NCBI GenBank assembly: GCA_011772205.1
Contig: WVZY01000076.1
Coordinates: 114,567 to 178,566 of the forward strand
Direction: 5' to 3'
Source: Candidatus Latescibacterota bacterium
Lineage (GTDB): Bacteria > Krumholzibacteriota > Krumholzibacteriia > WVZY01
DNA length: 64,000 nt
Made by a program: the position numbers and the translations under genes
Notes under the pieces: model-generated
Told to the model about the DNA's origin: nothing
What the model saw: only the letters and a program-made list of their open reading frames with translations
Databases searched by the model: none
Part shown: positions 1 to 64,000 of the stretch, piece after piece
How positions within the stretch are numbered: position 1 is the stretch's first letter
Layout of the letters: every line of letters starts with the position of its first letter

Positions 1-29
1 TCCGATGATGAGATATGTCTGGAGGCTGA

Positions 30-527
30 TCATTTTCTTCGCACCTCTTTTCTCCCTGCAATGATCGCCCCGATGAGAGCGACGAGAAGGAGCACGGAAG
101 CGATTTCGAATGGGAGAAGATAGCGGGTGAGAAAAGCATTTCCCAGCTCGCCGGTCGTGGGAGTCGGGGGCAGCGGAGCTTTTGTAATCCAATTTGTTTT
201 GACGATGGCGGCAATCAGGATCCCCCCCGACACAATGAGAAGAATCCAGGCGCGGAATGGTTTCAGCGCTTGGTTGGAAATGTTGACCTTCTCGATCTTC
301 TCGGTGAGCATTACGCCGAAAAGTATCAACACGAGTATTCCGCCGATATATACGATGACCTGAGTGGCCGCAACGAAATCAGCCGCCAGGAAAACGTACA
401 GGCCGGCGACGCAGAAAAAGCTCAAGAGGAGCGCGAACGCTGAGTAAACGATGTTTTTGGAAAACGCGACGACTCCGGCTCCGACTGTCGTGCCGACCGC
501 CAAGGCGATGAAGACGATTTCTCCCAT
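30..527 (-). CDS. nuoJ: NADH-quinone oxidoreductase subunit J
   Basis: The translation from the internal Met (MGEIVFIALAVG...) is a multi-TM hydrophobic protein typical of NuoJ/ND6, and it is the last gene of the nuoA-B-C-D-H-I-J order. The longer ORF reaching 629 has an N-terminus (MLARAPPTTRVGQRQR...) that does not look like a protein. Confidence 0.8.
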   Translation of the reverse strand: MGEIVFIALAVGTTVGAGVVAFSKNIVYSAFALLLSFFCVAGLYVFLAADFVAATQVIVYIGGILVLILFGVMLTEKIEKVNISNQALKPFRAWILLIVSGGILIAAIVKTNWITKAPLPPTPTTGELGNAFLTRYLLPFEIASVLLLVALIGAIIAGRKEVRRK

Positions 528-746
528 AATGATTCTATTCCTCGACCCAACTTGCCGCCAGCTGCCCACGGCAGGAAGTGCTCTTTGCCGTTGGCCCACC
601 CGAGTGGTTGGAGGGGCTCGAGCGAGCACTCGAATACCGCGAGGGGTGCGGAATTATTGCTACAACGAGAATTGATGAGAATAAGAAGGCCTGAGAATAG
701 CTTCGGCCAACCATCGTTTCAAGGGGAAACAACTCTCTCGATACGA

Positions 747-1274
747 CTAGCTGCCCTCCGCCCCGGCTTCCTCTTTTTCTTTCTTTTTGGGTTTGGCGGG
801 CTCGATTCGTTCGCCTGGTGGAACAAAACGCCTTACGAGATACTGGACATCGCTCGTGCTGCCTTCGAATTCATTCGTATGTCGGATCGCTCCACCCGGA
901 CATGGATCCACGCACAAACCGCAGTACATACATTTTGCGATATCTATATCGAAACGCGTTATGTAGCGCTTCTTGGTCTCTTTGTCCTTGACGACCTCGA
1001 TCTTGATGCACCCGATGGGACAGGCCCTCTCGCATGCCAGGCAGGCCGTGCAGGTTTTCATATCCAGTTCGAGGATCCCGCGATATCTCTCCGGTAGCGT
1101 ATCCTTGACCGGCTTGGGGGTCCGGTCGGGATACTGAATGGTGATCGGTCGTTGGAGGAGATAACCCAGAGTGACGCTCATCCCTTCCATGATCGAAATG
1201 ATGGCGTTTTTGATGCGTCCGAAATAGGTGCCTCTAAAGCCGGGGACGGCGTCTGTGGATGCTGTGGTTGCCAT
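747..1274 (-). CDS. nuoI: NADH-quinone oxidoreductase subunit I (2x[4Fe-4S] ferredoxin-type)
   Basis: Two CxxCxxCxxxCP motifs (CTACLACERACP and CMYCGLCVDPCP). It sits between nuoH and nuoJ. Confidence 0.9.
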   Translation of the reverse strand: MATTASTDAVPGFRGTYFGRIKNAIISIMEGMSVTLGYLLQRPITIQYPDRTPKPVKDTLPERYRGILELDMKTCTACLACERACPIGCIKIEVVKDKETKKRYITRFDIDIAKCMYCGLCVDPCPGGAIRHTNEFEGSTSDVQYLVRRFVPPGERIEPAKPKKKEKEEAGAEGS

Positions 1275-1289
1275 TCGAAGCTCCTTTTA

Positions 1290-2504
1290 TCATATAAACG
1301 GATTCAGATGGATTTCACTCTTGGCAAGTCGGAAATTCCTTGTGATTTTCATCGCAATGGCGAGTGGAACCATTAGTCCCACAACAAACAAGATGTAGCG
1401 CACGTAACCCAGCACGGGAGCTGCATCGGCCAGAACCATCCAGATAATTGTTCCGACAATGTTTGCAAATGAGAACGGAACGAAATACTTCCAGCAAACG
1501 TCCATCATCTGATCGACCCTGAGTCGTGGCAGCGTCCACCGTATCCAGATGATGACGAATACGAGGAAAAGAGATTTGAGGATGAAAACGAACGTTCCTG
1601 CGACATCCACGGAGCGGTGGAGGAGACCGAACAAATTCGTGTACAGATGCGCCGGCGTATTCCAGCCACCGAGAAACAGCGTCACCGTCAGAGCGGCGAT
1701 AATGTAAAGATTCGCCCACTCGGCAAAGAAGAAGAAAACAAATCGCATTCCGCTGTATTCGGTATTGTATCCCGCGACCAGTTCGCTCTCTGCTTCGGGT
1801 ATATCGAAGGGCGTCCGATTACCCTCGGCAAGGGCGCCGATAAAGAAAATGAAAAATGCGATGAATGTAAATGGATTGTGGAAGGCGAACCACTGCCAGG
1901 GATACGGTCCTTGAGCCCGGATGATGTCCTGCATCCCCAAGCTGCCGGTGAGCAGGATCACAGGAAGAATAGCGAGGCTTACAGGTATTTCATAGCTCAC
2001 GATTTGTGCCGCCGAGCGCATCCCGCCGAGGAGCGACCATTTGTTGTTCGAGCTCCAACCGCTCATCAGTATTCCAACGACAACGAGAGACGATATGGCA
2101 AGGACGTAGAAAATACCGATGTTCAGGTTGCTGATGATGAGGCCGTCGCCGAACGGGACGACGACGAAAACGGCGAACATCCCGGCAAATACGATGTATG
2201 GGGCAAGGAGGAACAGCTTTTTATCGGCGGCAGCGGGGACGAAATCTTCCTTGAGGAAGCATTTCAAGCCGTCGGCGATCCACTGGAGAAATCCCTGAGG
2301 ACCAACCCGGTTCGGCCCGATCCGGGATTGGATTCTTCCTGCGACTCGCCGTTCCACCCAGCTGGTTATTCCTGCGAACAGGGCCACCCAGAACAGCAGC
2401 ATGCAGGTGGCAAAAAAAAGCATGATGATCAGGTCGACGATCACCCGAGGTATCTGCTGAAGAAACGGGAGATTGTACACAATATAATCAGCAAGTCTTT
2501 CCAT
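1290..2504 (-). CDS. nuoH: NADH-quinone oxidoreductase subunit H
   Basis: NuoH/ND1 signatures: VERRVAGRIQSRIGPNRVGPQGFLQ, and the EGNRTPFD and ESELVAGYNTEYSG motifs. Multi-TM protein. Confidence 0.92.
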   Translation of the reverse strand: MERLADYIVYNLPFLQQIPRVIVDLIIMLFFATCMLLFWVALFAGITSWVERRVAGRIQSRIGPNRVGPQGFLQWIADGLKCFLKEDFVPAAADKKLFLLAPYIVFAGMFAVFVVVPFGDGLIISNLNIGIFYVLAISSLVVVGILMSGWSSNNKWSLLGGMRSAAQIVSYEIPVSLAILPVILLTGSLGMQDIIRAQGPYPWQWFAFHNPFTFIAFFIFFIGALAEGNRTPFDIPEAESELVAGYNTEYSGMRFVFFFFAEWANLYIIAALTVTLFLGGWNTPAHLYTNLFGLLHRSVDVAGTFVFILKSLFLVFVIIWIRWTLPRLRVDQMMDVCWKYFVPFSFANIVGTIIWMVLADAAPVLGYVRYILFVVGLMVPLAIAMKITRNFRLAKSEIHLNPFI

Positions 2505-2525
2505 TGAAGCTCCTCACCATGCACT

Positions 2526-3719
2526 TCATCTGTCGATTTCCGGAGCGATAACATCCAGGCTCGAGATGAGCGCCACCATGTCGGCAATCATGATACCTTT
2601 GGAGACTTCCTCCATAATGGCCATCGCGCTGAAGGAACCCGTGCGAATCTTGACCCTCTCGGGATTGAGCCCGCCGTTCGAGACGAGGTAATAACCCATT
2701 TCTCCCCTTGCGCTCTCGCTGCGGACATACACCTCGCCTTTCGGGGGTTTGAGCTGTCTTGGCAGCTTCGACTGAATCTCTCCCTCAGGCATTTTATCGA
2801 GGCATTGGCGGATGATTTTCGATGATTCTCTCATCTCGTCCACCCGCACGATGAAGCGATCGAAACAATCCCCTACTGTTCCGACCTCCCCTTTGCCGAC
2901 GGGAATGTCGAACTCCACTTGCGGGTAGATCGAATAGGGTTCGTCCTTGCGAAGATCCCATTTGACACCGGATGCCCTGAGGTTTGGCCCGACGAGCGCC
3001 CATGCGATCGCTTGTTCTCTAGGGATGATGACGATGTTCGCAAGACGATTGACGAAGATCTCGTTGTATGTAATGAGCCGGTTGAACTCGTCGATGATAG
3101 GCTCGAAGTGATCGAGGAATCGCAATGCTCTATCGCGGAATCCGTCGGGCAGGTCGGATGAAACCCCGCCGATTCGAATGTAGTTGTAGGTGAGCCTGGC
3201 GCCGCAGAGCTCTTCCAAAAGATCGTTGATCGTCTCCCTCTCCCTCAAGAAGTAAGGAAACGGCGTCACCGCGCCAATATCCATCGCCATCACGCCGAGC
3301 ATGATCAGGTGGCTCGAAATCCTGTTGAGCTCGGCGGCGATCACTCTCAGGTACTCGGCCCGTTCGGGTACTTGATAGCCGCCCAGCTTCTCGACGGTCA
3401 GTGCCCAGGCGAAATTCGAGTTCATTGCTGCAACGTAGTCCACTCGGTCGGTGTAAGGCATGAAACCGTGGTAGGTGACCTTTTCGGCGATTTTTTCAAT
3501 GCTCCGGTGCAGATAGCCCACGTCGGGCTTGACGCTATGGATCACTTCACCATCGCTGGTAAGCTGAAACCGAAGAACGCCGTGCGTGCTTGGGTGCTGC
3601 GGACCCATATTCAGGGTCATTTCTTCGGTGATGAACTCAGTCACTCTGTTTCTCCTTCTCCGGAGCGTCCGCCAGCGGTAATACATCCATCGGTTCGTTG
3701 CGCGATGTCCCCATTCCAT
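2526..3719 (-). CDS. nuoD: NADH-quinone oxidoreductase subunit D (49 kDa)
   Basis: [17 protein letters not shown] motif, then a conserved NuoD body. The start is uncertain: the longest ORF overlaps the nuoC 3' end by about 80 nt. Alternative starts are at about 3686 or a GTG at about 3644. Confidence 0.85.
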
Positions 3720-4173
3720 GGTATTCTTCCTGTTCTACCCAGTCTTTTCTGAGTGGATGCCCCACCCAATCATCAGGAAGCATGATACGCCGCAGATCAT
3801 TGTGGCCCATAAAGTTGATTCCCATCAAATCATACGCCTCTCTCTCGAACCAGCCGGCGCCGGGCCACACTGTTTGGACAGTCGGCACATCGGGCGCCCC
3901 CCTGGGGACGCGAACTTTTAGGACGGAGTAATGCCGGTGCTCGTAGGAGAAGAGGTGATAGACCACCGTGAGGATTTCTCCCTCGTCCACGCTGCTCAGA
4001 TTGGACAGCGCATCTAAGCGGAGGTCGGGATCGTCTCTCAAGAAACGGCAAATACCGGCGGTCCTTTCCGCCGGAATGACGAGATAGGGATGGTCCGTAT
4101 TTTCTTCGATCAATTCGAAAGCGACGCCGGGAAATTCCGCCATCACCTTTTCGAGAATATTTTTTTCGTTCAT
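3637..4173 (-). CDS. nuoC: NADH-quinone oxidoreductase subunit C (30 kDa)
   Basis: NuoC-family sequence (…[12 protein letters not shown]…GHP…LRKD…) placed between nuoB and nuoD. Confidence 0.88.
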
Positions 4174-4195
4174 ATCGCTAATAGAGTATGTGCGC

Positions 4196-4717
4196 TCAAG
4201 TGATGATCTTCGTGTCCTCGTGCTTCTGTCTGAGCGGCCTGGACCTCTTTATTTGCCGCTGGACGTGTATGAGAGCCTCTGTCAACGCTTCGGGCCTTGG
4301 AGGGCAGCCCGGCAGGTAGACATCGACGGGTATGATTTTGTCGACGCCTTTGAGCACCGAATAACCGGGTGAAAACAGCCCCCCGCAGGTCGCGCAGCTG
4401 CCCATTGCTATGACAAACTTGGGTTCGGTCATCTGTTCGTAGAGCAGTTTCGTCCGGATCGCCATCTTATATGTCAATGTTCCGGCAACGAGCATGAGAT
4501 CGGACTGCCTCGGTGTCGGCCTCGGAACCGCACCAAACCGATCGAGGTCCGCCCGGGGTCCACCTGTCTGCATCATTTCGATGGCGCAGCAGGCAAGGCC
4601 GAAAAGCATGTACCAAAGGGAGTTGGCTCTACCCCAGTTCAATACGTCGTCGACCCGGGTGGTGATGACGGTTGCTCCCGGTTCTCCGCTGGGGACCAAT
4701 GACATTGGCTTATACAT
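4196..4717 (-). CDS. nuoB: NADH-quinone oxidoreductase subunit B (20 kDa, [4Fe-4S])
   Basis: NuoB signatures: [19 protein letters not shown] and [10 protein letters not shown] chose the start at [11 protein letters not shown], with a short overlap onto the nuoA stop. The longest ORF would overlap nuoA by 74 nt. Confidence 0.88.
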
Positions 4718-5120
4718 CTTTCGCTCCTCTAGCCTCGCTCGGTGTCGGTTTGATCCAATCGAGGTCGCCTTTGGCCCACGCATAAATAAGCCCTACAAAC
4801 AGGATGAGCACGAAAACGAGGATCTCGACGAGGGCCACCATACCCAGTTTCTGCGCAATCCAATTGCGGAAAACCACCGCAACGGGAAAAATGAAAACGA
4901 CCTCGACTTCGAAGATTAGAAAGATCAGAGCGATCAAAAAGAAGCGGGAGTTGTAGTTGATCCAAGCGGATCCAACGGGCTCTTCGCCGCATTCGTAGGT
5001 TGTGCTCTTGACCGAATCATAGCTGGATGGCCGGAAGAGCCGCCCGATGAATAGGACGACTCCGACGAAAGCCATGCCGACGAGCAGGAAAACGATAACG
5101 TTGGCGAACTGGAAATACAT
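4710..5120 (-). CDS. nuoA: NADH-quinone oxidoreductase subunit A
   Basis: Three-TM small protein with the YECGEEP motif; first gene of the operon. Confidence 0.88.
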
Positions 5121-5331
5121 AGTTCACATGCGGCATTCGCCGCGATTACCCTTTCGTGAATGATCCCATACAGTCGGCAGATAATTTGACCGGCATGCGG
5201 CATTGATATCGTTGCAATATACACCAGGCGGGGGGGCGAATAAAGTAAAAAATTCACAATTTGGAGAGAACAGAGGTCCTGTAACCCCTTATTCACAAAA
5301 AAGATGAGACATATCAAATGAGATGTGCCGA

Positions 5332-5985
5332 TCAGTAATCCAGAAGGACTTCGACACCTTCGAGCGCATGGACGCTTTCCACGAAGGAGGTGTGTTTTGC
5401 TTCCGGGCCGATGTACTCCATGTCGATCAGGATGGCATTTGCGTCTCTCTCGAGAGAGATGTTCTCGGGTGCAACCCGGTGCTCCGAGATAATGCTCTTG
5501 AACTGCTGCATGGCCCCCCGCGTCGCCTCAATCCGGAACCTGAGGAAATGGAGCCGCTGCGTCACCTCGAGTCGTCTCTCGAAGCGGCCGAGGGCAGTTA
5601 GGGTGAGAATGATGAGGAATGCTGCCACAACCGCTAATAGAAAGTCACCGTGGCCGATCACGAGACCCAGCGCTGCAACGAACCATAACGTTGCGGCGGT
5701 GGTCAGACCTGCTACAGAGACGCGTGATCGTATGATCGTCCCCGCTCCGAGAAAACCGATCCCCGTCACTACCTGGGCGGCGATCCTCCCCGGGTCAGCC
5801 GTGCTGCCTCCAGCGCGGGCAACTTCGGTGGAGAGAATCATGAGGAGACAGGAACCGAGGCACATGAGCATGTTGGTTCTCATGCCCGCCGGTTTCCCTT
5901 TTGTCTCCCGCTCGACTCCGATCAGCCCCCCTATGACGAGCGCGAAGATCAGGCGGAAAATATATTGGGAGAATACGGGGTCCAT
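5332..5985 (-). CDS. MgtC/SapB family membrane protein
   Basis: MgtC-family N-terminal motif (GGLIGVERETKGKPAGMRTNMLMCLGSCL), four TMs, and a C-terminal soluble domain. Confidence 0.75.
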   Translation of the reverse strand: MDPVFSQYIFRLIFALVIGGLIGVERETKGKPAGMRTNMLMCLGSCLLMILSTEVARAGGSTADPGRIAAQVVTGIGFLGAGTIIRSRVSVAGLTTAATLWFVAALGLVIGHGDFLLAVVAAFLIILTLTALGRFERRLEVTQRLHFLRFRIEATRGAMQQFKSIISEHRVAPENISLERDANAILIDMEYIGPEAKHTSFVESVHALEGVEVLLDY

Positions 5986-6080
5986 GCCGGGAATGATCGG
6001 CCTGGGCCGTACGCATTGTCAAGGAAATGTATCGGGCGTCCCAGGCAGCGGTGTTTCGGAGGCTTTGTGCAGAACTCCCC

Positions 6081-6109
6081 TTGCAATTCAGGAATAACGG
6101 TGATAAATT
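6081..6109 (+). promoter_or_regulatory. candidate sigma70-type promoter for guaB
   Basis: TTGCAA, a 17-nt spacer, then TAAATT, about 35 nt upstream of the guaB ATG. A GGGGG ribosome-binding site precedes the start. Confidence 0.35.
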
Positions 6110-6141
6110 TCACAAATTAAGCCAAAAATTGGGGGTTCTTC

Positions 6142-7623
6142 ATGCCTGAGAAGATATTGGGAATGGGTATTACGTTTGACGATGTGCTTCTGATTCCTGG
6201 CAAATCGTCCGTTCAGCCATCGGAAGTGAACGTCAGCACACGACTTACAAAGGACATTGCACTCAATATTCCAATTGTCTCCGCTGCAATGGATACTGTC
6301 ACAGAAGCGGAATTTGCCATCGCGCTCGCCCGGGAAGGTGGGATTGGGATCATCCACAGAAACATGAGCCCTGAGGCTCAGGCGGGGCAGGTGGATATGG
6401 TGAAGCGCAGCGAGAGCGGAGTCGTCAGCAATCCCATCACACTGGGACCGGACCAGCTTGTGAGAGACGCCAGGGCGGTGATGCGAAAATACAACATCTC
6501 AGGTGTTCCGATTACGGATATGGGGATACTCGTCGGTATGCTCACTACTCGGGACTTGCGCTTCGTCGAGGACGATTCGGTTCCCATTAGAGAATTGATG
6601 ACATCCGAAGGGCTCATAACCGCCGCGGAGGGAATCTCGATGGAGGAAGCAAAAAGAATCCTCCACGAGCACAGGATCGAAAAGCTGCCGGTCGTTGATT
6701 CGAAAAAGAGAATGAAAGGCCTCATTACGTTCAAAGACATAAAAAAGAGCACGGATTATCCGAACGCGTGCAAGGATGAGGAAGGCAGGCTTCGAGTAGG
6801 CGCTGCTGTGGGTGTTGGAAAAGACGCAGCACGGCGCGTGGATCTCCTCGTCGAGAGTCATGTAGATGTGATCGCGATCGACACGGCCCATGGGCATTCG
6901 GAAAATGTGATCGACACACTAACGAAAGTCAAGACACGGCACAGAAACCTTCAGGTAATTGCGGGAAACATTGCAACAGCAGCTGCGGCGAGAGATCTCA
7001 TCAAAGCGGGCGCGGACGGAATCAAGGTCGGCGTGGGGCCGGGAGCGATCTGCACGACGCGGGTGATTGCAGGCATCGGGGTTCCTCAGATCACCGCTAT
7101 CATGGAATGTGCCGCCGTTGCTGGAAAAGTTGGGGTGCCGCTCATCGCCGACGGAGGCGTGAAATACAGCGGGGACATCGTCAAGGCAATCGCTGCCGGT
7201 GGGGATACGGTAATGATTGGAAGCCTGTTCGCAGGCGCCGACGAGACGCCGGGAGAAATCGTCCTTTATGAGGGCCGGAGCTTCAAGATTTATCGTGGAA
7301 TGGGATCTGTGGAGGCGATGAGGCAGGGAAGCCGGGATCGTTACGCACAGGAGGATGTGGCGGAAGAGACCAAGCTTGTCGCAGAGGGAATCGAGGGACG
7401 AGTACCCTACAAAGGAAAGCTCTCGGAATCCGTGTTCCAGCTCGTCGGTGGATTGCGTGCCGGTATGGGATATTGCGGAGTCCGGACCATAGATGAGCTC
7501 AAAAGGAAAGGCAGCTTCATCCAGGTCACTGCGGCTGGGCTTAGAGAAAGCCATCCGCATGATGTCATTATCACCAAAGAAGCCCCTAACTATCGTCTCA
7601 GCCAGATCGACAATCGTCGCTAG
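6142..7623 (+). CDS. guaB: IMP dehydrogenase
   Basis: IMPDH N-terminus ([16 protein letters not shown]), a CBS pair, the catalytic loop [20 protein letters not shown], and GSLFAG. Confidence 0.95.
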
Positions 7624-7711
7624 AGAGATTTATTGCCCTCCGGTATTCCCCTGGATTGGGAAAGCAATCTCAACCAGCCGGAACGAATGAACCAAAACTC
7701 ATCTGTCCACC

Positions 7712-8575
7712 ATGACGTGGCACGGCCAAATCAACCGAACCCTCTGGGAGATTGAAGCTCTTCTCGAAAAGGATCCGAAGCGCTTCGTCCTGCGGCGAGA
7801 ACTGCTTCGGACTCATTTTCTCCAACGTTACGAGTTCGATCGGAACCTTCATATTCCGAGAGATGATCGCTCGTTCCTTTTTCTGCAACAGGAGCCCGCG
7901 GCTGTCTGCTTGCTGTTCCACGGCGGCAACGGCACACCGGCGGAAATGAGGGATCTCGGCAATTGTCTGTACGCGAAAGGCTATACAGCTTATTGTCCGC
8001 GATTTTTCAGGATGGATTCCAAAGACCGGATGGTTTCCTGGGAATCGTGGTTGACGTATGCCCAAAACGCTCTTCAGGTCTCCAGGCGATACTCGGAAGA
8101 AGTATATATCATCGGACTGAGCATTGGCGGAACGCTCGCTTTGATATTGAACAAAATGCACGAGGTGAACGCTTTCGTGCTCCTCTCTCCCGCACTTTTC
8201 CCCCGGTACACCATGAAGGAACGGGCAGCCGAAGTGGGGAGGCGTGTTGCACCGACGTTTTTTTATCGAGTAGCCGGCTGGAACGGCGAACTCGCCAAAG
8301 CGATGGAACACGCTAGAGAACATCCGGCGGAAGTCAGAGCACCCATGTTAGTGCTCCAGGCAAGGGACGATAAAAGGCTATCCACCCGCGGGCTAAAATT
8401 TCTCCGGCGTTTGGCTGTACATCCGATGAGCCAGGTCAGGCTCCTGCCATTTGGATCGCACATTCTCACTCGCGGCAAAGCAAGGGAAGAAGCCTTTGAG
8501 CGGATAAGCGATTTCCTGCAGGCGGTTCAGTCTCAAGGAAACCACCGAACGGGGACCGGCAGGCGATCTTCGTAA
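7712..8575 (+). CDS. alpha/beta-fold hydrolase (esterase/lipase family)
   Basis: HGG oxyanion motif (LLFHGGNG) and a GxSxG nucleophile elbow (GLSIGG). About 287 aa. Confidence 0.65.
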   Translation: MTWHGQINRTLWEIEALLEKDPKRFVLRRELLRTHFLQRYEFDRNLHIPRDDRSFLFLQQEPAAVCLLFHGGNGTPAEMRDLGNCLYAKGYTAYCPRFFRMDSKDRMVSWESWLTYAQNALQVSRRYSEEVYIIGLSIGGTLALILNKMHEVNAFVLLSPALFPRYTMKERAAEVGRRVAPTFFYRVAGWNGELAKAMEHAREHPAEVRAPMLVLQARDDKRLSTRGLKFLRRLAVHPMSQVRLLPFGSHILTRGKAREEAFERISDFLQAVQSQGNHRTGTGRRSS

Positions 8576-8725
8576 GGGTGCTGGGTGATGGGGATTCCTC
8601 ACCTGCGCTCACTATGAAGAATGACGGATCAAGACGCGCTAGCGGAGGCGACTCCCTTTTGGACGCGAGGCTTTATGGCTCAATCCAGGTGTTTTTTGAG
8701 TGGGATTAAATAGTGCAAGGATCGA

Positions 8726-9490
8726 TTAATCGTCGATCTTGAAATAGAACGACTCATCGATTAGCTGAATGGCTTTGACGAGTTTTTCGAGCTCGATTCT
8801 CAGCTCGGGATCTTTGGATTTCCGGTACGCCGAGTAAAGATCGAGGAAGCGATCGCGGAGTTCTTTGAGCTCTTCGCTTTCTTGGTACTTGTCGATTGAT
8901 CTTTCAAGGTGATAGATGTCTCCGTTTCCCAACCTCTCTAGTATGTTGAAGTATTCGCCCCGCATGTGGCTGAGGATCTCCACGTAGTTTTCGAATCCCC
9001 GGGATAGCTTTTCGAGAACCTCACTGATCGCCGTCGGTTTCCGGAACATCGACTGGCTGTAAGAATAGGCAAACTGATAATATGCTTTTCCTTTCCCCAT
9101 GTGGGCTTCTTCCGTGTGTTTGAACAGCGGTGAAGAAACGCCCCTGCCATCTGGATTTCGAAAGATGCCAATTGATATGAGAAGAAAATCTGCATTGGTC
9201 TTGTAAATAGTGTATTTCAGCCGAACATCCGACGAGTCCTTTATCTTTTCGAACAGGCTCTGGTCATAAGGGGAGAGGTATTTTTTCGCCCTGCGGTGAT
9301 ATTCGGGATTCATGAACGAGCACAACAAGTTTGCGAGATATACGTTTACGTCTTCATCGTAGAAATCATGATTTGAAGGATAGCCTGTCTCCATCCGGCT
9401 GTAGAGGAGACAGTTCATCATGAAGAAGAAATCGGGTTCGATCTCTCTTTTGCTGTTCGATCCAAAGTTGATGTGAGATTCGAGTTCCAC
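8726..9490 (-). CDS. hypothetical protein (AT-rich, compositionally atypical orphan)
   Basis: Long ORF (254 aa) with a clearly lower GC than its neighbours and codons rich in K, E, Y, F, N and I. I recognise no family. Confidence 0.5.
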   Translation of the reverse strand: MELESHINFGSNSKREIEPDFFFMMNCLLYSRMETGYPSNHDFYDEDVNVYLANLLCSFMNPEYHRRAKKYLSPYDQSLFEKIKDSSDVRLKYTIYKTNADFLLISIGIFRNPDGRGVSSPLFKHTEEAHMGKGKAYYQFAYSYSQSMFRKPTAISEVLEKLSRGFENYVEILSHMRGEYFNILERLGNGDIYHLERSIDKYQESEELKELRDRFLDLYSAYRKSKDPELRIELEKLVKAIQLIDESFYFKIDD

Positions 9491-9810
9491 TGGTGTCTTT
9501 CTGTTGATGATAAGTGTTCATTCCCCCAATTCTTTGACCACGAAAAACAGCAAGCATTATGCCACCACGCAGTATCTGCTGTTTCTGCAGGTAATCTTGG
9601 GGACCACTCCCTTTCGCTGATTTCCAGTCCCTGAGGCTGATCTGGGACCCCTGCCTAAAATTTGATCGTGGAGAAATTATCGAAAAAGGCGGAGTGGAGA
9701 GCAGATGTGCTGCAAGCTACATTATATAATTGTGAATTATTATGATATAGCAAATCCAAAAGGCGTTTAGAGTGCCCATCAAATCTGATTAATTAAGATC
9801 GCTTTGGTAT

Positions 9811-9838
9811 TTTCAACCTTCGAAAAATCCGCTATAAT
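9811..9838 (+). promoter_or_regulatory. candidate promoter with a perfect TATAAT -10 upstream of the C-N hydrolase gene
   Basis: TTTCAA, a 16-nt spacer, then TATAAT. It would produce a leader of about 130 nt containing two GC-rich hairpins (CCAGC…GCTGG and CGCGCC…GGCGCG). Confidence 0.35.
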
Positions 9839-9973
9839 GAAGCTCGTGAAACCGCCCAAAGGCGCTTAACTCCTTTAGAGAGTGCTAGTTTCTCAGCCTG
9901 CTTTGCACCAGCCCTCTTTACTGCTGGGTCGCCGCGCCAAAAATGGAAGGCGCGCCATAACAGGGGGTGAACA

Positions 9974-10783
9974 TTGAAAATCGGTTTCCTGCAACTCAGG
10001 CCAAAATTCGGCGAAGTCAAGGAAAACGTAAGAAGTGCCTTGTCGCTTCTGAAAAACGTCTCTGACGCGACGATCGTCCTGCCCGAGCTGTTCAATACGG
10101 GTTATTTGTTCCGCAACCTCGAGGAACTCAAGGAATTAGCAGAGCCGATCAACCGCGGATATACGGTGCCTGCTCTCAAGAAGGTCGCGAAACAGCGGGG
10201 ACTCAACTTGGCCTTTGGGATGGCAGAAGTGAAGAATAGAAAGTACTACAATTCGTCCGTCCTGATCACCGCCAAAGGAAAAGTATACAGCTATCAGAAG
10301 ACTCATCTTTTCGACAGAGAGAAGCTCTTCTTTCAACCTGGGACCAAGGCCTACCAGATCTACCCGGTTGACGGCACGAAACTGGGGATGATGGTCTGTT
10401 TCGATTGGATTTTCCCGGAGGTCACCAGAATCCTTGCATTGAAAGGCGCTCAGATTATTCTTCATCCCGCAAATCTCATTCTTCCATGGGGCCAGGATGC
10501 GATGCGAACCAGATCGATAGAGAACAGGGTATTTTCCATTACTGCGAATCGGATCGGCACCGAGAAACGAGGCAACCTCTCGCTGTCGTTCAGCGGTAGA
10601 AGCCAGATTGTCGATCCGAAGGGTAATATTCTGGCAAGTGCTGGAGAGCGGAGCGAATCGCTCAAGATCGTCGAGATCGATGCGCGCGAGGCCCAGGACA
10701 AGATGGTGACCGCCAACAACGATCTATTCAAGGATCGAAAAGTATCGCTCTACAAGTCTCTCGTTGGCAGGAATACCGGTTAG
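9974..10783 (+). CDS. carbon-nitrogen hydrolase family protein (nitrilase/amidase superfamily)
   Basis: C-N hydrolase fold features: an E…K…C triad context (LPELFNTGY; MMVCFDWIFPE with the catalytic Cys). TTG start with a GGGGGTGA ribosome-binding site. Confidence 0.75.
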   Translation: MKIGFLQLRPKFGEVKENVRSALSLLKNVSDATIVLPELFNTGYLFRNLEELKELAEPINRGYTVPALKKVAKQRGLNLAFGMAEVKNRKYYNSSVLITAKGKVYSYQKTHLFDREKLFFQPGTKAYQIYPVDGTKLGMMVCFDWIFPEVTRILALKGAQIILHPANLILPWGQDAMRTRSIENRVFSITANRIGTEKRGNLSLSFSGRSQIVDPKGNILASAGERSESLKIVEIDAREAQDKMVTANNDLFKDRKVSLYKSLVGRNTG

Positions 10784-11043
10784 GCATGACGGCTCCGTTA
10801 GCTCAACAATGACACGTTAAAAGCAACGCTGTTCCCACCCGGCTCTTGCAAACTGCAAAGGTCACTCACTCCTACAGTACGTATTTGCTGCTTCAGAACC
10901 GATTTAATCATAAAGAGTTAAGCACGTACCGGGTCTGTATTACACGGCCGGGTGCTGGCATAGTACTTGCGATCCAACCCACGAAACACCCAGTTTTTTC
11001 AATACGTTCGAAAGTAACGTCTCGCTCAAAAAGGAGATAAGCT

Positions 11044-13032
11044 GTGGATGCAAAGCGACCTCCAGCGCTGACTTCGCCTTGGAAAATCGGCTTTCTCGTT
11101 TCACTGCTACTTATTTTTCTAAGCGTCGGCGTGAACTACATGCTTTTTAGAATATTTCACCTATCGTGGAGCTGGATTGGATTAGAGGAAGGGAATTGGT
11201 TCTTCAACAAGGATCGATTTGTTCGTGAAATGTTCCCGCTCATGGCCCTCATTGCCCTCGCCTCACTCATCGCTTATTTTGCGATTACGTCGGCGGTTCG
11301 AAGGTACAAAGCTTATTTGGATTCCGGACATGATTATCGGAATCTCATAACAATGGTCAAAGGGATCAGAGATCTCGACGACGAGAATGTTATCAGAAAA
11401 TTAAGCAAGTATCCGGAGCTTCGTGATTTTCTTAGAAACGTGCGAGAGCAAGCCAAGGAAAGAGATCTAGCGCTTGCCGAACGTGAAGATGCTGTTGCCG
11501 AAAGAGAGCAGCAAAATGTTTCCTCTGATCTCATCAGAAGAGAAAGCGAATCGCTTGCGCGGGCGATTTTGGAGTTGTCGGATGGCGGATTAATCGGAGA
11601 CGTGAAAACTACCGTTCCGGATCTCATGCCAATTGAGAAAGCAATCCACGGGCTTGCAAACTCGGGTGGTGCCCAACCTGGAGCCGTTGACCTAGGAAAA
11701 CTTCATGGCGTGCGTAAGGACGTCGATGAAGCGATCAAGTATTTGAAAAGCCGCTTGGCCGAAAGCTCAAAAGAGCACAAAGCGAGCTGCAGCGTTGCTC
11801 AGGAGATCGAAAATCAGTTATCCCAGCTGAATGCAGTTCTGGCCAGCACGGGCGGGGTAACTCCCGCGGGAGCGGGCGGTACCGATTTCACTGGACTGGT
11901 CCAGTCGATGGATACGATAGAGCGGCTGTCCCTGGTTCTTGCAGATCTTGGCGAAGAAGCCAAGGGCATCGCAATCAATACGGCGCTGCAAGCCGGGTCG
12001 GGCGAGGGGGCGGTGGCAGATCTCATACAGTTGGCTGAAGATGTCCGCGGTGTCGCGTTGAAGTTTACGGACATGGCCCAATCCTATCAGGAAGCAATCG
12101 AACAAATGCGCAAGTCGATGGCGGGCGTGGAAGCTTCACGAGCAACGCCCGCTGGGGAATGCGAAGAGGGCCGGAATGTCGCACAGGTAGCTTCCGCGCT
12201 CAAAAGTAAAGTCTCACTGTGGGTCGAGCGCATGGTAGTCCTTTCGGATCAGATCAAGAACGTCGAGAAAAGCTTGGGACTAACGTTTGGGCCGCTCCAA
12301 GAAAAACTGGCCAACCTCAGAGAAGAGGGTGCGAAGCTGAGCGTGGAACCGACTGGCAAAGAAAGAGCGGCTAAGGGTCTCCAAGTGGAGACAGCTGGAG
12401 GCGGCTCGCCTGAGGAAGATCTGCAGGTAGAGACGAGCGCACCGCCGGGACTCGAACAAACAAAATCCGCTTCTACGGTGTTTTCCCAAATGGGAGCTCC
12501 CTCTCAAGACATACCAGGCCTCGAGAGCAATACGGGTCAGGTTTTCGACCAAGAGCCTAAAGAAGGGGAGATGTTCGCCGAACTCTCGAAGGCGGATTCA
12601 ATCGAGAAAGATGAAGACGTAACGTTCGAAGAAATCTCGTCGGAGAAGCTGGAAAAGCAGCGGGGAACGCCTTTGCGGCGTAAACGGCAGGACCCATCTG
12701 AGAGTGAACCGCCAGAAGAGACGATTGCAATAGAGCCTCCCAGCTCAGGATCCCCACTTGGAGGTCCTGCGGGCGAGGATACTGCGAGCGCTGATACATT
12801 CGAGGGAAAGATTGCTTTTGATCTGAGCAAAGCTACTGGATCCGAAGCCCAAGATTCTGAGGACTCGGAAGGCATGTACGACCACAACGCATTCTCATTT
12901 GAGGACATGAAAACAGCGGGGCGGCAGCAGATCCCAGCACAGAAGGCCGATTGGAAAGGTGCATTAGATGGTGCAACGGATGAAGAAGAAGTCATCGATC
13001 TTTACGAGCTCGGCGCTGTGGATTTCGTTTAG
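11044..13032 (+). CDS. membrane protein with a degenerate MCP-like signalling (hairpin-tip) segment and an acidic low-complexity tail
   Basis: GTG start with an AAAGGAGAT ribosome-binding site. Two N-terminal TMs with only a ~15-aa loop, so no sensor domain. Coiled-coil regions follow. The segment GIAINTALQAGSGEGAVADLIQLAEDVRGVALKF resembles the MCP consensus [31 protein letters not shown]. The C-terminal ~200 aa are D/E/S/P-rich. Confidence 0.55.
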   Translation: MDAKRPPALTSPWKIGFLVSLLLIFLSVGVNYMLFRIFHLSWSWIGLEEGNWFFNKDRFVREMFPLMALIALASLIAYFAITSAVRRYKAYLDSGHDYRNLITMVKGIRDLDDENVIRKLSKYPELRDFLRNVREQAKERDLALAEREDAVAEREQQNVSSDLIRRESESLARAILELSDGGLIGDVKTTVPDLMPIEKAIHGLANSGGAQPGAVDLGKLHGVRKDVDEAIKYLKSRLAESSKEHKASCSVAQEIENQLSQLNAVLASTGGVTPAGAGGTDFTGLVQSMDTIERLSLVLADLGEEAKGIAINTALQAGSGEGAVADLIQLAEDVRGVALKFTDMAQSYQEAIEQMRKSMAGVEASRATPAGECEEGRNVAQVASALKSKVSLWVERMVVLSDQIKNVEKSLGLTFGPLQEKLANLREEGAKLSVEPTGKERAAKGLQVETAGGGSPEEDLQVETSAPPGLEQTKSASTVFSQMGAPSQDIPGLESNTGQVFDQEPKEGEMFAELSKADSIEKDEDVTFEEISSEKLEKQRGTPLRRKRQDPSESEPPEETIAIEPPSSGSPLGGPAGEDTASADTFEGKIAFDLSKATGSEAQDSEDSEGMYDHNAFSFEDMKTAGRQQIPAQKADWKGALDGATDEEEVIDLYELGAVDFV

Positions 13033-13062
13033 ATTTGAGCTGATAAGCTTTTGGAGGAGTAC

Positions 13063-15141
13063 ATGAAACCCGCCCTAGACAGCCTCGGATTGTTTATCGC
13101 GCAGGTTAAGCAGCATGCAGCAGCGCTCACCGAACTCTTGACGAAGGGCTCGAGTGTCGACCAGGCAAGCGACCTGATGGAAAGGTGTATCGTCTCGACC
13201 ACTATGCTTGCGGGCAGCACATCGGTCATGGGATTAGAAAGCTGGCAGGATTGCTTATCTGCTTGCGAAGCCCTGCTATCTCGCTACCGCAGTCTTTCGC
13301 TCCCGTGGGATGAGAAAATCGCCCAAGTGCTTTCCGAGTTGATCGAGAAAGAGGATCTGCTTGTGTCAGCCCACGCTGGCGGCGAGATTGGTGACCTGTC
13401 CTCCATCGTGTCCGCAGAAGAGATTCAGGCGTTGCTGGAGGAGGCCAACGTATTGCTCGATACCGAACCGGTTACTGTAGCTCCCGAGGCGGATTCGAAG
13501 CCGGAAGGGGGATCGGCGGGGGGCGGGCGGAAATCCACGGGAACCGGGATTGCAGCGGAAATGAGTGGGGAGGCAGGCGCAGCGGAGAAAGCTGCAGGAA
13601 TTGATGCGAGTCAGAGGGCATTCCTAGCTGGAACGACAGCGTCTCTCAAGAAAGCCGCCAATTCTCTGTTCGATGGATTGTCGGTCATTCAGGGCGACAG
13701 GGGCGAAATATTGGATGGCTCGCTCATGGACATTCGCAAGCAGCTTTGTCTCCTTAGTTTTTTTGCACGCTCAATGGGTGGGATATTGAGGCAAGACTCA
13801 GGCGAAAATCTCCACACGGTCACATCATCGCTCGAGCCTGCAAAAGTGGCGCTTAAAGATTACGCGGGCGGTCTCTGCAGGAGCGGGGAGAGACATGTTG
13901 ATATTGCTTTCGGGGGCACTCAAAATGAAGTGGATGCAGGTCTACTTTTCCATATCGAGCGAGTGCTTCAGTGGATGATTCACGATGTATACGTTCGATG
14001 CGAAGAACCTCATCTCAAAATCGATGTCGAGGTCAGTGAGAAAAACGGGGCGCTGTGGTGGAAAGTGAGAGATAACGGGGAGAACTTCATAACAAACTCG
14101 AGAGTAGACCATGATGAGTTACTGGCATTCTATCCCTCCCTCAAGGAGGTTCGCAAAACACTCCAACATCTAGAAGGCGTCTTATGGGTTGAGCCCGATG
14201 AAAACCACGACACCCGTTTTGCATTCTCGACGCCTCTGTCCAAGGAGCAGATTAGATTCTTGGTCTGGGGTAAAGGGGAGAAAAGCTTCGCAGTTCTTTC
14301 AACACAATTCTGCACGACTTTGCAGGTAGAGTCTACTTCGGTCGAGTGTGATTCGAGAGGAGAACATTTGGTAATAGACGACCGCAGAGTTCCGTTAGTG
14401 AGATTGGAACTCGTCTACCCCGAGGCGCCTGGAGAAGGGAATGAGATCGCAGTCATAGGGGCTGTTGAAAAGAGAGTTGCATTTTACGTGGAGGGTGAAG
14501 GGCGACACGAGGAAGGTCTCTGGTTGAAGGACGCCATACCGTTGTGGAAAGGGCTTCCCAGTGGGGTGGCTCAAGTGGGACGCCGGAGAATCCCGCTCAT
14601 TGAAGCAAAGGATCTGTTGGAGAGATATCTATATGCCTCGGAAGAAGCTGTTGAAGCGGAAGTTTCTGGAGGAGTGGTACAAGAAGACAAGGATCTTTCC
14701 CAAGCTCAGGCAACGCTGGAGAAAGGTTCTCCATCTCCTCCAGAACTAAATACAGAGGGAAAAGAGGTCGATGTGCTCGTGGTGGAGAGAAGTGATGCCG
14801 TGAAGGAGGCGTTCGAGTCTGTATTAGCAAGAGGGAATTACAGAGCGAAAGTCGTGGGTAAGCTTGATGAGGCGATGGAGATCATAGAAAACAGCACTCC
14901 GCGTCTCATCATTAGCGAGTTCCGAATGCCTTCGATGGCGGCGAAGAAACTAACACAGGCCTTAAGGAAGGAAGGCAAAAACATCCCCGTGCTGGTGACG
15001 ACATCTCACTCAGGGGCCAATGCCGAGCTCCTCGTAGAGAAACTGGGTGTTTCAGGCTACCTCAGCAAGCCCCTCGATGACGACGCCGTTTATGCGAAGG
15101 TCACTGACATTCTGCGAGAGGAAAACGGTTCCGGCGAATGA
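13063..15141 (+). CDS. CheA-like protein with degenerate HPt, HATPase and receiver-like domains (putative pseudo-histidine kinase)
   Basis: ATG preceded by GGAGGAG. HPt-like N-terminus where the phospho-His position reads RCIVSTTMLAGSTSV instead of RAAHSIKGGAG. Kinase-core-like stretch HIERVLQWMIHDVYV…KVRDNGENFI…GVLWVEPDENHDTRFAFSTPL, against the CheA N, G1 and G2 boxes ending …GTxFxIxLPLT. A CheW-like region follows. The C-terminal receiver-like domain has E where the phospho-Asp should be (LIISEFRMP). Confidence 0.55.
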   Translation: MKPALDSLGLFIAQVKQHAAALTELLTKGSSVDQASDLMERCIVSTTMLAGSTSVMGLESWQDCLSACEALLSRYRSLSLPWDEKIAQVLSELIEKEDLLVSAHAGGEIGDLSSIVSAEEIQALLEEANVLLDTEPVTVAPEADSKPEGGSAGGGRKSTGTGIAAEMSGEAGAAEKAAGIDASQRAFLAGTTASLKKAANSLFDGLSVIQGDRGEILDGSLMDIRKQLCLLSFFARSMGGILRQDSGENLHTVTSSLEPAKVALKDYAGGLCRSGERHVDIAFGGTQNEVDAGLLFHIERVLQWMIHDVYVRCEEPHLKIDVEVSEKNGALWWKVRDNGENFITNSRVDHDELLAFYPSLKEVRKTLQHLEGVLWVEPDENHDTRFAFSTPLSKEQIRFLVWGKGEKSFAVLSTQFCTTLQVESTSVECDSRGEHLVIDDRRVPLVRLELVYPEAPGEGNEIAVIGAVEKRVAFYVEGEGRHEEGLWLKDAIPLWKGLPSGVAQVGRRRIPLIEAKDLLERYLYASEEAVEAEVSGGVVQEDKDLSQAQATLEKGSPSPPELNTEGKEVDVLVVERSDAVKEAFESVLARGNYRAKVVGKLDEAMEIIENSTPRLIISEFRMPSMAAKKLTQALRKEGKNIPVLVTTSHSGANAELLVEKLGVSGYLSKPLDDDAVYAKVTDILREENGSGE

Positions 15142-15336
15142 CCCGGATCCAAGATTGGCTGGTTGCGGGGCCTAATAAGCTAAGACGTTTAATCATAAGC
15201 GCTTCCATTGGGTGAATATCCATTGGCATTGAGGCCGCTTTTCCAATAGTGGCGGTGGTTTTGGTACAGATCGTGCAACCGCTTGAAATGGGTGAGATAC
15301 TCAGAATACGATCGGCAAGCAAAAGGATGGAAAGTT

Positions 15337-15558
15337 ATGAGCAAGTGGAGAGAATCTGATTATTCCAGCATTATCATCGGCGGCGAGGATGCGGATGTCG
15401 TGATGACTTCGGTGGAAGCAGCAGAGTATCTCAAGATGCATGTCAAAACGGTTTGTAGGCTTGCAAAAGAGAAGAAAATTCCTGCGAAGAAGGTGGGCAG
15501 TGAGTGGAGGTTCCTCAAGAGCGTTTTGGATAAATGGCTTGCCCAGGAGGTGGTCTAG
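15337..15558 (+). CDS. excisionase-family helix-turn-helix DNA-binding protein
   Basis: About 74 aa from the internal Met, with an AAGGATGG ribosome-binding site. The TSVEAAEYLKMHVKTVCRLAKEKKIP segment is typical of HTH_17/Xis-type domains. Confidence 0.55.
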   Translation: MSKWRESDYSSIIIGGEDADVVMTSVEAAEYLKMHVKTVCRLAKEKKIPAKKVGSEWRFLKSVLDKWLAQEVV

Positions 15559-15632
15559 AGAGGCGTCGCCCGTGAGATTTCACCTCTCTGCTTTCCCCCC
15601 AATGCCGGACCGATCACCACCATACCACGAGA

Positions 15633-17465
15633 GTGCCAATGGCCAAAACGGTCATAGAGAAAGTCCCTTCAAAAAGCTCCGGTGTAACAGTATTTAAAAT
15701 CACCGGCACTCTCGGTTTCCACGAAAAAGAGAACCTTATCAAGCTGTTTGATGAGTGCGAGAAGCACGGGATTAGCAAGCTCGTAATGGATTTTTCCGAG
15801 TTGACATCACTTGGAGGAGGGTGCGCCAAAATCATTCGCGAAAAGGCCGATTCGGGGGATTTCTTCATCGGTGTGGCAGGTGCATCGAAGACGACTCTGA
15901 AATTCCTACGTAATGAAGATGAGCCAGGGCGTGTTCGCTTCGCATCGACTGTAGAGGAAGCGATGGAAGAGATCGGAAGCGGATCTGGCGAGGAAGTCGT
16001 TGTGGAGCACCCCGCGAAAAAATCCGCTTCAACCTCCGCGGCTAAGAAACAGAAAGCCAAGAAGCTCCAAGCGAAGGAAAAAGAACCCAAGGTGTCGGCT
16101 CGTGTGGAAGCTGATCACGCGAAAGAGGATGAGATTGAAAAGCATGAAACCGATGGAGCCAGATCCGAGGCACAAAATCGCACCGCACCTGATACCGGCG
16201 ACAATGGACTACCGAACGTGATCTGTCTCGGCCACGACGCCAACGGCGTCGTGAGCGAAGAAAGCACGGGAGAGCCCGTCGACGAGTGGTACGCTGATGC
16301 GCCTGTGCCGGGTCTGGAGGGGGCGCCGATCGAGGAGAAATCGGCGGATCTCGAAAAATCATCGGATAGGAAGCTCAAGAGAAGGTTGGTGCAATATAGC
16401 TCGCTTCTCTCGATCAGCTCGGATTTCAACCGAATCATGGAGAAATCGAAGCTTCTGGACACGATTCTTCTTACCACGATCGCCCAGGTTGGCGTGGAAT
16501 CTGCAGCCTTCTTCGAATACCGGGAGGATGGGCTCGAGCCGATCGCGGCGAAGGGGATCGAACTCGAACAGTGCACCCCGCTGGTTCTCGAAGGGACAGG
16601 GGATGGACGCATCTGGGAAGGTGATGAAATCTTGGAGATGTCTGATTCTCCGATCGAGGAAGAGTCCAAAAAGAAAGCCCTGTCATCGGGATTTGCTTGG
16701 GCGGCTCCTGTGATCATTTATAACGAATTCAGAGGGCTTGTTCTGATCGGCAAGCCAATCAAAAAAACATTAAACGAGGATTCGCTCGAAGTTCTGAACA
16801 TAATTGTCCGGCAAGCCGCAGTTGCTTATGAAAACACCCGCCGTTTCGAGGAAGAAAGTGAGCGAATCCTTGGTCTGGTCCAGAGTCTTATCTCGCTCAT
16901 CGAGGAGAGAACCCTTGCGAGGGGCAACACGTCGCTCATCGCAGGTCACTCGTATATGCTCGCAAAAAAGATGCACTACCCGGACGAGCTCATCAAGGAT
17001 CTGATGTTCGGCGTGGTACTTCGAGACATTGGGATGATCAAGGTGAGCGACCTCATTGTAAGGAGTCCCAGGGAGCTCGGTAAGGAGGAGTGGGAGATTA
17101 TCAAGAGGCACCCAATCGACGGTGCCGACATGCTTAGGAAGATGAAGTTCTCGGACCACGCCGTCAAGATTGTCCTGTGCCATCATGAGCGGTATAACGG
17201 CGAGGGTTATCCGAATCAATTAAGGGGCGGTGAGATTCCTCTCGGCGCCAGAATCGTCTCGGTCGTAGAGAGTTATGGGGCGATGTTGCAGGACCGTCCG
17301 ACAAGACCTGCGCTGACGCGCGAAGAGGCTTTGAACACTTTGAAGGAAAATTGGGGGATGCGATACGACCCTGAGGTCGTCGAACAATTCGTCGAGATCA
17401 TCGAAGAAGAAATACGCACGGGAGAAAACAAACAATACATGAGCAGCGAATTTTTCAGCGTCTAG
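15633..17465 (+). CDS. STAS–GAF–HD-GYP domain protein with a substituted HD motif
   Basis: N-terminal STAS/anti-sigma-antagonist-like domain, a long acidic linker, a GAF domain, and a C-terminal HD-GYP (HHERYNGEGYP). The usual LHDIGK reads LRDIGM, and the upstream His motif is not obvious. Confidence 0.7.
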   Translation: MPMAKTVIEKVPSKSSGVTVFKITGTLGFHEKENLIKLFDECEKHGISKLVMDFSELTSLGGGCAKIIREKADSGDFFIGVAGASKTTLKFLRNEDEPGRVRFASTVEEAMEEIGSGSGEEVVVEHPAKKSASTSAAKKQKAKKLQAKEKEPKVSARVEADHAKEDEIEKHETDGARSEAQNRTAPDTGDNGLPNVICLGHDANGVVSEESTGEPVDEWYADAPVPGLEGAPIEEKSADLEKSSDRKLKRRLVQYSSLLSISSDFNRIMEKSKLLDTILLTTIAQVGVESAAFFEYREDGLEPIAAKGIELEQCTPLVLEGTGDGRIWEGDEILEMSDSPIEEESKKKALSSGFAWAAPVIIYNEFRGLVLIGKPIKKTLNEDSLEVLNIIVRQAAVAYENTRRFEEESERILGLVQSLISLIEERTLARGNTSLIAGHSYMLAKKMHYPDELIKDLMFGVVLRDIGMIKVSDLIVRSPRELGKEEWEIIKRHPIDGADMLRKMKFSDHAVKIVLCHHERYNGEGYPNQLRGGEIPLGARIVSVVESYGAMLQDRPTRPALTREEALNTLKENWGMRYDPEVVEQFVEIIEEEIRTGENKQYMSSEFFSV

Positions 17466-17477
17466 AGGTGAATAGTC

Positions 17478-19043
17478 ATGCAAGAAGATATCCTCGTCGT
17501 CGATGACGATCCGGATGTTCTGGACATTCTAAGCGAAACGCTCAATAAGCGGGGTTATAACGTTGTGGTTGCCCTGGATGCGCAGTCTGCGCTCCGGTCT
17601 TTCAAGCGGAAGCAACCCAGCCTCGTGATCCTGGATATCATGCTGCCGGATATGGACGGCTTGGAGGTCTTCAAGCGGATGCGCGCAGACCAAGCGGATC
17701 GCTACATTCCGATCCTCTTCCTCTCGTCTAACGGCGATCTGGAGACAAAGCTAAGCGGATTCGATATGGGGGCGGAAGATTACCTGGTAAAGCCGGTTTC
17801 GCTGAAGGAATTGAATGCTAAGATCGGGAAGATTCTAAAACGCACGTCCCAGGCCCAGGCGCTCTGGGAAGAGCGCGAAGCGTTGGAAACGGAAGTAACG
17901 AAGGAGCATGAGAATTACATTCATATCAATAAGCAGCTAAAGAAGCAGGTCCTCGCTATGAAGACGCTTTTTTCCATATCGCAGGACCTGACCCGCATCC
18001 TCGAACTGGATGAATTGATCAATGCCTTTGCACTCACGATTGTTGGAGAGCTGAGAATCTCGAGTATGGCGTTTTTCGCCCTGGTGAGCGAGAACAGCAA
18101 GATCCTCAGCCTACGGGGAGTCAAAGGTTTCCGAAAGGAGAAATTCGCAGGTCTTGAAATACCCAGAGACTGTGCCTTCGTTGAATGGCTGGGAACCCGG
18201 GCCAAGCCCAAAAAGATAGTGAGGAGCAACGACCGCACGTGGGTCAAGCGACTTCCAGACATCCGGTTGGCTGCTTTCGAGTACGCAACGCCAATCATGA
18301 TCAAGGACAAGATGAGAGGAATCGTTTTCACAGGGCCAAAGCTGAGCAGGGATGATTACACACCATATGACCTCGATATGCTGCAGTTCATTTGCAACTC
18401 CGCTGGAGTCGGTATGGAGAATGCACGATTGTTTAAAGAGCTTCAGACAACGTATCTATCAACGGTAAAAACGCTTGTTTCCATTATCGAAGCGAAGGAT
18501 AGCTATACGAGGGGCCATACGGAACGGGTTGCGGAGTACGCCATAGCGATCGCAGAAAGAATGAATCTTCCCCAAGAGGAGCAAAGGCGGATCGCATTCG
18601 GTGCGGTCCTTCATGATATCGGTAAACTCGGGGTCCTGGAAAAAGTCCTCAATAAAAAGGAGCAGTTGGATACTGAGGAATGGAAGATATTGAAAGCCCA
18701 CCCCGAAGTCGGAGCCAGCATCATCGAGAATATGGAGTTCCTTACGGGAACGGTAGAACTGGTGCGGCATCACCATGAAAACTGGAATGGGAAAGGTTAC
18801 CCGGATGGGTTGAAAGGAGAGGAGATCCCAATTGGATCGAGAATCATTGCAGTCGCAGATGGCTTCGATGCAATGACAACAGATCGTCCCTACCGTAAAG
18901 CGCTAAAATGGACCGAAGCCCTCTCGACAATCAAGGAAGGCTCCGGCATCCAATACGATCCCGAAGTTGTGCGGAGCTTCGAGGAGATTATCAGAGACAA
19001 GAACTTCAGAAAACGAATGAGAGAAAAGCATTCCAATCCATAA
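17478..19043 (+). CDS. response regulator with GAF and canonical HD-GYP phosphodiesterase domains (RpfG-like)
   Basis: REC domain (VVDDDPD…LVILDIMLPDMDG…K). HD-GYP motifs are intact: YTRGHTERV, LHDIGK, HHHENWNGKGYP and AVADGFDAMTTDRPYR. GAGGTGA ribosome-binding site. Confidence 0.85.
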   Translation: MQEDILVVDDDPDVLDILSETLNKRGYNVVVALDAQSALRSFKRKQPSLVILDIMLPDMDGLEVFKRMRADQADRYIPILFLSSNGDLETKLSGFDMGAEDYLVKPVSLKELNAKIGKILKRTSQAQALWEEREALETEVTKEHENYIHINKQLKKQVLAMKTLFSISQDLTRILELDELINAFALTIVGELRISSMAFFALVSENSKILSLRGVKGFRKEKFAGLEIPRDCAFVEWLGTRAKPKKIVRSNDRTWVKRLPDIRLAAFEYATPIMIKDKMRGIVFTGPKLSRDDYTPYDLDMLQFICNSAGVGMENARLFKELQTTYLSTVKTLVSIIEAKDSYTRGHTERVAEYAIAIAERMNLPQEEQRRIAFGAVLHDIGKLGVLEKVLNKKEQLDTEEWKILKAHPEVGASIIENMEFLTGTVELVRHHHENWNGKGYPDGLKGEEIPIGSRIIAVADGFDAMTTDRPYRKALKWTEALSTIKEGSGIQYDPEVVRSFEEIIRDKNFRKRMREKHSNP

Positions 19044-19960
19044 CTCTCCCTCCACTCGTCTATAACAGATATTGTCGGTTCCCGTGCACATGCATGGGAT
19101 ATCGTCAACTGCGTTTCCGATGGCATATATGTCCTTACGCTCCATTTCCTCTTACATTTGACCGACTCGGCGACCTGCTGAACTGCCGGTTGCTGTAAAT
19201 CCAGTGGACGGACCGGGCAGCAGCCGGTGAGCTCAATTGGAAAATACCGCACGGAGAATTTCATAATCCGTATCGCTGCAATGAGATATATAAACCTTTA
19301 ATGATGATTCTGGCGGTTGCTTGGCACTTGTTTTGCGATGACGAGAAGCTGGCAATGCGAGACTTGGAGAGATGAGGGGTAAGCATGTGTGAAGTGTTGG
19401 GTTTGGGATGATGTGGTGCAACGCATAGAGTGCTTCTCATCTCCTAATGGAAAAAGAGGGAGTCGGATCAAGCGTGGATTGGGAGGAACCACGTTGCGGT
19501 CCTTGGAAAGCCAGCTTTTAGCGGCCGGACACTTCGAACGAGGCACCTAACGGAGCAGTTAGGTAATCTTAACTTCGCGGCTAGCAACTGCAGAGGGTGT
19601 TGCTAAATGACCCGCCAATCGGGCGGGCTGTTCCGACGTGCTTCAGAGAGGAACACCATCGCTTGCAGGTCTTTTCAAAAGAGCTCCCTCTTTTTTCATT
19701 GCTCGTGCAGATGCTGGCTCAATCCGGTATTGAGTGGAAGAACGCGTCCCCGGGTTCCAAGCCTTTCCGACCGGCACGGCTCCTTCGAAGATAAGGGCAT
19801 GCGCAGGACTCATCATATTCTGCACTTAGAAATGCCTTGTAACGCCTGAGCCAGATCCCTATCATTAGCATAACTCGAATGCTTAAGAGCGGTTACCGCG
19901 CCGGCTAAGTATGGCTTGTTTTGCGGATAACTGCTTGCGCTTCTCCCTCTTCATGGCGGT

Positions 19961-22636
19961 GTGCTCATGCCTCATCGGCAGGTGGATAACAGCGTAGTCA
20001 AGAGAACTTTGCCCAATGGGCTTACTGTTTTGGTAAAGGAAGACCACTCCAGCCCCGTAGTCGCTATTAATGTGTGGATGAATGTCGGATCAGTTAATGA
20101 GGCTGAAGAAATGAGCGGTTTGGCCCATTTCCAAGAGCATATGGTTTTCAAAGGGACCGAAAAGTACGGGGTTGGAGAGATTGCCAACCTCATCAAATCG
20201 GCCGGAGGGAATTTGAATGCCGGAACGAGCTATTCCTACACGATGTACTATGTCGTGCTGCCTTCCCGAGCTTTCTCTCTCGGTCTTGCCGTTCAAGCGG
20301 ATGCAATGATGCACTCCACCTTCGATCCAGATGAGTTCAGGAAGGAAAGGATCGTCGTTTTGGACGAAGCCAGGATGTATGATGATCAACCGGATGCGTA
20401 CACTTTCTATCGGACCATGGAACTGGGTTTCAATGTCCACAACTACAGACGGCCGATTGCCGGTTATGAAAGCGTGTTGGAAAAAATAAGCAGAGATCAA
20501 CTGCTCGATTTCTACCGAACATATTACAGGCCGTCGAACGCTATCATCACTGTAGTAGGGGATGTGGACCTCAATAGAGCTTTCGATAAAATCGAGGAAG
20601 TCTACGGCGAATGGCAGGATCGCTCCTCACAGATTTATGAGTCACCTGAAGAGCCGGAGCAGAAGGAATTCCGCTTCAAGTCGTTCAGGGGTAGTATCGA
20701 TCATGCATATATGGGTCTAGGCTTCCATATTCCAGATATACTTCACGACGATTATCCCGCACTCGAAATGCTGACAGAACTCCTTGCCGCCGGACGGAGT
20801 TCCAGGCTTTATCTGAATGTACTGGAGAAAAAGCGCCTGCTAACGACGTTCCACGCAGAGGTGCTGGCGGAGAAGTGGCCGGGATTTTTCCAGATTTACG
20901 CATCGATGCCTGCGGAAAAATGGAATGCGGCAAGGAATGCAATCTTTGATGAGCTGCAGCGTTTCAAGAACGAAGCCGTGAGCGAGGAAGAGCTTATTAA
21001 AGCAAGGCGCCAGCTTCAGAAATCGATTTACTCCGAGCTGGAAACGATGGAAGGGCAAGCATCAAATCTCGGCTATTACGAAACGTTGGGGGATTATAGG
21101 CTGGCTGAAAGGCATCGCGAGGCGATCAGCAAAGTTACAGCAGATGAAATCGTCGCCGTTGCGAACAAGTATTTCAATCTGAAGAACTGTTCGGTGGTTG
21201 CCTATTTGCCGACGGACGATACAGTGCCGGAACCAGACGCCGGCGATGTGGAGAAGGTGTTGGAGCAGAGGCTTTCACGCCCCCCGGCGCCGGTGTCTTT
21301 TCAAACACCCAGGCCAGGGGAAAAAGGTCCTGCGCGCGCCAGCAAATCCAAGGCTGCTACCGTGAAGACCCGGCAAGCAGAGAAGACGCAAATAGAAATG
21401 CTGCGGCTGGCAAACGGCGTCCGCGTTCTCGTCAAAAGGAGGACTTCTGTCCCGCTCGTTGCGTTGATCACGATGGTTCAAGGCGGACCTCGCCTGGAGC
21501 CGAAAGGAAAGGCTGGCCTCTCCCTGCTCACCTTCCGTTCGCTCCTCAAGGGGACCGCATCCTTTTCTGCTGAGGACATCGCCAAGACGGTTGAGGGATT
21601 CGGGGGAAGCATCGAGAGCTTCTCCGGTTTCGACTCGGGAGGTGTTTTCGTCAACGTTTTATCGGATAATGCAGAGGCGGTTCTCCCCGTGTACAAGGAG
21701 ATTGTTCGCAGCCCGGATTTTTCCAAGAAAACGGTGGAAAAGGAAAAGGAAAAGCTTTTAGAGGAACTCGCGAAACGGCGTGATAACCCCATTCAGTTCG
21801 GAATCGACAATCTCTTTCTGAACGTCTTCGGTGATCATCCATATTCTCGTCCCTTTCTTGGTGAAGAATCCCAGGTTAAGCGGCTTGCAGCGGAAGACTG
21901 CAAGAAATGGTACGAGCGAATCCTCGTTCCCGACAATATCGTGCTGTGCTTCGTAGGGGATATTCCGAGGGACAGGGCTGTAGACATCGCCGAGCAGCTA
22001 TGCGGGGACCTGGAGATAAGCGAGGTACCGGAGCCCGAGATCGAAGCTCCTCAATATCCTGTGCATCCAGGCTTACATGAGCTCAGGCGCCCGCAGATCA
22101 AGCAAGCCGTTGCGTTGGCAGGATTCACCGCGCCGCCGATGATGAGCAAAGAAGCGATTAGTCTCGAGGTGCTGAACGGGATTCTCACGGGTCTCGGCGG
22201 AAGACTTTTCGTGGAGCTCAGGGATAAGCGCTCGCTCGGTTATATGACGGGATCCGCGCTTGTTTCACTGAAGGAACGTTCCTTGTTTTTTGGCTACGCG
22301 AATCCAACTCCGGACAGAGTAAATGAAGCCTTGGAGATTATCATCAATGAGCTGGTGAAGATGGGGGCAGAAACGGTGAGTGATGAAGAGTTCGAGCGGG
22401 CCAAGGAATGGCTGCTCGGCACCCAGATCATGAGGCTTCAGAGAAACCTGGCTCAGGCAGTTGCCTATGGGACATACGAGGTTCTCGGCTTCGGGTATGA
22501 TGTTGTGGACCGGACGCGGGAGATCATCCAGGAAATTACCAAGGCAGATATCATGAAATCAGCTGCTGCTGTCTTCGATGAGAATAAGGCCGCGCTTGTT
22601 GCACTTCTTCCCGGTGAAGGATCTTCTGACGAATGA
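19961..22636 (+). CDS. M16 family zinc peptidase, two tandem M16 units (insulinase/PqqL-like)
   Basis: Inverted zincin HxxEH motif (HFQEHMVFKGT) with downstream Glu. 891 aa with an active plus inactive M16 repeat organisation. GTG start, or an ATG two codons in. Confidence 0.85.
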   Translation: MLMPHRQVDNSVVKRTLPNGLTVLVKEDHSSPVVAINVWMNVGSVNEAEEMSGLAHFQEHMVFKGTEKYGVGEIANLIKSAGGNLNAGTSYSYTMYYVVLPSRAFSLGLAVQADAMMHSTFDPDEFRKERIVVLDEARMYDDQPDAYTFYRTMELGFNVHNYRRPIAGYESVLEKISRDQLLDFYRTYYRPSNAIITVVGDVDLNRAFDKIEEVYGEWQDRSSQIYESPEEPEQKEFRFKSFRGSIDHAYMGLGFHIPDILHDDYPALEMLTELLAAGRSSRLYLNVLEKKRLLTTFHAEVLAEKWPGFFQIYASMPAEKWNAARNAIFDELQRFKNEAVSEEELIKARRQLQKSIYSELETMEGQASNLGYYETLGDYRLAERHREAISKVTADEIVAVANKYFNLKNCSVVAYLPTDDTVPEPDAGDVEKVLEQRLSRPPAPVSFQTPRPGEKGPARASKSKAATVKTRQAEKTQIEMLRLANGVRVLVKRRTSVPLVALITMVQGGPRLEPKGKAGLSLLTFRSLLKGTASFSAEDIAKTVEGFGGSIESFSGFDSGGVFVNVLSDNAEAVLPVYKEIVRSPDFSKKTVEKEKEKLLEELAKRRDNPIQFGIDNLFLNVFGDHPYSRPFLGEESQVKRLAAEDCKKWYERILVPDNIVLCFVGDIPRDRAVDIAEQLCGDLEISEVPEPEIEAPQYPVHPGLHELRRPQIKQAVALAGFTAPPMMSKEAISLEVLNGILTGLGGRLFVELRDKRSLGYMTGSALVSLKERSLFFGYANPTPDRVNEALEIIINELVKMGAETVSDEEFERAKEWLLGTQIMRLQRNLAQAVAYGTYEVLGFGYDVVDRTREIIQEITKADIMKSAAAVFDENKAALVALLPGEGSSDE

Positions 22637-22662
22637 TTGTTCACCAAATTCCCTTCATCATC

Positions 22663-23451
22663 TCACGTAGCGGAGGCAGGGCTCGGGACGGTTTCTTCCG
22701 TTCCCAAGCCGAAGTTCTTGAGCAAGTCGTTCCTGAGGGTTTTCGTATCGATCTTCCGCTTTAGCTTTCCTCCCTGTGCATATGCGATGGTTCGTGTTTC
22801 TTCCGAGACCACGATGATGATTGCATCGGTCTCTTCGGATAAACCGAGGGCGGCGCGGTGACGTGTGCCGAGGGTTGCGGATAGCCGCTGGTCTTGTGTC
22901 AAGGGGAGAATACATCCCGCTGCGACAACCCGATCGTTCTGTATGATCACGGCGCCGTCGTGCAGGGGGCTTGGGGGGGTGAAAATCGTTTCTAGAAGCT
23001 CCGCGCCCACTTTAGCGTCGATTTTGGTGCCGGTTTCCACGTAGTTTTTCAAACCCATATCCTTTTCCAAAACGATGAGCGCGCCAAGCCCTTTCTCGGT
23101 CAGGTGGGTGCACGCTTTGATGATTTCGGGGATGATCCCGGTCTCTTCCACTCTAAAGTATCGGCGAAGAAAGCTGTGCTGCCCGATGGAAGCGAGGGCC
23201 CGGCGCAATTCGGGCTGAAAAATGATGACGAAAGCGATGACCCAAACCGTCTTGAGGCTCGAAATGATCCAGTTCAGCGCGATGAGGTTGATCCATTGGG
23301 CAGCTACGGAGAGGACGAAGAGGATAATGAGCCCGATGAACATGTGCACCGCTCGGGTTCCCTTCATCAGAATGAAAAGCCTGTAGAGCAGATAGGACAC
23401 GACCAGGATGTCGAGTATGTCGATTATTAGATCTGTAGAAATGAAGCCCAT
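22663..23451 (-). CDS. cdaA: diadenylate cyclase (c-di-AMP synthase)
   Basis: Three N-terminal TMs plus a DAC domain (DGAVII…, LGTRHRAALG, and the RTIAYA-type motifs). Confidence 0.88.
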   Translation of the reverse strand: MGFISTDLIIDILDILVVSYLLYRLFILMKGTRAVHMFIGLIILFVLSVAAQWINLIALNWIISSLKTVWVIAFVIIFQPELRRALASIGQHSFLRRYFRVEETGIIPEIIKACTHLTEKGLGALIVLEKDMGLKNYVETGTKIDAKVGAELLETIFTPPSPLHDGAVIIQNDRVVAAGCILPLTQDQRLSATLGTRHRAALGLSEETDAIIIVVSEETRTIAYAQGGKLKRKIDTKTLRNDLLKNFGLGTEETVPSPASAT

Positions 23452-23478
23452 CGAAATCCCATCGTAAGGGTGAGGATT

Positions 23479-24372
23479 CTAGCTGTCTATAGAGTATGCA
23501 CTCCCATCGGCCATCGCGTCCAGCACCTTCAGCAGCTCGACCGTTTCCTTTACATCATGCACCCTGATGATCTCAACGCTTTCGGACCAGCAACGAGCAG
23601 CTACTGCGAGACTTCCGGAAAGCCTATGATCAGCGTCCGCATCGAGGAGTTTTCCTAGAAAGCTCTTACGAGACCCTCCAACGAGAACGGGATACCCGAG
23701 GGACCTGATTTTTCCGATGTTGTCGAGTAGTGCGAGATTGTCACAAAGGCGCTTGCCAAATCCAATTCCCGGATCGACAACGATGGAATCCCCAGCGATG
23801 CCTTTTCCCCTTAGTTGGTGGGCACGTTCAGATAGAAAGTCTGTGACTTCGCGGACAACATTGGAGTAAGTCGGATCGTCCTGCATTGTCTTTGGATCGC
23901 CTTTCATGTGCATGATGACTACCGGCGCCTTGTACCTCAGGAGCACTTCGACCATCCTCGGATCGCGGCAAGCACAAACGGCGTTGATCATATGGCAGCC
24001 GAGCCTGAGGGCTTCCTCCGCGATGAAGGGTTTCTGCGTGTCCACTGAGATAGGAATCTGAATCTTCCCAATAATGGCTTCAAGAACCGGCCCGATCCTG
24101 TCGAGCTCGGTCTCCTCCGAGACAGGATCGGACCCGGGGCGGGTGGATTCACCGCCGATATCGAGGATATCAGCCCCATCTTCCGCGAGCTCGAATGCCC
24201 TCTCGATTGCTCTTTCGCTATCGATGTATCGTCCGCCATCGGAAAAAGAGTCGGGGGTCACGTTGAGGATCCCCATAACGAGAGGAGTCCGAACGAACGA
24301 GAGGCTCACATCACGACAGCGCAATGAACGGATTCTTTCGTGGTTAGAGAATTGTTTCATGCCGGGAATCAT
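23479..24372 (-). CDS. folP: dihydropteroate synthase
   Basis: Pterin-binding domain ([31 protein letters not shown]). Its stop overlaps ftsH by 4 nt. Confidence 0.9.
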
Positions 24373-26426
24373 TCGGCCAGGCTGGTGTCGGGCTCGGCAA
24401 ATGGAGGCGGTTTTTTCGGGAGCGCGTCCTTGTCTGCCTCGGTTGCAGCATCTTTTGGTTTCTCACCCGGATGCTCTTTATCGGCGGATTTTATCTTCAA
24501 TGGAGGCAGCTCACCGCCTTTTAGAAGGATATCGATCTCCTCCCTGTCCAATGTCTCTCTTTCGAGGAGCGCGTCGGCAACGGCGTGCAGCTGGTCCATA
24601 TTTTCCTCGAGGATCTTTTTGGCCCGGTCGTAACATTCTGTGATGATTCTGCTGACCTCTTCGTCGATCGCTTGGGCCGTTGTTTCACTGTAGTCCTGGT
24701 GTTGAGCAATCTCCCGACCCAAGAAGATCTGCTCCTCTCTCTCACCAAAGGAGATCGGTCCGAGATTTGAGCTCATACCCCAGCGCATAACCATTTTTCG
24801 AACGAGCTTCGTGGCCATTTCGATATCCTGCTGAGCGCCGCTTCCCATGCGATTCAAGATGAGCTGCTCAGCCACCCTGCCGCCGAGGGACTGGGTAATA
24901 GTGTCGAGGCACCAATCTTTTGACACCTCTGTCCGGTCATCCTCCGGGAGGAAAAACGTGACCCCTCCCGCCCGACCGCGTGGGATTATGGTCACCTTAT
25001 GAATCGGGTCGGAGTATTTTAGCTGCGCGCCCACCACGGCATGACCGGCCTCGTGGTATGCGGTGAGGCGTTTGACATCTTCTTTGATAATACGACTCTT
25101 TTTCTCCGGTCCGAGCAGAATCTTATCCTTGGCTTCTTCGAATTCCTCCATCGACACCTTGTTCTTGTCGTACCGTGCTGCCAGAAGGGCCGCTTCGTTT
25201 ACCATATTGGCCAGATCGGCACCGCTCATCCCTGGAGTTCCTCTGGCAAGCACATGCAGGTCAACATCTTCAGCAAGCGGGATTTTTCTCGTGTGCACTT
25301 TGAAAATCCCCTCGCGCCCGTGGACGTCAGGCATGTCAACGATGATTCTCCTGTCGAAACGACCGGGTCTCAGGAGTGCCGGGTCGAGAACGTCAGGGCG
25401 GTTTGTCGCCGCAAGCAGGATCACGCCTTCATTACTCTCAAACCCATCCATCTCGACGAGGAGCTGGTTCAATGTCTGTTCCCGCTCGTCGTGCCCTCCA
25501 CCGAGTCCGGCACCGCGATGGCGTCCCACAGCGTCGAGCTCATCGATGAAAAGGATGCAGGGCGCATGTTTTTTCCCTTGATCGAAAAGATCCCTTACAC
25601 GGGAGGCGCCGACACCGACGAACATTTCGACGAAATCCGAGCCGCTCATCGAGAAGAACGGAACATTTGCCTCGCCGGCTACGGCTCTGGCGAGAAGCGT
25701 CTTTCCGGTGCCGGGCGGACCCAGAAGCAGAGCTCCCTTGGGAATTCGGCCGCCGAGTTTTTGAAACTTCTTGGGGTCTTTGAGGAACTCAATGATTTCC
25801 TGAAGCTCTTCTTTCGCCTCGTCAGTCCCGGCCACGTCCTCAAACGTTATGCGCGGGCGGTCGCCACCGAACATTCTCGCGCGGCTCTTCCCAAAACTGA
25901 AAGCGCGGTTCCCGCCCGCCTGCATTTGTCGCATGATCAGGAGCCACAATCCCACGATCAACAGGAGGGGAAGGCCCGAAGTGAGGAGTTTCACCCAAAG
26001 GCTTCCGCCAGGGATCTCGCCCTCGATGATGGCATTCTCGTTTTTCTCGAGAATCCTTTGAGGGATGTCCTTGTCCTCTGCCGGAAGAATGAGAGAGAAA
26101 TTCTCTACCCGCAGTTCCCGCTGCTTTCCTTCGGATGCATCGGGAGGGCCAACGGGAATGATGGTCGGGGCGAGCAGCGTTCCGTGAACTTCCAAACCCT
26201 TAATGACGATTTTCTTGATATTGCCCGTTTCAACCTGCCTGATGAACTCGGAATAGGAGATCCGGTACTCCGGCGTTTTTCCCATCTCGAACATCTGGAA
26301 AGCGATGAGCAAGATCAGGACGAGAATTACCCAGAAGACCATTGCCTTGAATGGCTTGCCGGGCTTTGCCAGGCCGGGTTTCTTGGGAGCGCCGGGTTTC
26401 CTGGGTCCTTCTTCGTACTCAGGCAT
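24369..26426 (-). CDS. ftsH: ATP-dependent zinc metalloprotease FtsH
   Basis: AAA Walker A (GPPGTGKT), the SRF region, and an HEAGH zinc site. Start trimmed to the ATG (MPEYEEG) preceded by AAAGAGAGAGG; the longest ORF begins with TTG. Confidence 0.93.
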
Positions 26427-26452
26427 GTGGGATCCGCCTCTCTCTTTCAAGG

Positions 26453-27004
26453 CTATAAGTTTTTATAATGCAATAGCTTAGCAATATAAGGGAGGTTACG
26501 GAAATTTTCTTGATAATCCAGCCCGTACCCGACGACAAATACGCTTGGAATGTCCTTCCCTACATATTTCATTGAAATGCCGCTTTTTAGGGCGGGTGGC
26601 TTCCGTAATAGGGCGCAGACTTCAAGCGATTTCGGGGATCGGAGCCTCAACATATTAAAAATATAAGTCAGAGTCCTTCCACTGTCTATGACATCTTCCA
26701 CGACGAGCACATGCCGTCCCTCTATATTGCTGCTGAGATCTTGGACGATTCTCACCACTCCGCTCGAGCTGGTGTTGTTTCCATAGCTCGAAACGTTGAG
26801 GAAATCAATGTGATGTGGAATGGTCATCTGTCGCATGAGGTCGGCAAGAAAAACCACTCCGCCTTTCAATAGGTTCACCAGCACCGGTTGCTTTCTTTCA
26901 TAGTCGGCGCAAATCTCGCGCCCGAGACGGCCGACGACTTCAGCGATTTCCTCAGCGCTGAGCAAAATCTCGCCAAGCTCATATTGTGACGATGTATGGC
27001 TCAT
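26453..27004 (-). CDS. hpt: hypoxanthine phosphoribosyltransferase
   Basis: PRPP-binding motif ([13 protein letters not shown]). 183 aa. Typical tilS-hpt-ftsH synteny. Confidence 0.9.
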
Positions 27005-27021
27005 ACAACTCGTAGCTTATT

Positions 27022-28482
27022 TTATTCCCGTTCGATGGTAATTTTTAGAATTTTTTCCGTATTTTTTTCGATCCGTCCTCTCTCGCTCGTCGTCACGCCT
27101 ATGAGCCAGAGAATACCACTGGCGTCTGAGACGACCAACGCACGTGATCTTTCTCTACCTGGTATTTTCTTGTCGATGAAAATATCGCTGAGTTTCTTGG
27201 ATCCGCGCATTCCGAAAGGCTGCATTCTATCTCCTGGTCGGGGCCTTCGAATCGTAACCGGTGGGGAAATCAGATCCAGAGCAAAATACGCCGAATCGCC
27301 AACCGATTGGAAAGAATTGCCTGTCAATTTGGATTCCTCATGCACTTCCGTTTTGATGATCATTCCGGCCGCAGAAGCCTGTCCAGGAATGGGAAGCGTC
27401 AGGTCGATGGGACTCGGTTCTCGCGGCTTTGATGTTTTTGTCTGAAGGGTGAAGATGAGATTTTCGAACTCCCTTTTAGCGGACAGTCCGGGAAGCGAAA
27501 GTTTTTTCCCAGACACGGAGCTATCTTTGGCAAAACGGACTAGCTGCTCGTAGTGGGATCGGGTGAAATCCATATCGAGTTGCATCACCTCTGCGAACAA
27601 ATCTCCGAACAAGATGACGAGCGATGTTTCGTCGAGTCCCGATAGCTTTGCCACATTCAGCATCCATTCGTTTTCGGACACCTGCCTTGAATGCCGTTTG
27701 AGAAGCGGTCCGGTGCGTTCGCGGATGGAAGTGATGAGCGCCTTGGCGTTCTCGGAAACACGGAGGATATTCTCATCGATTGAAGGGTGGAGCTTTCTCA
27801 AGGAAGGTAGGAGCTGGAGCCGGATTTTGTTTCTGAAAAACTGGGGATCCGTGTTCGAAGGATCGGTGACAAAGAGAATATTCAGAGCGTTGCAATAGGT
27901 CAGCGTCTCGTTTCTCTCCAACTGGATCAGCGGGCGAATGAGTTTGCCCCGTTGCGTGGGGATTCCGGCAAGCCCGCGAACGCCAGAGCCCCTTAGAAAG
28001 CGCATGATGACCGTCTCCACTTGGTCGTTTTTGGTATGACCCGTGGCAATTCGGTCCGCTCCAATTTCATTTGCAGTGTGCAAGAAGAATCGGTATCGCG
28101 CTTTTCTTGCGGCTTCCTCGATAGGCTCCCGGGCGGATTCGGCCAGGGAGCGCACATCTTCTGATTCCGCGTACACATCGAGCGCGCAGGATCTTGCAAA
28201 GTCCTCTACGACCTTGCGGTCTAGCTTGCTGGATTCTCTCAGACTGTGGTCGAAATGCGCCACGGCCAGCTGGAAATGGAGCTCCTCGGATAACCGGTGG
28301 AGGATTGACAGCATGGCCATGGAATCTTGACCGCCCGATACGGCAGCGAGGATGAGAGCATCCTTCGGGATCAACTCCTCGGATACAATGAACCACTTGA
28401 CCGTTTCTTCGAGTCTCCTCGCATGCTCCGCCGGATCAGCGGGATTCCGCGGGGAGTACCGCTTTTTCGATTCGAGGATCAA
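27022..28482 (-). CDS. tilS: tRNA(Ile)-lysidine synthetase
   Basis: PP-loop SGGQDS and a TilS body. Start moved to a TTG with a strong AAGGAG ribosome-binding site, because the longest ORF runs through the upstream tRNA gene. Confidence 0.8.
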   Translation of the reverse strand: MILESKKRYSPRNPADPAEHARRLEETVKWFIVSEELIPKDALILAAVSGGQDSMAMLSILHRLSEELHFQLAVAHFDHSLRESSKLDRKVVEDFARSCALDVYAESEDVRSLAESAREPIEEAARKARYRFFLHTANEIGADRIATGHTKNDQVETVIMRFLRGSGVRGLAGIPTQRGKLIRPLIQLERNETLTYCNALNILFVTDPSNTDPQFFRNKIRLQLLPSLRKLHPSIDENILRVSENAKALITSIRERTGPLLKRHSRQVSENEWMLNVAKLSGLDETSLVILFGDLFAEVMQLDMDFTRSHYEQLVRFAKDSSVSGKKLSLPGLSAKREFENLIFTLQTKTSKPREPSPIDLTLPIPGQASAAGMIIKTEVHEESKLTGNSFQSVGDSAYFALDLISPPVTIRRPRPGDRMQPFGMRGSKKLSDIFIDKKIPGRERSRALVVSDASGILWLIGVTTSERGRIEKNTEKILKITIERE

Positions 28483-28557
28483 GGGGATCTCCTTGGCAGA
28501 TGGCGTCTGCGCAGATAGGGAAGGATCCAGACAGTAAGCTTCAAAGTATGAAGGAAA

Positions 28558-28634
28558 TGGTGGCGGTGCAGGGATTCGAACCCCGGACACGAAGATTATG
28601 ATTCTCCTGCTCTGACCAGCTGAGCTACACCGCC
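28558..28634 (-). tRNA. tRNA with CAT anticodon (elongator Met or tRNA-Ile2/lysidine type), CCA encoded
   Basis: Manual cloverleaf: acceptor GGCGGTG/CACCGCC, D arm GCTC-AGCTGGTC-AGAGC, anticodon stem-loop GGAGA-ATCATAA-TCTTC, T arm CGGGG-TTCGAAT-CCCTG, then a discriminator A and CCA. The G1-C72 pair means it is not an initiator. Confidence 0.8.
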
Positions 28635-28899
28635 TAACCTTTAATTAACGCTCCCTTAATCTATCCGACGATCCCCTAGTTGTCAATAGGCTGCTATTTG
28701 ATGGCCATATCGGGTGGTCCAACTGCATGCCTCCGTTTGCTGTATGTCCGCAGCCGGAAGTGTACGGAGTGATCCTGGCAGCAGAAAAAAGCGCTTGCCC
28801 GGGAATCGGAGGAGAAAAAGTGGGACGGGCATTCTGCTTTTATAGTAGAATACAGGATTGCTGTACAATCAGTTGCATGCACAATAGGCAGGAATTTCG

Positions 28900-29895
28900 A
28901 TGAAGATTTATCGGCAAGCAGATCTTTCGCGGAACCTCCTTCTCGACCAAACCATAGCTGTTCTGGGATACGGCAATCAGGGACACGCCCATGCGCTGAA
29001 CCTGAAGGAAAGCGGGATTCATGTCGTCGTAGGAGCCCGTCCTGGCGGGAGCGCCTGGCGTCGCGCGCAAATGGATGGGTTTGAACCGGGCACCATCCAA
29101 GGGGCAACGGAAACCGCCGATTGCATAGCGATTCTGCTCCCCGATGAAGTTCAAAGCGCCGTGTTCCAAAACGAGGTTGCGCCGTTTCTCAAAGCGGATG
29201 CAACGCTTGTTTTTGCTCATGGATTTACAATTACATTTGGCTTGATCAAGCCGCCGGAAGACCGCGATGTGGTTCTCGTTGCCCCGAAGGGGCAGGGGCA
29301 CTATCTGCGCAAGCTGTTCAGCGAGGGAAAGAGCCTGCCATGCCTCGTTGGGGTCGAGCAGGATGTGTCGGGATCCGCGCTGGAGAAAGCGCTATCTTAC
29401 GCGTCTCTCATTGGTTGCCTGCCCGCCGGAGCGATCGAGACAAGTTTCAAAGAGGAGGCGGTCACCGATTTGTTCGGCGAGCAGGTGGTATTGTGTGGGG
29501 GCGTACCTGAGTTGGTGAAGGCAGCGTTCGAAATTCTCGTGGATAACGGCTACCGTCCTGAAGTCGCGTATCTCGAGTGTCTCCACGAGCTTAAGATCAT
29601 TACTGACCTCATGCACAAGGGGGGTATTGCATCTATGAAGGAGCATATCAGCCGGACTGCCGCTTGGGGAAGTTTTGAAACGGGGAGGAGCGTTATCTCT
29701 TCGCATACACGGGCCAAATTGGAAGAAGTTCTCAAAACCATCGAGTCCGGCGAGTTCGCGCGCAAATGGGAGGCGGAAGCGGCTGGCGGACAAAAGCGAT
29801 TGAAAGCCGCTCTCGAAGAGGAACGATCTCACTCTGTCGAGTCAGCGGGAAAACGGATTCGTGCGCTCATGCCGTATCTGGATGACAACGATTGA
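28900..29895 (+). CDS. ilvC: ketol-acid reductoisomerase
   Basis: Class I KARI N-terminus (IAVLGYGNQGHAHALNLKESG) and the conserved C-terminal helical domain. Confidence 0.92.
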   Translation: MKIYRQADLSRNLLLDQTIAVLGYGNQGHAHALNLKESGIHVVVGARPGGSAWRRAQMDGFEPGTIQGATETADCIAILLPDEVQSAVFQNEVAPFLKADATLVFAHGFTITFGLIKPPEDRDVVLVAPKGQGHYLRKLFSEGKSLPCLVGVEQDVSGSALEKALSYASLIGCLPAGAIETSFKEEAVTDLFGEQVVLCGGVPELVKAAFEILVDNGYRPEVAYLECLHELKIITDLMHKGGIASMKEHISRTAAWGSFETGRSVISSHTRAKLEEVLKTIESGEFARKWEAEAAGGQKRLKAALEEERSHSVESAGKRIRALMPYLDDND

Positions 29896-29987
29896 GCGCA
29901 AGCTGTTGTGGGAAAAAAGGTTCAGCTGTTGCTGAACCGGGTTGCCCAACTCGGGCTGATCCATTACGGATCTCGGAGGTGGACGCT

Positions 29988-30908
29988 ATGTGGATAAAAG
30001 AATTCATCCTGCCCGCGTGGCTCGCCCTTGTCGTTATCGCATGGGGTGTGCTTCCAGGGTGTAGGGAGGAATCGTCACCAGAGAAAGCCGGAAGCAAGGA
30101 AGGTGAAGAACATAAACATCAGCTACAGGTCACCAAGATTCCTCCTGCGGTCATGGACTCGTTGCTCTTGAAAAAGAAACGATTTCGAATTACGCGCGAT
30201 GAATACTGGGACAAGGAGGGCGGAGTCCTTGGGAGCGAATACCTCGAAGTCTGGTACCCTCCAGGCCAGCTCACCGTCACTCACGGGATGCATGCATTCG
30301 AGCAAATCGTTTTGGCGAGGAGGGTGTGTCAGGAGTTTTTCGGAAGAGTCCCTCATGAGAAGCTTCGTGTGGTGTGTTCCGCTGATATCGACACTTACAA
30401 GGAAAAAACCAAACGGGATTGGTGGTATTACGCAGAGATAGAGAGTGACCAAATCGTTTTCCAGCCGATATACGTACTTGCACAGAGAGGACTGGGAGAG
30501 GTCGCCATTGCGCATGAATATTGCCAATGGGCGGTCAGGAAACTCTCGGCCAACGGAGCCCCAAGGTGGTTGGAGGAGGGCCTTGCATCGCATCTCTCAG
30601 GAGAAGAGGAGTTGCTGCGAGCTCAAATGAAGGAGTTTTCGACTCGGGAACAGAAAGTCGAGTGGACAGCCGATGAAATAGAGAACGCCCTCAAGAGAGA
30701 GTCCCGGAGGGATCTCGCGCGGATCGCGTACTATCATGCCCACCAAATGACGAAAACGCTCATATTCCGGTACGGCGAGACAGCGCTGAAAATGACGGTG
30801 ATCCGTATGGGAGAGGGACTCAAGACAGATGCGGCGTTCGCGGCGGTGTTCAAGAAACCGTACGACGACGTCATCACAGAGGCAATGGATTACAAAATAG
30901 AAATCTAA
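29988..30908 (+). CDS. lipoprotein of unknown function (possible metallopeptidase-like fold)
   Basis: ATG with a GGAGGTG ribosome-binding site. Signal peptide with an LPGC lipobox. Contains an HEYxxW…RWLEEGLASHLSGEE segment. The longer ORF from 29892 overlaps ilvC. Confidence 0.55.
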   Translation: MWIKEFILPAWLALVVIAWGVLPGCREESSPEKAGSKEGEEHKHQLQVTKIPPAVMDSLLLKKKRFRITRDEYWDKEGGVLGSEYLEVWYPPGQLTVTHGMHAFEQIVLARRVCQEFFGRVPHEKLRVVCSADIDTYKEKTKRDWWYYAEIESDQIVFQPIYVLAQRGLGEVAIAHEYCQWAVRKLSANGAPRWLEEGLASHLSGEEELLRAQMKEFSTREQKVEWTADEIENALKRESRRDLARIAYYHAHQMTKTLIFRYGETALKMTVIRMGEGLKTDAAFAAVFKKPYDDVITEAMDYKIEI

Positions 30909-30910
30909 TC

Positions 30911-32458
30911 ATGATCGGTTCGCAAGTACGCGTTCGTTTTGCACCCAGCCCCACTGGTTATCTCCATATCGGGGGAGCCCGAACGGCTCTGTATAACTGG
31001 CTGTACGCTAGAAAAACGGGTGGTGTGTTTATCCTCCGAATCGAGGATACGGACGTAACTCGGTCGACAAAGGAGTCTTACGAGGCGATTCTGGATGCTC
31101 TCAATTGGCTTGGACTCGATTGGGATGAAGGTCCGGAAAAGGGGGGGCAGTACGGGCCGTACCTCCAATCTGCAAGACAGGTGCTTTACCACACCGAGGC
31201 GCAAAAGCTTCTCGAGAGCGGCGATGCGTATCGCTGTTTCTGTACCCAAAAAGAGCTCGAGGAGATGCGTGAAGAAGCGGCTGAAAAGGGAGAACCAACC
31301 CGGTACGACGGGCGATGCAGGAACCTGCCGACGGATGAAGCCCAACGCCGGCTGGCAATGAATGTCCCGCATGTCGTGCGGATTCGGATCCCCGAAGGTG
31401 AGACACATTTCCGGGATATTATCAGAGGTCAGGTCAGGTTTCAGAATACTGAACTGGATGATTTTGTTCTCATCAAGTCGGATGGGAGACCGACATACAA
31501 TTTTGCCGTGGTGGTAGATGATGCCCGGATGGCGATCACTCATGTGATTCGCGGTGATGATCATCTTTCCAACATGCCCAAGCAGGTAATCTTGTACAAG
31601 GCGTTGGGGTATTCCCTTCCAAAGTTCGCGCATCTTCCGATGATTCTTGGGAGCGACCGAAGCCGTCTTTCCAAGCGGCACGGAGCCAGCTCCGTGCAGG
31701 AGTTCCGACGCATGGGTTACATGAGCGACTCCCTGGTCAATTATCTGGCTTTGCTCGGCTGGTCGCTAGACGGTGTGACTGAATTTTTTACTAGAAAGAG
31801 CTTGATCGAAAAGTTTTCTCTCAAGCGCGTAAGCAAGAATCCCGCGGCCTTCGACATCGGCAAGCTGGACTTTATCAATGGAGAGCATTTCAAGCGGCTG
31901 GATTCAATGGAAAAGGTGTCGATTGTTTTCGAGAAGCTCGAAGAAGAAAAGCTGATACCCCCTGACTTCCGGGTGAAGGAATGGGGATCCGCCGATGCTG
32001 CAAGGAGTCCAGACGCAAAGAAAGAGAACAGAGAGGCTTACTTCAAAGAAGAGCGGCCACGGCTGGCGTTTATTTTGAAAGTGATGGGTCACCGGCTGAA
32101 GAACTTGAAAGATGTGCGATCGAAGCTCTGCTATTTCTATAAGGATGATTACCGCAAAGTCGAGGAAGCATATAAGGAACATCTTGCCAATCCGGAAATT
32201 GGCCCTCATCTCCTTCAGATGGCCGATATGATCGAGCACCTGGAACCGTTCGAACGATCGAAGATCGAAGGAGCAGTGAGGAATCTCGCCGATGATCTAG
32301 AAGTTTCAGCGGGAACTCTCATACACGCCTCCCGGGTGGCGCTGACGGGTGACAGCGTCTCGCCGGATATCTTTTCGGTAATGCATCTGTTGGGCAGAGC
32401 GAAATGCATCGAGCGCCTGCGTCAAGCCGCATCGCACGTGATCTCCAAGAAGTCATGA
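30911..32458 (+). CDS. gltX: glutamate--tRNA ligase
   Basis: Class I HIGH motif (PSPTGYLHIGGARTA) and KMSKS (LSKRHG). Confidence 0.93.
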   Translation: MIGSQVRVRFAPSPTGYLHIGGARTALYNWLYARKTGGVFILRIEDTDVTRSTKESYEAILDALNWLGLDWDEGPEKGGQYGPYLQSARQVLYHTEAQKLLESGDAYRCFCTQKELEEMREEAAEKGEPTRYDGRCRNLPTDEAQRRLAMNVPHVVRIRIPEGETHFRDIIRGQVRFQNTELDDFVLIKSDGRPTYNFAVVVDDARMAITHVIRGDDHLSNMPKQVILYKALGYSLPKFAHLPMILGSDRSRLSKRHGASSVQEFRRMGYMSDSLVNYLALLGWSLDGVTEFFTRKSLIEKFSLKRVSKNPAAFDIGKLDFINGEHFKRLDSMEKVSIVFEKLEEEKLIPPDFRVKEWGSADAARSPDAKKENREAYFKEERPRLAFILKVMGHRLKNLKDVRSKLCYFYKDDYRKVEEAYKEHLANPEIGPHLLQMADMIEHLEPFERSKIEGAVRNLADDLEVSAGTLIHASRVALTGDSVSPDIFSVMHLLGRAKCIERLRQAASHVISKKS

Positions 32459-32564
32459 TCAATAGCCCCGTCCTCTCGTGATTTTTGCCGACGCCGATGG
32501 TTCATCAGGTGGCATAGAAATCGCTTGATTTTATCCGATAATAGCTGCTAACTTGAGTATTCAC

Positions 32565-32638
32565 TGGCGAGTCGTCCAGCGGCAGGACAGCTGGCTCTGG
32601 ACCAGCCGACGGGGGTTCGAATCCTCCCTCGCCAACCA
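32565..32638 (+). tRNA. tRNA-Gln (CTG)
   Basis: Manual fold: U1-A72, anticodon loop CTCTGGA, T loop TTCGAAT, CCA encoded. Confidence 0.8.
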
Positions 32639-32643
32639 TCAAT

Positions 32644-32718
32644 GGCCCCTTCGTCTAGTGGTTAGGACGTATGGTTCTCAGCCATAAAACAGGGGTTCGA
32701 CTCCCCTAGGGGCTACCA
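32644..32718 (+). tRNA. tRNA-Glu (CTC)
   Basis: Manual fold: acceptor GGCCCCT/AGGGGCT, anticodon loop TTCTCAG, T loop TTCGACT, CCA encoded. Confidence 0.8.
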
Positions 32719-32748
32719 AAAGACCTGTTTGAGAGCAGGTCTTTTGCT
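32718..32748 (+). terminator. rho-independent terminator after the tRNA pair
   Basis: Hairpin AAAGACCUG-UUUGAGAG-CAGGUCUUUU followed by a U-rich tail. Confidence 0.6.
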
Positions 32749-32851
32749 TCTAATTAGCGAATACAGCTTCTGCAGAATCGAGCGTGCAAGAGCACATGGA
32801 AAGCTCCGGCTGCTGCAGCTCGTGTCACTTTCCCAATTGTCCCACTTGCGA

Positions 32852-33319
32852 TCAGAATTCTCCGCCCCAGAGGTAGCGCGTGAAGCGATAAACGGATCCT
32901 CCTATGAGGAGTATGCCGGCGAGGATCATGATCAGGATGCCGCCCGCAGGCGTCGAGGCAAACTTGACCGACACGGTTTTCGTAACGCTGAACTCACCGC
33001 TGTCACCGGCTGTTCGGGTGGCCGAGAGCGTCACGATGCCGGCGCTTTGGGGGATCCAGTCGACGCTGCCCGCATCATCCGTCATGCCGATTTCAGATTC
33101 AGTGGAGACGCGGCTTCCAGGCCTGTAGGTTGCCCTCACAACCGCCCCTATCACGGGTGTCCCATCTTCTGACACCACGAGTATCCGTGTCTTCTCTTGA
33201 TGAACCGGGTAGTCGCTTTGCAGGGAAATGGTAACCTGTGATGCGGCCGTGTGGATGTTCGTTCCATAGAGAACGGCTATCAAAATCGAAGGCAAAAGAA
33301 TCTTATTAGCTCGATTCAT
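32852..33319 (-). CDS. exported single-pass membrane protein with a beta-sandwich-like domain
   Basis: Signal peptide, a ~100-aa S/T/V-rich beta-like domain, and a C-terminal TM. Its start overlaps the stop of the upstream symporter gene by 14 nt. Confidence 0.5.
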   Translation of the reverse strand: MNRANKILLPSILIAVLYGTNIHTAASQVTISLQSDYPVHQEKTRILVVSEDGTPVIGAVVRATYRPGSRVSTESEIGMTDDAGSVDWIPQSAGIVTLSATRTAGDSGEFSVTKTVSVKFASTPAGGILIMILAGILLIGGSVYRFTRYLWGGEF

Positions 33320-34868
33320 ATTTACCCTTTCGGGTGAGCCTCAAGGATAGAAGCGTGCTCGATAAGAGCCAAAAGGCCAGGACGATGCCCGGAAAGTACC
33401 GCATGAAGCGATAAGGCTCGTTGTAGTTTTCAGAAAATGCCGTCCCGTAAAGTCCGTCTGTAATCTCGTTTTTGATCGAGTATCCCAGAACGAAAAGCAG
33501 GGCCAGCGGAATAATGTACTTGATCAGCGCGTCGAACCATATTCCCAAGCGCATTCGGGAATGGCTGTTCAGATGCGCCCTGATCGTATCCGCTCCCATA
33601 ATCCAGCCCACGAGAATACACTCGAACAGCCCAATTATGAGAAGCCCGTACGAGAAGGCCCAGTGATCTACGAAGTCCAGGATCGTAAAGCCAAGAGTCC
33701 CGTTATCCTGGAGGCCGGGATTCACGATCTGCGGGAGTGCAAACACCGCACTGCCTATGAATCCAAAACACCCCGCAACGGTGATTGTTTTCCAGCGTGA
33801 CCACCCGAATTTGTCGCGCATGGAAGATACGAGCGCTTCGACGAGGGAGACAGAAGATGTAAGCCCGGCGAGCAGAAGAAGGATGAAGAACATCGTTCCA
33901 AACGGTATCACCGCCTGGAGACCGCCGGGGAGCTGGCTGATCCCCTTGGGCAGTATGAAGAACATCATAGCAAGCGTGCTCGCCCTCGGAACCATGGCAA
34001 AGGCGAACAGGATCGAGAAGACGGCGAGGCCCGCTATGTACTCGAATCCGCAGTTGAGAAAAGAGGTGATAAAAGCGTTCTGCGTCAGGTCGCTCTTTTT
34101 CGGGAGGTAAGAAGCGTATGCGGTCATGATGCCGAAGCCGAGCGACAGTGTGAAGAAGATCTGGCTGAAAGCCCCCTGCCAAACGGCGGAATCCTTCATC
34201 ACTGAAAAGTCCGGCGTGAACAGAAGCATGACTCCTTCGAATCCATTAGTCAGCGTGACGCCGCGAATGATCAAGACGATCATGAAAATCCACATCAGGG
34301 GCACGAATATCCGTGTAGCCTGCTCGATTGTTTCAGGGCCCCTTCGGACGATGATTACGTTGAAAATCCAGACGAGAAGCACGAAAAGAACCGGTTGCCA
34401 CGTTGACAGCATGCGGAAGAAGTATGCGTAGGGATTGTCAAGCACACCCTCTTCCAGGCCGAAAGCGGGGACTGGAAGGGATTCCTTCCAGAGGTCTCCA
34501 AAAGCGCCTGTTAGCATTCCGAACACCCAGCCGAGTATTGTGATGTAGTACATCGTGATGAAGAAGGCGTTGAAAATCGCCCACCATCCTACGAATTCGC
34601 CTTTTTTGCCGGCGATACGATAGAGTGATTCGGGGAATGCACGTCCCGTAAAGTTGCCCAGCCCGAATTCGAGGATCATCACGGGGATGCCCATTGCAAA
34701 CAGGGCAATAAGGTAAGGAAGGTAGAAAGCACCGCCGCCGAATCGATAAGCATTTGCCGAGAAGAAAACAATATTGCCCAGGCCGATGGCGGATCCCGAA
34801 GCTGCAAGAATAAAGCCGAGCCGTGTTTTCCACTGGCCACGCGAGACGCCGTCCGGTGCCAAATACAT
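33306..34868 (-). CDS. sodium-dependent transporter, NSS (neurotransmitter:sodium symporter) family
   Basis: SNF-family N-terminus (RGQWKTRLGFILAASGSAIGLGNIVFFSANAYRFGGGAFYLPYL). Roughly 11–12 TMs. Confidence 0.85.
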   Translation of the reverse strand: MYLAPDGVSRGQWKTRLGFILAASGSAIGLGNIVFFSANAYRFGGGAFYLPYLIALFAMGIPVMILEFGLGNFTGRAFPESLYRIAGKKGEFVGWWAIFNAFFITMYYITILGWVFGMLTGAFGDLWKESLPVPAFGLEEGVLDNPYAYFFRMLSTWQPVLFVLLVWIFNVIIVRRGPETIEQATRIFVPLMWIFMIVLIIRGVTLTNGFEGVMLLFTPDFSVMKDSAVWQGAFSQIFFTLSLGFGIMTAYASYLPKKSDLTQNAFITSFLNCGFEYIAGLAVFSILFAFAMVPRASTLAMMFFILPKGISQLPGGLQAVIPFGTMFFILLLLAGLTSSVSLVEALVSSMRDKFGWSRWKTITVAGCFGFIGSAVFALPQIVNPGLQDNGTLGFTILDFVDHWAFSYGLLIIGLFECILVGWIMGADTIRAHLNSHSRMRLGIWFDALIKYIIPLALLFVLGYSIKNEITDGLYGTAFSENYNEPYRFMRYFPGIVLAFWLLSSTLLSLRLTRKGKYESS

Positions 34869-35137
34869 CCCTTTCTGATAAAGGAAGCGTGAAACGAAGG
34901 ATTGAATGAGCCACTATAATCATTGCAACGCTTTATTGTCAAGAAATTTAGCGTGATGCGGCTGGAAACGAAAAACGAGTTATTGCAATCGGACAACTCC
35001 TGGCCGCTGTTGGGGGCTTCTTATTCGGCTTGCAATTTCACTGGTCTTTGTTGATACTAAATTGTTGGGAGGGTTGATATAAAAACGGGAGGCGGTTCGG
35101 AAAGGGCAGCGTTTTACCAAGCCGAGGAAGGTTTGAG

Positions 35138-36145
35138 ATGCGCATCGTCGTATTTGGGGCGGGCGCTGTGGGGAGTACTCTCGGCGGACTCCTTGCCCTG
35201 AACAATCGGGATGTCCTTCTTGTCAGCAGAAAAAGCCATTCCGAGGCAATTCGGAGCCAGAAAGGTCTCCGGATAAAGTCCGGAACGGGCGATTATTTCG
35301 CCTCCTTGAAATCCACGGATAAGCTGAACGCGAAGCTGCTCGAGGGAGATTGCTGCATATTTTTTACTCCCAAGTCGAACGATACGAGAAAATGCGTAGA
35401 AAAGCTTTCGAAAGTCGCTCCAAAGGATATTCCCGTAATCAGCTTCCAAAACGGGATTGCCAACGAGGATATTATCGCCGAAAAATTCTCCAACGTTTAC
35501 GGCGGCGTCTGCAAAATGACATGCTCATTTCTTCAGCCGGGGCATGTTTCCTTCCGAAGGATCGGAAGGCTCATCATCGGTAAGCACCCGAAGGGCAGCG
35601 ATGCTTTCACCCGGCTTCTCCTGAATATGCTGAGTGAAGCGGGCTTTCGTGCTGCTGTTTCGAGAAGCATCGCATGCGACAAGTGGCTGAAGCTTGCAGC
35701 AAACCTGCAGAGTACGATTCACGCGATCATCGACAACCGTGATCACGATTCCCCTGAATTCACCGCTTTGAAACTGGGGCTGGTTGAGGAAGCAAAAAAG
35801 GTATTCAAGCTGCACAAGATCAAAGCGAAACCTTGTGACGCGCAGGAGATGTCCCTTGACGAGATGATCAGCGAGCTCAAAAAGCCAAAGGCACCGAGAG
35901 CTGGCCCTGCTGTGAGGGTGCACAACTCCACGTGGCAGAACCTCTATCTCAAAAGGAAACAAATCGAGAATGGCTTTTTTCACGGGCCTGTCATTTACCT
36001 CGCACGCGAAAGCGGGACGCCCGTGCCGTTCAACGAGGTTGCTTTGGAAATGGTGACCAAATCTCATACGGAGGAATTGGGACCCGAAGCATTTCGCGCG
36101 GCCGAGGTGCTTGAAATGGTGAAAAACCGCGTGGATAAAAAATGA
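35138..36145 (+). CDS. 2-dehydropantoate 2-reductase family protein (ApbA/PanE)
   Basis: Rossmann GAGAVG N-terminus and an ApbA-family C-terminal domain. GGAAGG ribosome-binding site. Confidence 0.7.
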   Translation: MRIVVFGAGAVGSTLGGLLALNNRDVLLVSRKSHSEAIRSQKGLRIKSGTGDYFASLKSTDKLNAKLLEGDCCIFFTPKSNDTRKCVEKLSKVAPKDIPVISFQNGIANEDIIAEKFSNVYGGVCKMTCSFLQPGHVSFRRIGRLIIGKHPKGSDAFTRLLLNMLSEAGFRAAVSRSIACDKWLKLAANLQSTIHAIIDNRDHDSPEFTALKLGLVEEAKKVFKLHKIKAKPCDAQEMSLDEMISELKKPKAPRAGPAVRVHNSTWQNLYLKRKQIENGFFHGPVIYLARESGTPVPFNEVALEMVTKSHTEELGPEAFRAAEVLEMVKNRVDKK

Positions 36146-37818
36146 AAGCGCTCTTTTATACGCTGCTGCTAAGTGCGCTTCTCGTAGGCGCAATTTTTAT
36201 TCTTCGGTCCATCGAGGAACGTGAAGGTCCTTCCCCCCGACGTTTGATCTCTCATCCAGTTGTCAGCAGCGAACCTGCTCCTATGGGGACGTTCGACCTA
36301 AAGGGCACGGAGGCTGTTGAAACCGGAGAAATCTATGCGACGGGCGCGATCCTCATGGATCTCTGGCACGTGAAGGAAGCGATGGAGACGTTCGAGGAGG
36401 CGGCGAGGAGGGATTCCAGTTATCTCGACGTTTACATAAGGCTCGTTGAGTGTTATTCGCATCCGCTCATATGCAGGGAAGACAAAGCAAAGTCCTCTTG
36501 GAGCTGTGCTCAGCGGATCGCAGCTATGGAAGGGCTGGAGGACACGCTGTTCGTTTCGGCTTTGGGAAGCCTGTATCTTGAAGCTGACTTCGAATCTGCT
36601 GCCGAAGGATTCGAAAGGTTTATCACAACTCCTGACAGGGAGGATGATTCGCGATATTTTCTCGCAACGGCTCTTTTCCACCTGGGTCGGTTGGATGAAG
36701 CGGAACGTCATCTGAGAAAGCTGCTGGAAAAGGACGAGAGCAGCGGCAAAGCCCGTGAGTTCCTCGTCCGGTGCGCTGCTGCCAGAGGGGACTTGGAGGA
36801 AGCGAGAGCGCGAGCAAAGGAACTCGCTGCGTTGTATTCAGAAGAACCTTTCCCTTACGTGCTGCTCTCCCAGACGGAGATGCTTGGCAGGGATTTCGAG
36901 GAAGCATTATCGTTTTGCAACAGTGCGCTTGCAATCGACCCGAAATATATCCCAGCGATATTATGCAAAGGAAATCTTTTTGCTATTCAAGGGAAGCGGG
37001 AAGCAGCGCGGGCCACTTTCGAAAAACTTCTTTTGTTCGATGATCCAATCCTAGTCTCGATCGGTTCCGAGTCCATCGCTTTCGTCGATTTTCTTTGGGG
37101 GCAATTCGATGACGGAGGCGACATGATGGATGACGCAATCCGCAGCGCCATGCTCGCCGGTTCGGTGAGGAGGGGGCTTTTCTATGCGTTGCGGCTCGTG
37201 GAATACTTCTGCCAGCTTGGGCGAGGTGACAAAGCAGAGGCCATCGTCGAACGGTGGTTCAGCGGTTTTGGGGCAATTCCGGCACGGCTGGGAACTCTGA
37301 GGCTCGATATCTGCAATGGGGATCTACTGAGCGCGAGACATCTCCTTGAGGAAATGACGGGGAAACTCGAGTGGCGCTCGTGGATGCGCTTGCTTGGCTT
37401 GGATTACGAAAAAGTCGTAGCTCTTGCCCACATAAAAAACCAGGAGTACGTGCGCGCACTCGAGCTACTAGATGGAGGTGGCGCGGTTGTTATGGTCGAT
37501 GAAGAGCGCTCATATCTCAGAGGGTATGCAGCGTTCGAAAGTGGAGAAGCAGAACTCGCCGCCGCCGCCTTCCGAGAGGTGCTGGCGTACCCTCGTGGCC
37601 TTGAGTTCCCCTACCACCATGATCCCGTCCTCCACGTTCAGGCACTTTTCTATCTGGCGGAAACCGAAATCGCCCGCGGTGATCAAAGGGAAGCTGCAAA
37701 GCATTACGCGGCGTTTCTCGAGCACTGGGGGGAGGCGGAGTGGGATATGCAGGCTGTGGATCGGGCTCGAGAAAAGTTGAACACGCTTTCGAATACGTTT
37801 GAGGGCGGCCAGCCTTGA
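36142..37818 (+). CDS. TPR-repeat protein, N-terminally membrane-anchored
   Basis: N-terminal TM, then multiple TPR-like helical repeats. ATGA overlap with the upstream gene. Confidence 0.65.
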   Translation: MKALFYTLLLSALLVGAIFILRSIEEREGPSPRRLISHPVVSSEPAPMGTFDLKGTEAVETGEIYATGAILMDLWHVKEAMETFEEAARRDSSYLDVYIRLVECYSHPLICREDKAKSSWSCAQRIAAMEGLEDTLFVSALGSLYLEADFESAAEGFERFITTPDREDDSRYFLATALFHLGRLDEAERHLRKLLEKDESSGKAREFLVRCAAARGDLEEARARAKELAALYSEEPFPYVLLSQTEMLGRDFEEALSFCNSALAIDPKYIPAILCKGNLFAIQGKREAARATFEKLLLFDDPILVSIGSESIAFVDFLWGQFDDGGDMMDDAIRSAMLAGSVRRGLFYALRLVEYFCQLGRGDKAEAIVERWFSGFGAIPARLGTLRLDICNGDLLSARHLLEEMTGKLEWRSWMRLLGLDYEKVVALAHIKNQEYVRALELLDGGGAVVMVDEERSYLRGYAAFESGEAELAAAAFREVLAYPRGLEFPYHHDPVLHVQALFYLAETEIARGDQREAAKHYAAFLEHWGEAEWDMQAVDRAREKLNTLSNTFEGGQP

Positions 37819-37978
37819 TACGTCGTTCTTCAACCAGCTTCACGTAAGAGCTTCTGACAAAGGATGAACTGTTTTCGGCCCGTTGCGCTGATCCAAGTAG
37901 GTGCGCTTCGTGGGGGTGATGAACCATTGTGCGGAGCCTTCTGTGATATCACCGATATAGAAAAACGGTGCATCGAGT

Positions 37979-38821
37979 CTAGTGAACCTTGAATCTCAAG
38001 ATGTAGGCGCATTCCTTTTCGAGGACCAACGTGGTAAGCTGCGGGCGAACCACACGGATCGATTGCTCCACCCTCACCTCACCTTCCAGCGGAAATCCAC
38101 TCTCGACCTCCAGCAACAGCGTTCCTCCCAAGTGAATGTCATTGTTGAGGATCATCGCGCTTTCGCCGTTTGGCAGCGTTATTCGGATCTCCTTGACGGT
38201 AGTGTCCGACGACAACACTGCGGTGGCCGCACCATTGGATATATGCACGACCCTGCCGGCAATGGGCATAGCGGGCCGGAATCCAAGGCCTTCGTAACTG
38301 GGCAAATCCTTGTTTTCGGTCCAGCGGAAGCCTTCCTCCAGAATGGGAACCGGTGCGCTTGTGAAGAACGTGCCAAGTGCAAAGGGCAAATCCAACCTGG
38401 TATATTCACCGCTTTTGCATTTTTCTTTTAAAGGGGTGATCTCGTAACGAGGGGGATTGGATAGAAATCGAATCTCGACGGCTGGACCAGTGAACAAACA
38501 TGCCAGCATCGTGTCGTAAGCCTGATAGTGCCCCCTGTCGACGACGTTCGGGCCTGACTGTGATGAGTAGTACATGGTGTCGCGGGACATAAACGTTTCG
38601 AAGCGGAGCGGGGAGAAGCTCCGAAACAGCAGCGAATCGTTAAAGGCCAGCGAGGGATTCGTATCCCTAACGCTAACCGCGTACAGATGACCATACAAGA
38701 TGAGTTTCGATTCGAGCTCGATCTTCATGGGCTCGGCGTTCACCGCGGAAGCCCGGTCTTCGAGCCGGTGCTCAAGAACCTCCAGGGAAAACGATCGTCC
38801 CCTGACATCCTCCGCGCTCAC
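37979..38821 (-). CDS. hypothetical protein
   Basis: 280-aa ORF with the same composition as the host. No motif recognised. Confidence 0.45.
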   Translation of the reverse strand: MSAEDVRGRSFSLEVLEHRLEDRASAVNAEPMKIELESKLILYGHLYAVSVRDTNPSLAFNDSLLFRSFSPLRFETFMSRDTMYYSSQSGPNVVDRGHYQAYDTMLACLFTGPAVEIRFLSNPPRYEITPLKEKCKSGEYTRLDLPFALGTFFTSAPVPILEEGFRWTENKDLPSYEGLGFRPAMPIAGRVVHISNGAATAVLSSDTTVKEIRITLPNGESAMILNNDIHLGGTLLLEVESGFPLEGEVRVEQSIRVVRPQLTTLVLEKECAYILRFKVH

Positions 38822-38924
38822 CAGATCTCAGGAATCAGCGGTGAGCACGCACATAATCAGACTTGGAGAAAGAAAACGGCGAAGAATCCGGAAGAAGATC
38901 GCCTCTCCAACACCTGTGTTTTTA

Positions 38925-40958
38925 TCAGTGCCCATCGGTTTCGTTAGGTTTTCCAAAGAGCATCACCATCCCGACAACAGCTGCCGCACCCACTAGGAGA
39001 ACGATGGGGGATGGGATGCGGTAAGCCGCGGGGAAGTACCCTAGGAAGATAGCGATGAGGGCGACTGCCAATGCGTAAGGCAGCTGTGTCCTCACATGGT
39101 CGATGTGATCGGCGGCGCTGGCCATCGATGACATAATCGTCGTATCCGAAATCGGGGAGCAGTGATCACCGAACACGCTTCCAGCGAGAATCGCTGCGAT
39201 ACCCGATAGGAGAATCGCCTCCTGAGCGGGGCCGCTAACAGCGTTCTGCTGAGTTACTTGAAACACTAAGGGAATGCTGATTGGTGTCAGGATCGTCATT
39301 GTGGCCCATGAGGTTCCGGTGGCGAAGCTGACCAGGGCTGCGATCAGAAATATCAGCGCCGGCAATAGATGGGGGGATAGGACCCCGGAAACCTTGCTTA
39401 CTAGATAATCAGCTGTGTGAAGATCGACGCATACGGAGCCAATGCTCCAGGCGAGCAGGAGGATGATGAACGCCATGAACATGGATTTCATGCCGGCAAC
39501 CCAAGCATTCATGGCTTCAGAAACCGTTAAGAGGCGTTGGCCGACGGCGAGAAGGAAGGCGACCACGCACCCGCTGAGCGAGCTCCACAACAGGGCGTCG
39601 AACGAGTTGCTAGCGCGGAATGCTTCCATGAGGCTCCAACTCGTTTGTCCCGATCCCATTAAAGCGCTTCTGCCGGTAATGACAAGCCCAATGATCGTTC
39701 CGAAAACGACCGTGGCTACCGGCAGAGCAGCGTTGTACCATCGCGGGATAACTCCCTTGGCGGGCGTGATATCTCTATCAATATTGGAAATCGGAACGGC
39801 CTTCTCCGACAGAACGTCTCCCTTTCGCCTGGCCCGGCGTTCCGCTTTGAGCATCGGGCCGAAATCCCTCCTGGTCGAGGCGATCATCAGCACGAACAAA
39901 ATGGTGAGTATTGGATAATAGCTGTAGCGAATCGAGGAAACGAAAGTGGTAAGGGGGTTTCGATCGACATTCAGCGAGTCGAAGGCGTCCTTGATCAAAC
40001 TGATCTCGAAGCCAATCCAGCTGCTGATGACACCGATGGCTGCAACTGGGGCGGCTGTAGAGTCGACGATATAAGAGAGCTTTTCCCGGGAGATTCGCAA
40101 TTTGTCCGTTAGTGGTCGCATGGTGTTCCCGACAATGAGCGTGTTCGTGTAGTCATCGAAGAAGATCGCAATTCCCATGAGCCAGGTCGACAGCTGGCCC
40201 CGTCTGGGAGTCGTTGCAATCGTCGCAATCTTGTTCACGATTCCCTGGGTACCTCCCATTTTCGAAAAAATCCCCACCATTCCACCGAGGAGAAGTGTGA
40301 AAACCGACACAGCAACGTGATCGGCTCCGCTTTCCCCGGCCAGAGCATCGACAGTGTAATGGTCGACAACGTAGAAAAATCCCCGAACCAGCTGAAAGTC
40401 ATTCACGAAAAATGCTCCCATCCAGACTCCCATGAAAAGGGCGATAATGACCTGGCGGAAGATCAGTGCTACAAGGATCGCCATAATCGGGGGAAGCAAT
40501 GTAAGAACACCGGGAAGTGATCTGATTATGTGCACCCTGGTATCGCCAGCAGCTTTGAGGGTGACGGTATGTCTACCTGCGGAAGGGATTTTCACTCCTT
40601 GGATCGTCTCTGGGAGTGTTCCTTCGTGGGTGAAAACGACCTCTCCGTGTTTTGTTATTTCCAACGTGTAAGGGATTCTCTCCCCCGAAGGGTGAGCCAG
40701 GTCGATCTCAAAAGGGACTCCAGACGCTGCCACTTTAGGGAGCGCAGAGGCGTGCCAGTTCCCGTCCGCTCCGCGCCCCTCATGCGGATAGACTGAAACG
40801 GCGAAGAGCGAGATGGCGAAGAATATGGGTTTCCATGAGTGGCGACGAGTTGCACCAGCGGTTTTTGGATTGTGGCATTCATGGTGCCGGGTGCAGCGTC
40901 CAGCGATAGAAGTCCACTTGAGCATTGTGTCCATCGGATCAGTCGAATTCTCCAGCAA
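38925..40958 (-). CDS. NhaC-family Na+/H+ antiporter with an N-terminal extracytoplasmic extension
   Basis: NhaC-type core (…FFDDYTNTLIVGNTMRPLTD…), preceded by about 150 aa with a signal or TM segment and a beta-rich domain. The exact start is uncertain. Confidence 0.7.
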   Translation of the reverse strand: MLENSTDPMDTMLKWTSIAGRCTRHHECHNPKTAGATRRHSWKPIFFAISLFAVSVYPHEGRGADGNWHASALPKVAASGVPFEIDLAHPSGERIPYTLEITKHGEVVFTHEGTLPETIQGVKIPSAGRHTVTLKAAGDTRVHIIRSLPGVLTLLPPIMAILVALIFRQVIIALFMGVWMGAFFVNDFQLVRGFFYVVDHYTVDALAGESGADHVAVSVFTLLLGGMVGIFSKMGGTQGIVNKIATIATTPRRGQLSTWLMGIAIFFDDYTNTLIVGNTMRPLTDKLRISREKLSYIVDSTAAPVAAIGVISSWIGFEISLIKDAFDSLNVDRNPLTTFVSSIRYSYYPILTILFVLMIASTRRDFGPMLKAERRARRKGDVLSEKAVPISNIDRDITPAKGVIPRWYNAALPVATVVFGTIIGLVITGRSALMGSGQTSWSLMEAFRASNSFDALLWSSLSGCVVAFLLAVGQRLLTVSEAMNAWVAGMKSMFMAFIILLLAWSIGSVCVDLHTADYLVSKVSGVLSPHLLPALIFLIAALVSFATGTSWATMTILTPISIPLVFQVTQQNAVSGPAQEAILLSGIAAILAGSVFGDHCSPISDTTIMSSMASAADHIDHVRTQLPYALAVALIAIFLGYFPAAYRIPSPIVLLVGAAAVVGMVMLFGKPNETDGH

Positions 40959-41321
40959 GGCTACCTCGCTCGGGGATTAGCAAAAAACGAGATGAGTGAG
41001 TGTGCCAGGAAGGCGCTTAGGTTACCAGAATAGCGACTTTTTCGCAAGCGGCATCGATGTGAGGATGGGTGCATTCATTCTCTCCATCCATACCAAGGAG
41101 ACGATGGGCGCTGCGTCATCGGCAGGAGGATCCAATTGGTATGCAGCTTGCAGTTTTCTGTACGGCGCTTTCAACCGGCGTGGTTTGGAAAATTTCTATT
41201 CAACTCAAAGGGAATTGTGACGAATATGTTTCCAGTTGCAGAGCACGCTGATATTTTTAGTCGAGCACCACGAGTCGGCGTGTATCGGGAGAAAAAAATT
41301 TTCGCAGCTGCGATGTTTTTT

Positions 41322-41351
41322 CTTGACACCTTGTCTTACAAATGACTAAAA
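41322..41351 (+). promoter_or_regulatory. candidate promoter for the basic repeat protein gene
   Basis: TTGACA, a 17–18-nt spacer, then TAAAAC, about 130 nt upstream of the ATG. Confidence 0.3.
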
Positions 41352-41481
41352 CATCAAAAAAAGCTGTTATCGCAACAGTGTTCTGCTTTTTCGTTGTGTG
41401 ATTGCGAGCTCTTAACCCATGAAGGAGGTGAAACGAGAAGGTCGTTAATTCCTCTTTCACCCTTACCGAAAGGAAGAAGTA

Positions 41482-41688
41482 ATGGCAGTAAAGAAGAGGA
41501 GAGCCAAAGCCAAAACCAAAGCCAAGCGCAAAGTGAGGCGTAAAGCCAAGGCCAAGACCAAAGGCAAGCGCAAAGTGAAGCGCAAAGCCAAGGCCAAAAC
41601 CAAAGCCAAGCGCAAAGTGAAACGCAGAAAAGCCAAAACCAAGGCCAAGGCAAAGCGCAAAGCCAGGCGCAAAGCCAAAAAGAAATAA
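41482..41688 (+). CDS. small, highly basic KAKA-repeat protein (histone H1-like / nucleoid-associated candidate)
   Basis: 68 aa made almost only of K, A, R, T and V in ~14-aa repeats (AKAKTKAKRKVKRK). Strong AAGGAAG ribosome-binding site, and a strong terminator downstream. Confidence 0.7.
   Translation: MAVKKRRAKAKTKAKRKVRRKAKAKTKGKRKVKRKAKAKTKAKRKVKRRKAKTKAKAKRKARRKAKKK
41497..41685 (+). repeat. ~42–45-nt imperfect tandem repeat (about 3.5 copies) encoding the KAKA repeats
   Basis: Units such as GCCAAAGCCAAAACCAAAGCCAAGCGCAAAGTGAGGCGTAAA recur with few substitutions. Confidence 0.8.
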
Positions 41689-41760
41689 TAGCGCAATATG
41701 AGCAACCGGTATAGCTGATTGCTCAATGCTAGGCTTTGGGAATACAACAATTTAAACCAA

Positions 41761-41797
41761 GAAAAGGGAGAGCTAACATAGGCTCTCCCTTTTCTTG
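41761..41797 (+). terminator. rho-independent terminator
   Basis: 13-bp perfect stem GAAAAGGGAGAGC/GCUCUCCCUUUUC with an 8-nt loop, ending in a U-rich stretch. Confidence 0.7.
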
Positions 41798-42003
41798 TCA
41801 CCACTTAGTATACTCGCTCTATTGTGCGCGCCGGAAGGCACAACATCATGCTAAAGTCTTTTGTGGCTTGACATTTCACAACAATTCCTCTATATCTTTC
41901 CCGCTAGGTACGCATGGATTCGTCGAATGGGCGCTCCGGTCGGATTAGCATTCAATTCGATCGTAGAGGATCGTTTATGAACGAGCATCTCAGGAGGTCT
42001 TCA

Positions 42004-42549
42004 ATGCACTATGCTCCCTCAAATATGTTTCTGACCAGGGGAATGGGTAGACACCGTGAGAAGCTCACGAGTTTCGAGCTGGCCTTGAGAGCAGCTGGGA
42101 TCGCCTCATACAATCTTGTTTCGGTATCGAGTATTCTCCCACCACACTGCAAGCTGATTCCAAAATCGAAGGGCATTGGCTTGCTGCAGGATGGAGAAAT
42201 TGTCTACTGCGTGCTCAGCCGCAATTCCACCAACGAGCCGCATCGATTGATCGGCGCATCCATCGGGGTGGCTATTCCCGCTGATCAAGGCCGCTATGGG
42301 TACCTGTCGGAACACCACAGCTACGGGCAAAAACAGAAGACGGAGGGGGAATACGCAGAAGATCTCGCCGCCACAATGCTGGCGCACACCCTGGGAATCG
42401 AGATAGATCCGGACCAAGCTTGGGATGAGCGGAAAGAATACTGGAAAATCGCAGGGCGGATAGTGAAGACGACGAACATTACCCAAACTGCCGTTGGCAA
42501 AGACAAGTTATGGACATCGGTGGTCGCTGCAGCCGTCTTCTGCGGATAG
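42004..42549 (+). CDS. pdaD: pyruvoyl-dependent arginine decarboxylase
   Basis: PdaD-family motifs FLTRGMGRHREKLTSFELALRAAGIASYNLVSVSSILPP, where the Ser-Ser is the self-cleavage site. Start chosen at the ATG with an AGGAGG ribosome-binding site. Confidence 0.8.
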   Translation: MHYAPSNMFLTRGMGRHREKLTSFELALRAAGIASYNLVSVSSILPPHCKLIPKSKGIGLLQDGEIVYCVLSRNSTNEPHRLIGASIGVAIPADQGRYGYLSEHHSYGQKQKTEGEYAEDLAATMLAHTLGIEIDPDQAWDERKEYWKIAGRIVKTTNITQTAVGKDKLWTSVVAAAVFCG

Positions 42550-42745
42550 ATTCAAAGCATCAAATAGCAAGGACTGGATGGGAGTGCGAGGCGGCTTTTC
42601 GGCACTCGAACTCCTCTTCGGGAAAGGCGATCGAGCTGCTGCAGAAAGTCGTGCTCCCCAGTCGCCCTATGCTGCGCCGGAGAAAGACGGCGTTGCATAG
42701 ATTGGCTCGTGTTCGGCTCATCGTCGACTCTCAGCTGGTGATCAA

Positions 42746-43618
42746 ATGAAAGAAAAGAAAGATGGATTCCTCGAGGACAAAATTGAGCCGGTGGCCGTCG
42801 TGCGGGAGCACAACAGCTATGTGCTGTCCCTCATACCCTATGAGGAAACCACTACCTATATAAAAGGAACAGCTGGTGCTCCGGAGGCAGTCGTTGAGGC
42901 TTCGAGTCACATGGAGCTGATAGATGAGTCACTGGGGATCGATGCTTCGAAACACGGCATTCTTACGCTCAGACCCACTATAACTAGTTTGAAATCAATT
43001 AGTTCCCATGTCAGGGGAGTTATAGCAGATTATCCCGATGCGTTCCATGGATTCATTGGGGGCGAGCATTCTATTACACCCGCTATAATAGAAGGACTGG
43101 GGGAAGAATCACTGGGGATCATCTGGATCGATGCCCATGCGGACCTCCGGGAAGCCTACGGCGGAAGGCGCGATAACCATGCGTGCGCAGGCTTTAATAG
43201 CGCATTGTTCGGTCCGATAGTCCAGGTGGGGGTGAGGACGCTGGCCGAGGAAGAGCTGGAGTACCTCGGGAAATCGGATAGGGTGGCTGCTCACCGCCGG
43301 TGGGGCGAGGCAGCAGAAAAAGCAATTATGGCGCTTCCGCAGAGAGTGTATCTCAGCGTTGATGCGGATGGATTATCACCGGAATTAGTGCGCTCTGTGG
43401 GAACGCCGGAGCCTGGGGGGCTTTCCTGGGGAGAAATGATGGAAATCCTCGAAATCGTCTTCAAAAACAAGGAGGTCTGCGCCTTTGACGTGGTGGAACT
43501 GTGTCCGCAGCCGTCAGACGTTGTCTCCAACTTTACGATTGCGAAGCTGATCTATAAGATCCTCTCCTATCACGCGCTTCATAAGATCGAAAAGCGCGCT
43601 CCCCGACCTGTTCTATGA
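42746..43618 (+). CDS. speB: agmatinase (ureohydrolase family)
   Basis: Arginase-fold Mn-binding motifs GGEHSIT, DAHAD and SVDADGL. Located downstream of pdaD. Confidence 0.8.
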   Translation: MKEKKDGFLEDKIEPVAVVREHNSYVLSLIPYEETTTYIKGTAGAPEAVVEASSHMELIDESLGIDASKHGILTLRPTITSLKSISSHVRGVIADYPDAFHGFIGGEHSITPAIIEGLGEESLGIIWIDAHADLREAYGGRRDNHACAGFNSALFGPIVQVGVRTLAEEELEYLGKSDRVAAHRRWGEAAEKAIMALPQRVYLSVDADGLSPELVRSVGTPEPGGLSWGEMMEILEIVFKNKEVCAFDVVELCPQPSDVVSNFTIAKLIYKILSYHALHKIEKRAPRPVL

Positions 43619-43706
43619 CTCCTTCTGGAAACCGACCAAGCGGAATGCTCGAGTTAAAACGCGAGAGGACTCTTCTCCGCTACCTCTCCTGGTTTTCGCA
43701 TCCTGG

Positions 43707-44009
43707 CTATTCAGGGTATTTCCTGAAAATGAGGTACAAGCCAAATATGATGAGCAGGATTGGGGGAACGGGATGCCCAAATACGCCGAGGGTGTAGAGC
43801 AGCCAGAGGATGCCGACGCCGACGATGATCAGCCCCCCAGATGGTGAAATGGCCAGGGCTTTCCACCTCTTGCCAGCTTCTGGATCCTCCCTCAGGCGCT
43901 GCTTCCCCTTGTCGAGGCTTTCTTCCACGCGCTTGACACCTTCCGAGACAGTTTTGGAGATCTTCTCCGTCACTTCATCCAGCTTCTTCTCGAATCCTTT
44001 TTGCTCCAT
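43707..44009 (-). CDS. small membrane protein (amphipathic N-terminus, two C-terminal TMs)
   Basis: Start at MEQKGFEKK with a strong AAAGGAG ribosome-binding site. The longer ORF is unsupported. Confidence 0.5.
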   Translation of the reverse strand: MEQKGFEKKLDEVTEKISKTVSEGVKRVEESLDKGKQRLREDPEAGKRWKALAISPSGGLIIVGVGILWLLYTLGVFGHPVPPILLIIFGLYLIFRKYPE

Positions 44010-44180
44010 GCCGCTCCTTTCTATGTCTCGTTCATCATACACCAATCGGGTGTATTGGACATACTGTTTTTCGAGATAAGCTCTCCCAGCAGGTGCCCCC
44101 AAGCAAGGCATACATGCCTGTGGATAATGGGCTTCGGGCTCGCGGCACCCAGGGGAACGTCCCGCCGCCAAAAAATGCAG

Positions 44181-45437
44181 TTAGTTGCGCACATGCTTCA
44201 ATTGTCTGCTCGCGACGATCAGTACGACGACGCTCGAGACGATTAGGAAGGCGAAACCGGCGAGAAACATATAAACGATCTCGAGGGAGTAGGCCTGCTT
44301 CACTGCTCCGATGAGGTAGACCACGGTCGCGCCCACGCCGAAATTCAGGATGAATTTGACTGCGAAGCTCGTGCTGCGCCATTTAACTGGAGTGAATGCG
44401 GCGATCAAGCTGTTCTCGATCGGCTGCATGCCGAGGCTGAAGAACACATAAGCCGCCGCACAAAAGGCGAGAAGATAATTGGTGACGAAAGCCATCGCCA
44501 GGAGAAAGGGGACGCTCGCCAAATGCACGAAAAGATAAGCGTAGCGAAGATCCTTGCGGTCTGCAAGTCGCCCACCCGTGATCTGCCCGAATATGCCGCT
44601 CAGGAGAATAGCGGATGTGAGAACCGTGGCTGCCAATGTAGCCGTTCCCTGGGTCTTTGTGACGGGGAATGCTTCTATCAACCGCAGGAAAAAGGTCGTT
44701 TTCAACTCCAAATAGGCGGGGAGAAGCAACATGTTGCCGCGGTAGCTGAGACCCCCGAAAATCATAGCAAAGCAAAGGATCACGAAATATCTAGTGTAAT
44801 TTATCTCTTTGCTCGTCGACCGGTGCACTTCCGTTCTTGGAGATTCGTCGATCTTGAGTGTGCTCAGCAGAAAGGCGATGAAAATGCATACGGTGCCTAG
44901 GATGATAAATGTCAACTGCCAGGAGAGGAGCCAAGTGAGCAGGCCTGTAACCAAAGGGGCAGCTGAGATTCCCAGGTTCCCAAACACTCCGTTGATCCCG
45001 AGAGCGTGACCGCGCTGCCTCACGGTGCGGGAGATCAAAGACAGCCCCGTAGGATGGTAAGTGCTTGCACCGATTCCAACTAGCGCAAGGGTGTAGGGCA
45101 TCAGCGATGAGTTGGGATAGATCCCGCTCGACGCGAGACCGACTCCCATAGTGATCTGGCCGATGACAAGCATCCCTTTTGCTTGCCATTTATCTACGAT
45201 TACGCCGACGGGTAGTGCGCACAGTCCGTAGAAAAGGTACATGAAAAAACTGATTTTCACGACCTCTTCCAAGGGAAGCCCGAGCGTGTTGACGAGCGGC
45301 ATTGCAACCGCGGGAAATACGAGGATGAACATGTGGCTCGTGAAATGCGCGGGGCACGTCAGCATGAGGATCCGCTTCTCGAGCCCGCTGAACTCACCGA
45401 GGAATCCGCGGCCATGGTTTTTGGTGTGTCCCGTCAT
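44181..45437 (-). CDS. MFS transporter
   Basis: Twelve-TM MFS-like protein. Start chosen at MTGHTKNHG with an AAGGA ribosome-binding site. Confidence 0.75.
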   Translation of the reverse strand: MTGHTKNHGRGFLGEFSGLEKRILMLTCPAHFTSHMFILVFPAVAMPLVNTLGLPLEEVVKISFFMYLFYGLCALPVGVIVDKWQAKGMLVIGQITMGVGLASSGIYPNSSLMPYTLALVGIGASTYHPTGLSLISRTVRQRGHALGINGVFGNLGISAAPLVTGLLTWLLSWQLTFIILGTVCIFIAFLLSTLKIDESPRTEVHRSTSKEINYTRYFVILCFAMIFGGLSYRGNMLLLPAYLELKTTFFLRLIEAFPVTKTQGTATLAATVLTSAILLSGIFGQITGGRLADRKDLRYAYLFVHLASVPFLLAMAFVTNYLLAFCAAAYVFFSLGMQPIENSLIAAFTPVKWRSTSFAVKFILNFGVGATVVYLIGAVKQAYSLEIVYMFLAGFAFLIVSSVVVLIVASRQLKHVRN

Positions 45438-45639
45438 CTCATCATCCTTCTGCAAAACGCCTCCAGATTGATCGGCATGCTTCTGGGGTGGACCATCCTG
45501 CTTTGAGCGCTTGCCAGTTGCCAAGGATGCGAGTTTATGCTATGAAGATGTCTGTAACCACCCCTTTTCCTTTCCTCCCCGGTCTCTTTCATCCGAATCC
45601 GTGTGTTAAATGGTGGGTGGGTTGTGAGGAGGTGGAATC

Positions 45640-47334
45640 GTGCACACGACTTTTTATTCCGGTGCCATACTGGGTGTTGAGGGATTTCTCGTCGAAGTAG
45701 AGGTGGATATTTCAAGAGGAATCCCATGTTTTTCTCTCGTCGGGCTCGCGAATACGGCCGTCCGTGAAAGCCGGGAGCGGGTCACTGCGGCAATCAAGAA
45801 TTCTGATTTGGAATTTCCGCTCGAAAGAATAACCGTGAACCTCGCACCGGCGGACATCAAAAAAGAAGGGGCGGCTTTTGACCTTGCCATTGCGCTGGGC
45901 ATTATCGCTGCTTCGGGTCAGCTCGAAAGGGCGGACGCGTCGCCGCCAATGGATGTCTCCGCTGCAGGAGGGCCTATCCAAGCTGGCCACTCTCAAGCAC
46001 ATGAGAAGCACCGCCGGCGCATGTTCACATTGGATGAAAAGGTCATGCGGCGAGCTCGGAAAACTATTTTTCTCGGCGAGCTGGCGCTGGATGGAAACCT
46101 GCGTCGTGTGAAAGGGGCCTTACCCATCTTATTGCATGCCAGGGAGGCTGGATTTGAGCGGGGCATTGTTCCTGAGGAGAACTTTGGCGAAGCGCTGGTC
46201 GCCAAAGGGATCGAAGTATTTGGGTGCCAGCGGCTCCGTGATGCCGTTCGCGTCGTTCTGGGACGAGGGTTCATGGATGTGGATGATGGAAAACTCATTG
46301 TGGATGTGGATGAGGGCATTCGCCGTAAAGCAAGAGACACTGCCTGCCGTCGAACCGAAGATTTTCCCGCGGAAGAGGGGCTGGATATGGGGGAGGTGAT
46401 TGGACAGGAATCCGCAAAACGGGCGCTAACAGTCGCGGCTGCAGGCGGGCACCACGTGCTTATGGTCGGTCCCCCCGGGGCGGGGAAGACGATGCTGGCA
46501 AGGCGACTGCCGTCGATCCTGCCCCCTCTCGATGACCGGGCTGCCCTGGAGACGACCATGATCTATAGTATCGTCGGCCTGCTCGATGGAACGGGCCTCA
46601 TCTGGAATGGCCCGTTTCGAGCACCTCACCACAACGCAAGCGATGCCGGGCTGATCGGAGGCGGAAACATCCCCCGCCCCGGAGAAGTGACCCTCGCTCA
46701 CAACGGGATTTTGTTTCTCGACGAGCTCCCAGAGTTCAAACGGCACGTGCTCGAGACGCTCAGGGAGCCTTTGGAGGCGGGGAAAATCACGATTTCGCGT
46801 GCGAAGCAAGCGGTGACATTTCCAGCGAGATTCCAGCTCGTTGCCGCCATGAATCCTTGTCCGTGCGGGTATCTGGGGAGCCGGGAGCAGCAGTGCCGGT
46901 GCAGCCCTCTCCGGGTGGAAAAGTATTTGGGGAAAATATCTGGGCCGCTTTTGGATCGCATATCGATCCACGTATTCGTTCGGCCCGTAGAAACGGCCGC
47001 TTTCAGGAAACCTCAAGCTCGCCACGAGAGTCCTTCGATCCGCGAGGCTGTAATCGAGGCCCGCGAGATTCAGCAGCGTCGATCAAGAAAATCGCCCGTT
47101 GCTGCATGCAATGCCCGGCTGCCGGAAGGTCTCTTCAAAGCGGTTTGCCGGATGGAAGCGTCAGCCGAGGAACTGTTGTACAAGGCCCAGAAACAACTCA
47201 GAATCAGCGCTCGGGGCCGGAGCCATGTGATTCGGATGGCGAGAACGATCGCGGACCTCGAAGGAGCAGACAGGATTGCTGCGCATCATCTCGCTGAGGC
47301 GGTCCAGTACAGGCTCAGAGAACTTCCTGTCTAG
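45640..47334 (+). CDS. yifB: YifB/ComM family Mg-chelatase-like AAA+ ATPase
   Basis: Lon-like N-domain, AAA+ Walker A (GPPGAGKTMLARRLP), an arginine finger region, and a C-terminal ChlI-like segment. GTG start with GAGGAGGTG. About 45 extra residues are inserted in the N-domain. Confidence 0.85.
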   Translation: MHTTFYSGAILGVEGFLVEVEVDISRGIPCFSLVGLANTAVRESRERVTAAIKNSDLEFPLERITVNLAPADIKKEGAAFDLAIALGIIAASGQLERADASPPMDVSAAGGPIQAGHSQAHEKHRRRMFTLDEKVMRRARKTIFLGELALDGNLRRVKGALPILLHAREAGFERGIVPEENFGEALVAKGIEVFGCQRLRDAVRVVLGRGFMDVDDGKLIVDVDEGIRRKARDTACRRTEDFPAEEGLDMGEVIGQESAKRALTVAAAGGHHVLMVGPPGAGKTMLARRLPSILPPLDDRAALETTMIYSIVGLLDGTGLIWNGPFRAPHHNASDAGLIGGGNIPRPGEVTLAHNGILFLDELPEFKRHVLETLREPLEAGKITISRAKQAVTFPARFQLVAAMNPCPCGYLGSREQQCRCSPLRVEKYLGKISGPLLDRISIHVFVRPVETAAFRKPQARHESPSIREAVIEAREIQQRRSRKSPVAACNARLPEGLFKAVCRMEASAEELLYKAQKQLRISARGRSHVIRMARTIADLEGADRIAAHHLAEAVQYRLRELPV

Positions 47335-47424
47335 GCAAAGGCAGAAGCCCAAAAATTCGCTTTGATGTGGTAGAATAAGAACCGCTGAACGCCGCTATAG
47401 ATCTCCCTCGAAAGGCAGCGGGAA

Positions 47425-48597
47425 ATGCGTGGACGGATTCTGAATCGGCTGGCTTCGAACGTCGCTCTGAGCCTCACGGTAATTGCTGCGCTTCTCATTG
47501 CGACTGAAATCATCGTTCGATTCGTCTATCACCCCGAAAACCTCGGGACGGTCATCCAGTTCGACGCGAAACTCGGGTGGTTGCTAAAACCCGGCTCCTA
47601 TCTTCACAGCGTCGACCGCGGTCGAGGTTTGGACTATCGAATACGCATCAATTCTCTCGGCCTCAGAGAGCGCAGCATCTCCATGCAAAAGCCCGCCGGA
47701 AAAAAGAGGGTCCTGATTCTGGGAGATTCGATCGCTTTCGGGACTGGCGTCGAAATCGGAGAGCGCTTCTCCGACCTTCTTGGCAATCATTTGGGGGAGG
47801 GGATAGAAGTGGTGAATGGTTCGATTTGTGGGTGGGGAAACGACCAGGAATTGCTATTTTACGAAACGTTCGCCCGGCGCTTGAATCCGGATATCGTGGT
47901 CCTAACACTGACTCTCAACAATGACATCCTAAACAACATGCTGGACCATCTCTATCTCGAAACGGCCCCGAAACCGCGATTTTTATTAAGGAGCGATTCT
48001 CTAATCCTGGATGAGGGCCACCTGGTTCCACCCAAGCTTCCCCTGAGCTTGAAGATCCGGCGCCTGTTCAGAAAGAGCCGGTTTCTCGTTTATATCAAGA
48101 GACGGCTCGATATGAGGCGCTACCAGCAGATTACCGATGCGCTCACCCATATACCTACCAGAGGATTCGAGAAAAAACGGTTGGAAGAGGATTGTTCATA
48201 CTGGTCTGTTTACAGAAAAGGCTACGGGCAGAGGTTTGAGCAAGGGTGGAATGTAACGGAGGCTATACTGTCGCGGTTCATATCGCGATGTAACGAGCAT
48301 GGTACAAAGCCGATCATCTTTGCGTTCCCACTGAAAATCGAGGTGGACGATACTTGGAGGAGCCAGCTGTTCGACCGGGCAAATGTCGATTCGATGCTTT
48401 TCGATTTTAGAAAGCCCTACGATCGGCTATCCAGCTTCTGTGCGGCCAAGCAGACAGTATTCGTCTATCCTCTGGAGGATTTCAGGGAAGCCTCCAGGCG
48501 CGTTCCTCTCTATTTCGAGAGAGACAGCCACCCGAACCGCAACGGCCACGCCCAAGCCGCAGCCGCGCTGCATGCTGTTCTCGAGGATCGCCTTTGA
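47425..48597 (+). CDS. SGNH/GDSL-family hydrolase, membrane-anchored
   Basis: N-terminal TM, a GDS block (VLILGDSIAFGTG), and a C-terminal DSHPN catalytic D-x-x-H. Confidence 0.7.
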   Translation: MRGRILNRLASNVALSLTVIAALLIATEIIVRFVYHPENLGTVIQFDAKLGWLLKPGSYLHSVDRGRGLDYRIRINSLGLRERSISMQKPAGKKRVLILGDSIAFGTGVEIGERFSDLLGNHLGEGIEVVNGSICGWGNDQELLFYETFARRLNPDIVVLTLTLNNDILNNMLDHLYLETAPKPRFLLRSDSLILDEGHLVPPKLPLSLKIRRLFRKSRFLVYIKRRLDMRRYQQITDALTHIPTRGFEKKRLEEDCSYWSVYRKGYGQRFEQGWNVTEAILSRFISRCNEHGTKPIIFAFPLKIEVDDTWRSQLFDRANVDSMLFDFRKPYDRLSSFCAAKQTVFVYPLEDFREASRRVPLYFERDSHPNRNGHAQAAAALHAVLEDRL

Positions 48598-48626
48598 TCT
48601 TTTCGCCGTTGTTGGATCGGATGTCT

Positions 48627-48655
48627 GTGGTAGGGAGTCGCTGTTTTCCTACCAC
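48627..48655. terminator. possible bidirectional terminator hairpin between convergent genes
   Basis: 8-bp stem GTGGTAGG/CCTACCAC with a 13-nt loop. Confidence 0.3.
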
Positions 48656-48663
48656 GCGTCAGA

Positions 48664-49008
48664 TCAGGGGGGCAGCTTTGGCTTCTTGGCCCGTCTCGAT
48701 ATAGCAAGCAAGAATTTCTTGGGATCGAGATGCTTCCGGGCAAGGTCCAGTTCTGCAGTGTCGATATAGATTCCGAAGCAATCCCTGCACACCTCAAAAT
48801 AGATATCCAGGGATTTTTGCTCGAACATATCCCCACCACATTTTGGACATAGATTCCAGAAATGCGCCCATTGTGTCTCGAACCTTCGGAGATTTCGTTT
48901 TTCTGCTAGGCGTTTGCGGGATCGCTGGAACACCGGATCCTGCCCGCCCGACGTGGATTTTGGCTTTGATTTAGGCTTCTTCCGGCGTATATTACCCGAC
49001 GTCATATT
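48664..49008 (-). CDS. zinc-ribbon protein (TFIIB-type zinc finger, CPxCG…CxxC)
   Basis: From the internal Met MTSGNIRRKK: a basic N-terminus followed by CPKCGGDMFEQKSLDIYFEVCRDCFGIYIDTAELD, typical of zf-TFIIB-like bacterial proteins. Confidence 0.55.
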   Translation of the reverse strand, partial: NMTSGNIRRKKPKSKPKSTSGGQDPVFQRSRKRLAEKRNLRRFETQWAHFWNLCPKCGGDMFEQKSLDIYFEVCRDCFGIYIDTAELDLARKHLDPKKFLLAISRRAKKPKLPP

Positions 49009-49080
49009 TTCTCCCTCGTGTTGGAAACTAGTGGGATTTGATGCTAGCGGGGTATCGGCCGGTCTGTCAAGTTTCTCGGG

Positions 49081-49809
49081 ATGAATGATCCCTGGGCGAT
49101 CAAAAGGAGACAGGTCGTGAAAACGAAGCTGCAACAGGGACAAGCGCATCCTGCTAACTCCCGCTTTGCTCTTCGGGTCATAGAGGATATTGGCAAAGCC
49201 TTGGGCGGGGAAAAACTACCGTCCGTGTCCCGGCTCGCGCGCAAAAAGCGGGATCCCTTCAAAACTCTGATTTCGACCATGCTGAGCCTCCGGACCAAGG
49301 ATGATGTGACATCGGAAGCATCGAAAAAGCTGTTCGCAGTCGCTAGCTCTCCTGAAGAGCTTTCCCGGACGCCGGTGAGGGTGATCGAGAAGGCCATTTA
49401 CCCTATTGGCTTCTACAAAACCAAAGCACGCTCGATAAAAGAGATTTCCAGGCGTCTCATCAAGGAATATGACGGTGTCGTTCCGGACACGATCGAAGAG
49501 CTCCTCCGCTTCAAGGGAGTAGGTCGCAAAACGGCGAACTTGGTCGTGACGCTGGGTTATGGAAAACCGGGGATTTGCGTGGACACCCATGTCCATCGCG
49601 TCTCCAACCGTCTCGGAATCGTTGGGACAAGCTCACCGGAAAAGACCGAGTTTGCCCTCATGGAGGTTCTTCCGAAGGAATACTGGATCGGTTACAACGA
49701 GCTTCTAGTGAGCTTCGGCCAGCAAATTTGCAAGCCTATCTCCCCTCATTGTTCGAAGTGTCCTCTGGAAAGCGGATGTCCGAAAGTTGGAGTTGGCAAG
49801 CGGCGCTAG
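49081..49809 (+). CDS. nth: endonuclease III (HhH-GPD with [4Fe-4S] cluster)
   Basis: HhH-GPD motif (LLRFKGVGRKTANLV…VDTHVHRVSNRLG) and C-x6-C-x2-C-x5-C (CKPISPHCSKCPLESGC). The N-terminal start is uncertain. Confidence 0.82.
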   Translation: MNDPWAIKRRQVVKTKLQQGQAHPANSRFALRVIEDIGKALGGEKLPSVSRLARKKRDPFKTLISTMLSLRTKDDVTSEASKKLFAVASSPEELSRTPVRVIEKAIYPIGFYKTKARSIKEISRRLIKEYDGVVPDTIEELLRFKGVGRKTANLVVTLGYGKPGICVDTHVHRVSNRLGIVGTSSPEKTEFALMEVLPKEYWIGYNELLVSFGQQICKPISPHCSKCPLESGCPKVGVGKRR

Positions 49810-50312
49810 AGCGTCCTGGAGCGTGTTTTGGAAATGTCTTTGAACAGTATGATGCGGTCCAGCCCCGTATCGTAATAGTTTTGCTCCACACCAATCGATT
49901 GGAATCCCCGGTGATAATAAAACGCTCTGACCTTTTCGTACGGCTCGTAAGGCACGGTGTAGGAGAGTGTGGAGGTTACGAGCTTATAGATTCCCTTTTC
50001 ATCAAGAATGGTTTCGAGCGATTGTAGAAGGAGCGTCCCGAGCCCGAGACCATGGTAGTCTTCGTCCACACCCATCCAAAGGATTTCGGCCGTTTCACGG
50101 TCCCTCAGCGTGTAGACGAGAAATCCGATGACATTCTTCCCTGTCGTGCCGATGATCGTAGGCTGCGTTTTGAGAAGGGCTTCGAGAACCGGGAGCGAGT
50201 TCTTTGGAAAGAATTTCTCCAGCGATTCGGCAAGCAGAAGGACATCTTGGCGGTCCTTCGCCTCCATCGGCTGGATTTGGAATTGCTCGATCGGTTGGGA
50301 TGTCATGAACAC
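49806..50312 (-). CDS. GNAT family N-acetyltransferase
   Basis: 168 aa with acetyl-CoA motif A-like VDEDYHGLGLGTLLL. 4-nt overlap with nth. Confidence 0.65.
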   Translation of the reverse strand: MFMTSQPIEQFQIQPMEAKDRQDVLLLAESLEKFFPKNSLPVLEALLKTQPTIIGTTGKNVIGFLVYTLRDRETAEILWMGVDEDYHGLGLGTLLLQSLETILDEKGIYKLVTSTLSYTVPYEPYEKVRAFYYHRGFQSIGVEQNYYDTGLDRIILFKDISKTRSRTL

Positions 50313-50477
50313 CGTACTTGCGAGTCAATCGTTTAATTGATGGGCCTCTTGGAATCTGGTACTATTTTACTCCGAATTGCGGGATAATTCAAGCTGGATG
50401 GAAGCAAGCGAACCAGCTTGAAAATGCTGGCAAGAGAGTGGATTGGCCTTGAACTCCATAAATCGAGAGAGGTTGGG

Positions 50478-51461
50478 ATGAAACGGCTACAGGCGGTATC
50501 TCTGTTTGTTGTGATTCTTTCGTTATGGTTATTGGGGTGCTCGGGAAAAAACGGGCGACAATCGAAAGTCTCCTTTCCGGACAGTATCGTGGATTCAGAG
50601 CTGCTTGCGACGGTGAACAACTACCCAATCCGGGGCAGTGACGTGAGGGTCTTCGCGGCTATGTCCAGCTCCGGGAAGTGGGAGTCGGAATCTATCAGGG
50701 AGTATAACGAAAGATTGTTGGAGCAATTCATCCGGCGGATCCTGCTTTGGCAGGAGGCCGTGGCAATGAGCATATCCGTTGAGGACTCCACCGTTCAGAC
50801 AGTGTTCATGAATTTGATGCGGTCCATGGGTGGGGGAGAGGCGCTTTTGAGAATGCTTAACGAATCCGGCATCGAGAGGGAGGATCTGCTTCAAAGCATC
50901 CAGCGCGATCTGGTAATAAGGGAGTTCTTGGAAACGCGGTTCTCACCTGGTGCAGCGGTGGGGGAGGAGGAGGCACGTAGGTTTCACGAGGTGAACAGAG
51001 GCAGGTTTTATACGCCTGATAGCGTTCGAGCGCGGCATATTTTGGTACAAGTCAGCCCGTCAGACAATGATTCGATCCAAAGGGTGAAGAGAGGCAGAAT
51101 CGAGAAGATCCTGGAGGAGGTGCAAGCAGGCGGCGATTTTGCAACTCTGGCCGAGCAGCATTCGGAGGGTCCCTCCAGAGTCCGTGGAGGGGATTTGGGA
51201 TACTTTGTAAGAGGAACAATGGTGCAGCCTTTCGACAGCGTCGCTTTCGCTCTGGCACCTGGAGAGGTCAGCGATGTCATTCTAACGAGGTTCGGCTACC
51301 ACATTATCAAAGTCGAAGATAAAAGGGGAGGGAGGTTTCTTGCTTTCGAAGAAATCAAGGACTCGCTGATCGTTACTCTTCGACAGCAGAAGCTTGCTTA
51401 TAACGTTCAAAACCACTTGAAGGAGATCTACGACCTCGCCATAATAGAGAGAAATTATTAG
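50478..51461 (+). CDS. parvulin-type peptidyl-prolyl isomerase, lipoprotein (PrsA/SurA-like)
   Basis: Start at MKRLQAV with a GAGAGG ribosome-binding site. LLGCSG lipobox. PpiC domain (RARHILVQ…GGDLGYF…GYHIIKVED). Confidence 0.78.
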   Translation: MKRLQAVSLFVVILSLWLLGCSGKNGRQSKVSFPDSIVDSELLATVNNYPIRGSDVRVFAAMSSSGKWESESIREYNERLLEQFIRRILLWQEAVAMSISVEDSTVQTVFMNLMRSMGGGEALLRMLNESGIEREDLLQSIQRDLVIREFLETRFSPGAAVGEEEARRFHEVNRGRFYTPDSVRARHILVQVSPSDNDSIQRVKRGRIEKILEEVQAGGDFATLAEQHSEGPSRVRGGDLGYFVRGTMVQPFDSVAFALAPGEVSDVILTRFGYHIIKVEDKRGGRFLAFEEIKDSLIVTLRQQKLAYNVQNHLKEIYDLAIIERNY

Positions 51462-51471
51462 ACAGAAGTGG

Positions 51472-51546
51472 GGGCTTAACTCAGCGGGAGAGTGCTACCT
51501 TCACACGGTAGAAGTCACTGGTTCAAATCCAGTAGCCCCCACCATT
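51472..51546 (+). tRNA. tRNA-Val (CAC)
   Basis: Manual fold: acceptor GGGGGCT/AGCCCCC, anticodon loop TTCACAC, T loop TTCAAAT, CCA encoded, followed by a T-run. Confidence 0.8.
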
Positions 51547-51611
51547 TTTTCTCATGTTCCCTGGTAAATCACCATCCGTTTAGGCGCTGTTTTCACACGT
51601 GCGTCTCGCAA

Positions 51612-54047
51612 TCATCGTGCTTCGGCCTCGCCGGGTCCCTCAGAGCCGCCCACTTGTGAGTTCTGATTGGAGATCGTCGAGTTCGAGTCGGTCCCAATGG
51701 GTGCGTCGATCGGTATTCCCTCATCAATGAACCACTTGAGCAGTTTGGCCTTCCGGATGATTTCCGCTTCGCCCGTGGAGGATAACAGGATGCTTACAAA
51801 TCCTTCCGCCCTCGCCGTCTCACCTAATCGCGCCAGGGTGAGCGCGGTACCGTAAAGCGCTTCAGGATTGTCGGGAGCGTAACCGACGATGGTCATGTAG
51901 ACGTCCCTTGCATCCTCCAGACGGCCTAGACGCGTGAGGCTCGTTGCCTGCCCGAGCCGTGCAGCGGTGAAATGCGGTGCCTGGTTGACGCACGCGTTGA
52001 AGAGACCGAGCGCCGTCGAGTCGTTGCCTGCTTCGTGTTCGTTTCTGGCGTTCCCGTACAATAGCATGAGGTTAGTGATTCGTTCGTGAAAAAGCTCGAG
52101 GCTATCGTTATTCCGCACGAGAATCTCGTACTGGTAAATTGGTGGATGGTCGGTGGAAAAGATCGGCTTGATGTGGTCCGTAACCTCGAACAAGCGGTGC
52201 CCGTCGTTCTCGTAGACAAGAGCGAACCGCTTGAGCGCTTCAGGGAAAAAGTGCATCTTGTAAGCCACCGAAGCAGGAATAAGCTGTTTTCGGCCGCAAA
52301 GATAACGGGGAGAGAATGTTGTTCCGTCGAGTGCCAATTCGACCGAGTATAAGACATATTCAACCCCGTTTGCCCGGCAGGTTCTATAGAGCTCTTCTTC
52401 GCTTCCGTAATATTTTCCAAGCATCTCGACGGTTTTTTCGATCGTCTCCCTGGATGTTCCCCCCGAAAACAACAGCGTCGTTCGTCCTCCGAAGGTGGAG
52501 AGAAGGGATGAAATAGCCGGGAGACCCAATATTGGATCTCTCACGGATGTTCGGGTGAGCAGGAAGCGAACGAGGTTCCTGTCAGGATTCCCAATGCTTA
52601 CCCGAAGGAAATCTCCGCCGATCGGATTTAACCCGGCCCGCCGCGCGATCCACCGGGATAGGTCCAGTCTACCGTCAGGCGATAACGTCTGCGCCAGAAT
52701 GAGGATCGCTCCCAACGCTATGAACGCACTCCGTTTCTTCAAGTGTCGACCGATGGCGTAAAAGGACAGGGCGACCAGAGGAAATGCTCCAATCACAGAA
52801 AGCGGAAGCCCGCTTCTGTCGAAAAAGTAGAGCCCCCAGATAAGAAGAGCCGCGACAACGGCTGGAATCAAGATGTTTGGGGGCTTCCTTCGAGTTGCAG
52901 TGACGCTGGTGGGGGGCGGCGTTGGGAGTGACGTTTCTTTTTGGAAAGACAGCGCGCCGGAGACCATCGCGGGAATCAAGAACAGAAAGGGGAAAAGAGC
53001 GATGAAGATATTGAATTCGGAAGGCGCTGCATGCTCTTTTGACCAAACGTAGCGAACTGCATCGGGGAGAGTCGAGGGATCGATCGGTTTAGCCGCCAGG
53101 TAACGGAGCCTGTAATAGACGTACTGAAGAGCGGGAAAAGATCTCGACGCACCGAATTGGAGCGGTCGAAATATCGCTGAAAGGATCAGCGCTCCCACGA
53201 TCACGTAGAGCATTCCTGGCCAAAAGCGTCTTTCCTTCAGAGGCAGCTTTCCAGCGAAGAAGGCGTAAAGCACTGCAGAATAGACGAGTGACGCCGGCAC
53301 TGCAAATGCAACTCGATGGGCGCTGAGGTACGGGAGCAGCAAGGCTCCGGCAACGAAAAAAACTCCATGAAGGGAGAGCAGGATGCGTTTGTTTCTAAGG
53401 TTTTCTTCAGGCCATATGGCATAGAGGAGAGCGAATATGGCGATGTAATAGACCGAGGCTTCCCACATGGTAAGGAGAACAAAGAAAGACAGGGCAGCGG
53501 TTACCGCAACGGGGATCGTAAATCGATTTTTCAAGCGGAGGATGAGGAAAAGGTGCAGGCTCACTAGAACGGCGGCGTATTGGACGTGGAGAAAAGTAGT
53601 TCCGTTTGTGTCATCTATGAGGGGACTGGAAAGCGCGACGAGGAAACCGGCGAAAAGCGCTCCAGCCTGGCTTCGCCACAAAGTGTACGAGAGAGCGTAC
53701 AGGGTGAAAACGAGAAGCGACGAAAACAGCCTTGTGAATTGCCTTACGAATTGTCGCTCATCTGCTTCACTGAAATACCTGACCAGTCTGTATACGTAGC
53801 CGGTGAAATACTCTACTCCAAGGGGCCTTTCCAAAGCAGGCCGTACTCCTTCCGGCCAGGCTGCTTTCTGATCCAGAACGGGGGCGGATCCCGTCTGGCT
53901 GATGCTGACCATGTACCTGTAGTTGGTCGCGGAGACGCCGTCGAAATAGGGGTATTTCGATTTGTCGGCACTGGCAACACGTATGATGACGGACACTGCG
54001 TACAGCAGGACTAGGGAAGCTATAATGAAGTACTTGGGCAGTTTCAT
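51612..54047 (-). CDS. large polytopic membrane protein with C-terminal TPR repeats (GT-C-like glycosyltransferase or TMTC/PMT-like candidate)
   Basis: About 15 predicted TMs over ~600 aa, then TPR-like repeats (…ALGLFNACVNQAPHFTAARLGQATSLTRLGRLEDARDVY…). Confidence 0.5.
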   Translation of the reverse strand: MKLPKYFIIASLVLLYAVSVIIRVASADKSKYPYFDGVSATNYRYMVSISQTGSAPVLDQKAAWPEGVRPALERPLGVEYFTGYVYRLVRYFSEADERQFVRQFTRLFSSLLVFTLYALSYTLWRSQAGALFAGFLVALSSPLIDDTNGTTFLHVQYAAVLVSLHLFLILRLKNRFTIPVAVTAALSFFVLLTMWEASVYYIAIFALLYAIWPEENLRNKRILLSLHGVFFVAGALLLPYLSAHRVAFAVPASLVYSAVLYAFFAGKLPLKERRFWPGMLYVIVGALILSAIFRPLQFGASRSFPALQYVYYRLRYLAAKPIDPSTLPDAVRYVWSKEHAAPSEFNIFIALFPFLFLIPAMVSGALSFQKETSLPTPPPTSVTATRRKPPNILIPAVVAALLIWGLYFFDRSGLPLSVIGAFPLVALSFYAIGRHLKKRSAFIALGAILILAQTLSPDGRLDLSRWIARRAGLNPIGGDFLRVSIGNPDRNLVRFLLTRTSVRDPILGLPAISSLLSTFGGRTTLLFSGGTSRETIEKTVEMLGKYYGSEEELYRTCRANGVEYVLYSVELALDGTTFSPRYLCGRKQLIPASVAYKMHFFPEALKRFALVYENDGHRLFEVTDHIKPIFSTDHPPIYQYEILVRNNDSLELFHERITNLMLLYGNARNEHEAGNDSTALGLFNACVNQAPHFTAARLGQATSLTRLGRLEDARDVYMTIVGYAPDNPEALYGTALTLARLGETARAEGFVSILLSSTGEAEIIRKAKLLKWFIDEGIPIDAPIGTDSNSTISNQNSQVGGSEGPGEAEAR

Positions 54048-54078
54048 TCCGGATCGATTCGTTTGATGTGACGTTTCA

Positions 54079-54852
54079 TTAATATCCGGTGGGGGCGGAA
54101 ATGAATTTGCAGACTATCGGAAATCGCTCTCGAATATGTCTCGCCAGCGCTTTCAGGCCCACGGTTTCGCTCGCATAATGCCCCGCGTAGATCACGTTGA
54201 CGCGCGCCTCCTTGGCGAAATGATACACTACGTGCGATGTCTCACCCGTGATCAGCGTATCACAACCTTCTTCCTTTGCATTGGTGGCGAGAAAACCGGC
54301 ATCACCCGACACGATGCCGACCTTTTTCACCCCCCGAGGACCAAAGGGAAGCATCTCCACCTGTGCTTCAAGCTTTTTCTCTAATCTCTTCACAAGTTCT
54401 TCTCGACGCAAGACTTTTTCAGGTCTGGCAATCACGCCGATTTTGGTTCCTTTGTAAGAACCGAATTTTCCGAGATTCTCGAAGCCGAGGATTCTCGAGA
54501 GCTCGACGTTGTTTCCCACCACGTCGTGACCGTCCAGGGGCAAATGTGACGCGTAAAGTGAGATCCCGTTCGCCAGGAGAGCAAGAATGCGTTCGCGCAT
54601 CACACCGATTATGCGTTGATGAGTTCCGCTCCAGAACAAACCGTGGTGCACGATGAGAATGTTAGCCCGATTTCGAGCAGCAGCACGAATCGTTTTGAGG
54701 CAGGCATCTACCGCAAAAGATGCTCTTGAGATTCTGGCGGAACCCTCCACCTGCAGGCCGTTAACCGAGTCATCCGTGATGGAAGTAACGGACAAGTACT
54801 CGTTGAGATAGCGGATCAAGCGATCTCGCGAAACGGATTTTTCCTTTGCCAT
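54079..54852 (-). CDS. Nif3-like dinuclear metal-centre protein (GTP cyclohydrolase 1 type 2 homologue)
   Basis: NIF3-family motifs (ILIVHHGLFW…, LYASHLPLDGH, IYAGHYASE). Confidence 0.8.
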   Translation of the reverse strand: MAKEKSVSRDRLIRYLNEYLSVTSITDDSVNGLQVEGSARISRASFAVDACLKTIRAAARNRANILIVHHGLFWSGTHQRIIGVMRERILALLANGISLYASHLPLDGHDVVGNNVELSRILGFENLGKFGSYKGTKIGVIARPEKVLRREELVKRLEKKLEAQVEMLPFGPRGVKKVGIVSGDAGFLATNAKEEGCDTLITGETSHVVYHFAKEARVNVIYAGHYASETVGLKALARHIRERFPIVCKFISAPTGY

Positions 54853-54946
54853 GTTCTGCCCCTTTGATGGAGTTCATGCACTCCGGCGGAAAACATGTCG
54901 CACTGCTCCCCCAGAGTGTGCACGTCTTTACCGGAACGGATTCCGG

Positions 54947-57900
54947 CTATTGCATTCTGTCGTAATCTCTTAAACGCACATACAGCGTTGGCTTGGTGAT
55001 ACCGAGAAGCTCGGCTGCCTTGGTCTTTCCTCCCACAAAATCGACCATTTTTTTGGCGAGAATGGGCTCGACTTGCTGAAGCAACGGGTTGGCTTTGGAG
55101 TAGGTGCTTCGCTCGATGATCTGCTGGATGAGCGCCTCGAGGCTTTTGTGCGGCTGGCCTCCCGATTCGGATACCTTTTCCAGGAAGTCCTCAGGCAGTG
55201 AACCGGGATGAATCACGTCGTCATCGGATAGCAACACGATTTGTTCGATTAAGTGCTGGAGCTCCCGCACGTTTCCTTCCCATGGGGCTTTCTGGAGAAT
55301 CCTTATTGCGTCCGGAGCAATTGTCTTTCGGAGTACTCCGCTTTCAGAGCATCGTTTTTCCAAATAATCCAGCGCGATGGCAACGATGTCTTCTTTTCTA
55401 TCGCGCAGAGGTGGTATCCGGATTTGAAGGACGTTCAACCGGTAATATAAATCCTTTCTGAACTTTCCCTGCTCGCAGAGTTCTTCCAGGTCTTCATTGC
55501 TGGCCGCGATGATGCGAACATTCGAATGGATCTTTTTCGTTCCACCGACGCGATTGAAGCTCTTGCTTTCGAGGAAGTTCAGTAGCTTTGTCTGTATCGT
55601 CATCGGAATGACATTGACATCGTCGAGAAAAACCGTCCCCCCGTCCGCTTTCTCGCACAAACCGAGTTTGCGCGCCACTGCGCCGGTGAAGGCACCTTTT
55701 TCGTGTCCGAAGAGCTCACTTTCGAGAAGGCTTTCGGGGATCTGAGCACAGTGGATGTCCTGGAACACCTTGTGGGATCTGGGGCTGTTGTAATGAATTG
55801 CCCGCGCAAGCTCCGTTTTGCCCGTGCCGCTTTCGCCGATGATGAGGATACCGGTGTCTATGTCCTTGACTTTTTCGATGGTCCGGAAAATTTTTCTCAT
55901 CGATTCACTCTTGCCGATGAGGTTCTCGAAGCGGTACTGATCTTCGACCTGCGCTTTGAGGGCCACGACTTCCTCCACCAAGCGTTCCTCTTTGTGAACG
56001 TGCTCTTCGAGATGGAACATCAGCGTCAAGATCCCGGAAATATGTCGACCAAGGGCTGTGAAAAAGTTCAAGTTGTCTTTTGAAACGGGGAGCGAATCCT
56101 GAGGCATATAGAAGAGGAGGCACCCCAAATCTTCCCTTATTGCTTTGAGCGGGATACACACAAATCCTCCCCCTCCCACATCAATCTGGGGTGCGAGATC
56201 CAACGCGTCTGGTGAGCTGCTTTCCAAAACGCGACCCAGAAGGAGCGTTCTGTTCATTAGTTCCGTCAGGCCCTCATCCTGAAGAGATTTCTCCCTGCCT
56301 CCCGCGTCGATAACAGCGAATCGACCGTCTTCTCTCTTGAGAATGAGGCGGCATTCGTCGGGACCAATGATATTCCGGGTGAGGTCCAGAATTCGTCTGA
56401 AGCACTCATTCCTGTCGAAGGGGGGTTCGAAGAGCAGGCTGAGCTCGTAAAAGGCTTTGAGGAGATTCTGGGTTTGGCTCCCTGCGATGTAGGTCCGCGC
56501 AGGATGCGCCCTGATCTCCTCACGAAGAGTGATGATCTCCTCCGGAACCTCATGACCGAAGTCTGAGTGGATCTGGCGCTCTGCCCTGTCCAGGTATTGC
56601 ATCGCGTCGAATGTGTTGGCGCCGCGAGCGTGAAGGAGCCCAATCTTCGCGAGCGCCGCTGCAGCGAGACGGTTGTTCGATAATGTTGTAAAGGCGCTCG
56701 CAGCTTTTTCATAGTATTCCAGCGCCTCCATCAGCTTGTTCTGCTCTGTTTCCAGGTCTCCCAATATCATGTTGATTTGCGCGCTCTCGTATTTTGAGCC
56801 GATCAGCGTGGCGAGCTCCGATGCTTTTTCAACGTGCTCTCGTGATTTGGCATACATTTTCTGCGTGAGGTAGAGGGTGGAAAGCCGCCTGTGAGAGCCA
56901 AGCTCTACGTTTGTCGATCCGAGTTCGCGCGATATTCGTAGGGAGTCCAGAAAGTATTTTTCGGCTTCCAGATATTGATCCCGGACGGTGGCAATAGCTC
57001 CCAGCGTGTTGTAAATCTCTGCTGTGAGCATGGCTATGCCCAGCTTGGAGCTGATTGCCATGCTGTCCATGCACCGTTTTTCCGCTTCCTCATAATCGTG
57101 CATTTCATAAGAGAGAAGGGCGAGATTTAGGTAAGCGGCGGCTATTCCCACCCGATTGTTTTGCCGCTGTTTGATCTCGAGGCTCTTTTTATAATATTCG
57201 AGAGCTTTATCGTATTCACCTTTGGTTTGATAGGCGAGGGCAAGGTTGTTGTAGCTGCCCGAGAGCGCATTGATGTCGCCGGCGTTCTCTCGGAGCATGG
57301 CGCTCCTGTTGTAGTATCGGATTGCCTCGTCATAACGGCTCGTGTTGAATTGGACCACTCCTGTCAGGTTGAGTGCCTGGGCAACGATGAGCGGGTATTG
57401 ACTCGGATTGAGAGTTGTGAGACTGAGCTTGCAGCACTCGAGGGAATTTTCATAGTTGCCAAGGCGGTAATGGAACCAGCCGATATCATTTAGAAGCTGC
57501 GCCTGCTCTGGCAGCGGGAGCGCTGACTGAAGCTCTTCCCTGACGGCACTGAGAAGGTCGAGGGATCTCTTGTATTCTCCTCTGGACTCCCAGGTATCGG
57601 CCAGCAAACGGCATATGCTGCTTGCGATCTCTGCGTTCTCGCGCCTACCCTCGATTCCCACCTCATCGAGGTTTTGCTTGGCAGTGAGCAGCAAGTTTTC
57701 GGCCTCCCCTGACCGTCCCTTGTCGATCAGATCGATGCTCGCCTCGCGGAGAATAAAGAGCTTGTCGGCTATGGCAAGCGCCTTGTGAAGTCCTCGGTGA
57801 ATGAGTTTCATGCAGTGCTCGAGAATGAGCGCATCCCTGTTGTCACGCCTCGTCTCTCTCAGATAGGACACGCAGTGCTCCGCGGCAAGATGTGTTTCCT

Positions 57901-59680
57901 CCCCTTCCAAAAGGTGGTGGACGAGGAATAGCGCAGGGAAAGCGCTGCGCTCTTCAACATGAAGAGCCACAGTGCGGTGGAGGTTTCTTCTTCTCTCCGG
58001 GGGAATGCTCCGATAGACCAGACGCCGAATCGAAGCGCTTTTCGGGCTGAGCAGGATCGAGACACCTATGCCCGTCCCGTTGGAACGGTATGAAATGCAT
58101 ATCAAATCCAGCGCTGCAAGGCGGTGGATGCACCTGTGGATTTTGCCATCAGATCCAGGAAAAATCGAAAGGGCAATCTGCAGTGGTATCGCAAACTGTG
58201 CAACTGAAACGAATTCCAGGAGTTGCCGTTCTTCTTCCATGAGGCAACCGAGGACTTCTTCGGTCAACCGCTCGAGGGAAGAGGATTTGAATGGACGGTG
58301 GTCGGGTTCGAGGTAACGGACAATACCATTCAAGTATGCTTGCAGCCGGACGGACGGGTGCTCTGCTCTCGTCGTGGTTACGCCGGGCGGGTGCTTGTGG
58401 TGCTCCGGGACGGGCGTCTCTAGCTTATCTGCTGAATCGGATTCATGATACTCGGCAGGCAGATGGAATTCGTGAACTCGCTCTCCGAATTTCCCTTTCA
58501 AGTGATCGATAAAAGCGCTCGACTCCTTCGAAACTCGTGCTGGGTCGATCGTCAGGAGCAGGAGCGTTTCGGAAAGACTGATGTCCTCCTCTAATCTTTT
58601 GGAGATACGGGAGCAGGTCAACGCCCGATCCGTTGCATCGTCAATGATCCACAGGAATTTCGAAGAAGCAGCTCCTTTGGGAACCGTTTTCTTTCTGGTC
58701 TTCCCGGTTATATTCCACTCGTCGGGCCAAAGAACCGTCCAACCACCGTTTTCCGGCAGCGATAGTTTTTCAGCCGCCAATTCAACGATCGTGCTCTTGC
58801 CGGAAAAAGCTTCCCCCTTCAGTACGATGAGGCGGTGACCTTCGGAGACGGCATCGAGCGCATCCTGCACCAAGATTTCCGCCTGCAATGCCGGAAACAT
58901 TTCGGCACGAGAAACGGAGAACGGTATGAGCTGCTGCGGCAAGGGTTCACCGAAGAGTTTCTCGTGCAGAGCCGATAGCGTAACGGTGCTGCCGGATTCG
59001 ATACTGGATCCGGATTCCATAATGATATTCATGAACTCGTCTTCTTGCTGCAATGCCGCGATTGCACCCTTCTTGCGGAGCGGTGCCAGCAAATGTATGA
59101 AACGGGAAATGGCGCGCGGGTGGATGGAAATGGTGGCAGGCAACGTGAGTGCAGTGCTTTTCGATAGTTGAGCCTGGGTGTCGGCTTCGACCTTCGCTGG
59201 ATCGTGCCCACCAGATAACGCAAAAGGAAGTATATAGGCGTTGGGGAGGATGAAAATTCTATTATCCTCGTCAACTCCGATAGAGGCAGGGGACAAGTGG
59301 GGAGCGAAGAAATTGTAGTTTTCCAAATGGGCCAGCGTTTCGATGAGCGTTCTGATCATTTCCTCAAGCGGCAGAAAATCTTGTGGAATGTTTTGGAGCA
59401 GCCGCAAATAGGGCGTGAAAAGTTCGATGCCTCCGTCCGCACTCGTCGCGAAAAGAATTTGCGGGCAATTCGATGGAGAGATTGCCGAAGCGCTGCTGCC
59501 CAGGAATTCGAGGACACCGGGATCAACTGTCGTTCGGTTGATCGTTTGGGTGCGGAGTCGGAGGAATTTTCTTTCGCTGACCAGATCGACAAAAGCGGCG
59601 ATTCGCCAAATTCCGGCCTGGATCTCTTCTTCGATTTGTTCGAGGTTTTTCTGGTAGGGATGGGTGGAACGCATCTCCAT
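54947..59680 (-). CDS. giant multidomain sigma-54-dependent transcriptional activator
   Basis: 1577 aa. N-terminus shows a kinase-like catalytic-loop/DFG pattern with HRD and DFG replaced (…HLSPASIGVDEDNRIFILPNAYI…). Then P-loop Walker A GEAFSGKST and Walker B FLWIIDD, a long TPR array, and a GAF domain. The sigma-54 interaction domain has GESGTGKE, ESELFGHEKGAFTGA and an arginine finger. C-terminal Fis-type HTH (AELLGITKPTLYVRLR). Confidence 0.75.
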   Translation of the reverse strand: MEMRSTHPYQKNLEQIEEEIQAGIWRIAAFVDLVSERKFLRLRTQTINRTTVDPGVLEFLGSSASAISPSNCPQILFATSADGGIELFTPYLRLLQNIPQDFLPLEEMIRTLIETLAHLENYNFFAPHLSPASIGVDEDNRIFILPNAYILPFALSGGHDPAKVEADTQAQLSKSTALTLPATISIHPRAISRFIHLLAPLRKKGAIAALQQEDEFMNIIMESGSSIESGSTVTLSALHEKLFGEPLPQQLIPFSVSRAEMFPALQAEILVQDALDAVSEGHRLIVLKGEAFSGKSTIVELAAEKLSLPENGGWTVLWPDEWNITGKTRKKTVPKGAASSKFLWIIDDATDRALTCSRISKRLEEDISLSETLLLLTIDPARVSKESSAFIDHLKGKFGERVHEFHLPAEYHESDSADKLETPVPEHHKHPPGVTTTRAEHPSVRLQAYLNGIVRYLEPDHRPFKSSSLERLTEEVLGCLMEEERQLLEFVSVAQFAIPLQIALSIFPGSDGKIHRCIHRLAALDLICISYRSNGTGIGVSILLSPKSASIRRLVYRSIPPERRRNLHRTVALHVEERSAFPALFLVHHLLEGEETHLAAEHCVSYLRETRRDNRDALILEHCMKLIHRGLHKALAIADKLFILREASIDLIDKGRSGEAENLLLTAKQNLDEVGIEGRRENAEIASSICRLLADTWESRGEYKRSLDLLSAVREELQSALPLPEQAQLLNDIGWFHYRLGNYENSLECCKLSLTTLNPSQYPLIVAQALNLTGVVQFNTSRYDEAIRYYNRSAMLRENAGDINALSGSYNNLALAYQTKGEYDKALEYYKKSLEIKQRQNNRVGIAAAYLNLALLSYEMHDYEEAEKRCMDSMAISSKLGIAMLTAEIYNTLGAIATVRDQYLEAEKYFLDSLRISRELGSTNVELGSHRRLSTLYLTQKMYAKSREHVEKASELATLIGSKYESAQINMILGDLETEQNKLMEALEYYEKAASAFTTLSNNRLAAAALAKIGLLHARGANTFDAMQYLDRAERQIHSDFGHEVPEEIITLREEIRAHPARTYIAGSQTQNLLKAFYELSLLFEPPFDRNECFRRILDLTRNIIGPDECRLILKREDGRFAVIDAGGREKSLQDEGLTELMNRTLLLGRVLESSSPDALDLAPQIDVGGGGFVCIPLKAIREDLGCLLFYMPQDSLPVSKDNLNFFTALGRHISGILTLMFHLEEHVHKEERLVEEVVALKAQVEDQYRFENLIGKSESMRKIFRTIEKVKDIDTGILIIGESGTGKTELARAIHYNSPRSHKVFQDIHCAQIPESLLESELFGHEKGAFTGAVARKLGLCEKADGGTVFLDDVNVIPMTIQTKLLNFLESKSFNRVGGTKKIHSNVRIIAASNEDLEELCEQGKFRKDLYYRLNVLQIRIPPLRDRKEDIVAIALDYLEKRCSESGVLRKTIAPDAIRILQKAPWEGNVRELQHLIEQIVLLSDDDVIHPGSLPEDFLEKVSESGGQPHKSLEALIQQIIERSTYSKANPLLQQVEPILAKKMVDFVGGKTKAAELLGITKPTLYVRLRDYDRMQ

Positions 59681-59836
59681 GATCGGCCTCCTCGCTGGCG
59701 TGGACGCTGGCCAGATGAGGTAAAGAAATTTTACAGGGTAAAAATATTTTACGAGAACAGAGATATTTGTAAAGTCTTTTTTGTTGGGAAGGGAGCTTGC
59801 AACTTGGCTCCAGCTATGTGTTTAAAAGAGAAGGTA

Positions 59837-60190
59837 TTACGGAAAGTAAAGAATTCTTCCGCAGCTCTCGCAGGTCAAGATCTGGTTTTTATTTTGGAGC
59901 GATTGATAGGAGGTTGGAAGCGTTACAAAGCACCCCAAACAGAAATTGTCTGTGACCGGGACGATGGCCCTGTCATAACTGCGGGCGACCCTTTCATAGC
60001 GGTTGAGGAGTTGAGGGTCGATTCTCTTGGCCAACTTGTCTCGGGCTTCTTGGAGTTTGGCGACGCCATCGAGCTTGAATCCCATTTCTTTCAGCTCGGT
60101 GGAAGTATCACTGTCTCGGGCTTCCTTGATCAACAAGTCAAGGTCTTGCAGCGCAACGAGTAGTTTTGCCTGATCTTCCATGGCTCTCAC
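59837..60190 (-). CDS. C4-type zinc-ribbon domain protein (COG1579/DUF164-like)
   Basis: Coiled-coil N-terminus plus C-terminal CxxC…CxxC (CLGCFVTLP…CESCGRILY). Confidence 0.6.
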   Translation of the reverse strand: MRAMEDQAKLLVALQDLDLLIKEARDSDTSTELKEMGFKLDGVAKLQEARDKLAKRIDPQLLNRYERVARSYDRAIVPVTDNFCLGCFVTLPTSYQSLQNKNQILTCESCGRILYFP

Positions 60191-60645
60191 GAGTCGAAAA
60201 TCGCCTGGAGCTCGGGAAAGCTGGTGACTTCCATGAGCTTTCTCCGCTTGCTGGCGTTCTTAATGAGCTCCACTACGCACCCGAGCACCTGGAGGTAGAG
60301 GTTTTCCTTGTCCTGTGGTGGGGCGATGATGAGGAAAAAGAGGTGCGTGGGCTTTTTATCGAGTGAATCGAAGTTGACTCCGTCAGCGGACCGAGCAAAC
60401 AGTACGGTAAGCTCCTGGATCGCAAGTGTGCGTCCGTGAGGAAAGGCAACACCCTTCCCAATGGCGGTGCTCCCGAGACTTTCACGGTTCAGCAGCATTT
60501 CGAGGATAATATCCCTGTCTTTTAACCGGCACTCCCTGCTGATGCGGTCCACCATTTCTTCCAATGCGCTCTTTTTGTCCCGGGCTTGGAGGTTGAAAAT
60601 GCAGAGGGATTCCTGAAAATACTCTCTGAGTTCTTCTGTTTTCAT
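60187..60645 (-). CDS. ptsN: PTS EIIA-type-2 protein (nitrogen-regulatory EIIA-Ntr-like)
   Basis: EIIA-2 fold with the phospho-His motif GKGVAFPHGR. Start chosen at MKTEELREYF. Confidence 0.7.
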   Translation of the reverse strand: MKTEELREYFQESLCIFNLQARDKKSALEEMVDRISRECRLKDRDIILEMLLNRESLGSTAIGKGVAFPHGRTLAIQELTVLFARSADGVNFDSLDKKPTHLFFLIIAPPQDKENLYLQVLGCVVELIKNASKRRKLMEVTSFPELQAIFDS

Positions 60646-60771
60646 TGGCCTGGAAATGGTTGTTCGCGAGCGCATTTGAGAAATACCAGCTGGAAAATAT
60701 CAGAAAATGCGATTATCCTCAACCCCAAAGTGAGCGAAATCTGCTCGCTCTTGATACCGACATTACCACCA

Positions 60772-61707
60772 ATGCCGAAGTCTAAGAGAGAAGGCCGGGT
60801 TATCCGCGTGACCGGCGGTGATGTGTGGGTGGAAGTCGAAGATCGGCTTTTGTCCTGCGTCCTCCGGGGACGCTTTCGACAGCGGGGACGGGGCGTCCAG
60901 ATTGCCGCCGGTGATCGCGTGCTCGTTTCCACCGCCGGCCCCGATAGCGACGTTGGGGCCATCGAGGAAGTGCTTCCCAGAGAATCAAGTCTTTCCCGAT
61001 TCATCGAGGGTCGGGATTCAGGCGAGAAGCTGATCGTGGCCAACATTGATATGTTATTTGCTGTGACGACCTTGCGTGCGCCGTCAGTGAATTATAATTT
61101 CATCGACCGTGTGCTGGTATCCGCGGAATGGGGAGAGGCGAATGCATGTGTATGTCTTAATAAAATCGACCTCGTGGAGGACCGGAGCGAAATCGAGCGG
61201 TTGGCGGCAATATACACCTCTTGCGGCTACAGGACGATTCGGACGAGCGCAAAAACGGGCGAAGGAGTGGATGAGCTCGAAAAAATGCTCCAAGGAGGCA
61301 TATATGCGTTTGTCGGCGAATCCGGCGTAGGTAAGAGTTCACTTCTCATGAAGATGGATCAAGAACTGGACTTAAAAGTACGCTCCCTCGGGGAAAAATC
61401 CAAAAAGGGGAGGCACACCACCGCTTATTCCCAGCTTTTCCCCATCCGGGGTGGGTATATGGCGGATACTCCGGGGATCCAAACGTTCGGATTCCCGGGG
61501 ACGGAGTTGGAATCCATATCGAACTGTTTTCCAGAGTTCAGGGATATGGAAAGCGACTGTCATTTCCACCGATGCACCCACTCCCATGAGCCCGATTGCG
61601 CTGTGAAGGCAGCATTGGAACAGGGGCGGGTTCACCGCAGCCGGTACGACAGCTATCTGAGCATTCTTTCCGAGGTGGAGGCTCGCATCAAGAAGAAGGC
61701 ATATTAG
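60772..61707 (+). CDS. rsgA: ribosome small-subunit-dependent GTPase A
   Basis: OB domain, a circularly permuted GTPase (NKIDL…, GESGVGKSSL, DTPG), and a C-terminal zinc finger (CHFHRCTHSHEPDC). Start at the internal ATG (MPKSKREG). Confidence 0.85.
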   Translation: MPKSKREGRVIRVTGGDVWVEVEDRLLSCVLRGRFRQRGRGVQIAAGDRVLVSTAGPDSDVGAIEEVLPRESSLSRFIEGRDSGEKLIVANIDMLFAVTTLRAPSVNYNFIDRVLVSAEWGEANACVCLNKIDLVEDRSEIERLAAIYTSCGYRTIRTSAKTGEGVDELEKMLQGGIYAFVGESGVGKSSLLMKMDQELDLKVRSLGEKSKKGRHTTAYSQLFPIRGGYMADTPGIQTFGFPGTELESISNCFPEFRDMESDCHFHRCTHSHEPDCAVKAALEQGRVHRSRYDSYLSILSEVEARIKKKAY

Positions 61708-61770
61708 GCTCAATTGCAGCATGTGTCTCACGCAGAATCATCGGCCGAGTGGCGGTTGGGAACAAAACCA

Positions 61771-62895
61771 ATGGGAAACCTCAAGAGCATCGAGCGGTCA
61801 TCGAAGCGCGCACTGATGCGCGCCATGGGGAAGATCATCCGAACGCAAAAGCTATCCCCGGAGGAGATCCTCCGGCGTCATCCGGAGCGGATCCTCATCA
61901 TCCGGCAGCATAATCAAATGGGCGATATGGTTCTAGCCATTCCCGCGCTTCGCGCCGTGAAAGAATCGTTTCCCAGGTCAGAAGTCGGTATCGTCACCTC
62001 AACCATCAATAGAGATGTAATGCTCAACAATCCGTACGTGGATCACCTCTTTGTTTACGAGAAACAAAGAGTCCACAGCCTTCCTGGTTTTGTCATGGCA
62101 ATCCGCCGGAAGCGGTTCGATTTAGTGATTGTTCTCAACACAGTATCGTTCTCTTTCACAAGCGCTGTTCTCGCCCTTCTTTCCGGAGCAAAGATCCGTG
62201 TTGGGTCTTCCTCTTTGCCGTTCGGCAGTGAAATCGGCGGCTCGTTCTACCATTTGGAACTGCCGCTTCCTGGTGAAGCGGAGCTGCGGGAAATGAGCGA
62301 GACAGAACACAATCTTTACCCCCTGAGGATGCTGGGCATCAGTACGAACGATCTTTCGCCCCTTCTGGTTCCTTCCCTGGAAAGCGAGGTTTGGGCGCAG
62401 GATTTCTCATCGGAGTGCTGGAGATCCGATCAACTCAAACTCGTCGTGCACCCCGGGGCAGGCAAGAAAGAGAATATATGGGCGCCGGAAAAGTTCGCCG
62501 CCGTTGTTAATCGATTGAATTCCGTTAGACCCGTGGGGCTCGTCGTCGTTTCGGGACCGAGGGATGCAAAACCAGTAGCTGCATTCCTGCAAAACGTATC
62601 CGTGCCGGGCAAGGTACTCGAAGCACGATCGATTGGCGATGTTGCGGCCGTTATGAAAAAATCCGATCTCGTTATTTGCAATGACACGGGTACAATGCAC
62701 GTCGCATGCGCCGCTGGAGCACGTACCCTGGGCGTGTTCGGACCAACCGATCCGAAACGCTGGGCACCGAGGTCCCCAAACCTTTGCACAATCCAAGCGC
62801 CGGAAAAGCGTTTGGATCTGCTGACTTGGGAAATGGTTTTCGAGAAAGCGCTGGAAGCACTGCAGCTAGTATCTCGGACTCAATATGATCTTTAG
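61771..62895 (+). CDS. glycosyltransferase family 9 (ADP-heptose:LPS heptosyltransferase-like)
   Basis: GT9 N-terminus (RILIIRQHNQMGDMVLAIPALRAVKESFP) and a C-terminal GT-B domain (…ICNDTGTMHVACAAG…). Start uncertain: TTG at 61714, or ATG at 61771 or 61816. Confidence 0.75.
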   Translation: MGNLKSIERSSKRALMRAMGKIIRTQKLSPEEILRRHPERILIIRQHNQMGDMVLAIPALRAVKESFPRSEVGIVTSTINRDVMLNNPYVDHLFVYEKQRVHSLPGFVMAIRRKRFDLVIVLNTVSFSFTSAVLALLSGAKIRVGSSSLPFGSEIGGSFYHLELPLPGEAELREMSETEHNLYPLRMLGISTNDLSPLLVPSLESEVWAQDFSSECWRSDQLKLVVHPGAGKKENIWAPEKFAAVVNRLNSVRPVGLVVVSGPRDAKPVAAFLQNVSVPGKVLEARSIGDVAAVMKKSDLVICNDTGTMHVACAAGARTLGVFGPTDPKRWAPRSPNLCTIQAPEKRLDLLTWEMVFEKALEALQLVSRTQYDL

Positions 62896-64000
62896 CGGAA
62901 GCACCTTGTTCGCCGGTACATCGATTTCGGAGCTCCACATATGAAATCCCACCTTTTTGAGCGACAGCTGGTGGGGGCCCGCTTCTACTGATATAGGAGT
63001 CTTGATTGGCGTTATGCCAATGAATTTTCCGTCGATATAGAACTCCGCTCCTTCGGTCGCTGCGAGAGAGATCTGGCCTTTTAGCTTTTTCAGAACAATC
63101 TCTCGCCGTGACAATTCTCCGGAAACGATCCTTACTACTTCCACATACGGCTCGTAATGCGGATTCTTGCACTCGAGTTTATGGCGGCCCTTTACTAGCT
63201 CGACGGAGATGGAGGGCGGCGTATCACCCACGTACTTGCCGTCAATATGAACTTCGGCATGTGGGTATGCCGACACTGACAGCCACCCTTTTTTGACGGC
63301 GGGTTTGGATTCGGATTTGCTTGTCTCGATCTCCGGATCGCCGACGGCTTGGTCACTTCCGGGGGAAGCTGCGGAATCACTTTCGGCTTTCCCTCCCTCA
63401 GCCGCTGAATAAGCCGTCTTCGATCCATCACGCGCCTTACTCCTCGGTGGCACCGGATTCTCTGAAGGCATCGAATCTGACAGCGCTGAACGCGAAGTAT
63501 CGACCGCTGCGCCCAACAATCTTTCCAGAGAATCCACCGATGCCGCTTTGCCGTTGTTTGGAACGCCCAGGGAAGTACCTTCTTCCATGCTGCCTGCCAT
63601 TACTTGATTCTCTCCCGGGTTTGGCGAATGGGATGCATTGAAGAGATTCGAAATTTTATTCCGCGCACCCGGCGCCAAAGCGATAAGCGCTGCAGCCGCA
63701 ACGGCTGCGGCAAGCGCTCCGAAAGTTGCGATGCGTTGCCTGGAAGATTTTCTCCTGACGAGTCCCGCTGCCGACGTCGATTGCAGTGCAATAGTCGATG
63801 AGTTGGTCAACAAAAGGGACTTCAGATTGTCTTGAGTTTCTTTGAGCCGTGACGGTCCGAGGAATTCTTCGACAGCGATCCTAAACTGCGACGCCGTCTG
63901 AAATCTGGCATCGCGGTTCTTGCTCAGCGCGCGGGAAAGGATCGCTTCGACCTTCGGGGGAATTTCGCAATTCATACGTTTGGGAGAAGGGACACTCCTG
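62866..64000 (-). CDS. Ser/Thr protein kinase with C-terminal PEGA domains, partial (N-terminal kinase domain runs off the window)
   Basis: The visible part begins in the kinase C-lobe (…IPPKVEAILSRALSKNRDARFQTASQF…), followed by a TM, an S/A/P-rich linker, and two PEGA-like beta domains (HAEVHIDGKYVGDTP and GAEFYIDGKFIGITP). Confidence 0.7.
   Translation of the reverse strand, partial: RSVPSPKRMNCEIPPKVEAILSRALSKNRDARFQTASQFRIAVEEFLGPSRLKETQDNLKSLLLTNSSTIALQSTSAAGLVRRKSSRQRIATFGALAAAVAAAALIALAPGARNKISNLFNASHSPNPGENQVMAGSMEEGTSLGVPNNGKAASVDSLERLLGAAVDTSRSALSDSMPSENPVPPRSKARDGSKTAYSAAEGGKAESDSAASPGSDQAVGDPEIETSKSESKPAVKKGWLSVSAYPHAEVHIDGKYVGDTPPSISVELVKGRHKLECKNPHYEPYVEVVRIVSGELSRREIVLKKLKGQISLAATEGAEFYIDGKFIGITPIKTPISVEAGPHQLSLKKVGFHMWSSEIDVPANKVLPLKIILSPRY

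Follow-up and report, generated by a model that had tools for sequence, protein, structure and literature searches.

Genes and features of the locus

Within the 64-kb stretch of DNA analyzed here (the window), the segment from 11044 to 19043 carries five co-directional ORFs, G1 to G5, all on the + strand, and each was confirmed where the original prediction had placed it (Table 1). The description of these genes as tightly packed was correct for G1-G2, separated by 18 bp when counted to the ORF start at 13051 and by 30 bp when counted to 13063, and for G4-G5, separated by 12 bp, but not for G2-G3, which are 195 bp apart with a conserved predicted sigma-54 promoter in the gap. Sigma-54 control, a divergent gene at 8726–9490 (G0) and a candidate RNA at 19347–19696 were not part of the original prediction and are new here. 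The predicted architecture, an MCP-like protein, a phospho-dead CheA-like protein, an HTH protein, a degenerate HD-GYP protein and a canonical REC-HD-GYP protein, held up under structure prediction, fold searches and exhaustive searches with profiles. The proposed search for syntenic clusters was also positive: at least eight other Latescibacterota/Krumholzibacteria-type loci carry the cluster, at 25–58% identity, and the gene order G0, G1-G2, G3-G4(-G5) is common to the seven loci L001, L002, L003, L005, L090, L091, and L093.

Table 1. Positions of genes, protein domains and regulatory features in the window
Feature	Position (nt)	Strand	Residues (aa)	Description
G0	8726..9490	−	254	Soluble conserved protein, divergent to the cluster
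G0 promoter	9549..9564	−		TGGCATAATGCTTGCT; predicted sigma-54 type (−24/−12), pattern match
Palindrome	10846..10858	+		TTGCAAACTGCAA; candidate enhancer-binding-protein site, ~98 bp upstream of the G1 promoter
G1-G2 promoter	10956..10970	+		TGGCATAGTACTTGC; predicted sigma-54 type, multi-locus alignment
G1	11044..13032	+		MCP-like membrane protein; profile, fold and TM analysis
G1 helical hairpin			217–431	Tip at aa 319–323 (nt 11998–12012)
G1 acidic disordered tail			432–648	
G1 C-terminal motif	12988–13029		649–662	Conserved DLYELGAVD(Y/F)
G2	13063..15141	+		Phospho-dead CheA-CheY-like; ORF opens at 13051, residues numbered from 13051
G2 P1/HPt-like	13081–13461		11–137	
G2 P3-like hairpin	13606–13800		186–250	
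G2 P4/GHKL	13816–14244		256–398	Truncated
G2 P5/CheW-like	14245–14646		399–532	
G2 pseudo-receiver	14773–15129		575–693	
G3 promoter	15262..15277	+		TGGTACAGATCGTGCA; G3(-G4-G5), predicted sigma-54 type, intergenic alignment and pattern match
G3	15337..15558	+	73	HTH_17 (excisionase-family) DNA-binding protein; Pfam and NCBIfam
G4	15633..17465	+		STAS-GAF-degenerate HD-GYP; likely start ATG 15639
G4 domains			~15–110; ~273–398; 422–582	STAS; GAF; degenerate HD-GYP
G5	17478..19043	+		Canonical REC-GAF-HD-GYP phosphodiesterase-type response regulator
G5 domains			5–116; 177–313; 332–497	REC; GAF; HD-GYP
Downstream promoter	19322..19336	+		TGGCACTTGTTTTGC; predicted sigma-54 type, pattern match
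Candidate RNA	19347..19696	+		Structured ncRNA or leader, ~350 nt; conserved blocks in 4 loci

G1 is a diverged chemoreceptor homolog

Pfam gave no match to G1 above threshold, and its MCPsignal model was matched below threshold by 10 of 50 G1 homologs. A family profile built from the 50 homologs matched solved chemoreceptors in the PDB, TM1143 with an E value of 1e-5, and in this match the hairpin tip, LGEEAKGIAINTALQAGSGEG..LAEDVR, was aligned with the TM1143 segment ending in ..ADEIR. When the AF2 model was searched with Foldseek, the top 12 matches were almost all MCPs (best E 3.6e-4). G1 thus has an MCP signalling hairpin, by remote but specific homology. As its two TM helices, at approximately residues 12–38 and 64–90, enclose only about 25 residues, the predicted term "sensorless" is fair. 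We concluded that G1 is a diverged, sensorless chemoreceptor homolog, as originally proposed.

G2 has the fold series of a CheA-CheY hybrid and lacks its catalytic residues

Although REC was the sole domain found by Pfam in G2, structure and profile searches verified the predicted CheA-like character, and the contrary possibility, that the protein at 13063–15141 has no CheA-like domains, did not hold. The top Foldseek matches were CheA in core signalling units (3ja6_C, 6s1k_A, 8c5v_A, and 1b3q), with E values from 1e-14 to 2e-13 over about 400 columns, and the AF2 model itself was confident. Alignment with E. coli CheA by hhalign gave an E value of 9e-6, a P1 profile matched 13 canonical HPt domains at 1.8e-5, and the P3-P5 profile matched Hpt+HATPase_c+CheW+REC proteins among 1.84 billion sequences at 5e-11 to 1e-8. 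Weak HATPase_c and CheW matches were present in 21 and 12, respectively, of the 42 members of the G2 family. These results showed that G2 is a diverged CheA-CheY hybrid with the whole fold series, an HPt-like bundle, a dimerization hairpin, a GHKL domain, a CheW-like P5, which supplies the CheW-fold coupling module, and a receiver.

The residues needed for phosphotransfer are another matter. The column equivalent to CheA H48 holds R, N, K, T, S, Q, or D and in none of 42 homologs His, even though the P1-like bundle aligns with HPt domains. The P4 domain falls about 50 residues short of that of CheA, with 136 of 189 CheA residues aligned; two 16-residue deletions take out the ATP lid and the GRGVGMD motif (the G2 box), the F box is deleted as well, Asp replaces the N-box Asn in 41 of the 42 homologs, and the G1-box DxGxG has become D-N-G-x-N, in which the Asp and Gly are kept. 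In the receiver, 33 homologs have Glu and 9 have Asp at the counterpart of D57, and D12/D13 are E and Q/R; T87 and K109 are retained. Loss of the HPt His, of the ATP lid, F box and G2 box, and usually of the receiver Asp is thus family-wide. The original statement that the phosphorylation motifs are all substituted was right in that the protein is phospho-dead, but the kinase motifs are in part deleted (lid and G2 box) rather than substituted, and the G1-box Asp and Gly remain.

Such losses might be taken to mean that the genes are the decayed, non-functional remains of a Che operon, since catalytic motifs are missing from both G2 and G4, and Pfam misses G1 and most of G2. This explanation is effectively refuted by the pattern of conservation: over 40 sequence clusters have full-length ORFs that are intact, the substitutions are themselves conserved (RD in G4, Glu in the G2 receiver, D-N-G-x-N in P4), and the AF2 model is confident. 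Because ORFs of only 36–53% identity have stayed intact and share dozens of invariant residues, we consider the G1 and G2 proteins to be functional.

G2 might also still be an enzyme. The trimmed GHKL domain would bind nucleotide through Asp341/Gly343 and Asp312 (which replaces the N-box Asn) and act on a substrate other than histidine, as would a SpoIIAB/RsbW-like serine kinase that targets the G4 STAS domain in a partner switch, or would serve as a cyclic-dinucleotide sensor. D341, G343, and D312 vary little or not at all, the second gene downstream encodes a STAS domain, and STAS proteins are known substrates of GHKL anti-sigma kinases. However, SpoIIAB-type kinases keep the ATP lid, F box, and G2 box that are deleted here, P4 aligns over just part of its CheA counterpart, and the locus offers neither a sigma-factor partner nor a PP2C phosphatase, the latter being absent also from all seven loci named above. 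We consider this explanation very improbable. As for the suggested STAS partner switch, a module of the SpoIIAA/RsbV type would have a STAS protein, an intact GHKL serine kinase and a PP2C phosphatase. The STAS domain is present, if weak in G4 itself, but the sole GHKL-like domain is G2 P4, with its lid and G2 box deleted, and the phosphatase is missing.

Canonical chemosensory arrays need CheW. No cheW, cheR, cheB, or cheY was found among the approximately 48 large ORFs scanned across the window, in agreement with the claim that none flanks the cluster, and with the kinase residues of G2 absent there is no intact His- and ATP-binding CheA in an operon with CheW. CheR/CheB and a CheY output were also absent from L001, L002, L005, L090, L091, and L093.

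G3, G4, and G5

The small excisionase-type HTH protein of the original prediction, G3, matched HTH_17 in both domain collections. It is 88–97% identical across loci whose G2 is only 37–46% identical and has relatives in 480 clusters. Because G3 was also found, with its own predicted sigma-54 promoter, in a genome stretch where the other cluster genes are missing, it could be a housekeeping regulator in its own right. We rejected a role as the Xis of a mobile element: no integrase gene lies within ±10 kb, the position in the core genome is fixed, and the high identity extends across distant genomes.

For G4, Pfam gave a strong HD_5 match, with STAS (E 0.0014) and GAF below the cut-off; STAS is clearer in, and on record for, G4 orthologs. 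The predicted HD-to-RD change is real, being present in all seven orthologs in which the motif was located, and the first His of the HD-GYP domain is lost in G4 and in most orthologs. With the further changes of the HDxGK Lys to Met and of VAD to VVE, G4 lacks the HD dyad and the full set of metal ligands of an HD-GYP phosphodiesterase, while HHE..GYP is retained. G5 proved as canonical as predicted: its receiver has DD, D, S, and K, and its output domain has the HD dyad, HHE...GYP, the upstream GH(T), and the downstream D, all conserved in seven orthologs. It also matches NCBIfam NF053512 ("response regulator c-di-GMP phosphodiesterase"), below the family cut-off. As judged from these motifs, the degeneracy of G4 and the integrity of G5 are both conserved, and G2 has as neighbors a hyper-conserved HTH_17 protein, a degenerate HD-GYP protein, and an intact REC-GAF-HD-GYP protein. 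The c-di-AMP cyclase gene, cdaA, adjoins the locus; we counted this against c-di-GMP as the settled substrate of the HD-GYP proteins.

The intact receiver raises the question of an ordinary two-component output, in which G5 would serve an unlinked histidine kinase as its response regulator, degrading c-di-GMP once phosphorylated, and G1 and G2 would at most modulate it, for instance if the pseudo-receiver acted as a sink for that kinase or competed for it. REC-HD-GYP regulators that answer to a separate kinase are a familiar arrangement, RpfC/RpfG being an example, and L003 has a hybrid PAS histidine kinase immediately downstream, in a block with the only CheR/CheB-like genes of the loci compared. 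This inserted block, however, is missing from the other loci, the locus has no conserved kinase, and the conserved pairing with G1, G2, and G4 would be left unexplained. We regard a simple two-component output as unlikely.

Predicted promoters and conservation of the cluster

Predicted conserved sigma-54 promoters precede G0, G1, G3, and the downstream RNA-like element. The GG-N10-GC pattern has six matches in the window versus 1.2 expected, four of them at this locus, and a sigma-54 activator gene is encoded in the window. Upstream of G1, GGCAT..TTGC is invariant in six of six loci, and the element is present also in L091 and L093. In a seven-locus alignment of the G2-G3 intergenic region, GG, A, and TGC are the only invariant columns besides those of the Shine-Dalgarno sequence and start codon (0.21 pattern matches expected). 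Downstream of G5, GGCA..TTGC is invariant in four of four aligned loci, and GG-N10-GC also occurs upstream of G0 in other loci. The palindrome TTGCAAACTGCAA has just two matches in the window, and its TGCAA..TGCA columns are invariant in all six aligned loci; it is a candidate binding site for an enhancer-binding protein. Because conserved predicted promoters precede both G1 and G3, there are probably at least two transcription units.

G0 adjoins the cluster in all eight other loci compared, at 25–82% identity and with an invariant DEDVN.Y motif; it matched nothing in Pfam or the PDB, lies directly divergent to the MCP-like gene in L090 and L093, and is possibly a sixth member of the locus. 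The candidate RNA has a long-range helix, AAAGAGGGAG/CUCCCUCUUU, followed by a U-run. RNAalifold predicted 66 pairs; 90% of cells pair versus 42–50% in slid controls, 30 pairs change on both sides versus 3–6 in the controls, and no Rfam family was matched. Its membership in the system is uncertain.

Is the cluster then one module? The probable presence of at least two transcription units and the occurrence of G3 elsewhere leave the prediction that the five genes belong together in doubt. G1-G2 could be a phospho-dead relic reused otherwise, for example as a polar or membrane scaffold, with G3, G4-G5, and the RNA as independent members of a sigma-54 regulon, adjacent only through slow regional rearrangement. 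The conserved promoters are indeed separate, G3 occurs without the cluster, and G5 is missing from L093, as is the REC of G2 from P0273/L091, so that no partner pair is universal. Furthermore, housekeeping flanks such as IMPDH and cdaA-folP-ftsH-tilS are as syntenic as the cluster, and gene order alone is therefore weak evidence of function. Against mere adjacency, distant loci have lost the interposed housekeeping genes for CN_hydrolase and M16 peptidase, yet G0, G1, G2, G3, and G4 remain contiguous in unchanged order, and all units share the same unusual promoter class. We consider coincidental neighborhood rather improbable, while giving it appreciable weight. The locus belongs to the core genome of Latescibacterota/Krumholzibacteria-type bacteria and is inherited vertically.

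A proposed mechanism

The explanation that we judge best overall, tentatively and without quite granting it an even chance, is that a G1-G2 assembly steers the HD-GYP proteins by contact, without phosphotransfer. G1 and G2 would assemble through the receptor-tip/P5 interface into a membrane-bound complex of chemosensory type, which could not autophosphorylate and would relay conformational changes of the receptor by protein-protein contact. Docking surfaces may be provided by G2, with its pseudo-HPt and its pseudo-receiver that has Glu for Asp, and by G1, whose conserved C-terminal peptide is tethered by a disordered linker of about 200 residues; these surfaces would draw in the neighboring HD-GYP proteins or control them allosterically. 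G5 would be the catalytic cyclic-dinucleotide phosphodiesterase, with a receiver that either takes phosphate from an unlinked kinase or responds to docking, and G4 a non-catalytic adaptor or sensor. The set would be expressed on demand through sigma-54 and an enhancer-binding protein. The promoter elements common to all units and the retained G0-G4 linkage favor this explanation; the separate promoters of G1-G2 and G3-G5, the acceptor Asp in 9 of 42 G2 homologs, and the lack of a nearby CheW count against it. Taken together, the results suggest a chemotaxis-derived signalling device that operates without phosphotransfer, and a functional coupling to c-di-GMP turnover may follow from its neighbors.

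Comparison with known systems

The literature searched contained no description of this architecture, consistent with the original view that it is not a described system. As predicted, it does not match a canonical Che or Wsp pathway. The Wsp system of Pseudomonas is an ACF-class chemosensory pathway with a receptor, WspA, a CheA-CheY hybrid, WspE, and a REC-GGDEF protein, WspR, whose output is not flagellar (PMC8846402). Like Wsp, the locus pairs genes for a chemoreceptor and a CheA-CheY hybrid with that of a c-di-GMP enzyme containing a receiver, and its output would likewise not be flagellar. Wsp, however, has an active kinase, CheW, CheR, CheB, and a cyclase output, whereas the CheA-like protein of this cluster has neither the His nor the ATP lid and in most homologs no Asp, CheW, CheR, and CheB are missing, and the REC-fused neighbor, G5, is of the HD-GYP phosphodiesterase type, not GGDEF. 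Canonical CheA-CheY hybrids with Hpt, H-kinase_dim, HATPase_c, CheW, and REC (P0328, P0331, and P0347) share the domain order and fold of G2 and are its nearest relatives outside the family (E 5e-11 to 1e-8), but their catalytic motifs all reach Pfam thresholds, whereas those of G2 do not and key residues are absent. The CheA3 and CheA4 proteins of Rhodobacter sphaeroides are split or incomplete CheAs that complement each other and still phosphorylate; like G2 they belong to chemosensory clusters and cannot autophosphorylate alone, but G2 has neither the phosphate-accepting His nor the ATP-binding lid.

With RpfG-type REC-HD-GYP c-di-GMP phosphodiesterases G5 shares the intact receiver and all HD-GYP motifs; it differs in the GAF domain between them and in the lack of a nearby gene for an RpfC-like cognate kinase. 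G4 resembles degenerate HD-GYP proteins such as the enzymatically inactive PA2572 (YN-GYP) of P. aeruginosa in keeping the fold and GYP and in the conserved loss of the HD dyad His and other conserved residues, but its fusion partners are STAS and GAF instead of REC, and its substitution pattern, RD, K to M, and D to E, is a different one. The structures of DivL (4q20), which has Tyr in place of His, and of FrzS (2gkg) were among the fold matches of G2, and DivL and the FrzS receiver likewise keep two-component folds for protein-protein signalling after loss of the phospho-site. Those are single proteins in otherwise active phosphorelays, whereas here the CheA-like core and its fused receiver are both dead and the receptor has diverged as well.

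Organization and setting of the locus

Five ORFs, all on the + strand, span positions 11044-19043 of the window and encode an MCP-like membrane protein (G1), a CheA-CheY-like protein (G2), an HTH_17 protein (G3), a STAS-GAF-HD-GYP protein (G4) and a REC-GAF-HD-GYP protein (G5), in the co-directional arrangement that the original prediction had described. The window derives from a Candidatus Latescibacteria metagenome-assembled genome, and its G1 and G2 proteins match NCBI entries from a genome of that kind at 100% identity. Base composition was even across the window (about 50-55% GC), and the remaining large ORFs scanned in the 64 kb were housekeeping genes, among them those for NADH dehydrogenase subunits, IMPDH, FolP, FtsH, TilS, KARI and GltX. 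No signs of mobile elements were found in the 64-kb window. A mobile-element origin, suggested by the excisionase-type gene, was rejected in view of the fixed core-genome position, the lack of an integrase and the even GC content.

The order 254-aa gene (G0, divergent), CN_hydrolase gene, G1 to G5, M16 peptidase gene and cdaA-folP-ftsH was repeated in four loci from other genomes: L001, whose G2 is 46% identical to that of the window, L002 (the complete 4.3-Mb chromosome CP070677.1), L003, and L005 (a Krumholzibacteriia bin). In L090, L091 and L093, whose G2 proteins are far more distant, the order recurred without the CN_hydrolase and M16 peptidase genes; the core was still contiguous there, and L093 had no G5. 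Across loci, G1-G2 and G4-G5 were separated by 0-30 bp or overlapped, suggesting that each pair is translationally coupled. In a possible rival reading, G1-G2 and the remaining genes are independent neighbours. The receptor/CheA-like pair adjoined HD-GYP proteins in every case found. L003 carries an inserted opposite-strand block (16394-21582) that separates G5 from the M16 peptidase gene; its products are a CheR-PAS protein, a CheB-CheR_N fusion and a hybrid histidine kinase with PAS. The gene for the c-di-AMP cyclase CdaA (22663-23451, - strand), last of a tilS-hpt-ftsH-folP-cdaA array, was convergent with the cluster in every locus; this synteny may be coincidental, and a cyclic-di-AMP link of the cluster HD-GYP proteins is possible.

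Features of the locus (nt, window positions; aa, protein residues)
Feature	Position	Strand	Remarks
G0	8726-9490	-	conserved 254-aa protein; invariant DEDVN.Y motif; own sigma-54 promoter
Sigma-54-type element, G0	9549-9564	-	GG, GC invariant across related loci
Palindrome TTGCAAACTGCAA	10846-10858		TTGCA-N3-TGCAA, perfect; about 98 bp upstream of G1 sigma-54 promoter
Sigma-54-type element TGGCATAGTACTTGC, G1	10956-10970	+	invariant across related loci
G1 C-terminal motif DLYxLGAVD(Y/F)	nt 12988-13029, aa 649-662	+	invariant; end of disordered tail
G2 helical bundle	aa 11-137		AlphaFold2 model; then disordered linker
G2 two-helix hairpin	aa 193-250		AlphaFold2 model
G2 alpha/beta domain	aa 256-398		AlphaFold2 model
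G2 beta-rich domain	aa 401-530		AlphaFold2 model
G2 receiver	aa 575-693		AlphaFold2 model
Sigma-54-type element, G3	15262-15277	+	invariant columns, 7-locus alignment
Sigma-54-type element downstream of G5	19322-19336	+	280 bp downstream of G5; GG, GC invariant across related loci
Candidate structured RNA	19347-19696	+	~350 nt; between G5 and M16 peptidase gene, behind sigma-54 promoter

Ancestry of G1 and G2

Searches with single sequences (Pfam, NCBIfam and PDB phmmer) recognized the REC domain alone in G2 (Pfam Response_reg, aa 575-684) and nothing in G1, for which Pfam gave no significant match. As standard annotation was silent on the predicted labels "MCP-like" and "CheA-like," these had to be tested and, because single-sequence searches were blind to G1 and to the core of G2, profiles and structure were needed.

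G1 had 80 relatives, all annotated as hypothetical, with an MCPsignal domain on record in one. When the G1 family profile was searched against the PDB, nearly all best matches were solved chemoreceptors (TM1143, Aer, PcaY and Tsr fragments; top E 1e-5), and the alignment placed the conserved block LGEEAKGIAINTALQAGSGEG..LAEDVR at the receptor hairpin tip; hhalign against E. coli Tar recovered the same block (E 5e-4). The AlphaFold2 model of G1 (pLDDT 66) comprised two transmembrane helices flanking a loop of roughly 25 residues, a long helical hairpin with its turn at aa 319-323, and an acidic disordered tail of about 215 residues, whose better predicted terminal segment is the invariant motif L-Y-x-L-G-A-V-D; its best Foldseek matches were chemoreceptors. 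The MCP-like label was borne out, and we concluded that G1 is a diverged chemoreceptor. Canonical receptors carry a tethered C-terminal pentapeptide, and the tethered G1 motif may recall this docking-peptide arrangement, although only as an analogy.

Residues 1-572 of G2 had 45 relatives, all about 650-715 aa long; those that were named all came from Latescibacteria/Latescibacterota or Krumholzibacteria bins, and two had a CheW domain on record. Scanned singly, the 42 aligned members gave weak matches to HATPase_c (21/42), CheW (12/42) and Hpt (1/42). The AlphaFold2 model built on the family alignment was confident (mean pLDDT 82), and in Foldseek against the PDB its ranks 1-8 went to CheA-289 and to CheA of chemotaxis core signalling units, above ordinary histidine kinases, with E values from 1e-14 to 1e-10 and alignments reaching about 400-415 columns. 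With hhalign, the G2 family profile matched E. coli CheA (NC_000913) at E 9e-6 over CheA residues 324-597, and the N-terminal bundle (P1, the HPt part) could be aligned over 100 columns to a set of 13 aligned canonical HPt domains (E 1.8e-5). A profile of P3-P5 (the hairpin, GHKL and CheW-like parts) gave 726 matches among 1.84 billion representative proteins; behind some 90 family-like proteins came a tier at E 5e-11 to 1e-8 made up of Pfam-confirmed Hpt, (H-kinase_dim,) HATPase_c, CheW, Response_reg proteins. When CheA or CheW of E. coli was used as a single sequence, hhalign gave no significant match for the isolated P1, P3 and P5 sub-profiles, significance being confined to P4, whole G2, and P1 against the 13-sequence HPt alignment; in a PDB search with the P3-P5 profile (hmmsearch), CheA came up at E 0.003 only, ranked below a spurious de novo protein. 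The fold search, the P3-P5 profile and the HPt alignment each detected CheA-like domains, whose absence the original prediction had named as grounds for its refutation. The second label was thereby upheld, and we take G2 to be a CheA-CheY hybrid that has diverged.

A search of contigs was dominated by the generic receiver pattern and returned one true family member (L008), the rest being ordinary response regulators. Cyanobacterial, Competibacter and Myxococcota loci (L009, L010, L021, L030) showed 21-24% identity to the part of G2 from residue ~364 to 690; judged by length and position these are presumably ordinary CheA-REC hybrids, which is consistent with the inferred ancestry of G2.

Loss of catalytic residues in G2

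In the HPt alignment, CheA His48 aligned to G2 residue 51, a column that held R27/N4/K3/T2/S2/Q1/D1 in the 42 sequences; there was no conserved histidine anywhere in that P1 helix. In P4, Asp replaced Asn in the N-box in 41/42, the G1 box DxGxG became D341-N-G343-x-N345, and two 16-residue gaps took out the region in which CheA has its F box, its ATP lid and GRGVGMD, the G2 box. The receiver aligned to CheY at E 8.5e-15, with Glu (33/42) or Asp (9/42) at the Asp57 position, Glu and Gln/Arg at the Asp12/Asp13 positions, and Thr87 and Lys109 retained. More distant relatives had the same losses, one subgroup lacking the receiver entirely. The loss of the phosphorylation motifs, partly by deletion, is a property of the family and, judged from these residues, G2 cannot carry out CheA chemistry. 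A rival reading has G2 retaining nucleotide binding or a serine-kinase activity that acts on the STAS domain; the retained Asp341 and Gly343 may be counted for it and the P4 deletions against it. Simple gene decay was rejected: the replacements recur throughout the family and the ORFs are intact at 36-53% identity, so that G2 is a constrained pseudo-enzyme, and purifying selection on the receptor/CheA-like pair is clear.

The HD-GYP proteins

Pfam recognized HD_5 in G4, with STAS and GAF below threshold, and Response_reg, a weak GAF_2 and HD_5 in G5. We compared their motifs in an alignment of five G4/G5 ortholog pairs and in motifs extracted from three more distant loci. G5 invariably kept RGHTERV, HDIGK, HHHE..GYP and VAD.FDAM, and its receiver was canonical. 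G4 invariably showed HD to RD, Lys to Met and VAD to VVES changes and retained HHER.NGEGYP; the first His was usually missing. Both the HD-to-RD change of G4 and the canonical HD-GYP motifs of G5, first noticed in the window, extend to the orthologs compared. Because the lost positions include what we take to be metal ligands of HD-GYP structures, G4 is probably not a normal phosphodiesterase. The canonical G5 receiver would also suit a rival reading, in which an unlinked kinase drives G5. To be weighed on the other side is the position of G5 beside the receptor/CheA-like pair. Latescibacteria single-cell genomes have been reported to carry genes for type IV pili and flagella (PMC4454575), so canonical Che genes may exist elsewhere in these genomes.

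Sigma-54 promoters and associated elements

When the G2-G3 spacers of seven loci were aligned, the columns that did not vary outside the Shine-Dalgarno/start-codon region were GG-N10-GC within TGGYAY-N5-KTGC, the sigma-54 promoter consensus. Six such sites occurred in the window, where 1.2 were expected; four of the six lay at this locus. With elements upstream of both G1 and G3, the predicted five-gene cluster comprises at least two transcription units; plausibly the units share one regulon. This conserved sigma-54 regulation of the cluster is new here. The core columns TGCAA..TGCA of the palindrome upstream of G1 were invariant in six loci, making it a likely candidate for an enhancer-binding-protein site. 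A scan for consensus sigma-70 promoters and terminators gave results not above shuffled sequence.

At 54947-59680 (- strand) lies the gene for a 1577-aa STAND-TPR-Sigma54_activat-HTH_8 protein (STAND NTPase, TPR repeats, AAA+ activator domain, Fis-type HTH), an unusual enhancer-binding-protein architecture, indicating that the organism uses sigma-54 activators; no link from this protein to the locus was found. Two further sigma-54-like sites (40873-40887 and 41137-41152, + strand) fall within or close to the interval separating the Na+/H+ antiporter and pyruvoyl arginine decarboxylase genes, the second overlapping a TGCAAGCTGCA palindrome.

G3 (15337-15558), identified as HTH_17 by Pfam, was 88-97% identical between loci whose G2 proteins were 37-46% identical, and its close relatives formed 480 clusters. 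A 73%-identical copy (L088, 9001-9225) stood behind a sigma-54 promoter on a marine contig without the remaining cluster; that copy adjoined Wzi and T9SS-type genes. The near-identity across loci, the number of relatives and this outside copy led us to reject a mobile-element excisionase; G3 may bind DNA in a broadly acting role, and whether it belongs with the signalling genes is uncertain. G0 was always divergent to the cluster and better conserved than either G1 or G2; Pfam and PDB searches brought up no relative of it, and no homolog with a known function was detected. The candidate RNA ends in a long-range helix followed by a U-run, and covariation supported its structure in four loci. 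Rfam gave no match over the whole locus at both thresholds, and no c-di-GMP riboswitch; a metagenome scan for the motif returned chance matches only, none with the 3' helix partner. The RNA could represent either an sRNA or a peptidase-gene leader.

Discussion

CheA autophosphorylation is a defining feature of chemosensory pathways, and current classifications demand a kinase together with CheW, CheR, CheB and CheY. A recent review describes a chemosensory system as having no fewer than six proteins, among them an active kinase; it assigns c-di-GMP-linked systems to the ACF and TFP classes and takes Wsp as their model (PMC8846402). Full-text literature searches gave nothing relevant on combinations of CheA-like, HD-GYP and chemosensory proteins, on STAS-GAF-HD-GYP proteins with chemoreceptors, on CheA pseudokinases or on CheA without its histidine, in keeping with the earlier suggestion that the architecture is not a described system. 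The finding is real, conserved and unexplained by existing annotation. We propose that the locus is best filed as a new phospho-dead chemosensory variant, associated with HD-GYP proteins and sigma-54 control. Its anatomy, homology, family-wide loss of catalytic residues, conserved synteny and promoter elements are established, whereas the functional model is inferred.

According to this model, a receptor/CheA-type complex would still assemble via the conserved tip and P5 and, using no phosphate, would pass conformational information to the HD-GYP proteins encoded beside it, of which G5 would be the enzyme and G4 an adaptor or sensor. In its fullest form, which we offer tentatively and regard as rather unlikely to hold in every part, this would be a chemosensory system that works independently of phosphotransfer: a membrane complex of MCP/CheA descent turned wholesale into a conformational scaffold, in which docking via the pseudo-HPt, the pseudo-receiver and the tethered C-terminal receptor peptide controls cyclic-dinucleotide phosphodiesterases, and a sigma-54 regulon co-expresses the hyper-conserved small HTH protein, G0 and the roughly 350-nt structured RNA.

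The locus supplies a concrete, clonable protein set from an uncultivated lineage, making the idea testable in vitro, and the sigma-54 promoters, G0 and the candidate RNA are additional leads open to testing. Because Pfam is blind to G1 and to the CheA-like core of G2, domain-based censuses of signal transduction would probably miss the pair. If the scaffold reading is true, the signalling logic of this lineage is one undescribed for any Che, Wsp or Frz pathway, and it would show that the receptor-kinase scaffold is reusable for phosphate-free signalling, a reuse that would be comparable to that of eukaryotic pseudokinases.

Follow-up and report, generated by a model that had tools for sequence, protein, structure and literature searches.

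A remote homologue of the MCP signalling domain encoded beside a CheA-derived pseudokinase

The window (the whole stretch of 64,000 nucleotides analysed here) encodes a membrane protein that resembles MCPs, has no sensor domain and is followed by the gene of a degenerate CheA-like protein. Is this resemblance due to homology, and which role might the protein play beside such a partner? The first-pass annotation had seen in it the probable membrane anchor or scaffold of the CheA-like protein. The gene is the sole long open reading frame at its position in the ORF scan, and starts with a GTG codon 8 nt downstream of an AAGGAG ribosome-binding site. Its product has a 100% match at NCBI, a “hypothetical protein” of a Candidatus Latescibacteria MAG. 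No NCBIfam model matched it, and the family is at present annotated as “hypothetical”, with neither a Pfam nor an NCBIfam model. Our search of the literature turned up no account of this family or of its module. The family comprises 82 clusters at 90% identity, or 119 representatives at 50% identity with E ≤ 1e-30. Its architecture is common to all of them and is not a chance feature. The elements of the protein are:

11044..13032, + strand: MCP-like membrane protein, 662 aa (open reading frame with ribosome-binding site, family membership, profile homology to MCPs)
11062..11112, + strand: N-terminal cytoplasmic motif PALTSPWKIGFLVSLLL, aa 7-23, continuing into TM1 (conserved columns, distant relatives)
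11086..11295, + strand: TM1 (aa 15-37), outside loop with a beta-hairpin (aa 38-61) and TM2 (aa 62-84) (hydropathy scan and AF2 secondary structure)
11296..11433, + strand: juxtamembrane motif AVRxYKxYLDSGxDY (aa 85-98), then DL...YPELRxFL (aa 110-130)
11686..12333, + strand: MCP-signalling-domain-like antiparallel helical region, aa 215-430 (PDB profile alignment with PcaY, TM1143 and others, AF2 helices, Foldseek, indels)
11938..12057, + strand: hairpin-tip segment LGEEAKGIAINTALQAGSGEG..DLIQLAEDVRGVA, aa 299-338 (in-register alignment to the canonical MCP tip, column table)
12334..12990, + strand: acidic intrinsically disordered tail with short linear motifs (pLDDT <50, charge, motif census)
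12991..13029, + strand: C-terminal motif VIDLYELGAVDFV, family consensus DLYxLGAVDY, at the end of the tail

The two transmembrane segments are separated by an outside loop of about 20-24 residues, for which a beta-hairpin is predicted. This is slightly longer than the 15 residues or so initially estimated, but still far too short for a periplasmic ligand-binding domain, whose absence had been correctly noted. Residues before TM1 and after TM2 are basic, which is compatible with an N-in/C-in topology. The AF2 model places helices at residues 56-106, 114-122, 124-179, 192-206, 215-268 and 278-318, followed by a turn (319-323) and by helices 324-367 and 375-430; the cytoplasmic part is thus helical in this model. 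HAMP domains are typical, if not obligatory, after the TM2 of transmembrane MCPs. We found no HAMP match at E ≤ 1, and the position is filled by the family-specific juxtamembrane motif. This motif (YLDSGxDY) is the best-conserved block of the protein (conservation of 0.82), with V85, Y88, S94, G95, D97 and Y98 invariant. The near-invariant N-terminal motif (LTSPWKIGF) has columns conserved in at least 90% of 40 members, is also kept in the distant relatives P0203, P0208 and P0234, and is confined, in each locus, to the MCP-like open reading frame. These two motifs and the C-terminal DLYxLGAVDY had not been reported in the first-pass annotation.

The Pfam profile MCPsignal (PF00015) matched the query alone with 12.6 bits (E = 0.12), below the gathering threshold of 34.6 bits, and gave matches at E ≤ 0.1 in just four of 40 relatives. 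In contrast, the family profile had significant matches to genuine MCPs. Against the PDB it gave E-values from 4.7e-7 (6s18) to 1.9e-6 (1.5e-6 for 2ch7), with the tip aligned, and all its top sequence matches were MCPs in an identical register at the tip motif. Among 1.84e9 proteins it matched the canonical MCPs P0232, P0233, P0237 and P0239 (E from 8e-11 to 5e-10), which we verified as MCPsignal proteins with Pfam (E from 1e-22 to 1e-47). One bridging relative, P0208, has the same gene neighbourhood as the query and passes the gathering threshold of MCPsignal with 34.9 bits. Bridging sequences were obtained from an exhaustive search of representatives; repeating the word-indexed search with the family profile added fragments only and no bridging sequences. 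MCPs were also the top Foldseek matches of the model. The hhalign comparison of the family with the single TM1143 sequence (probability of 30%, P = 5e-4) gave the same register and was used for the register only. Finally, the variable loops at residues 269-277 and 368-374 are symmetric about the tip, and indels in one arm correlate in length with those in the other (r = 0.88, against -0.07 for a linker control; these are raw correlations that ignore phylogeny). Judging from these profile comparisons, homology between the protein and the MCP signalling domain is distant but statistically secure, in line with its initial description as MCP-like.

The tip is nonetheless diverged, as first noticed: residues 302-338 can be aligned with the MCP tip in the correct register, and many canonical positions are replaced. 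In the family, the residues kept are E304, A310, N312 (70%), A314, A317, A331, [DE]333, V334, [RK]335 and A338. The residues replaced are the equivalents of Q374, N376, I377, E385, R388, G390-G395 and F396 in what we take to be the sequence and numbering of Tsr. In Escherichia coli, Tsr tip residues mediate the trimer-of-dimers and the contacts with CheW and CheA. Because most of these contact residues appear to be replaced, binding of P5 by the tip cannot be assumed. The early remark that there are no obvious methylation-site pairs also stands: neither the query nor any of 40 relatives has a conserved site of the methylation-type EE/QE consensus, and the only conserved EE pair of the family sits in the tip.

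The gene directly downstream encodes the presumed partner:

13063..15141, + strand: CheA-derived pseudokinase with a P1-like bundle, a P3-like hairpin, a degenerate P4, a P5/CheW-like domain and a pseudo-receiver

Its kinship to CheA was taken from hhalign and Foldseek, since the PDB search with its whole profile was swamped by receiver-domain matches. The hhalign comparison with genuine CheA gave a probability of 99.3% over P4-P5-REC, and Foldseek matched the AF2 model (pLDDT of 80) to the P3-P4-P5 of CheA (E = 3e-14; matches 3ja6_C, 6s1k_A and 1b3q). The degeneracy ascribed to this neighbour is seen at several sites. The N box has Trp for His and Asp for Asn, the G1 box reads DNGEN, and the ATP lid and the G2 box of P4 are deleted. 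The residue columns of the P1-like bundle contain no conserved His on helix B, and the phospho-site of the pseudo-receiver is a Glu in 29 of 35 sequences. With these replacements, the CheA-like neighbour is to all appearances catalytically dead.

These observations bear on the most conventional reading of the locus, a working chemoreceptor that feeds ordinary chemotaxis through an active CheA and a CheW encoded elsewhere, and that senses through its membrane segment like some sensor-less or Aer-type receptors. Two points speak for it: the homology to MCP signalling domains is genuine, and genes for flagella and pili occur in some genomes of Latescibacteria (PMC4454575). Such a receptor would, however, have to operate without conserved methylation sites or a HAMP match, with tip contacts replaced at the positions of Tsr 376, 377, 385, 388, 390-395 and 396, and with a kinase-dead CheA as its strictly conserved partner. 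Moreover, CheW, CheR, CheB and CheY are all missing from the 64-kb window, and we found no homologues of CheW, CheR or CheB in the related loci either. We consider this reading highly unlikely.

Wherever a locus extends far enough to include the next gene, the pseudokinase gene lies directly 3' of the MCP-like gene. The gene order is identical from L001 to L023, with gaps of 11-56 nt between the two genes in the annotated loci. The pair is kept in relatives at around 25-30% identity, and also in L022 with its different set of surrounding genes. The guaB-to-cdaA region as a whole is syntenic in these lineages, so that adjacency counts for less here than it would if gene order were shuffled. Another reading is that of a generic coiled-coil membrane protein, structural or associated with division or the envelope, whose likeness to MCPs would be compositional and whose proximity to the CheA-like gene would reflect phylum-wide synteny only. 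Yet a compositional likeness accounts poorly for top PDB matches that are all MCPs in one register at the tip motif, for canonical MCPs at E around 1e-10, or for an intermediate relative above the Pfam threshold. Similarly, synteny alone does not explain why the neighbour carries a P5/CheW-like domain, the very domain that binds MCP tips, nor why the pair was retained in L022 despite different flanking genes. We regard this alternative as barely plausible.

Four other genes accompany the pair:

15337..15558, + strand: HTH_17 (excisionase-type) small DNA-binding protein (NCBIfam TIGR01764, E = 1.5e-13)
15633..17465, + strand: STAS-GAF-HD-GYP protein with a degenerate metal site, HD to RD (Pfam HD_5, STAS, GAF)
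17478..19043, + strand: REC-GAF-HD-GYP protein with canonical phospho-Asp, HD and GYP motifs (Pfam, motif alignment)
8726..9490, - strand: conserved 254-aa protein without family, upstream and on the opposite strand in all loci

Across 13 loci, the HTH_17 protein has an amino acid identity of 97% for an identity of 50% at third codon positions, and it is conserved also in the distant L021 and L022. A PDB sequence search with it found nothing. In the STAS-GAF-HD-GYP protein, the motif LRDIGM is invariant in the 10 orthologues (10/10), and it is also present in L022. The REC-GAF-HD-GYP protein is usual but not universal, as it is missing from the L022 cluster. The upstream protein has identities of 43-81% in all loci, lies right next to the MCP-like gene in L022, had no match in Pfam, NCBIfam or the PDB, and is possibly an extra component of the module. 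A scan for promoters and terminators gave counts no better than those of shuffled sequence.

The tail of the protein spans residues 431-662 (232 aa) and has a pLDDT below 50 except in its last 13 residues. With 22% D+E, 45% D/E/S/P/T and a net charge of -31, it fits the low-complexity region of about 200 residues described from the sequence at the outset. Tails in the family have a median length of around 200 aa and a median charge of around -31. They contain linear motifs of two kinds: IPGLE-like, and a hydrophobic residue followed by F-[AE]-[DE] and another hydrophobic residue (MFAEL in the query). The C-terminal motif, in which G657 and A658 are invariant and the pLDDT climbs to 74 in the AF2 model, occurs in nearly all full-length members and is duplicated in one distant subfamily. 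It may resemble the beta5 of receivers (GAxDY) or the CheY-binding peptides of CheZ and FliM. Two candidates were rejected as its obligatory partner: the pseudo-receiver, because the motif is kept where the CheA-like protein has no REC (L003, L021), and the REC of the REC-HD-GYP protein, because the motif is kept in L022, whose cluster lacks that protein. Overall, conservation in the family is highest in the N-terminal/TM/juxtamembrane module, the hairpin tip and the C-terminal motif. Since the first and last of these are among its most conserved parts, they argue for a putative input or hub role beyond that of a mere anchor.

We propose, with moderate confidence, that the MCP-like protein is the receptor or scaffold subunit of a conserved, chemosensory-derived module that no longer works by phosphotransfer. 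By analogy with MCP tips, which bind CheA-P5 and CheW, its tip might bind the P5 of the pseudokinase. The TM/juxtamembrane module would sense a state in or at the membrane, which would travel down the helical hairpin and change the conformation or the assembly of the pseudokinase complex. This complex may then act by contacting other proteins: the HD-GYP proteins, with an effect on the sensing or turnover of c-di-GMP, HTH_17, with an effect on transcription, or both. The MCP-like protein could recruit one of these partners with its acidic tail, which carries the short motifs and the DLYxLGAVDY peptide, much as the NWETF tether does with CheR and CheB. Both the output of the module (transcription or c-di-GMP) and what the tail motif binds are conjecture.

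The same complex might follow another logic, in which the MCP-like protein mainly sequesters HTH_17 at the membrane, through its C-terminal motif or acidic tail, and releases it upon a signal, the HD-GYP proteins being c-di-GMP inputs rather than outputs. The high amino acid identity of HTH_17 despite its third-codon-position divergence implies that almost all its residues are constrained, which is to be expected if it binds both DNA and a protein partner. The C-terminal motif is conserved as strongly as HTH_17 itself, and the universal HD-GYP protein is the degenerate RD form, which fits a receptor better than an enzyme. On the other hand, HTH_17 might just as well act independently, as an autoregulator of the operon, and we think the sequestration logic rather unlikely.

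The proposal of a phosphotransfer-independent receptor or scaffold can be taken further. The whole chemosensory core may have been turned into a pseudo-enzyme signalling machine, made of a receptor without methylation sites, a CheA without its His and ATP lid, a Glu receiver and an HD-GYP protein with a broken metal site. This machine would be tethered to the membrane and would act only via conformation or assembly on a near-invariant HTH of 50 aa, on c-di-GMP sensing, or on both, with the acidic tail and C-terminal peptide as a docking hub. We advance this extension tentatively, as possible rather than probable. If true, it would represent a new operating principle for Che-type proteins, at a core, housekeeping-linked locus that is conserved in Latescibacterota, Krumholzibacteriota and uncultured lineages related to them. 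Textbooks present chemosensory arrays as machines that control a kinase. Here, a receptor-CheA architecture is under strong selection in deep lineages, yet the pseudokinase has lost all the catalytic and phospho-accepting sites that we checked, and the universal HD-GYP protein has lost its metal site. If the complex forms, the MCP-P5 scaffold would be reusable for signalling independent of phosphotransfer, and the locus would offer a tractable case of bacterial pseudo-enzyme signalling. Its components are well delimited: the receptor has three invariant peptide motifs, the HTH is ultra-conserved, and the degenerate HD-GYP protein may be a c-di-GMP receptor.

How does this protein compare with known systems? 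It shares with MCPs (Tsr of E. coli, TM1143 of T. maritima, PcaY of P. putida) the N-in/C-in two-TM topology, a probable antiparallel helical hairpin with symmetric arm indels, the tip motif E..A.N.A..A...A.[DE]VR..A, and the pairing of its gene with that of a CheA-type protein bearing a P5/CheW-like domain. It differs from them in lacking a periplasmic ligand-binding domain, a HAMP match and methylation sites, and in its replaced tip positions, while adding variable loops in both arms, the family-specific N-terminal/juxtamembrane module, and an acidic tail of around 200 aa ending in a conserved motif. Aer-type receptors also have a membrane hairpin with a short outside loop, hence no periplasmic sensing, but Aer carries an N-terminal PAS-FAD sensor and a HAMP, whereas the query has around 14 residues before TM1 and neither PAS nor HAMP. 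The NWETF pentapeptide of Tar and Tsr, a docking site for CheR and CheB, is likewise a short conserved peptide at the extreme C-terminus, with a flexible linker between it and the helical bundle. DLYxLGAVDY is unrelated to it in sequence, its linker is about six times longer, strongly acidic and endowed with internal motifs, and no CheR or CheB is encoded nearby. In the Wsp system of Pseudomonas (the MCP WspA, the CheA-REC hybrid WspE and the REC-GGDEF protein WspR), the WspE kinase is active, CheW, CheR and CheB homologues are present and the receptor is methylated, whereas our locus encodes a degenerate CheA-like protein and no accessory Che genes. The c-di-GMP domain is a GGDEF in Wsp; our locus has two HD-GYP proteins, one of them degenerate. 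Both nevertheless combine an MCP-type membrane protein, a CheA-receiver hybrid and c-di-GMP domains in one operon with no flagellar tie, and in both a membrane- or surface-type input is plausible.

The MCP-like protein (662 aa) is encoded by the single long ORF at 11044-13032, in a window of ~52% GC; the ORF starts with GTG and has AAGGAG 8 nt upstream. Its database match, at 100% identity, is a 'hypothetical protein' of a Candidatus Latescibacteria MAG, and the source annotations of the family are all 'hypothetical', save two evident mislabels. We found no paper on the family or its module, and neither Pfam nor NCBIfam has a model for the family. The genes concerned are:

8726-9490 (-): soluble protein of 254 aa
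9974-10783 (+): nitrilase-type CN-hydrolase
11044-13032 (+): MCP-like protein
13063-15141 (+): pseudo-CheA, 692 aa, 30 nt downstream of the MCP-like gene
15337-15558 (+): HTH_17 protein, excisionase-type, 73 aa
15633-17465 (+): STAS-GAF-HD-GYP protein, HD motif changed to RD

Against Pfam MCPsignal, the query alone scored 12.6 bits (E 0.12), under the gathering threshold of 34.6, and Pfam's own rule would not place it in PF00015. The HAMP-like match that the first-pass annotation had also suggested looking for was absent by Pfam. The family profile, in contrast, reveals the homology. The best PDB matches of the profile of 40 relatives were MCP cytoplasmic domains (in order, PcaY 6s18, E 4.7e-7; TM1143 2ch7, 1.5e-6; 3ja6_H; 3g67; Aer). 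The family tip, EEakgvAIntALqAGsGeg..LvkLAedVrdvA, superposes exactly on the canonical MCP tip, and the register is unchanged with TM1143 alone by hhalign (P 5e-4). An exhaustive HMMER search with the family profile, covering 1.84 billion representatives, gave 119 matches at E ≤ 1e-30, which are the family itself; the count rose to 143 at E ≤ 1e-10 and to 6208 at E ≤ 1e-3. The first matches outside the family (E 8e-11 to 5e-10) were textbook receptors, with Pfam MCPsignal E-values of 1e-22 to 1e-47 and, in one case, an sCache-HAMP-MCPsignal architecture. P0208, a more distantly related protein, matches the family profile with E 6e-36 and, at 34.9 bits, clears the MCPsignal threshold; the tip of this protein, LGERNEKIALNLALKAQRGE....F...AEEVRKLAE, is midway between the family and canonical MCPs. 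Foldseek searches with the AlphaFold2 model also placed MCPs on top (3g67, 9a72, 3zx6, 1qu7, 2ch7; E 5e-4 to 9e-3). These results make it secure that the protein is homologous to the MCP signalling domain. That it is instead a generic coiled-coil membrane protein, resembling MCPs by composition, does not fit the family-level matches and is very improbable.

Hydropathy and the AlphaFold2 model (40-sequence alignment; mean pLDDT 65) give the following layout of the protein:

~14 residues: basic N-terminal cytoplasmic segment
~aa 15-37: TM1 (hydropathy and AlphaFold2)
~20-24 aa between TM1 and TM2: outside loop containing a small beta-hairpin
~aa 62-84: TM2, the helix running on to aa 106
aa 114-122, 124-179, 192-206, 215-268 and 278-318: further helices (AlphaFold2)
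aa 319-323: turn (AlphaFold2)
aa 324-367 and 375-430: helices past the turn (AlphaFold2)
aa 431-648: unstructured stretch (pLDDT <50)
last 13 residues: pLDDT up to 74

The two TMs of the first-pass annotation thus stand, with a loop longer than the ~15 aa it had proposed. The acidic low-complexity tail it described is also present (232 aa, 22% D+E, 45% D/E/S/P/T, net charge -31). The tail is long and acidic throughout the family (median ~200 aa, median net charge ~-31). Its short motifs are IPGLE-like or, in 0-3 copies, of the type LFEEI, LFADI or MFEEM; the query has one of this second type, MFAEL.

The most conserved motifs had been overlooked. The hairpin tip (conservation 0.63) ranks below the juxtamembrane block AVRxYKxYLDSGxDY (aa 85-98; 0.82), TM1 with the PALTSPWKIGF just before it (0.75) and the C-terminal peptide DLYxLGAVDY (0.72); the helical arms (0.37) and the acidic tail (0.27) follow. 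Practically every full-length member carries both the N-terminal and the C-terminal motif, and in each locus the two are confined to the MCP-like ORF (10 kb scanned on either side). They also occur in distant relatives of 440-470 aa, where the C-terminal motif is doubled (IYDLxEFGAxE...DLxxFGAVxI). In the query the motif lies at 12991-13029 (+); the tandem doubling marks a distant subfamily (relatives P0230, P0234 and P0240 were considered with it). DLYxLGAVDY may resemble the 'LxxGAxDY' segment at alpha4/beta5 of receivers and, more loosely, the acidic peptides with which CheZ and FliM bind CheY. Since loci without the pseudo-receiver or without the REC-HD-GYP protein still keep the motif, neither can be its obligatory partner.

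The downstream neighbour, correctly suspected of being a degenerate CheA, is a full pseudo-CheA, whose family is as restricted as the MCP-like one; several of its sequences come from contigs equal in length to contigs that bear MCP-like family members. It aligns with genuine CheA by hhalign (99.3% probability, spanning P4-P5-REC), and its AlphaFold2 model (pLDDT 80) matches CheA P3-P4-P5 (3ja6_C, 6s1k_A, 8c5v_A, 1b3q; E 3e-14 to 2e-12). It has a P3-like hairpin and P5. The N box has Trp for His and Asp for Asn, G1 is DNGEN, both the ATP lid and the G2 box have been deleted, and a conserved His is missing from helix B of the P1-like bundle. In the receiver, E[QR] replaces DD, with Glu at the phospho-site in 29 of 35 sequences and Asp in six; Thr and Lys are invariant. 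The P4 remnants D337, G339, D349, Y357 and P358 are invariant, so selection still acts on the degenerate pocket.

The order guaB, alpha/beta-hydrolase, 254-aa protein (-), CN-hydrolase, MCP-like, pseudo-CheA, HTH_17, STAS-HD-GYP, REC-HD-GYP is unchanged in every locus long enough to display it. It extends to the most divergent members (27-29% identity; L003, L018), whose CheA-like protein has no receiver. Two loci found by exhaustive search alone keep a core: L021 carries genes for MCP-like, CheW-like and HTH_17 proteins, and L022 has the minus-strand gene, MCP-like, CheW-like + REC, HTH_17 and one RD-type STAS-GAF-HD-GYP, without CN-hydrolase or REC-HD-GYP. The universal core is therefore the MCP-like protein, pseudo-CheA, HTH_17 and an RD-type HD-GYP, possibly with the 254-aa protein. 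The latter has no match in Pfam, NCBIfam or PDB sequences, is 43-81% identical among all related loci, always upstream on the opposite strand, and directly adjoins the MCP-like gene in L022, which makes it a possible member of the module. In most loci the CN-hydrolase (NCBIfam NF040852, E 4.5e-76, 255 bits, under the 500-bit cut-off) lies between these two genes; L022 lacks it, so it is probably outside the module. The named genomes with the module are all MAGs of Latescibacterota or Krumholzibacteriia, except for one labelled Chitinivibrionia. The block from guaB to cdaA/folP (5000-24400) keeps its synteny in MAGs of Latescibacterota and Krumholzibacteriia (L001-L023); the module therefore sits among vertically inherited housekeeping genes rather than on a mobile island. 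Housekeeping genes (ftsH, tilS, folP, cdaA, ilvC, gltX and others) make up the rest of the window. At 54947-59680 (-) we observed an unusually large enhancer-binding protein (1577 aa), with a STAND-type NTPase region, many TPR repeats and a sigma-54 activator AAA+.

Among the output candidates, the REC-GAF-HD-GYP protein has canonical phospho-Asp, HD and GYP. The STAS-GAF-HD-GYP protein has an RD metal dyad (LRDIGM) in all ten orthologues compared and in L022; the domain's first His is not conserved and HHE..GYP is retained. Judged from these residues, it is probably catalytically dead and possibly a c-di-GMP receptor; this is the type of HD-GYP that survives in the minimal cluster. The 48-aa core of HTH_17 shows 97% mean identity, versus 50% at third codon positions (13 loci); it is more conserved than IMP dehydrogenase of the same loci, and almost unaltered even in L021 and L022, while neighbouring proteins are 25-80% identical. 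Sequestration of HTH_17 at the membrane as the main role of the same complex would fit this conservation; we find this reading rather unlikely.

The MCP-like and pseudo-CheA proteins are homologous to mutual binding partners of chemotaxis arrays and strictly co-occur, and the catalytic and phospho-sites are lost. We favour, with some reserve, the MCP-like protein as a scaffold or receptor; the specific output is much less certain. The tip would bind pseudo-CheA P5, and the conserved N-terminal, TM and juxtamembrane module would be the input, responding to the state of the membrane or envelope or to a partner in the membrane. Through contacts, not phosphotransfer, the complex would act on the HD-GYP proteins, HTH_17 or both. 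The acidic tail and C-terminal peptide may tether a partner, much as NWETF does in known receptors.

The module is best called chemosensory-derived and made of pseudo-enzymes. A working chemotaxis receptor would account for the MCP homology; it is highly unlikely. The window has no Che or flagellar genes elsewhere, and the arms have no conserved EE/QE methylation consensus, in line with the first-pass annotation; the sole conserved EE pair (aa 304-305) is part of the tip. The tip is diverged, as had been noticed, though in register: it keeps its Ala and Leu core, N312 (in 70% of members), [DE]333, V334, [RK]335 and A338. In Tsr numbering, to be taken as a lead only, the replaced positions presumably correspond to N376, I377, E385, R388, the G390-G395 turn and F396, residues of the trimer-of-dimers and CheW/CheA contacts. 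Both arms are broken ~45-50 residues off the tip by variable Gly/Pro-rich loops (269-277 and 368-374). Among the 40 members, with shared ancestry not factored in, the lengths of the N-arm and C-arm segments track each other (r=0.88) and that of the upstream linker does not (r=-0.07). An antiparallel hairpin needs symmetric indels of this kind, which are typical of MCP evolution.

Follow-up and report, generated by a model that had tools for sequence, protein, structure and literature searches.

A conserved CheA–receiver hybrid with degenerate catalytic motifs, encoded beside a divergent MCP-like protein and two HD-GYP proteins

The locus and its gene neighborhood

The gene considered here occupies positions 13063 to 15141 of the window, the 64-kb stretch of DNA that we analyzed, and is an intact ORF of 692 amino acids on the forward strand, as are all features described below. 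Its true start is the ATG at 13063, which is preceded by a GGAGGA ribosome binding site; the TTG at 13051 is not the start. The encoded protein, hereafter pseudo-CheA, has the domain order P1 (HPt)-like, linker, P3-like, P4-like, P5 and pseudo-receiver.

Immediately upstream lies its partner gene (11044 to 13032), which encodes a divergent MCP-like membrane protein with two transmembrane helices and an acidic tail and ends 30 nt before the pseudo-CheA start. The two genes adjoin in all loci, where they are 4 to 30 nt apart or overlap. A 35-sequence profile of the MCP-like protein matched MCP structures in the PDB (2ch7, E 2.8e-6; also PcaY, TM14, Aer and Tsr), with an alignment that runs gap-free through the hairpin tip (aa 302-341, nt 11947-12066) and a tip sequence that is strongly diverged; the C-terminus carries the conserved motif VIDLYxLGAVD. 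The Pfam MCPsignal model reached only E 0.12 on the window protein, and a precomputed match existed for 1 of 80 homologs. Among the three tiers of relatives that we compared, the tier-2 ortholog was confirmed by hhalign (E 2e-47), and the upstream partner in tier 3 was alignable over the transmembrane and juxtamembrane part only.

Always directly 3’ of pseudo-CheA is a gene for a small HTH_17 DNA-binding protein (15337 to 15558; Pfam E 1e-13, also assigned by synteny), whose start was placed from homolog lengths. It is followed by a STAS-GAF-HD-GYP paralog (15633 to 17465) for which Pfam and motif counts indicate a degenerate catalytic site: the HD motif has become RD in 23/23 orthologs, and the first metal-binding His is mostly Tyr. 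The last gene of the cluster, assigned by Pfam, NCBIfam and motif counts, encodes a canonical REC-GAF-HD-GYP protein (17478 to 19043) with intact receiver residues (DD/D/K) and motifs (H..HD..HHE..GYP), which is predicted to be the cluster’s only active signaling enzyme. A canonical REC-HD-GYP still requires a kinase, and none was identified.

The order MCP-like, pseudo-CheA, HTH_17, RD-HD-GYP, REC-HD-GYP was found in all of the approximately 28 loci with enough sequence, and this fixed order extends to tier 2 (no REC) and tier 3. The 64-kb window contains no separate CheW, CheR, CheB or CheY gene, which leaves a canonical array hypothetical, and no CheA4-like gene was found in it or in any of the approximately 28 loci. 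Synteny in these phyla covers the entire stretch between IMPDH and CdaA/FolP/FtsH, so some of the gene linkage may stem from a gene order that is conserved in general, independent of function. Promoter and terminator scans of the locus gave results at chance level that are uninformative on operon boundaries.

Domain folds and catalytic motifs of pseudo-CheA

The core domains of CheA are P1, P3, P4 and P5, and surveys define the enzyme operationally by the Pfam models HATPase_c and CheW (PMC10782961). Single-sequence searches of Pfam, NCBIfam and the PDB with pseudo-CheA matched its receiver domain only; the domains N-terminal of it were recognized only with region-wise profiles of the family. 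A CheA-REC shape emerged consistently from predicted structures submitted to fold search, from profile searches and from motif tables for the whole family, and in the models the CheA P1, P3, P4 and P5 folds are kept. Both AF2 models are confident, yet were built on shallow alignments (16-19 sequences). The nearest canonical relatives among 1.8 billion proteins were Hpt-HATPase_c-CheW-REC hybrid CheAs (P0203, E 6.7e-11), and P0203, P0205, P0210 and P0213 share the architecture Hpt-(no P2)-P3-P4-P5-REC. A CheA-REC hybrid was what the earlier note had proposed, and these results bear it out. We also looked for an unrelated fold in the middle region and for a conserved His or Asp that had been mis-aligned, and found neither.

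The P1-like domain (13063 to 13467, aa 1-135) has five helices and the Hpt helical-bundle fold. T47 (nt 13201-13203) sits in its phospho-His column and A50 in the column of the HxxK Lys. Across tier 1 the phospho-His column holds R, K, T, S, N or G, with one His in 29 aligned representatives; it is K or R in tier 2 and R in tier 3, and His in 10/10 canonical CheAs. A 19-sequence alignment of the family contained no invariant His anywhere, in agreement with the earlier claim that the HPt domain has no phosphorylatable His. A Tpt-like phospho-Thr, as in ChpA, was considered for T47 and rejected because this column is not conserved, being mostly Arg or Lys. The low-complexity linker that follows (13468 to 13626, aa 136-188) is gapped and poorly conserved in the family alignment and falls outside both structural models; no P2 domain was detected in it (no Pfam match).

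The P3-like region (13627 to 13800, aa 189-246), a putative dimerization domain, forms two long antiparallel helices in the predicted structure and aligns at the fold level within CheA P3P4P5 and P3P4. The P4-like domain (13834 to 14235, aa 258-391) has the HATPase_c (Bergerat) fold, and Pfam HATPase_c scored pseudo-CheA at 12.5 bits against a cut-off of 26.4. The N-box Asn is replaced by D308 (nt 13984), and Asp occupies this position in 60/61 family sequences. The G1 box DxGxG has become D337-N-G339-E-N341 (DNGEN; family pattern DxGxN), and the ATP lid and G2 box (~35 residues) are deleted in all 61 sequences. Retained are the G1 Asp (61/61) and, in 29/32 tier-1 sequences, the first G1 Gly, so that the earlier statement that the kinase boxes were lost holds for the N-box and for the broken G1 but not for these two residues. 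No part of the protein is better conserved than what remains of the P4 pocket, where D308, R312, D337, G339, D349, A355, Y357 and P358 count as invariant; LAFYPSL (aa 354-360) is the window protein’s version of LAFYPGL, which together with LWVEP is near-invariant in the family. The P5 domain (14251 to 14637, aa 397-525) has the CheW-like fold, and the Pfam CheW model at its curated threshold had no match in the window protein. With the acceptor His, N-box Asn, ATP lid and G2 box all absent, we infer from sequence that pseudo-CheA cannot autophosphorylate. What is left of the pocket may still bind nucleotide to some extent, given its G1 Asp and first Gly and the Asp at the position of the Mg-binding Asn.

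The pseudo-receiver domain (14767 to 15117, aa 569-685), delimited by Pfam, PDB alignments and a column table, matched Response_reg (PF00072, E 2.6e-15, 57 bits against a cut-off of 30.2) and aligned to many PDB receivers, including NtrC/LuxO. In the window protein the acidic pair reads E575/R576 and the phospho-Asp is replaced by E619 (nt 14917). The corresponding tier-1 columns hold Glu in 27 and Asp in 3 relatives at the phospho-site, and Glu in 28 and Asp in 1 at the first position of the acidic pair, followed by R, Q, K or E. The switch residues are kept as T647 (Thr in 29 and Ser in 1 in tier 1) and K669 (Lys in 30/30). The earlier note had described a receiver with Glu at the phospho-Asp position; this stands for the window protein, but the Thr and Lys are retained and three tier-1 relatives have the Asp. 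Its broader statement that every catalytic element is lost and the fold kept is right for the fold and the main elements, and slightly overstated given the G1 Asp and Gly and the receiver Thr and Lys. A domain whose phospho-site is Glu and whose metal-binding pair includes an Arg is very unlikely to be phosphorylated. The substitutions D13K/R in CheY and D54E in NtrC activate these proteins independently of phosphorylation, and in plant pseudo-response regulators Glu takes the place of the phospho-Asp; by analogy, E619 with R576 could lock the pseudo-receiver in an active-like state.

Conservation of the degenerate state and comparison with known systems

The same catalytic losses recur in about 60 sequence clusters, all within one conserved gene cluster. 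Pseudo-CheA, with its equally divergent MCP-like neighbor and phosphodiesterases of the c-di-GMP type, is conserved across Latescibacterota and Krumholzibacteriia. The cluster representatives are 30-55% identical and share many invariant residues, and the degenerate state extends over all three tiers of relatives, down to ~30% identity; it is conserved, not decaying, and the ORFs are all intact.

Among CheAs, about 35% have a receiver at the C-terminus and over half are without P2 (PMC10782961). Pseudo-CheA is like the CheAY/FrzE/WspE-type CheA-REC hybrids in its order Hpt-(no P2)-P3-P4-P5-REC, in its CheA P1 and P3P4P5 folds and in adjoining an MCP-like gene. Unlike them, it is without the phospho-His, N-box Asn, intact G1, lid, G2, receiver Asp and acidic pair, falls under the Pfam HATPase_c and CheW gathering thresholds, and has no CheW, CheR or CheB gene nearby. 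The CheA3/CheA4 split kinase combines a dead kinase domain and a functional P1 His with a partner P3-P4-P5 kinase encoded in the operon (PMC10782961); pseudo-CheA has the dead P4, and the P1 His and the CheA4-like gene are missing. CheA3 of Cereibacter (Rhodobacter) sphaeroides has a phosphorylatable P1 His that is trans-phosphorylated by CheA4 of the same operon, and has no receiver domain, whereas pseudo-CheA has neither that His nor that partner and ends in a pseudo-receiver.

Some Hpt-fold domains of Pseudomonas aeruginosa ChpA also have no His; they are not phosphorylated in vitro and their function is unknown (PMC10782961). These stand beside six functional Hpts and an active kinase core, whereas the sole Hpt-like domain of pseudo-CheA is His-less. 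A precedent for a repurposed dead kinase is DivL of Caulobacter (PMC4211667), which differs from pseudo-CheA in being a class I DHp-CA kinase with PAS domains, in its largely intact CA domain and in having no MCP pairing. The plant pseudo-receivers APRR/TOC1 have Glu at the Asp site, as pseudo-CheA does, and bacterial atypical response regulators are pseudo-receivers too; the domain described here differs from both in being fused to a pseudo-CheA and in retaining the switch Thr and Lys. Each single loss thus has a known precedent (CheA3, ChpA, DivL, pseudo-receivers). Our literature search, which covered CheA pseudokinases, degenerate or inactive CheAs and Latescibacteria with CheA or HD-GYP, turned up neither a CheA that combines all these losses nor any account of this family. 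The Wsp system (WspA MCP, WspE CheA-REC, WspR REC-GGDEF) likewise links a chemosensory-type CheA-REC module to a receiver-bearing c-di-GMP enzyme and not to flagella, but works by phosphotransfer and GGDEF synthesis, where the present cluster has a dead CheA, HD-GYP phosphodiesterases and no CheW, CheR or CheB.

Proposed role and alternative explanations

The full CheA shape without its catalytic residues, together with the conserved adjacency to MCP-like and HD-GYP genes, suggests that pseudo-CheA probably signals by binding partners and not by phosphorylation. We favor, at a probability of about 0.6, a non-catalytic, CheA-derived scaffold or pseudokinase with a pseudo-receiver that links HD-GYP output to a receptor-like protein; the results support the scaffold reading of the earlier note, with loss of activity read from the sequence. 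The CheW-like P5 would most likely dock on the hairpin tip of the MCP-like protein, which is presumed to be co-transcribed, and the complex would use the surfaces of its P1-like domain and pseudo-receiver to relay a signal that is conformational instead of phosphoryl-based. The recipients would be the products of the three following genes, namely the HTH protein, the degenerate STAS-GAF-HD-GYP and the active REC-GAF-HD-GYP, and the outcome may be the setting of cyclic-dinucleotide phosphodiesterase activity or localization.

A more far-reaching version is tentative: an ancient, phosphorylation-free chemosensory-type machine in Latescibacterota, Krumholzibacteriia and related uncultured lineages, in which a complex of the receptor-like protein and the pseudokinase, its pseudo-receiver locked on and its pocket possibly adapted to a nucleotide ligand, would allosterically control one dead and one active HD-GYP and the small HTH protein. 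Such a machine, if real, would be the first example of a chemosensory core in which protein-protein signaling has taken over every phosphotransfer step. Chemosensory pathways are defined by the enzyme CheA. A conserved CheA-shaped lineage without the His, ATP lid and receiver Asp that fails the Pfam kinase and CheW models would escape CheA censuses. Its existence would mean that a chemosensory scaffold can be kept for a task other than phosphorylation, as DivL showed for classical histidine kinases, and would serve as a natural experiment for telling which surfaces of CheA are important besides catalysis. In its constant association with a divergent receptor and HD-GYPs, the lineage offers a testable module for how cyclic-dinucleotide signaling might be regulated in uncultured FCB-group bacteria.

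The degenerate P4 pocket might instead sense a small molecule or nucleotide, such as c-di-GMP or another cyclic nucleotide of the neighboring HD-GYPs, making the protein a second-messenger receptor. The conservation of the pocket remnants and the strict linkage to two HD-GYP genes are consistent with this, and the CA domain of the histidine kinase CckA binds c-di-GMP (reviewed in PMC12189002). Yet a protein-protein interface would explain the pocket conservation equally well, no cyclic-dinucleotide binding motif was identified in pseudo-CheA and the HD-GYP substrate identity is putative, so we regard a sensor as unlikely. Somewhat less probable still is a CheA3-like half of a split kinase with an unlinked kinase partner, or a phosphatase or sink whose P1-like domain docks the REC of the REC-HD-GYP and promotes its dephosphorylation or sequestration: unlike that of CheA3, this P1 has no His to accept phosphate, the cluster and the window contain no CheA4-like gene, and phosphatase activity is not inferable from sequence.

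GHKL kinases of the SpoIIAB/RsbW type phosphorylate STAS-domain partners, and the second gene downstream of pseudo-CheA encodes a protein with a STAS domain; a pairing of the dead P4, a GHKL fold, with this STAS domain is an idea only. A non-canonical kinase could bind ATP-Mg through the invariant G1 Asp, helped by the largely retained first Gly, and the N-box Asp (Asp308 could in principle ligate Mg2+), and act on a non-His target such as a Ser or Thr of the STAS domain. We consider this the least probable of the functional alternatives: the deletion in 61/61 sequences removes the ATP lid and the phosphate-holding G2 glycine loop, HATPase_c scores are far under threshold, and the usual STAS phospho-Ser position is, judged by eye, apparently not conserved. 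Partner binding by a non-catalytic scaffold remains our preferred reading. At first sight, the absence of every catalytic motif might point to a pseudogene in decay or to an annotation artifact, a reading that we reject as effectively refuted by conservation: the ORF is intact behind a strong ribosome binding site, the AF2 models are confident, and the invariant residues persist in about 60 divergent representatives with fixed synteny in two or more phyla.

Start site and domain composition of the pseudo-CheA

The open reading frame encoding the CheA-like protein with a receiver (pseudo-CheA) spans 13051/13063-15141 on the + strand. A Shine-Dalgarno sequence, GGAGGA, lies 5 nt upstream of the ATG at 13063, the same point at which homologs begin; the product is therefore 692 aa long, as the earlier note had proposed, and all peptide strings quoted there were found in it. 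An identical protein is on record from a Candidatus Latescibacteria MAG, annotated solely as a "response regulator". Single-sequence searches recognized the C-terminal receiver at aa 571-680 (Pfam PF00072, E 2.6e-15) and, faintly, HATPase_c at aa 319-393 (E 0.21), and no other domain. We assembled 19 full-length homologs (36-53% identity) and worked with two pieces of their alignment, aa 1-140 at the N-terminus and a core of aa 186-560. Among 19 family members, Pfam detected HATPase_c weakly in six and CheW in three. CheA folds are present, and hhalign paired P1 with canonical Hpt (probability 91%, E 1e-6), T47 facing the His, and P4 with canonical P4 (97%, E 1e-11), D308 facing the Asn and G2 falling within a 16-residue gap. 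The architecture is P1-P3-P4-P5-REC; in the family alignment there is no P2 domain between P1 and P3, where a poorly conserved linker of ~55 residues is found. This is a common CheA variant, as P2 is absent from more than half of CheAs and ~35% carry a receiver (PMC10782961).

Conserved loss of phosphotransfer residues

An exhaustive search of the core profile against 1.84 billion representatives returned 371 matches, 93 of them at E<=1e-10, which fell into tiers. Tier 1 (~33 representatives, ~690 aa) resembles the window protein, tier 2 (~15, ~540 aa) is without a receiver, and tier 3 (~14, ~700 aa) has a receiver that is degenerate in another way; canonical CheAs, of variable length, appear from E 6.7e-11, the best being P0203, a Hpt-HATPase_c-CheW-REC protein. 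Motif columns were tabulated from a MAFFT alignment of 71 sequences drawn from these matches, and an independent hhalign run agreed with the column assignments.

The phosphorylated His of P1, present in 10/10 canonical CheAs, is T47 in the window protein; tier 1 has Arg (13), Lys (6), Thr (3), Ser (3), Asn (2), Gly (1) or His (1), tier 2 Lys or Arg, and tier 3 Arg. The canonical Lys of HxxKG is Ala or Glu in the degenerate tiers (A50), and the 19-homolog alignment contains no invariant or near-invariant His anywhere. The earlier claim that the HPt domain is without a phosphorylatable His is thus borne out. The single tier-1 representative with His in this column, P0132, from outside the window, reads VTSAHMLAGS there, and its N-box, G1 and lid are degenerate to the same degree as in other tier-1 members.

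Loss of both the N-box Asn and G1 had also been claimed. The Asn (10/10 in canonical CheAs) is indeed gone, replaced by a virtually invariant Asp (60/61 in the degenerate tiers; D308), but G1 is lost only in part: its first Asp is universal (10/10 and 61/61; D337) and its first Gly largely kept (10/10; 29/32 in tier 1; G339), whereas its last Gly (10/10) is Asn in 26/32 of tier 1 (N341). The ATP lid, F-box and G2 are present in canonical CheAs; in the degenerate tiers two deletions, of 17 and 18 columns, take out the lid together with G2 (GRGVG), and a conserved LAFYPGL motif is left (LAFYPSL in the window protein).

The receiver had been said to carry Glu in place of the phospho-Asp. Glu does occupy this position (CheY D57; E619; tier 1 Glu 27, Asp 3), but the Thr and Lys are retained (CheY T87, T647, Thr 29 and Ser 1; CheY K109, K669, Lys 30/30). 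CheY D12 corresponds to E575 (Glu 28, Asp 1) and D13 to R576 (Arg, Gln, Lys or Glu). In tier 3 the Asp is kept, the acidic pair is Asn-Gln and the switch Lys is Asp or Glu, and in tier 2 the receiver is wholly absent, as compared in two distant orthologs from the same gene cluster that differ at the C-terminus (L031 8001-9626 and L029 8001-10184); the receiver therefore degenerated or was lost differently by lineage. Pseudo-receivers are well known, CheY D13K/R and NtrC D54E are activating substitutions independent of phosphorylation, and plant pseudo-response regulators have Glu at the Asp site. By analogy, R576 with E619 might mimic a permanently "on" receiver.

A fixed cluster with MCP-like and HD-GYP genes

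The upstream gene (11044-13032, +) stops 30 nt before the pseudo-CheA; across loci this spacing is often only ~4 nt, or the genes overlap. Its product begins with two TM helices separated by just ~28 aa, followed by the invariant juxtamembrane motif AVRKYKxYLDSGxDY, an extended helical region and a long acidic tail that is disordered. The family profile (35 sequences) matched signalling domains of chemoreceptors, with 2ch7 at E 2.8e-6 and further matches to PcaY, TM14, Aer and Tsr; the LGEEAKGIAINTALQAGSGEG..DLIQLAEDVR block gave a gap-free alignment with the hairpin tip of MCPs. We take the protein to be MCP-like but strongly diverged. Some MCPs bear a C-terminal pentapeptide, and the conserved C-terminal motif VIDLYxLGAVD[YF] (aa 650-662) looks like a comparable tethered docking peptide. 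For tier 2 the MCP-like nature of the partner is clear (E 2e-47); alignment of the tier-3 partner is limited to the TM/juxtamembrane part.

Downstream, a small HTH_17 protein (15283-15558, +) always lies between the pseudo-CheA and HD-GYP genes; homologs of 73-77 aa suggest that it starts at ATG 15337 rather than TTG 15283. In the STAS-GAF-HD-GYP protein (15633-17465, +) the catalytic HD is replaced by RD, as in 23/23 orthologs, and the first metal-binding His mostly by Tyr, with the HHE..G.GYP motif retained; the protein is probably a pseudo-phosphodiesterase or nucleotide receptor. The REC-GAF-HD-GYP protein (17478-19043, +) has all catalytic HD-GYP motifs and a canonical receiver, and neither the cluster nor the 64-kb window encodes a histidine kinase.

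Wherever sequence reaches far enough (25 GTDB genomes plus metagenome contigs), gene order is fixed: a 254-aa protein on the minus strand, CN-hydrolase, MCP-like, pseudo-CheA, HTH_17, STAS-HD-GYP and REC-HD-GYP. The named genomes among the 25 are all Latescibacterota or Krumholzibacteriia. Tier-2 and tier-3 proteins are encoded in the same cluster, which identifies them as distant orthologs and the degeneration as old. The 254-aa protein (8726-9490, -) is conserved and has no Pfam or NCBIfam match; every related locus has its gene in divergent orientation, close upstream of those for the CN-hydrolase and the MCP-like protein. Flanking genes (6142-7623 and 22663-26450) encode IMPDH, an M16 peptidase, CdaA (c-di-AMP synthase), FolP and FtsH; most related genomes keep these, too, in synteny with the cluster, so part of the linkage could reflect general gene-order conservation in these phyla. 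The rest of the window holds housekeeping genes and no CheW, CheR, CheB, CheY or flagellar genes; a very long ORF (54947-59680, -) encodes 1577 aa.

A proposed scaffold role and its alternatives

The catalytic elements are substituted as the earlier note observed, with refinements at G1, the N-box Asp and the receiver Thr and Lys, and its reading of a scaffold or pseudokinase gains support from the CheA folds, the systematic loss of phosphotransfer chemistry and the strong conservation of the degenerate state, in fixed linkage with MCP-like and HD-GYP proteins. We infer from the sequence that the pseudo-CheA does not autophosphorylate and that its receiver is not phosphorylated. P5 would dock on the tip of the MCP-like protein in the manner of CheW and of P5 in CheA, and output would pass through P1-like and pseudo-receiver surfaces contacting the downstream HTH and HD-GYP proteins. 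The module is of chemosensory type, conserved, multi-phylum and apparently phosphorylation-free, and the MCP-like, pseudo-CheA-REC and RD-HD-GYP proteins are its three degenerate members.

Conservation excludes a pseudogene, and a residual non-canonical kinase is unlikely with both lid and G2 missing. The P4 pocket might instead have been repurposed for nucleotide sensing; conservation is highest in its remnants, and the CckA CA domain binds c-di-GMP (PMC12189002), but we give this little weight. Each single loss has a precedent, in CheA3, ChpA, DivL or pseudo-receivers. R. sphaeroides CheA3 has a non-functional HATPase_c, but its P1 His still works and CheA4 is its partner (PMC10782961); with neither such a His nor, in the cluster or the window, a CheA4 partner found, a CheA3-like split kinase or phosphatase role appears improbable. 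P. aeruginosa ChpA has Hpt domains without His, but beside functional ones (PMC10782961), and DivL is a pseudo-histidine kinase put to new use (PMC4211667). Within limited literature coverage, we found described neither a CheA without all these elements at once nor this family, which is absence of evidence. As the protein fails the defining catalytic features of both CheA and receiver domains, we file it as CheA-derived and not as a CheA kinase. A recent survey recognized CheAs by HATPase_c and CheW Pfam matches (PMC10782961); the window protein falls below both thresholds, so a survey of that type probably misses it.
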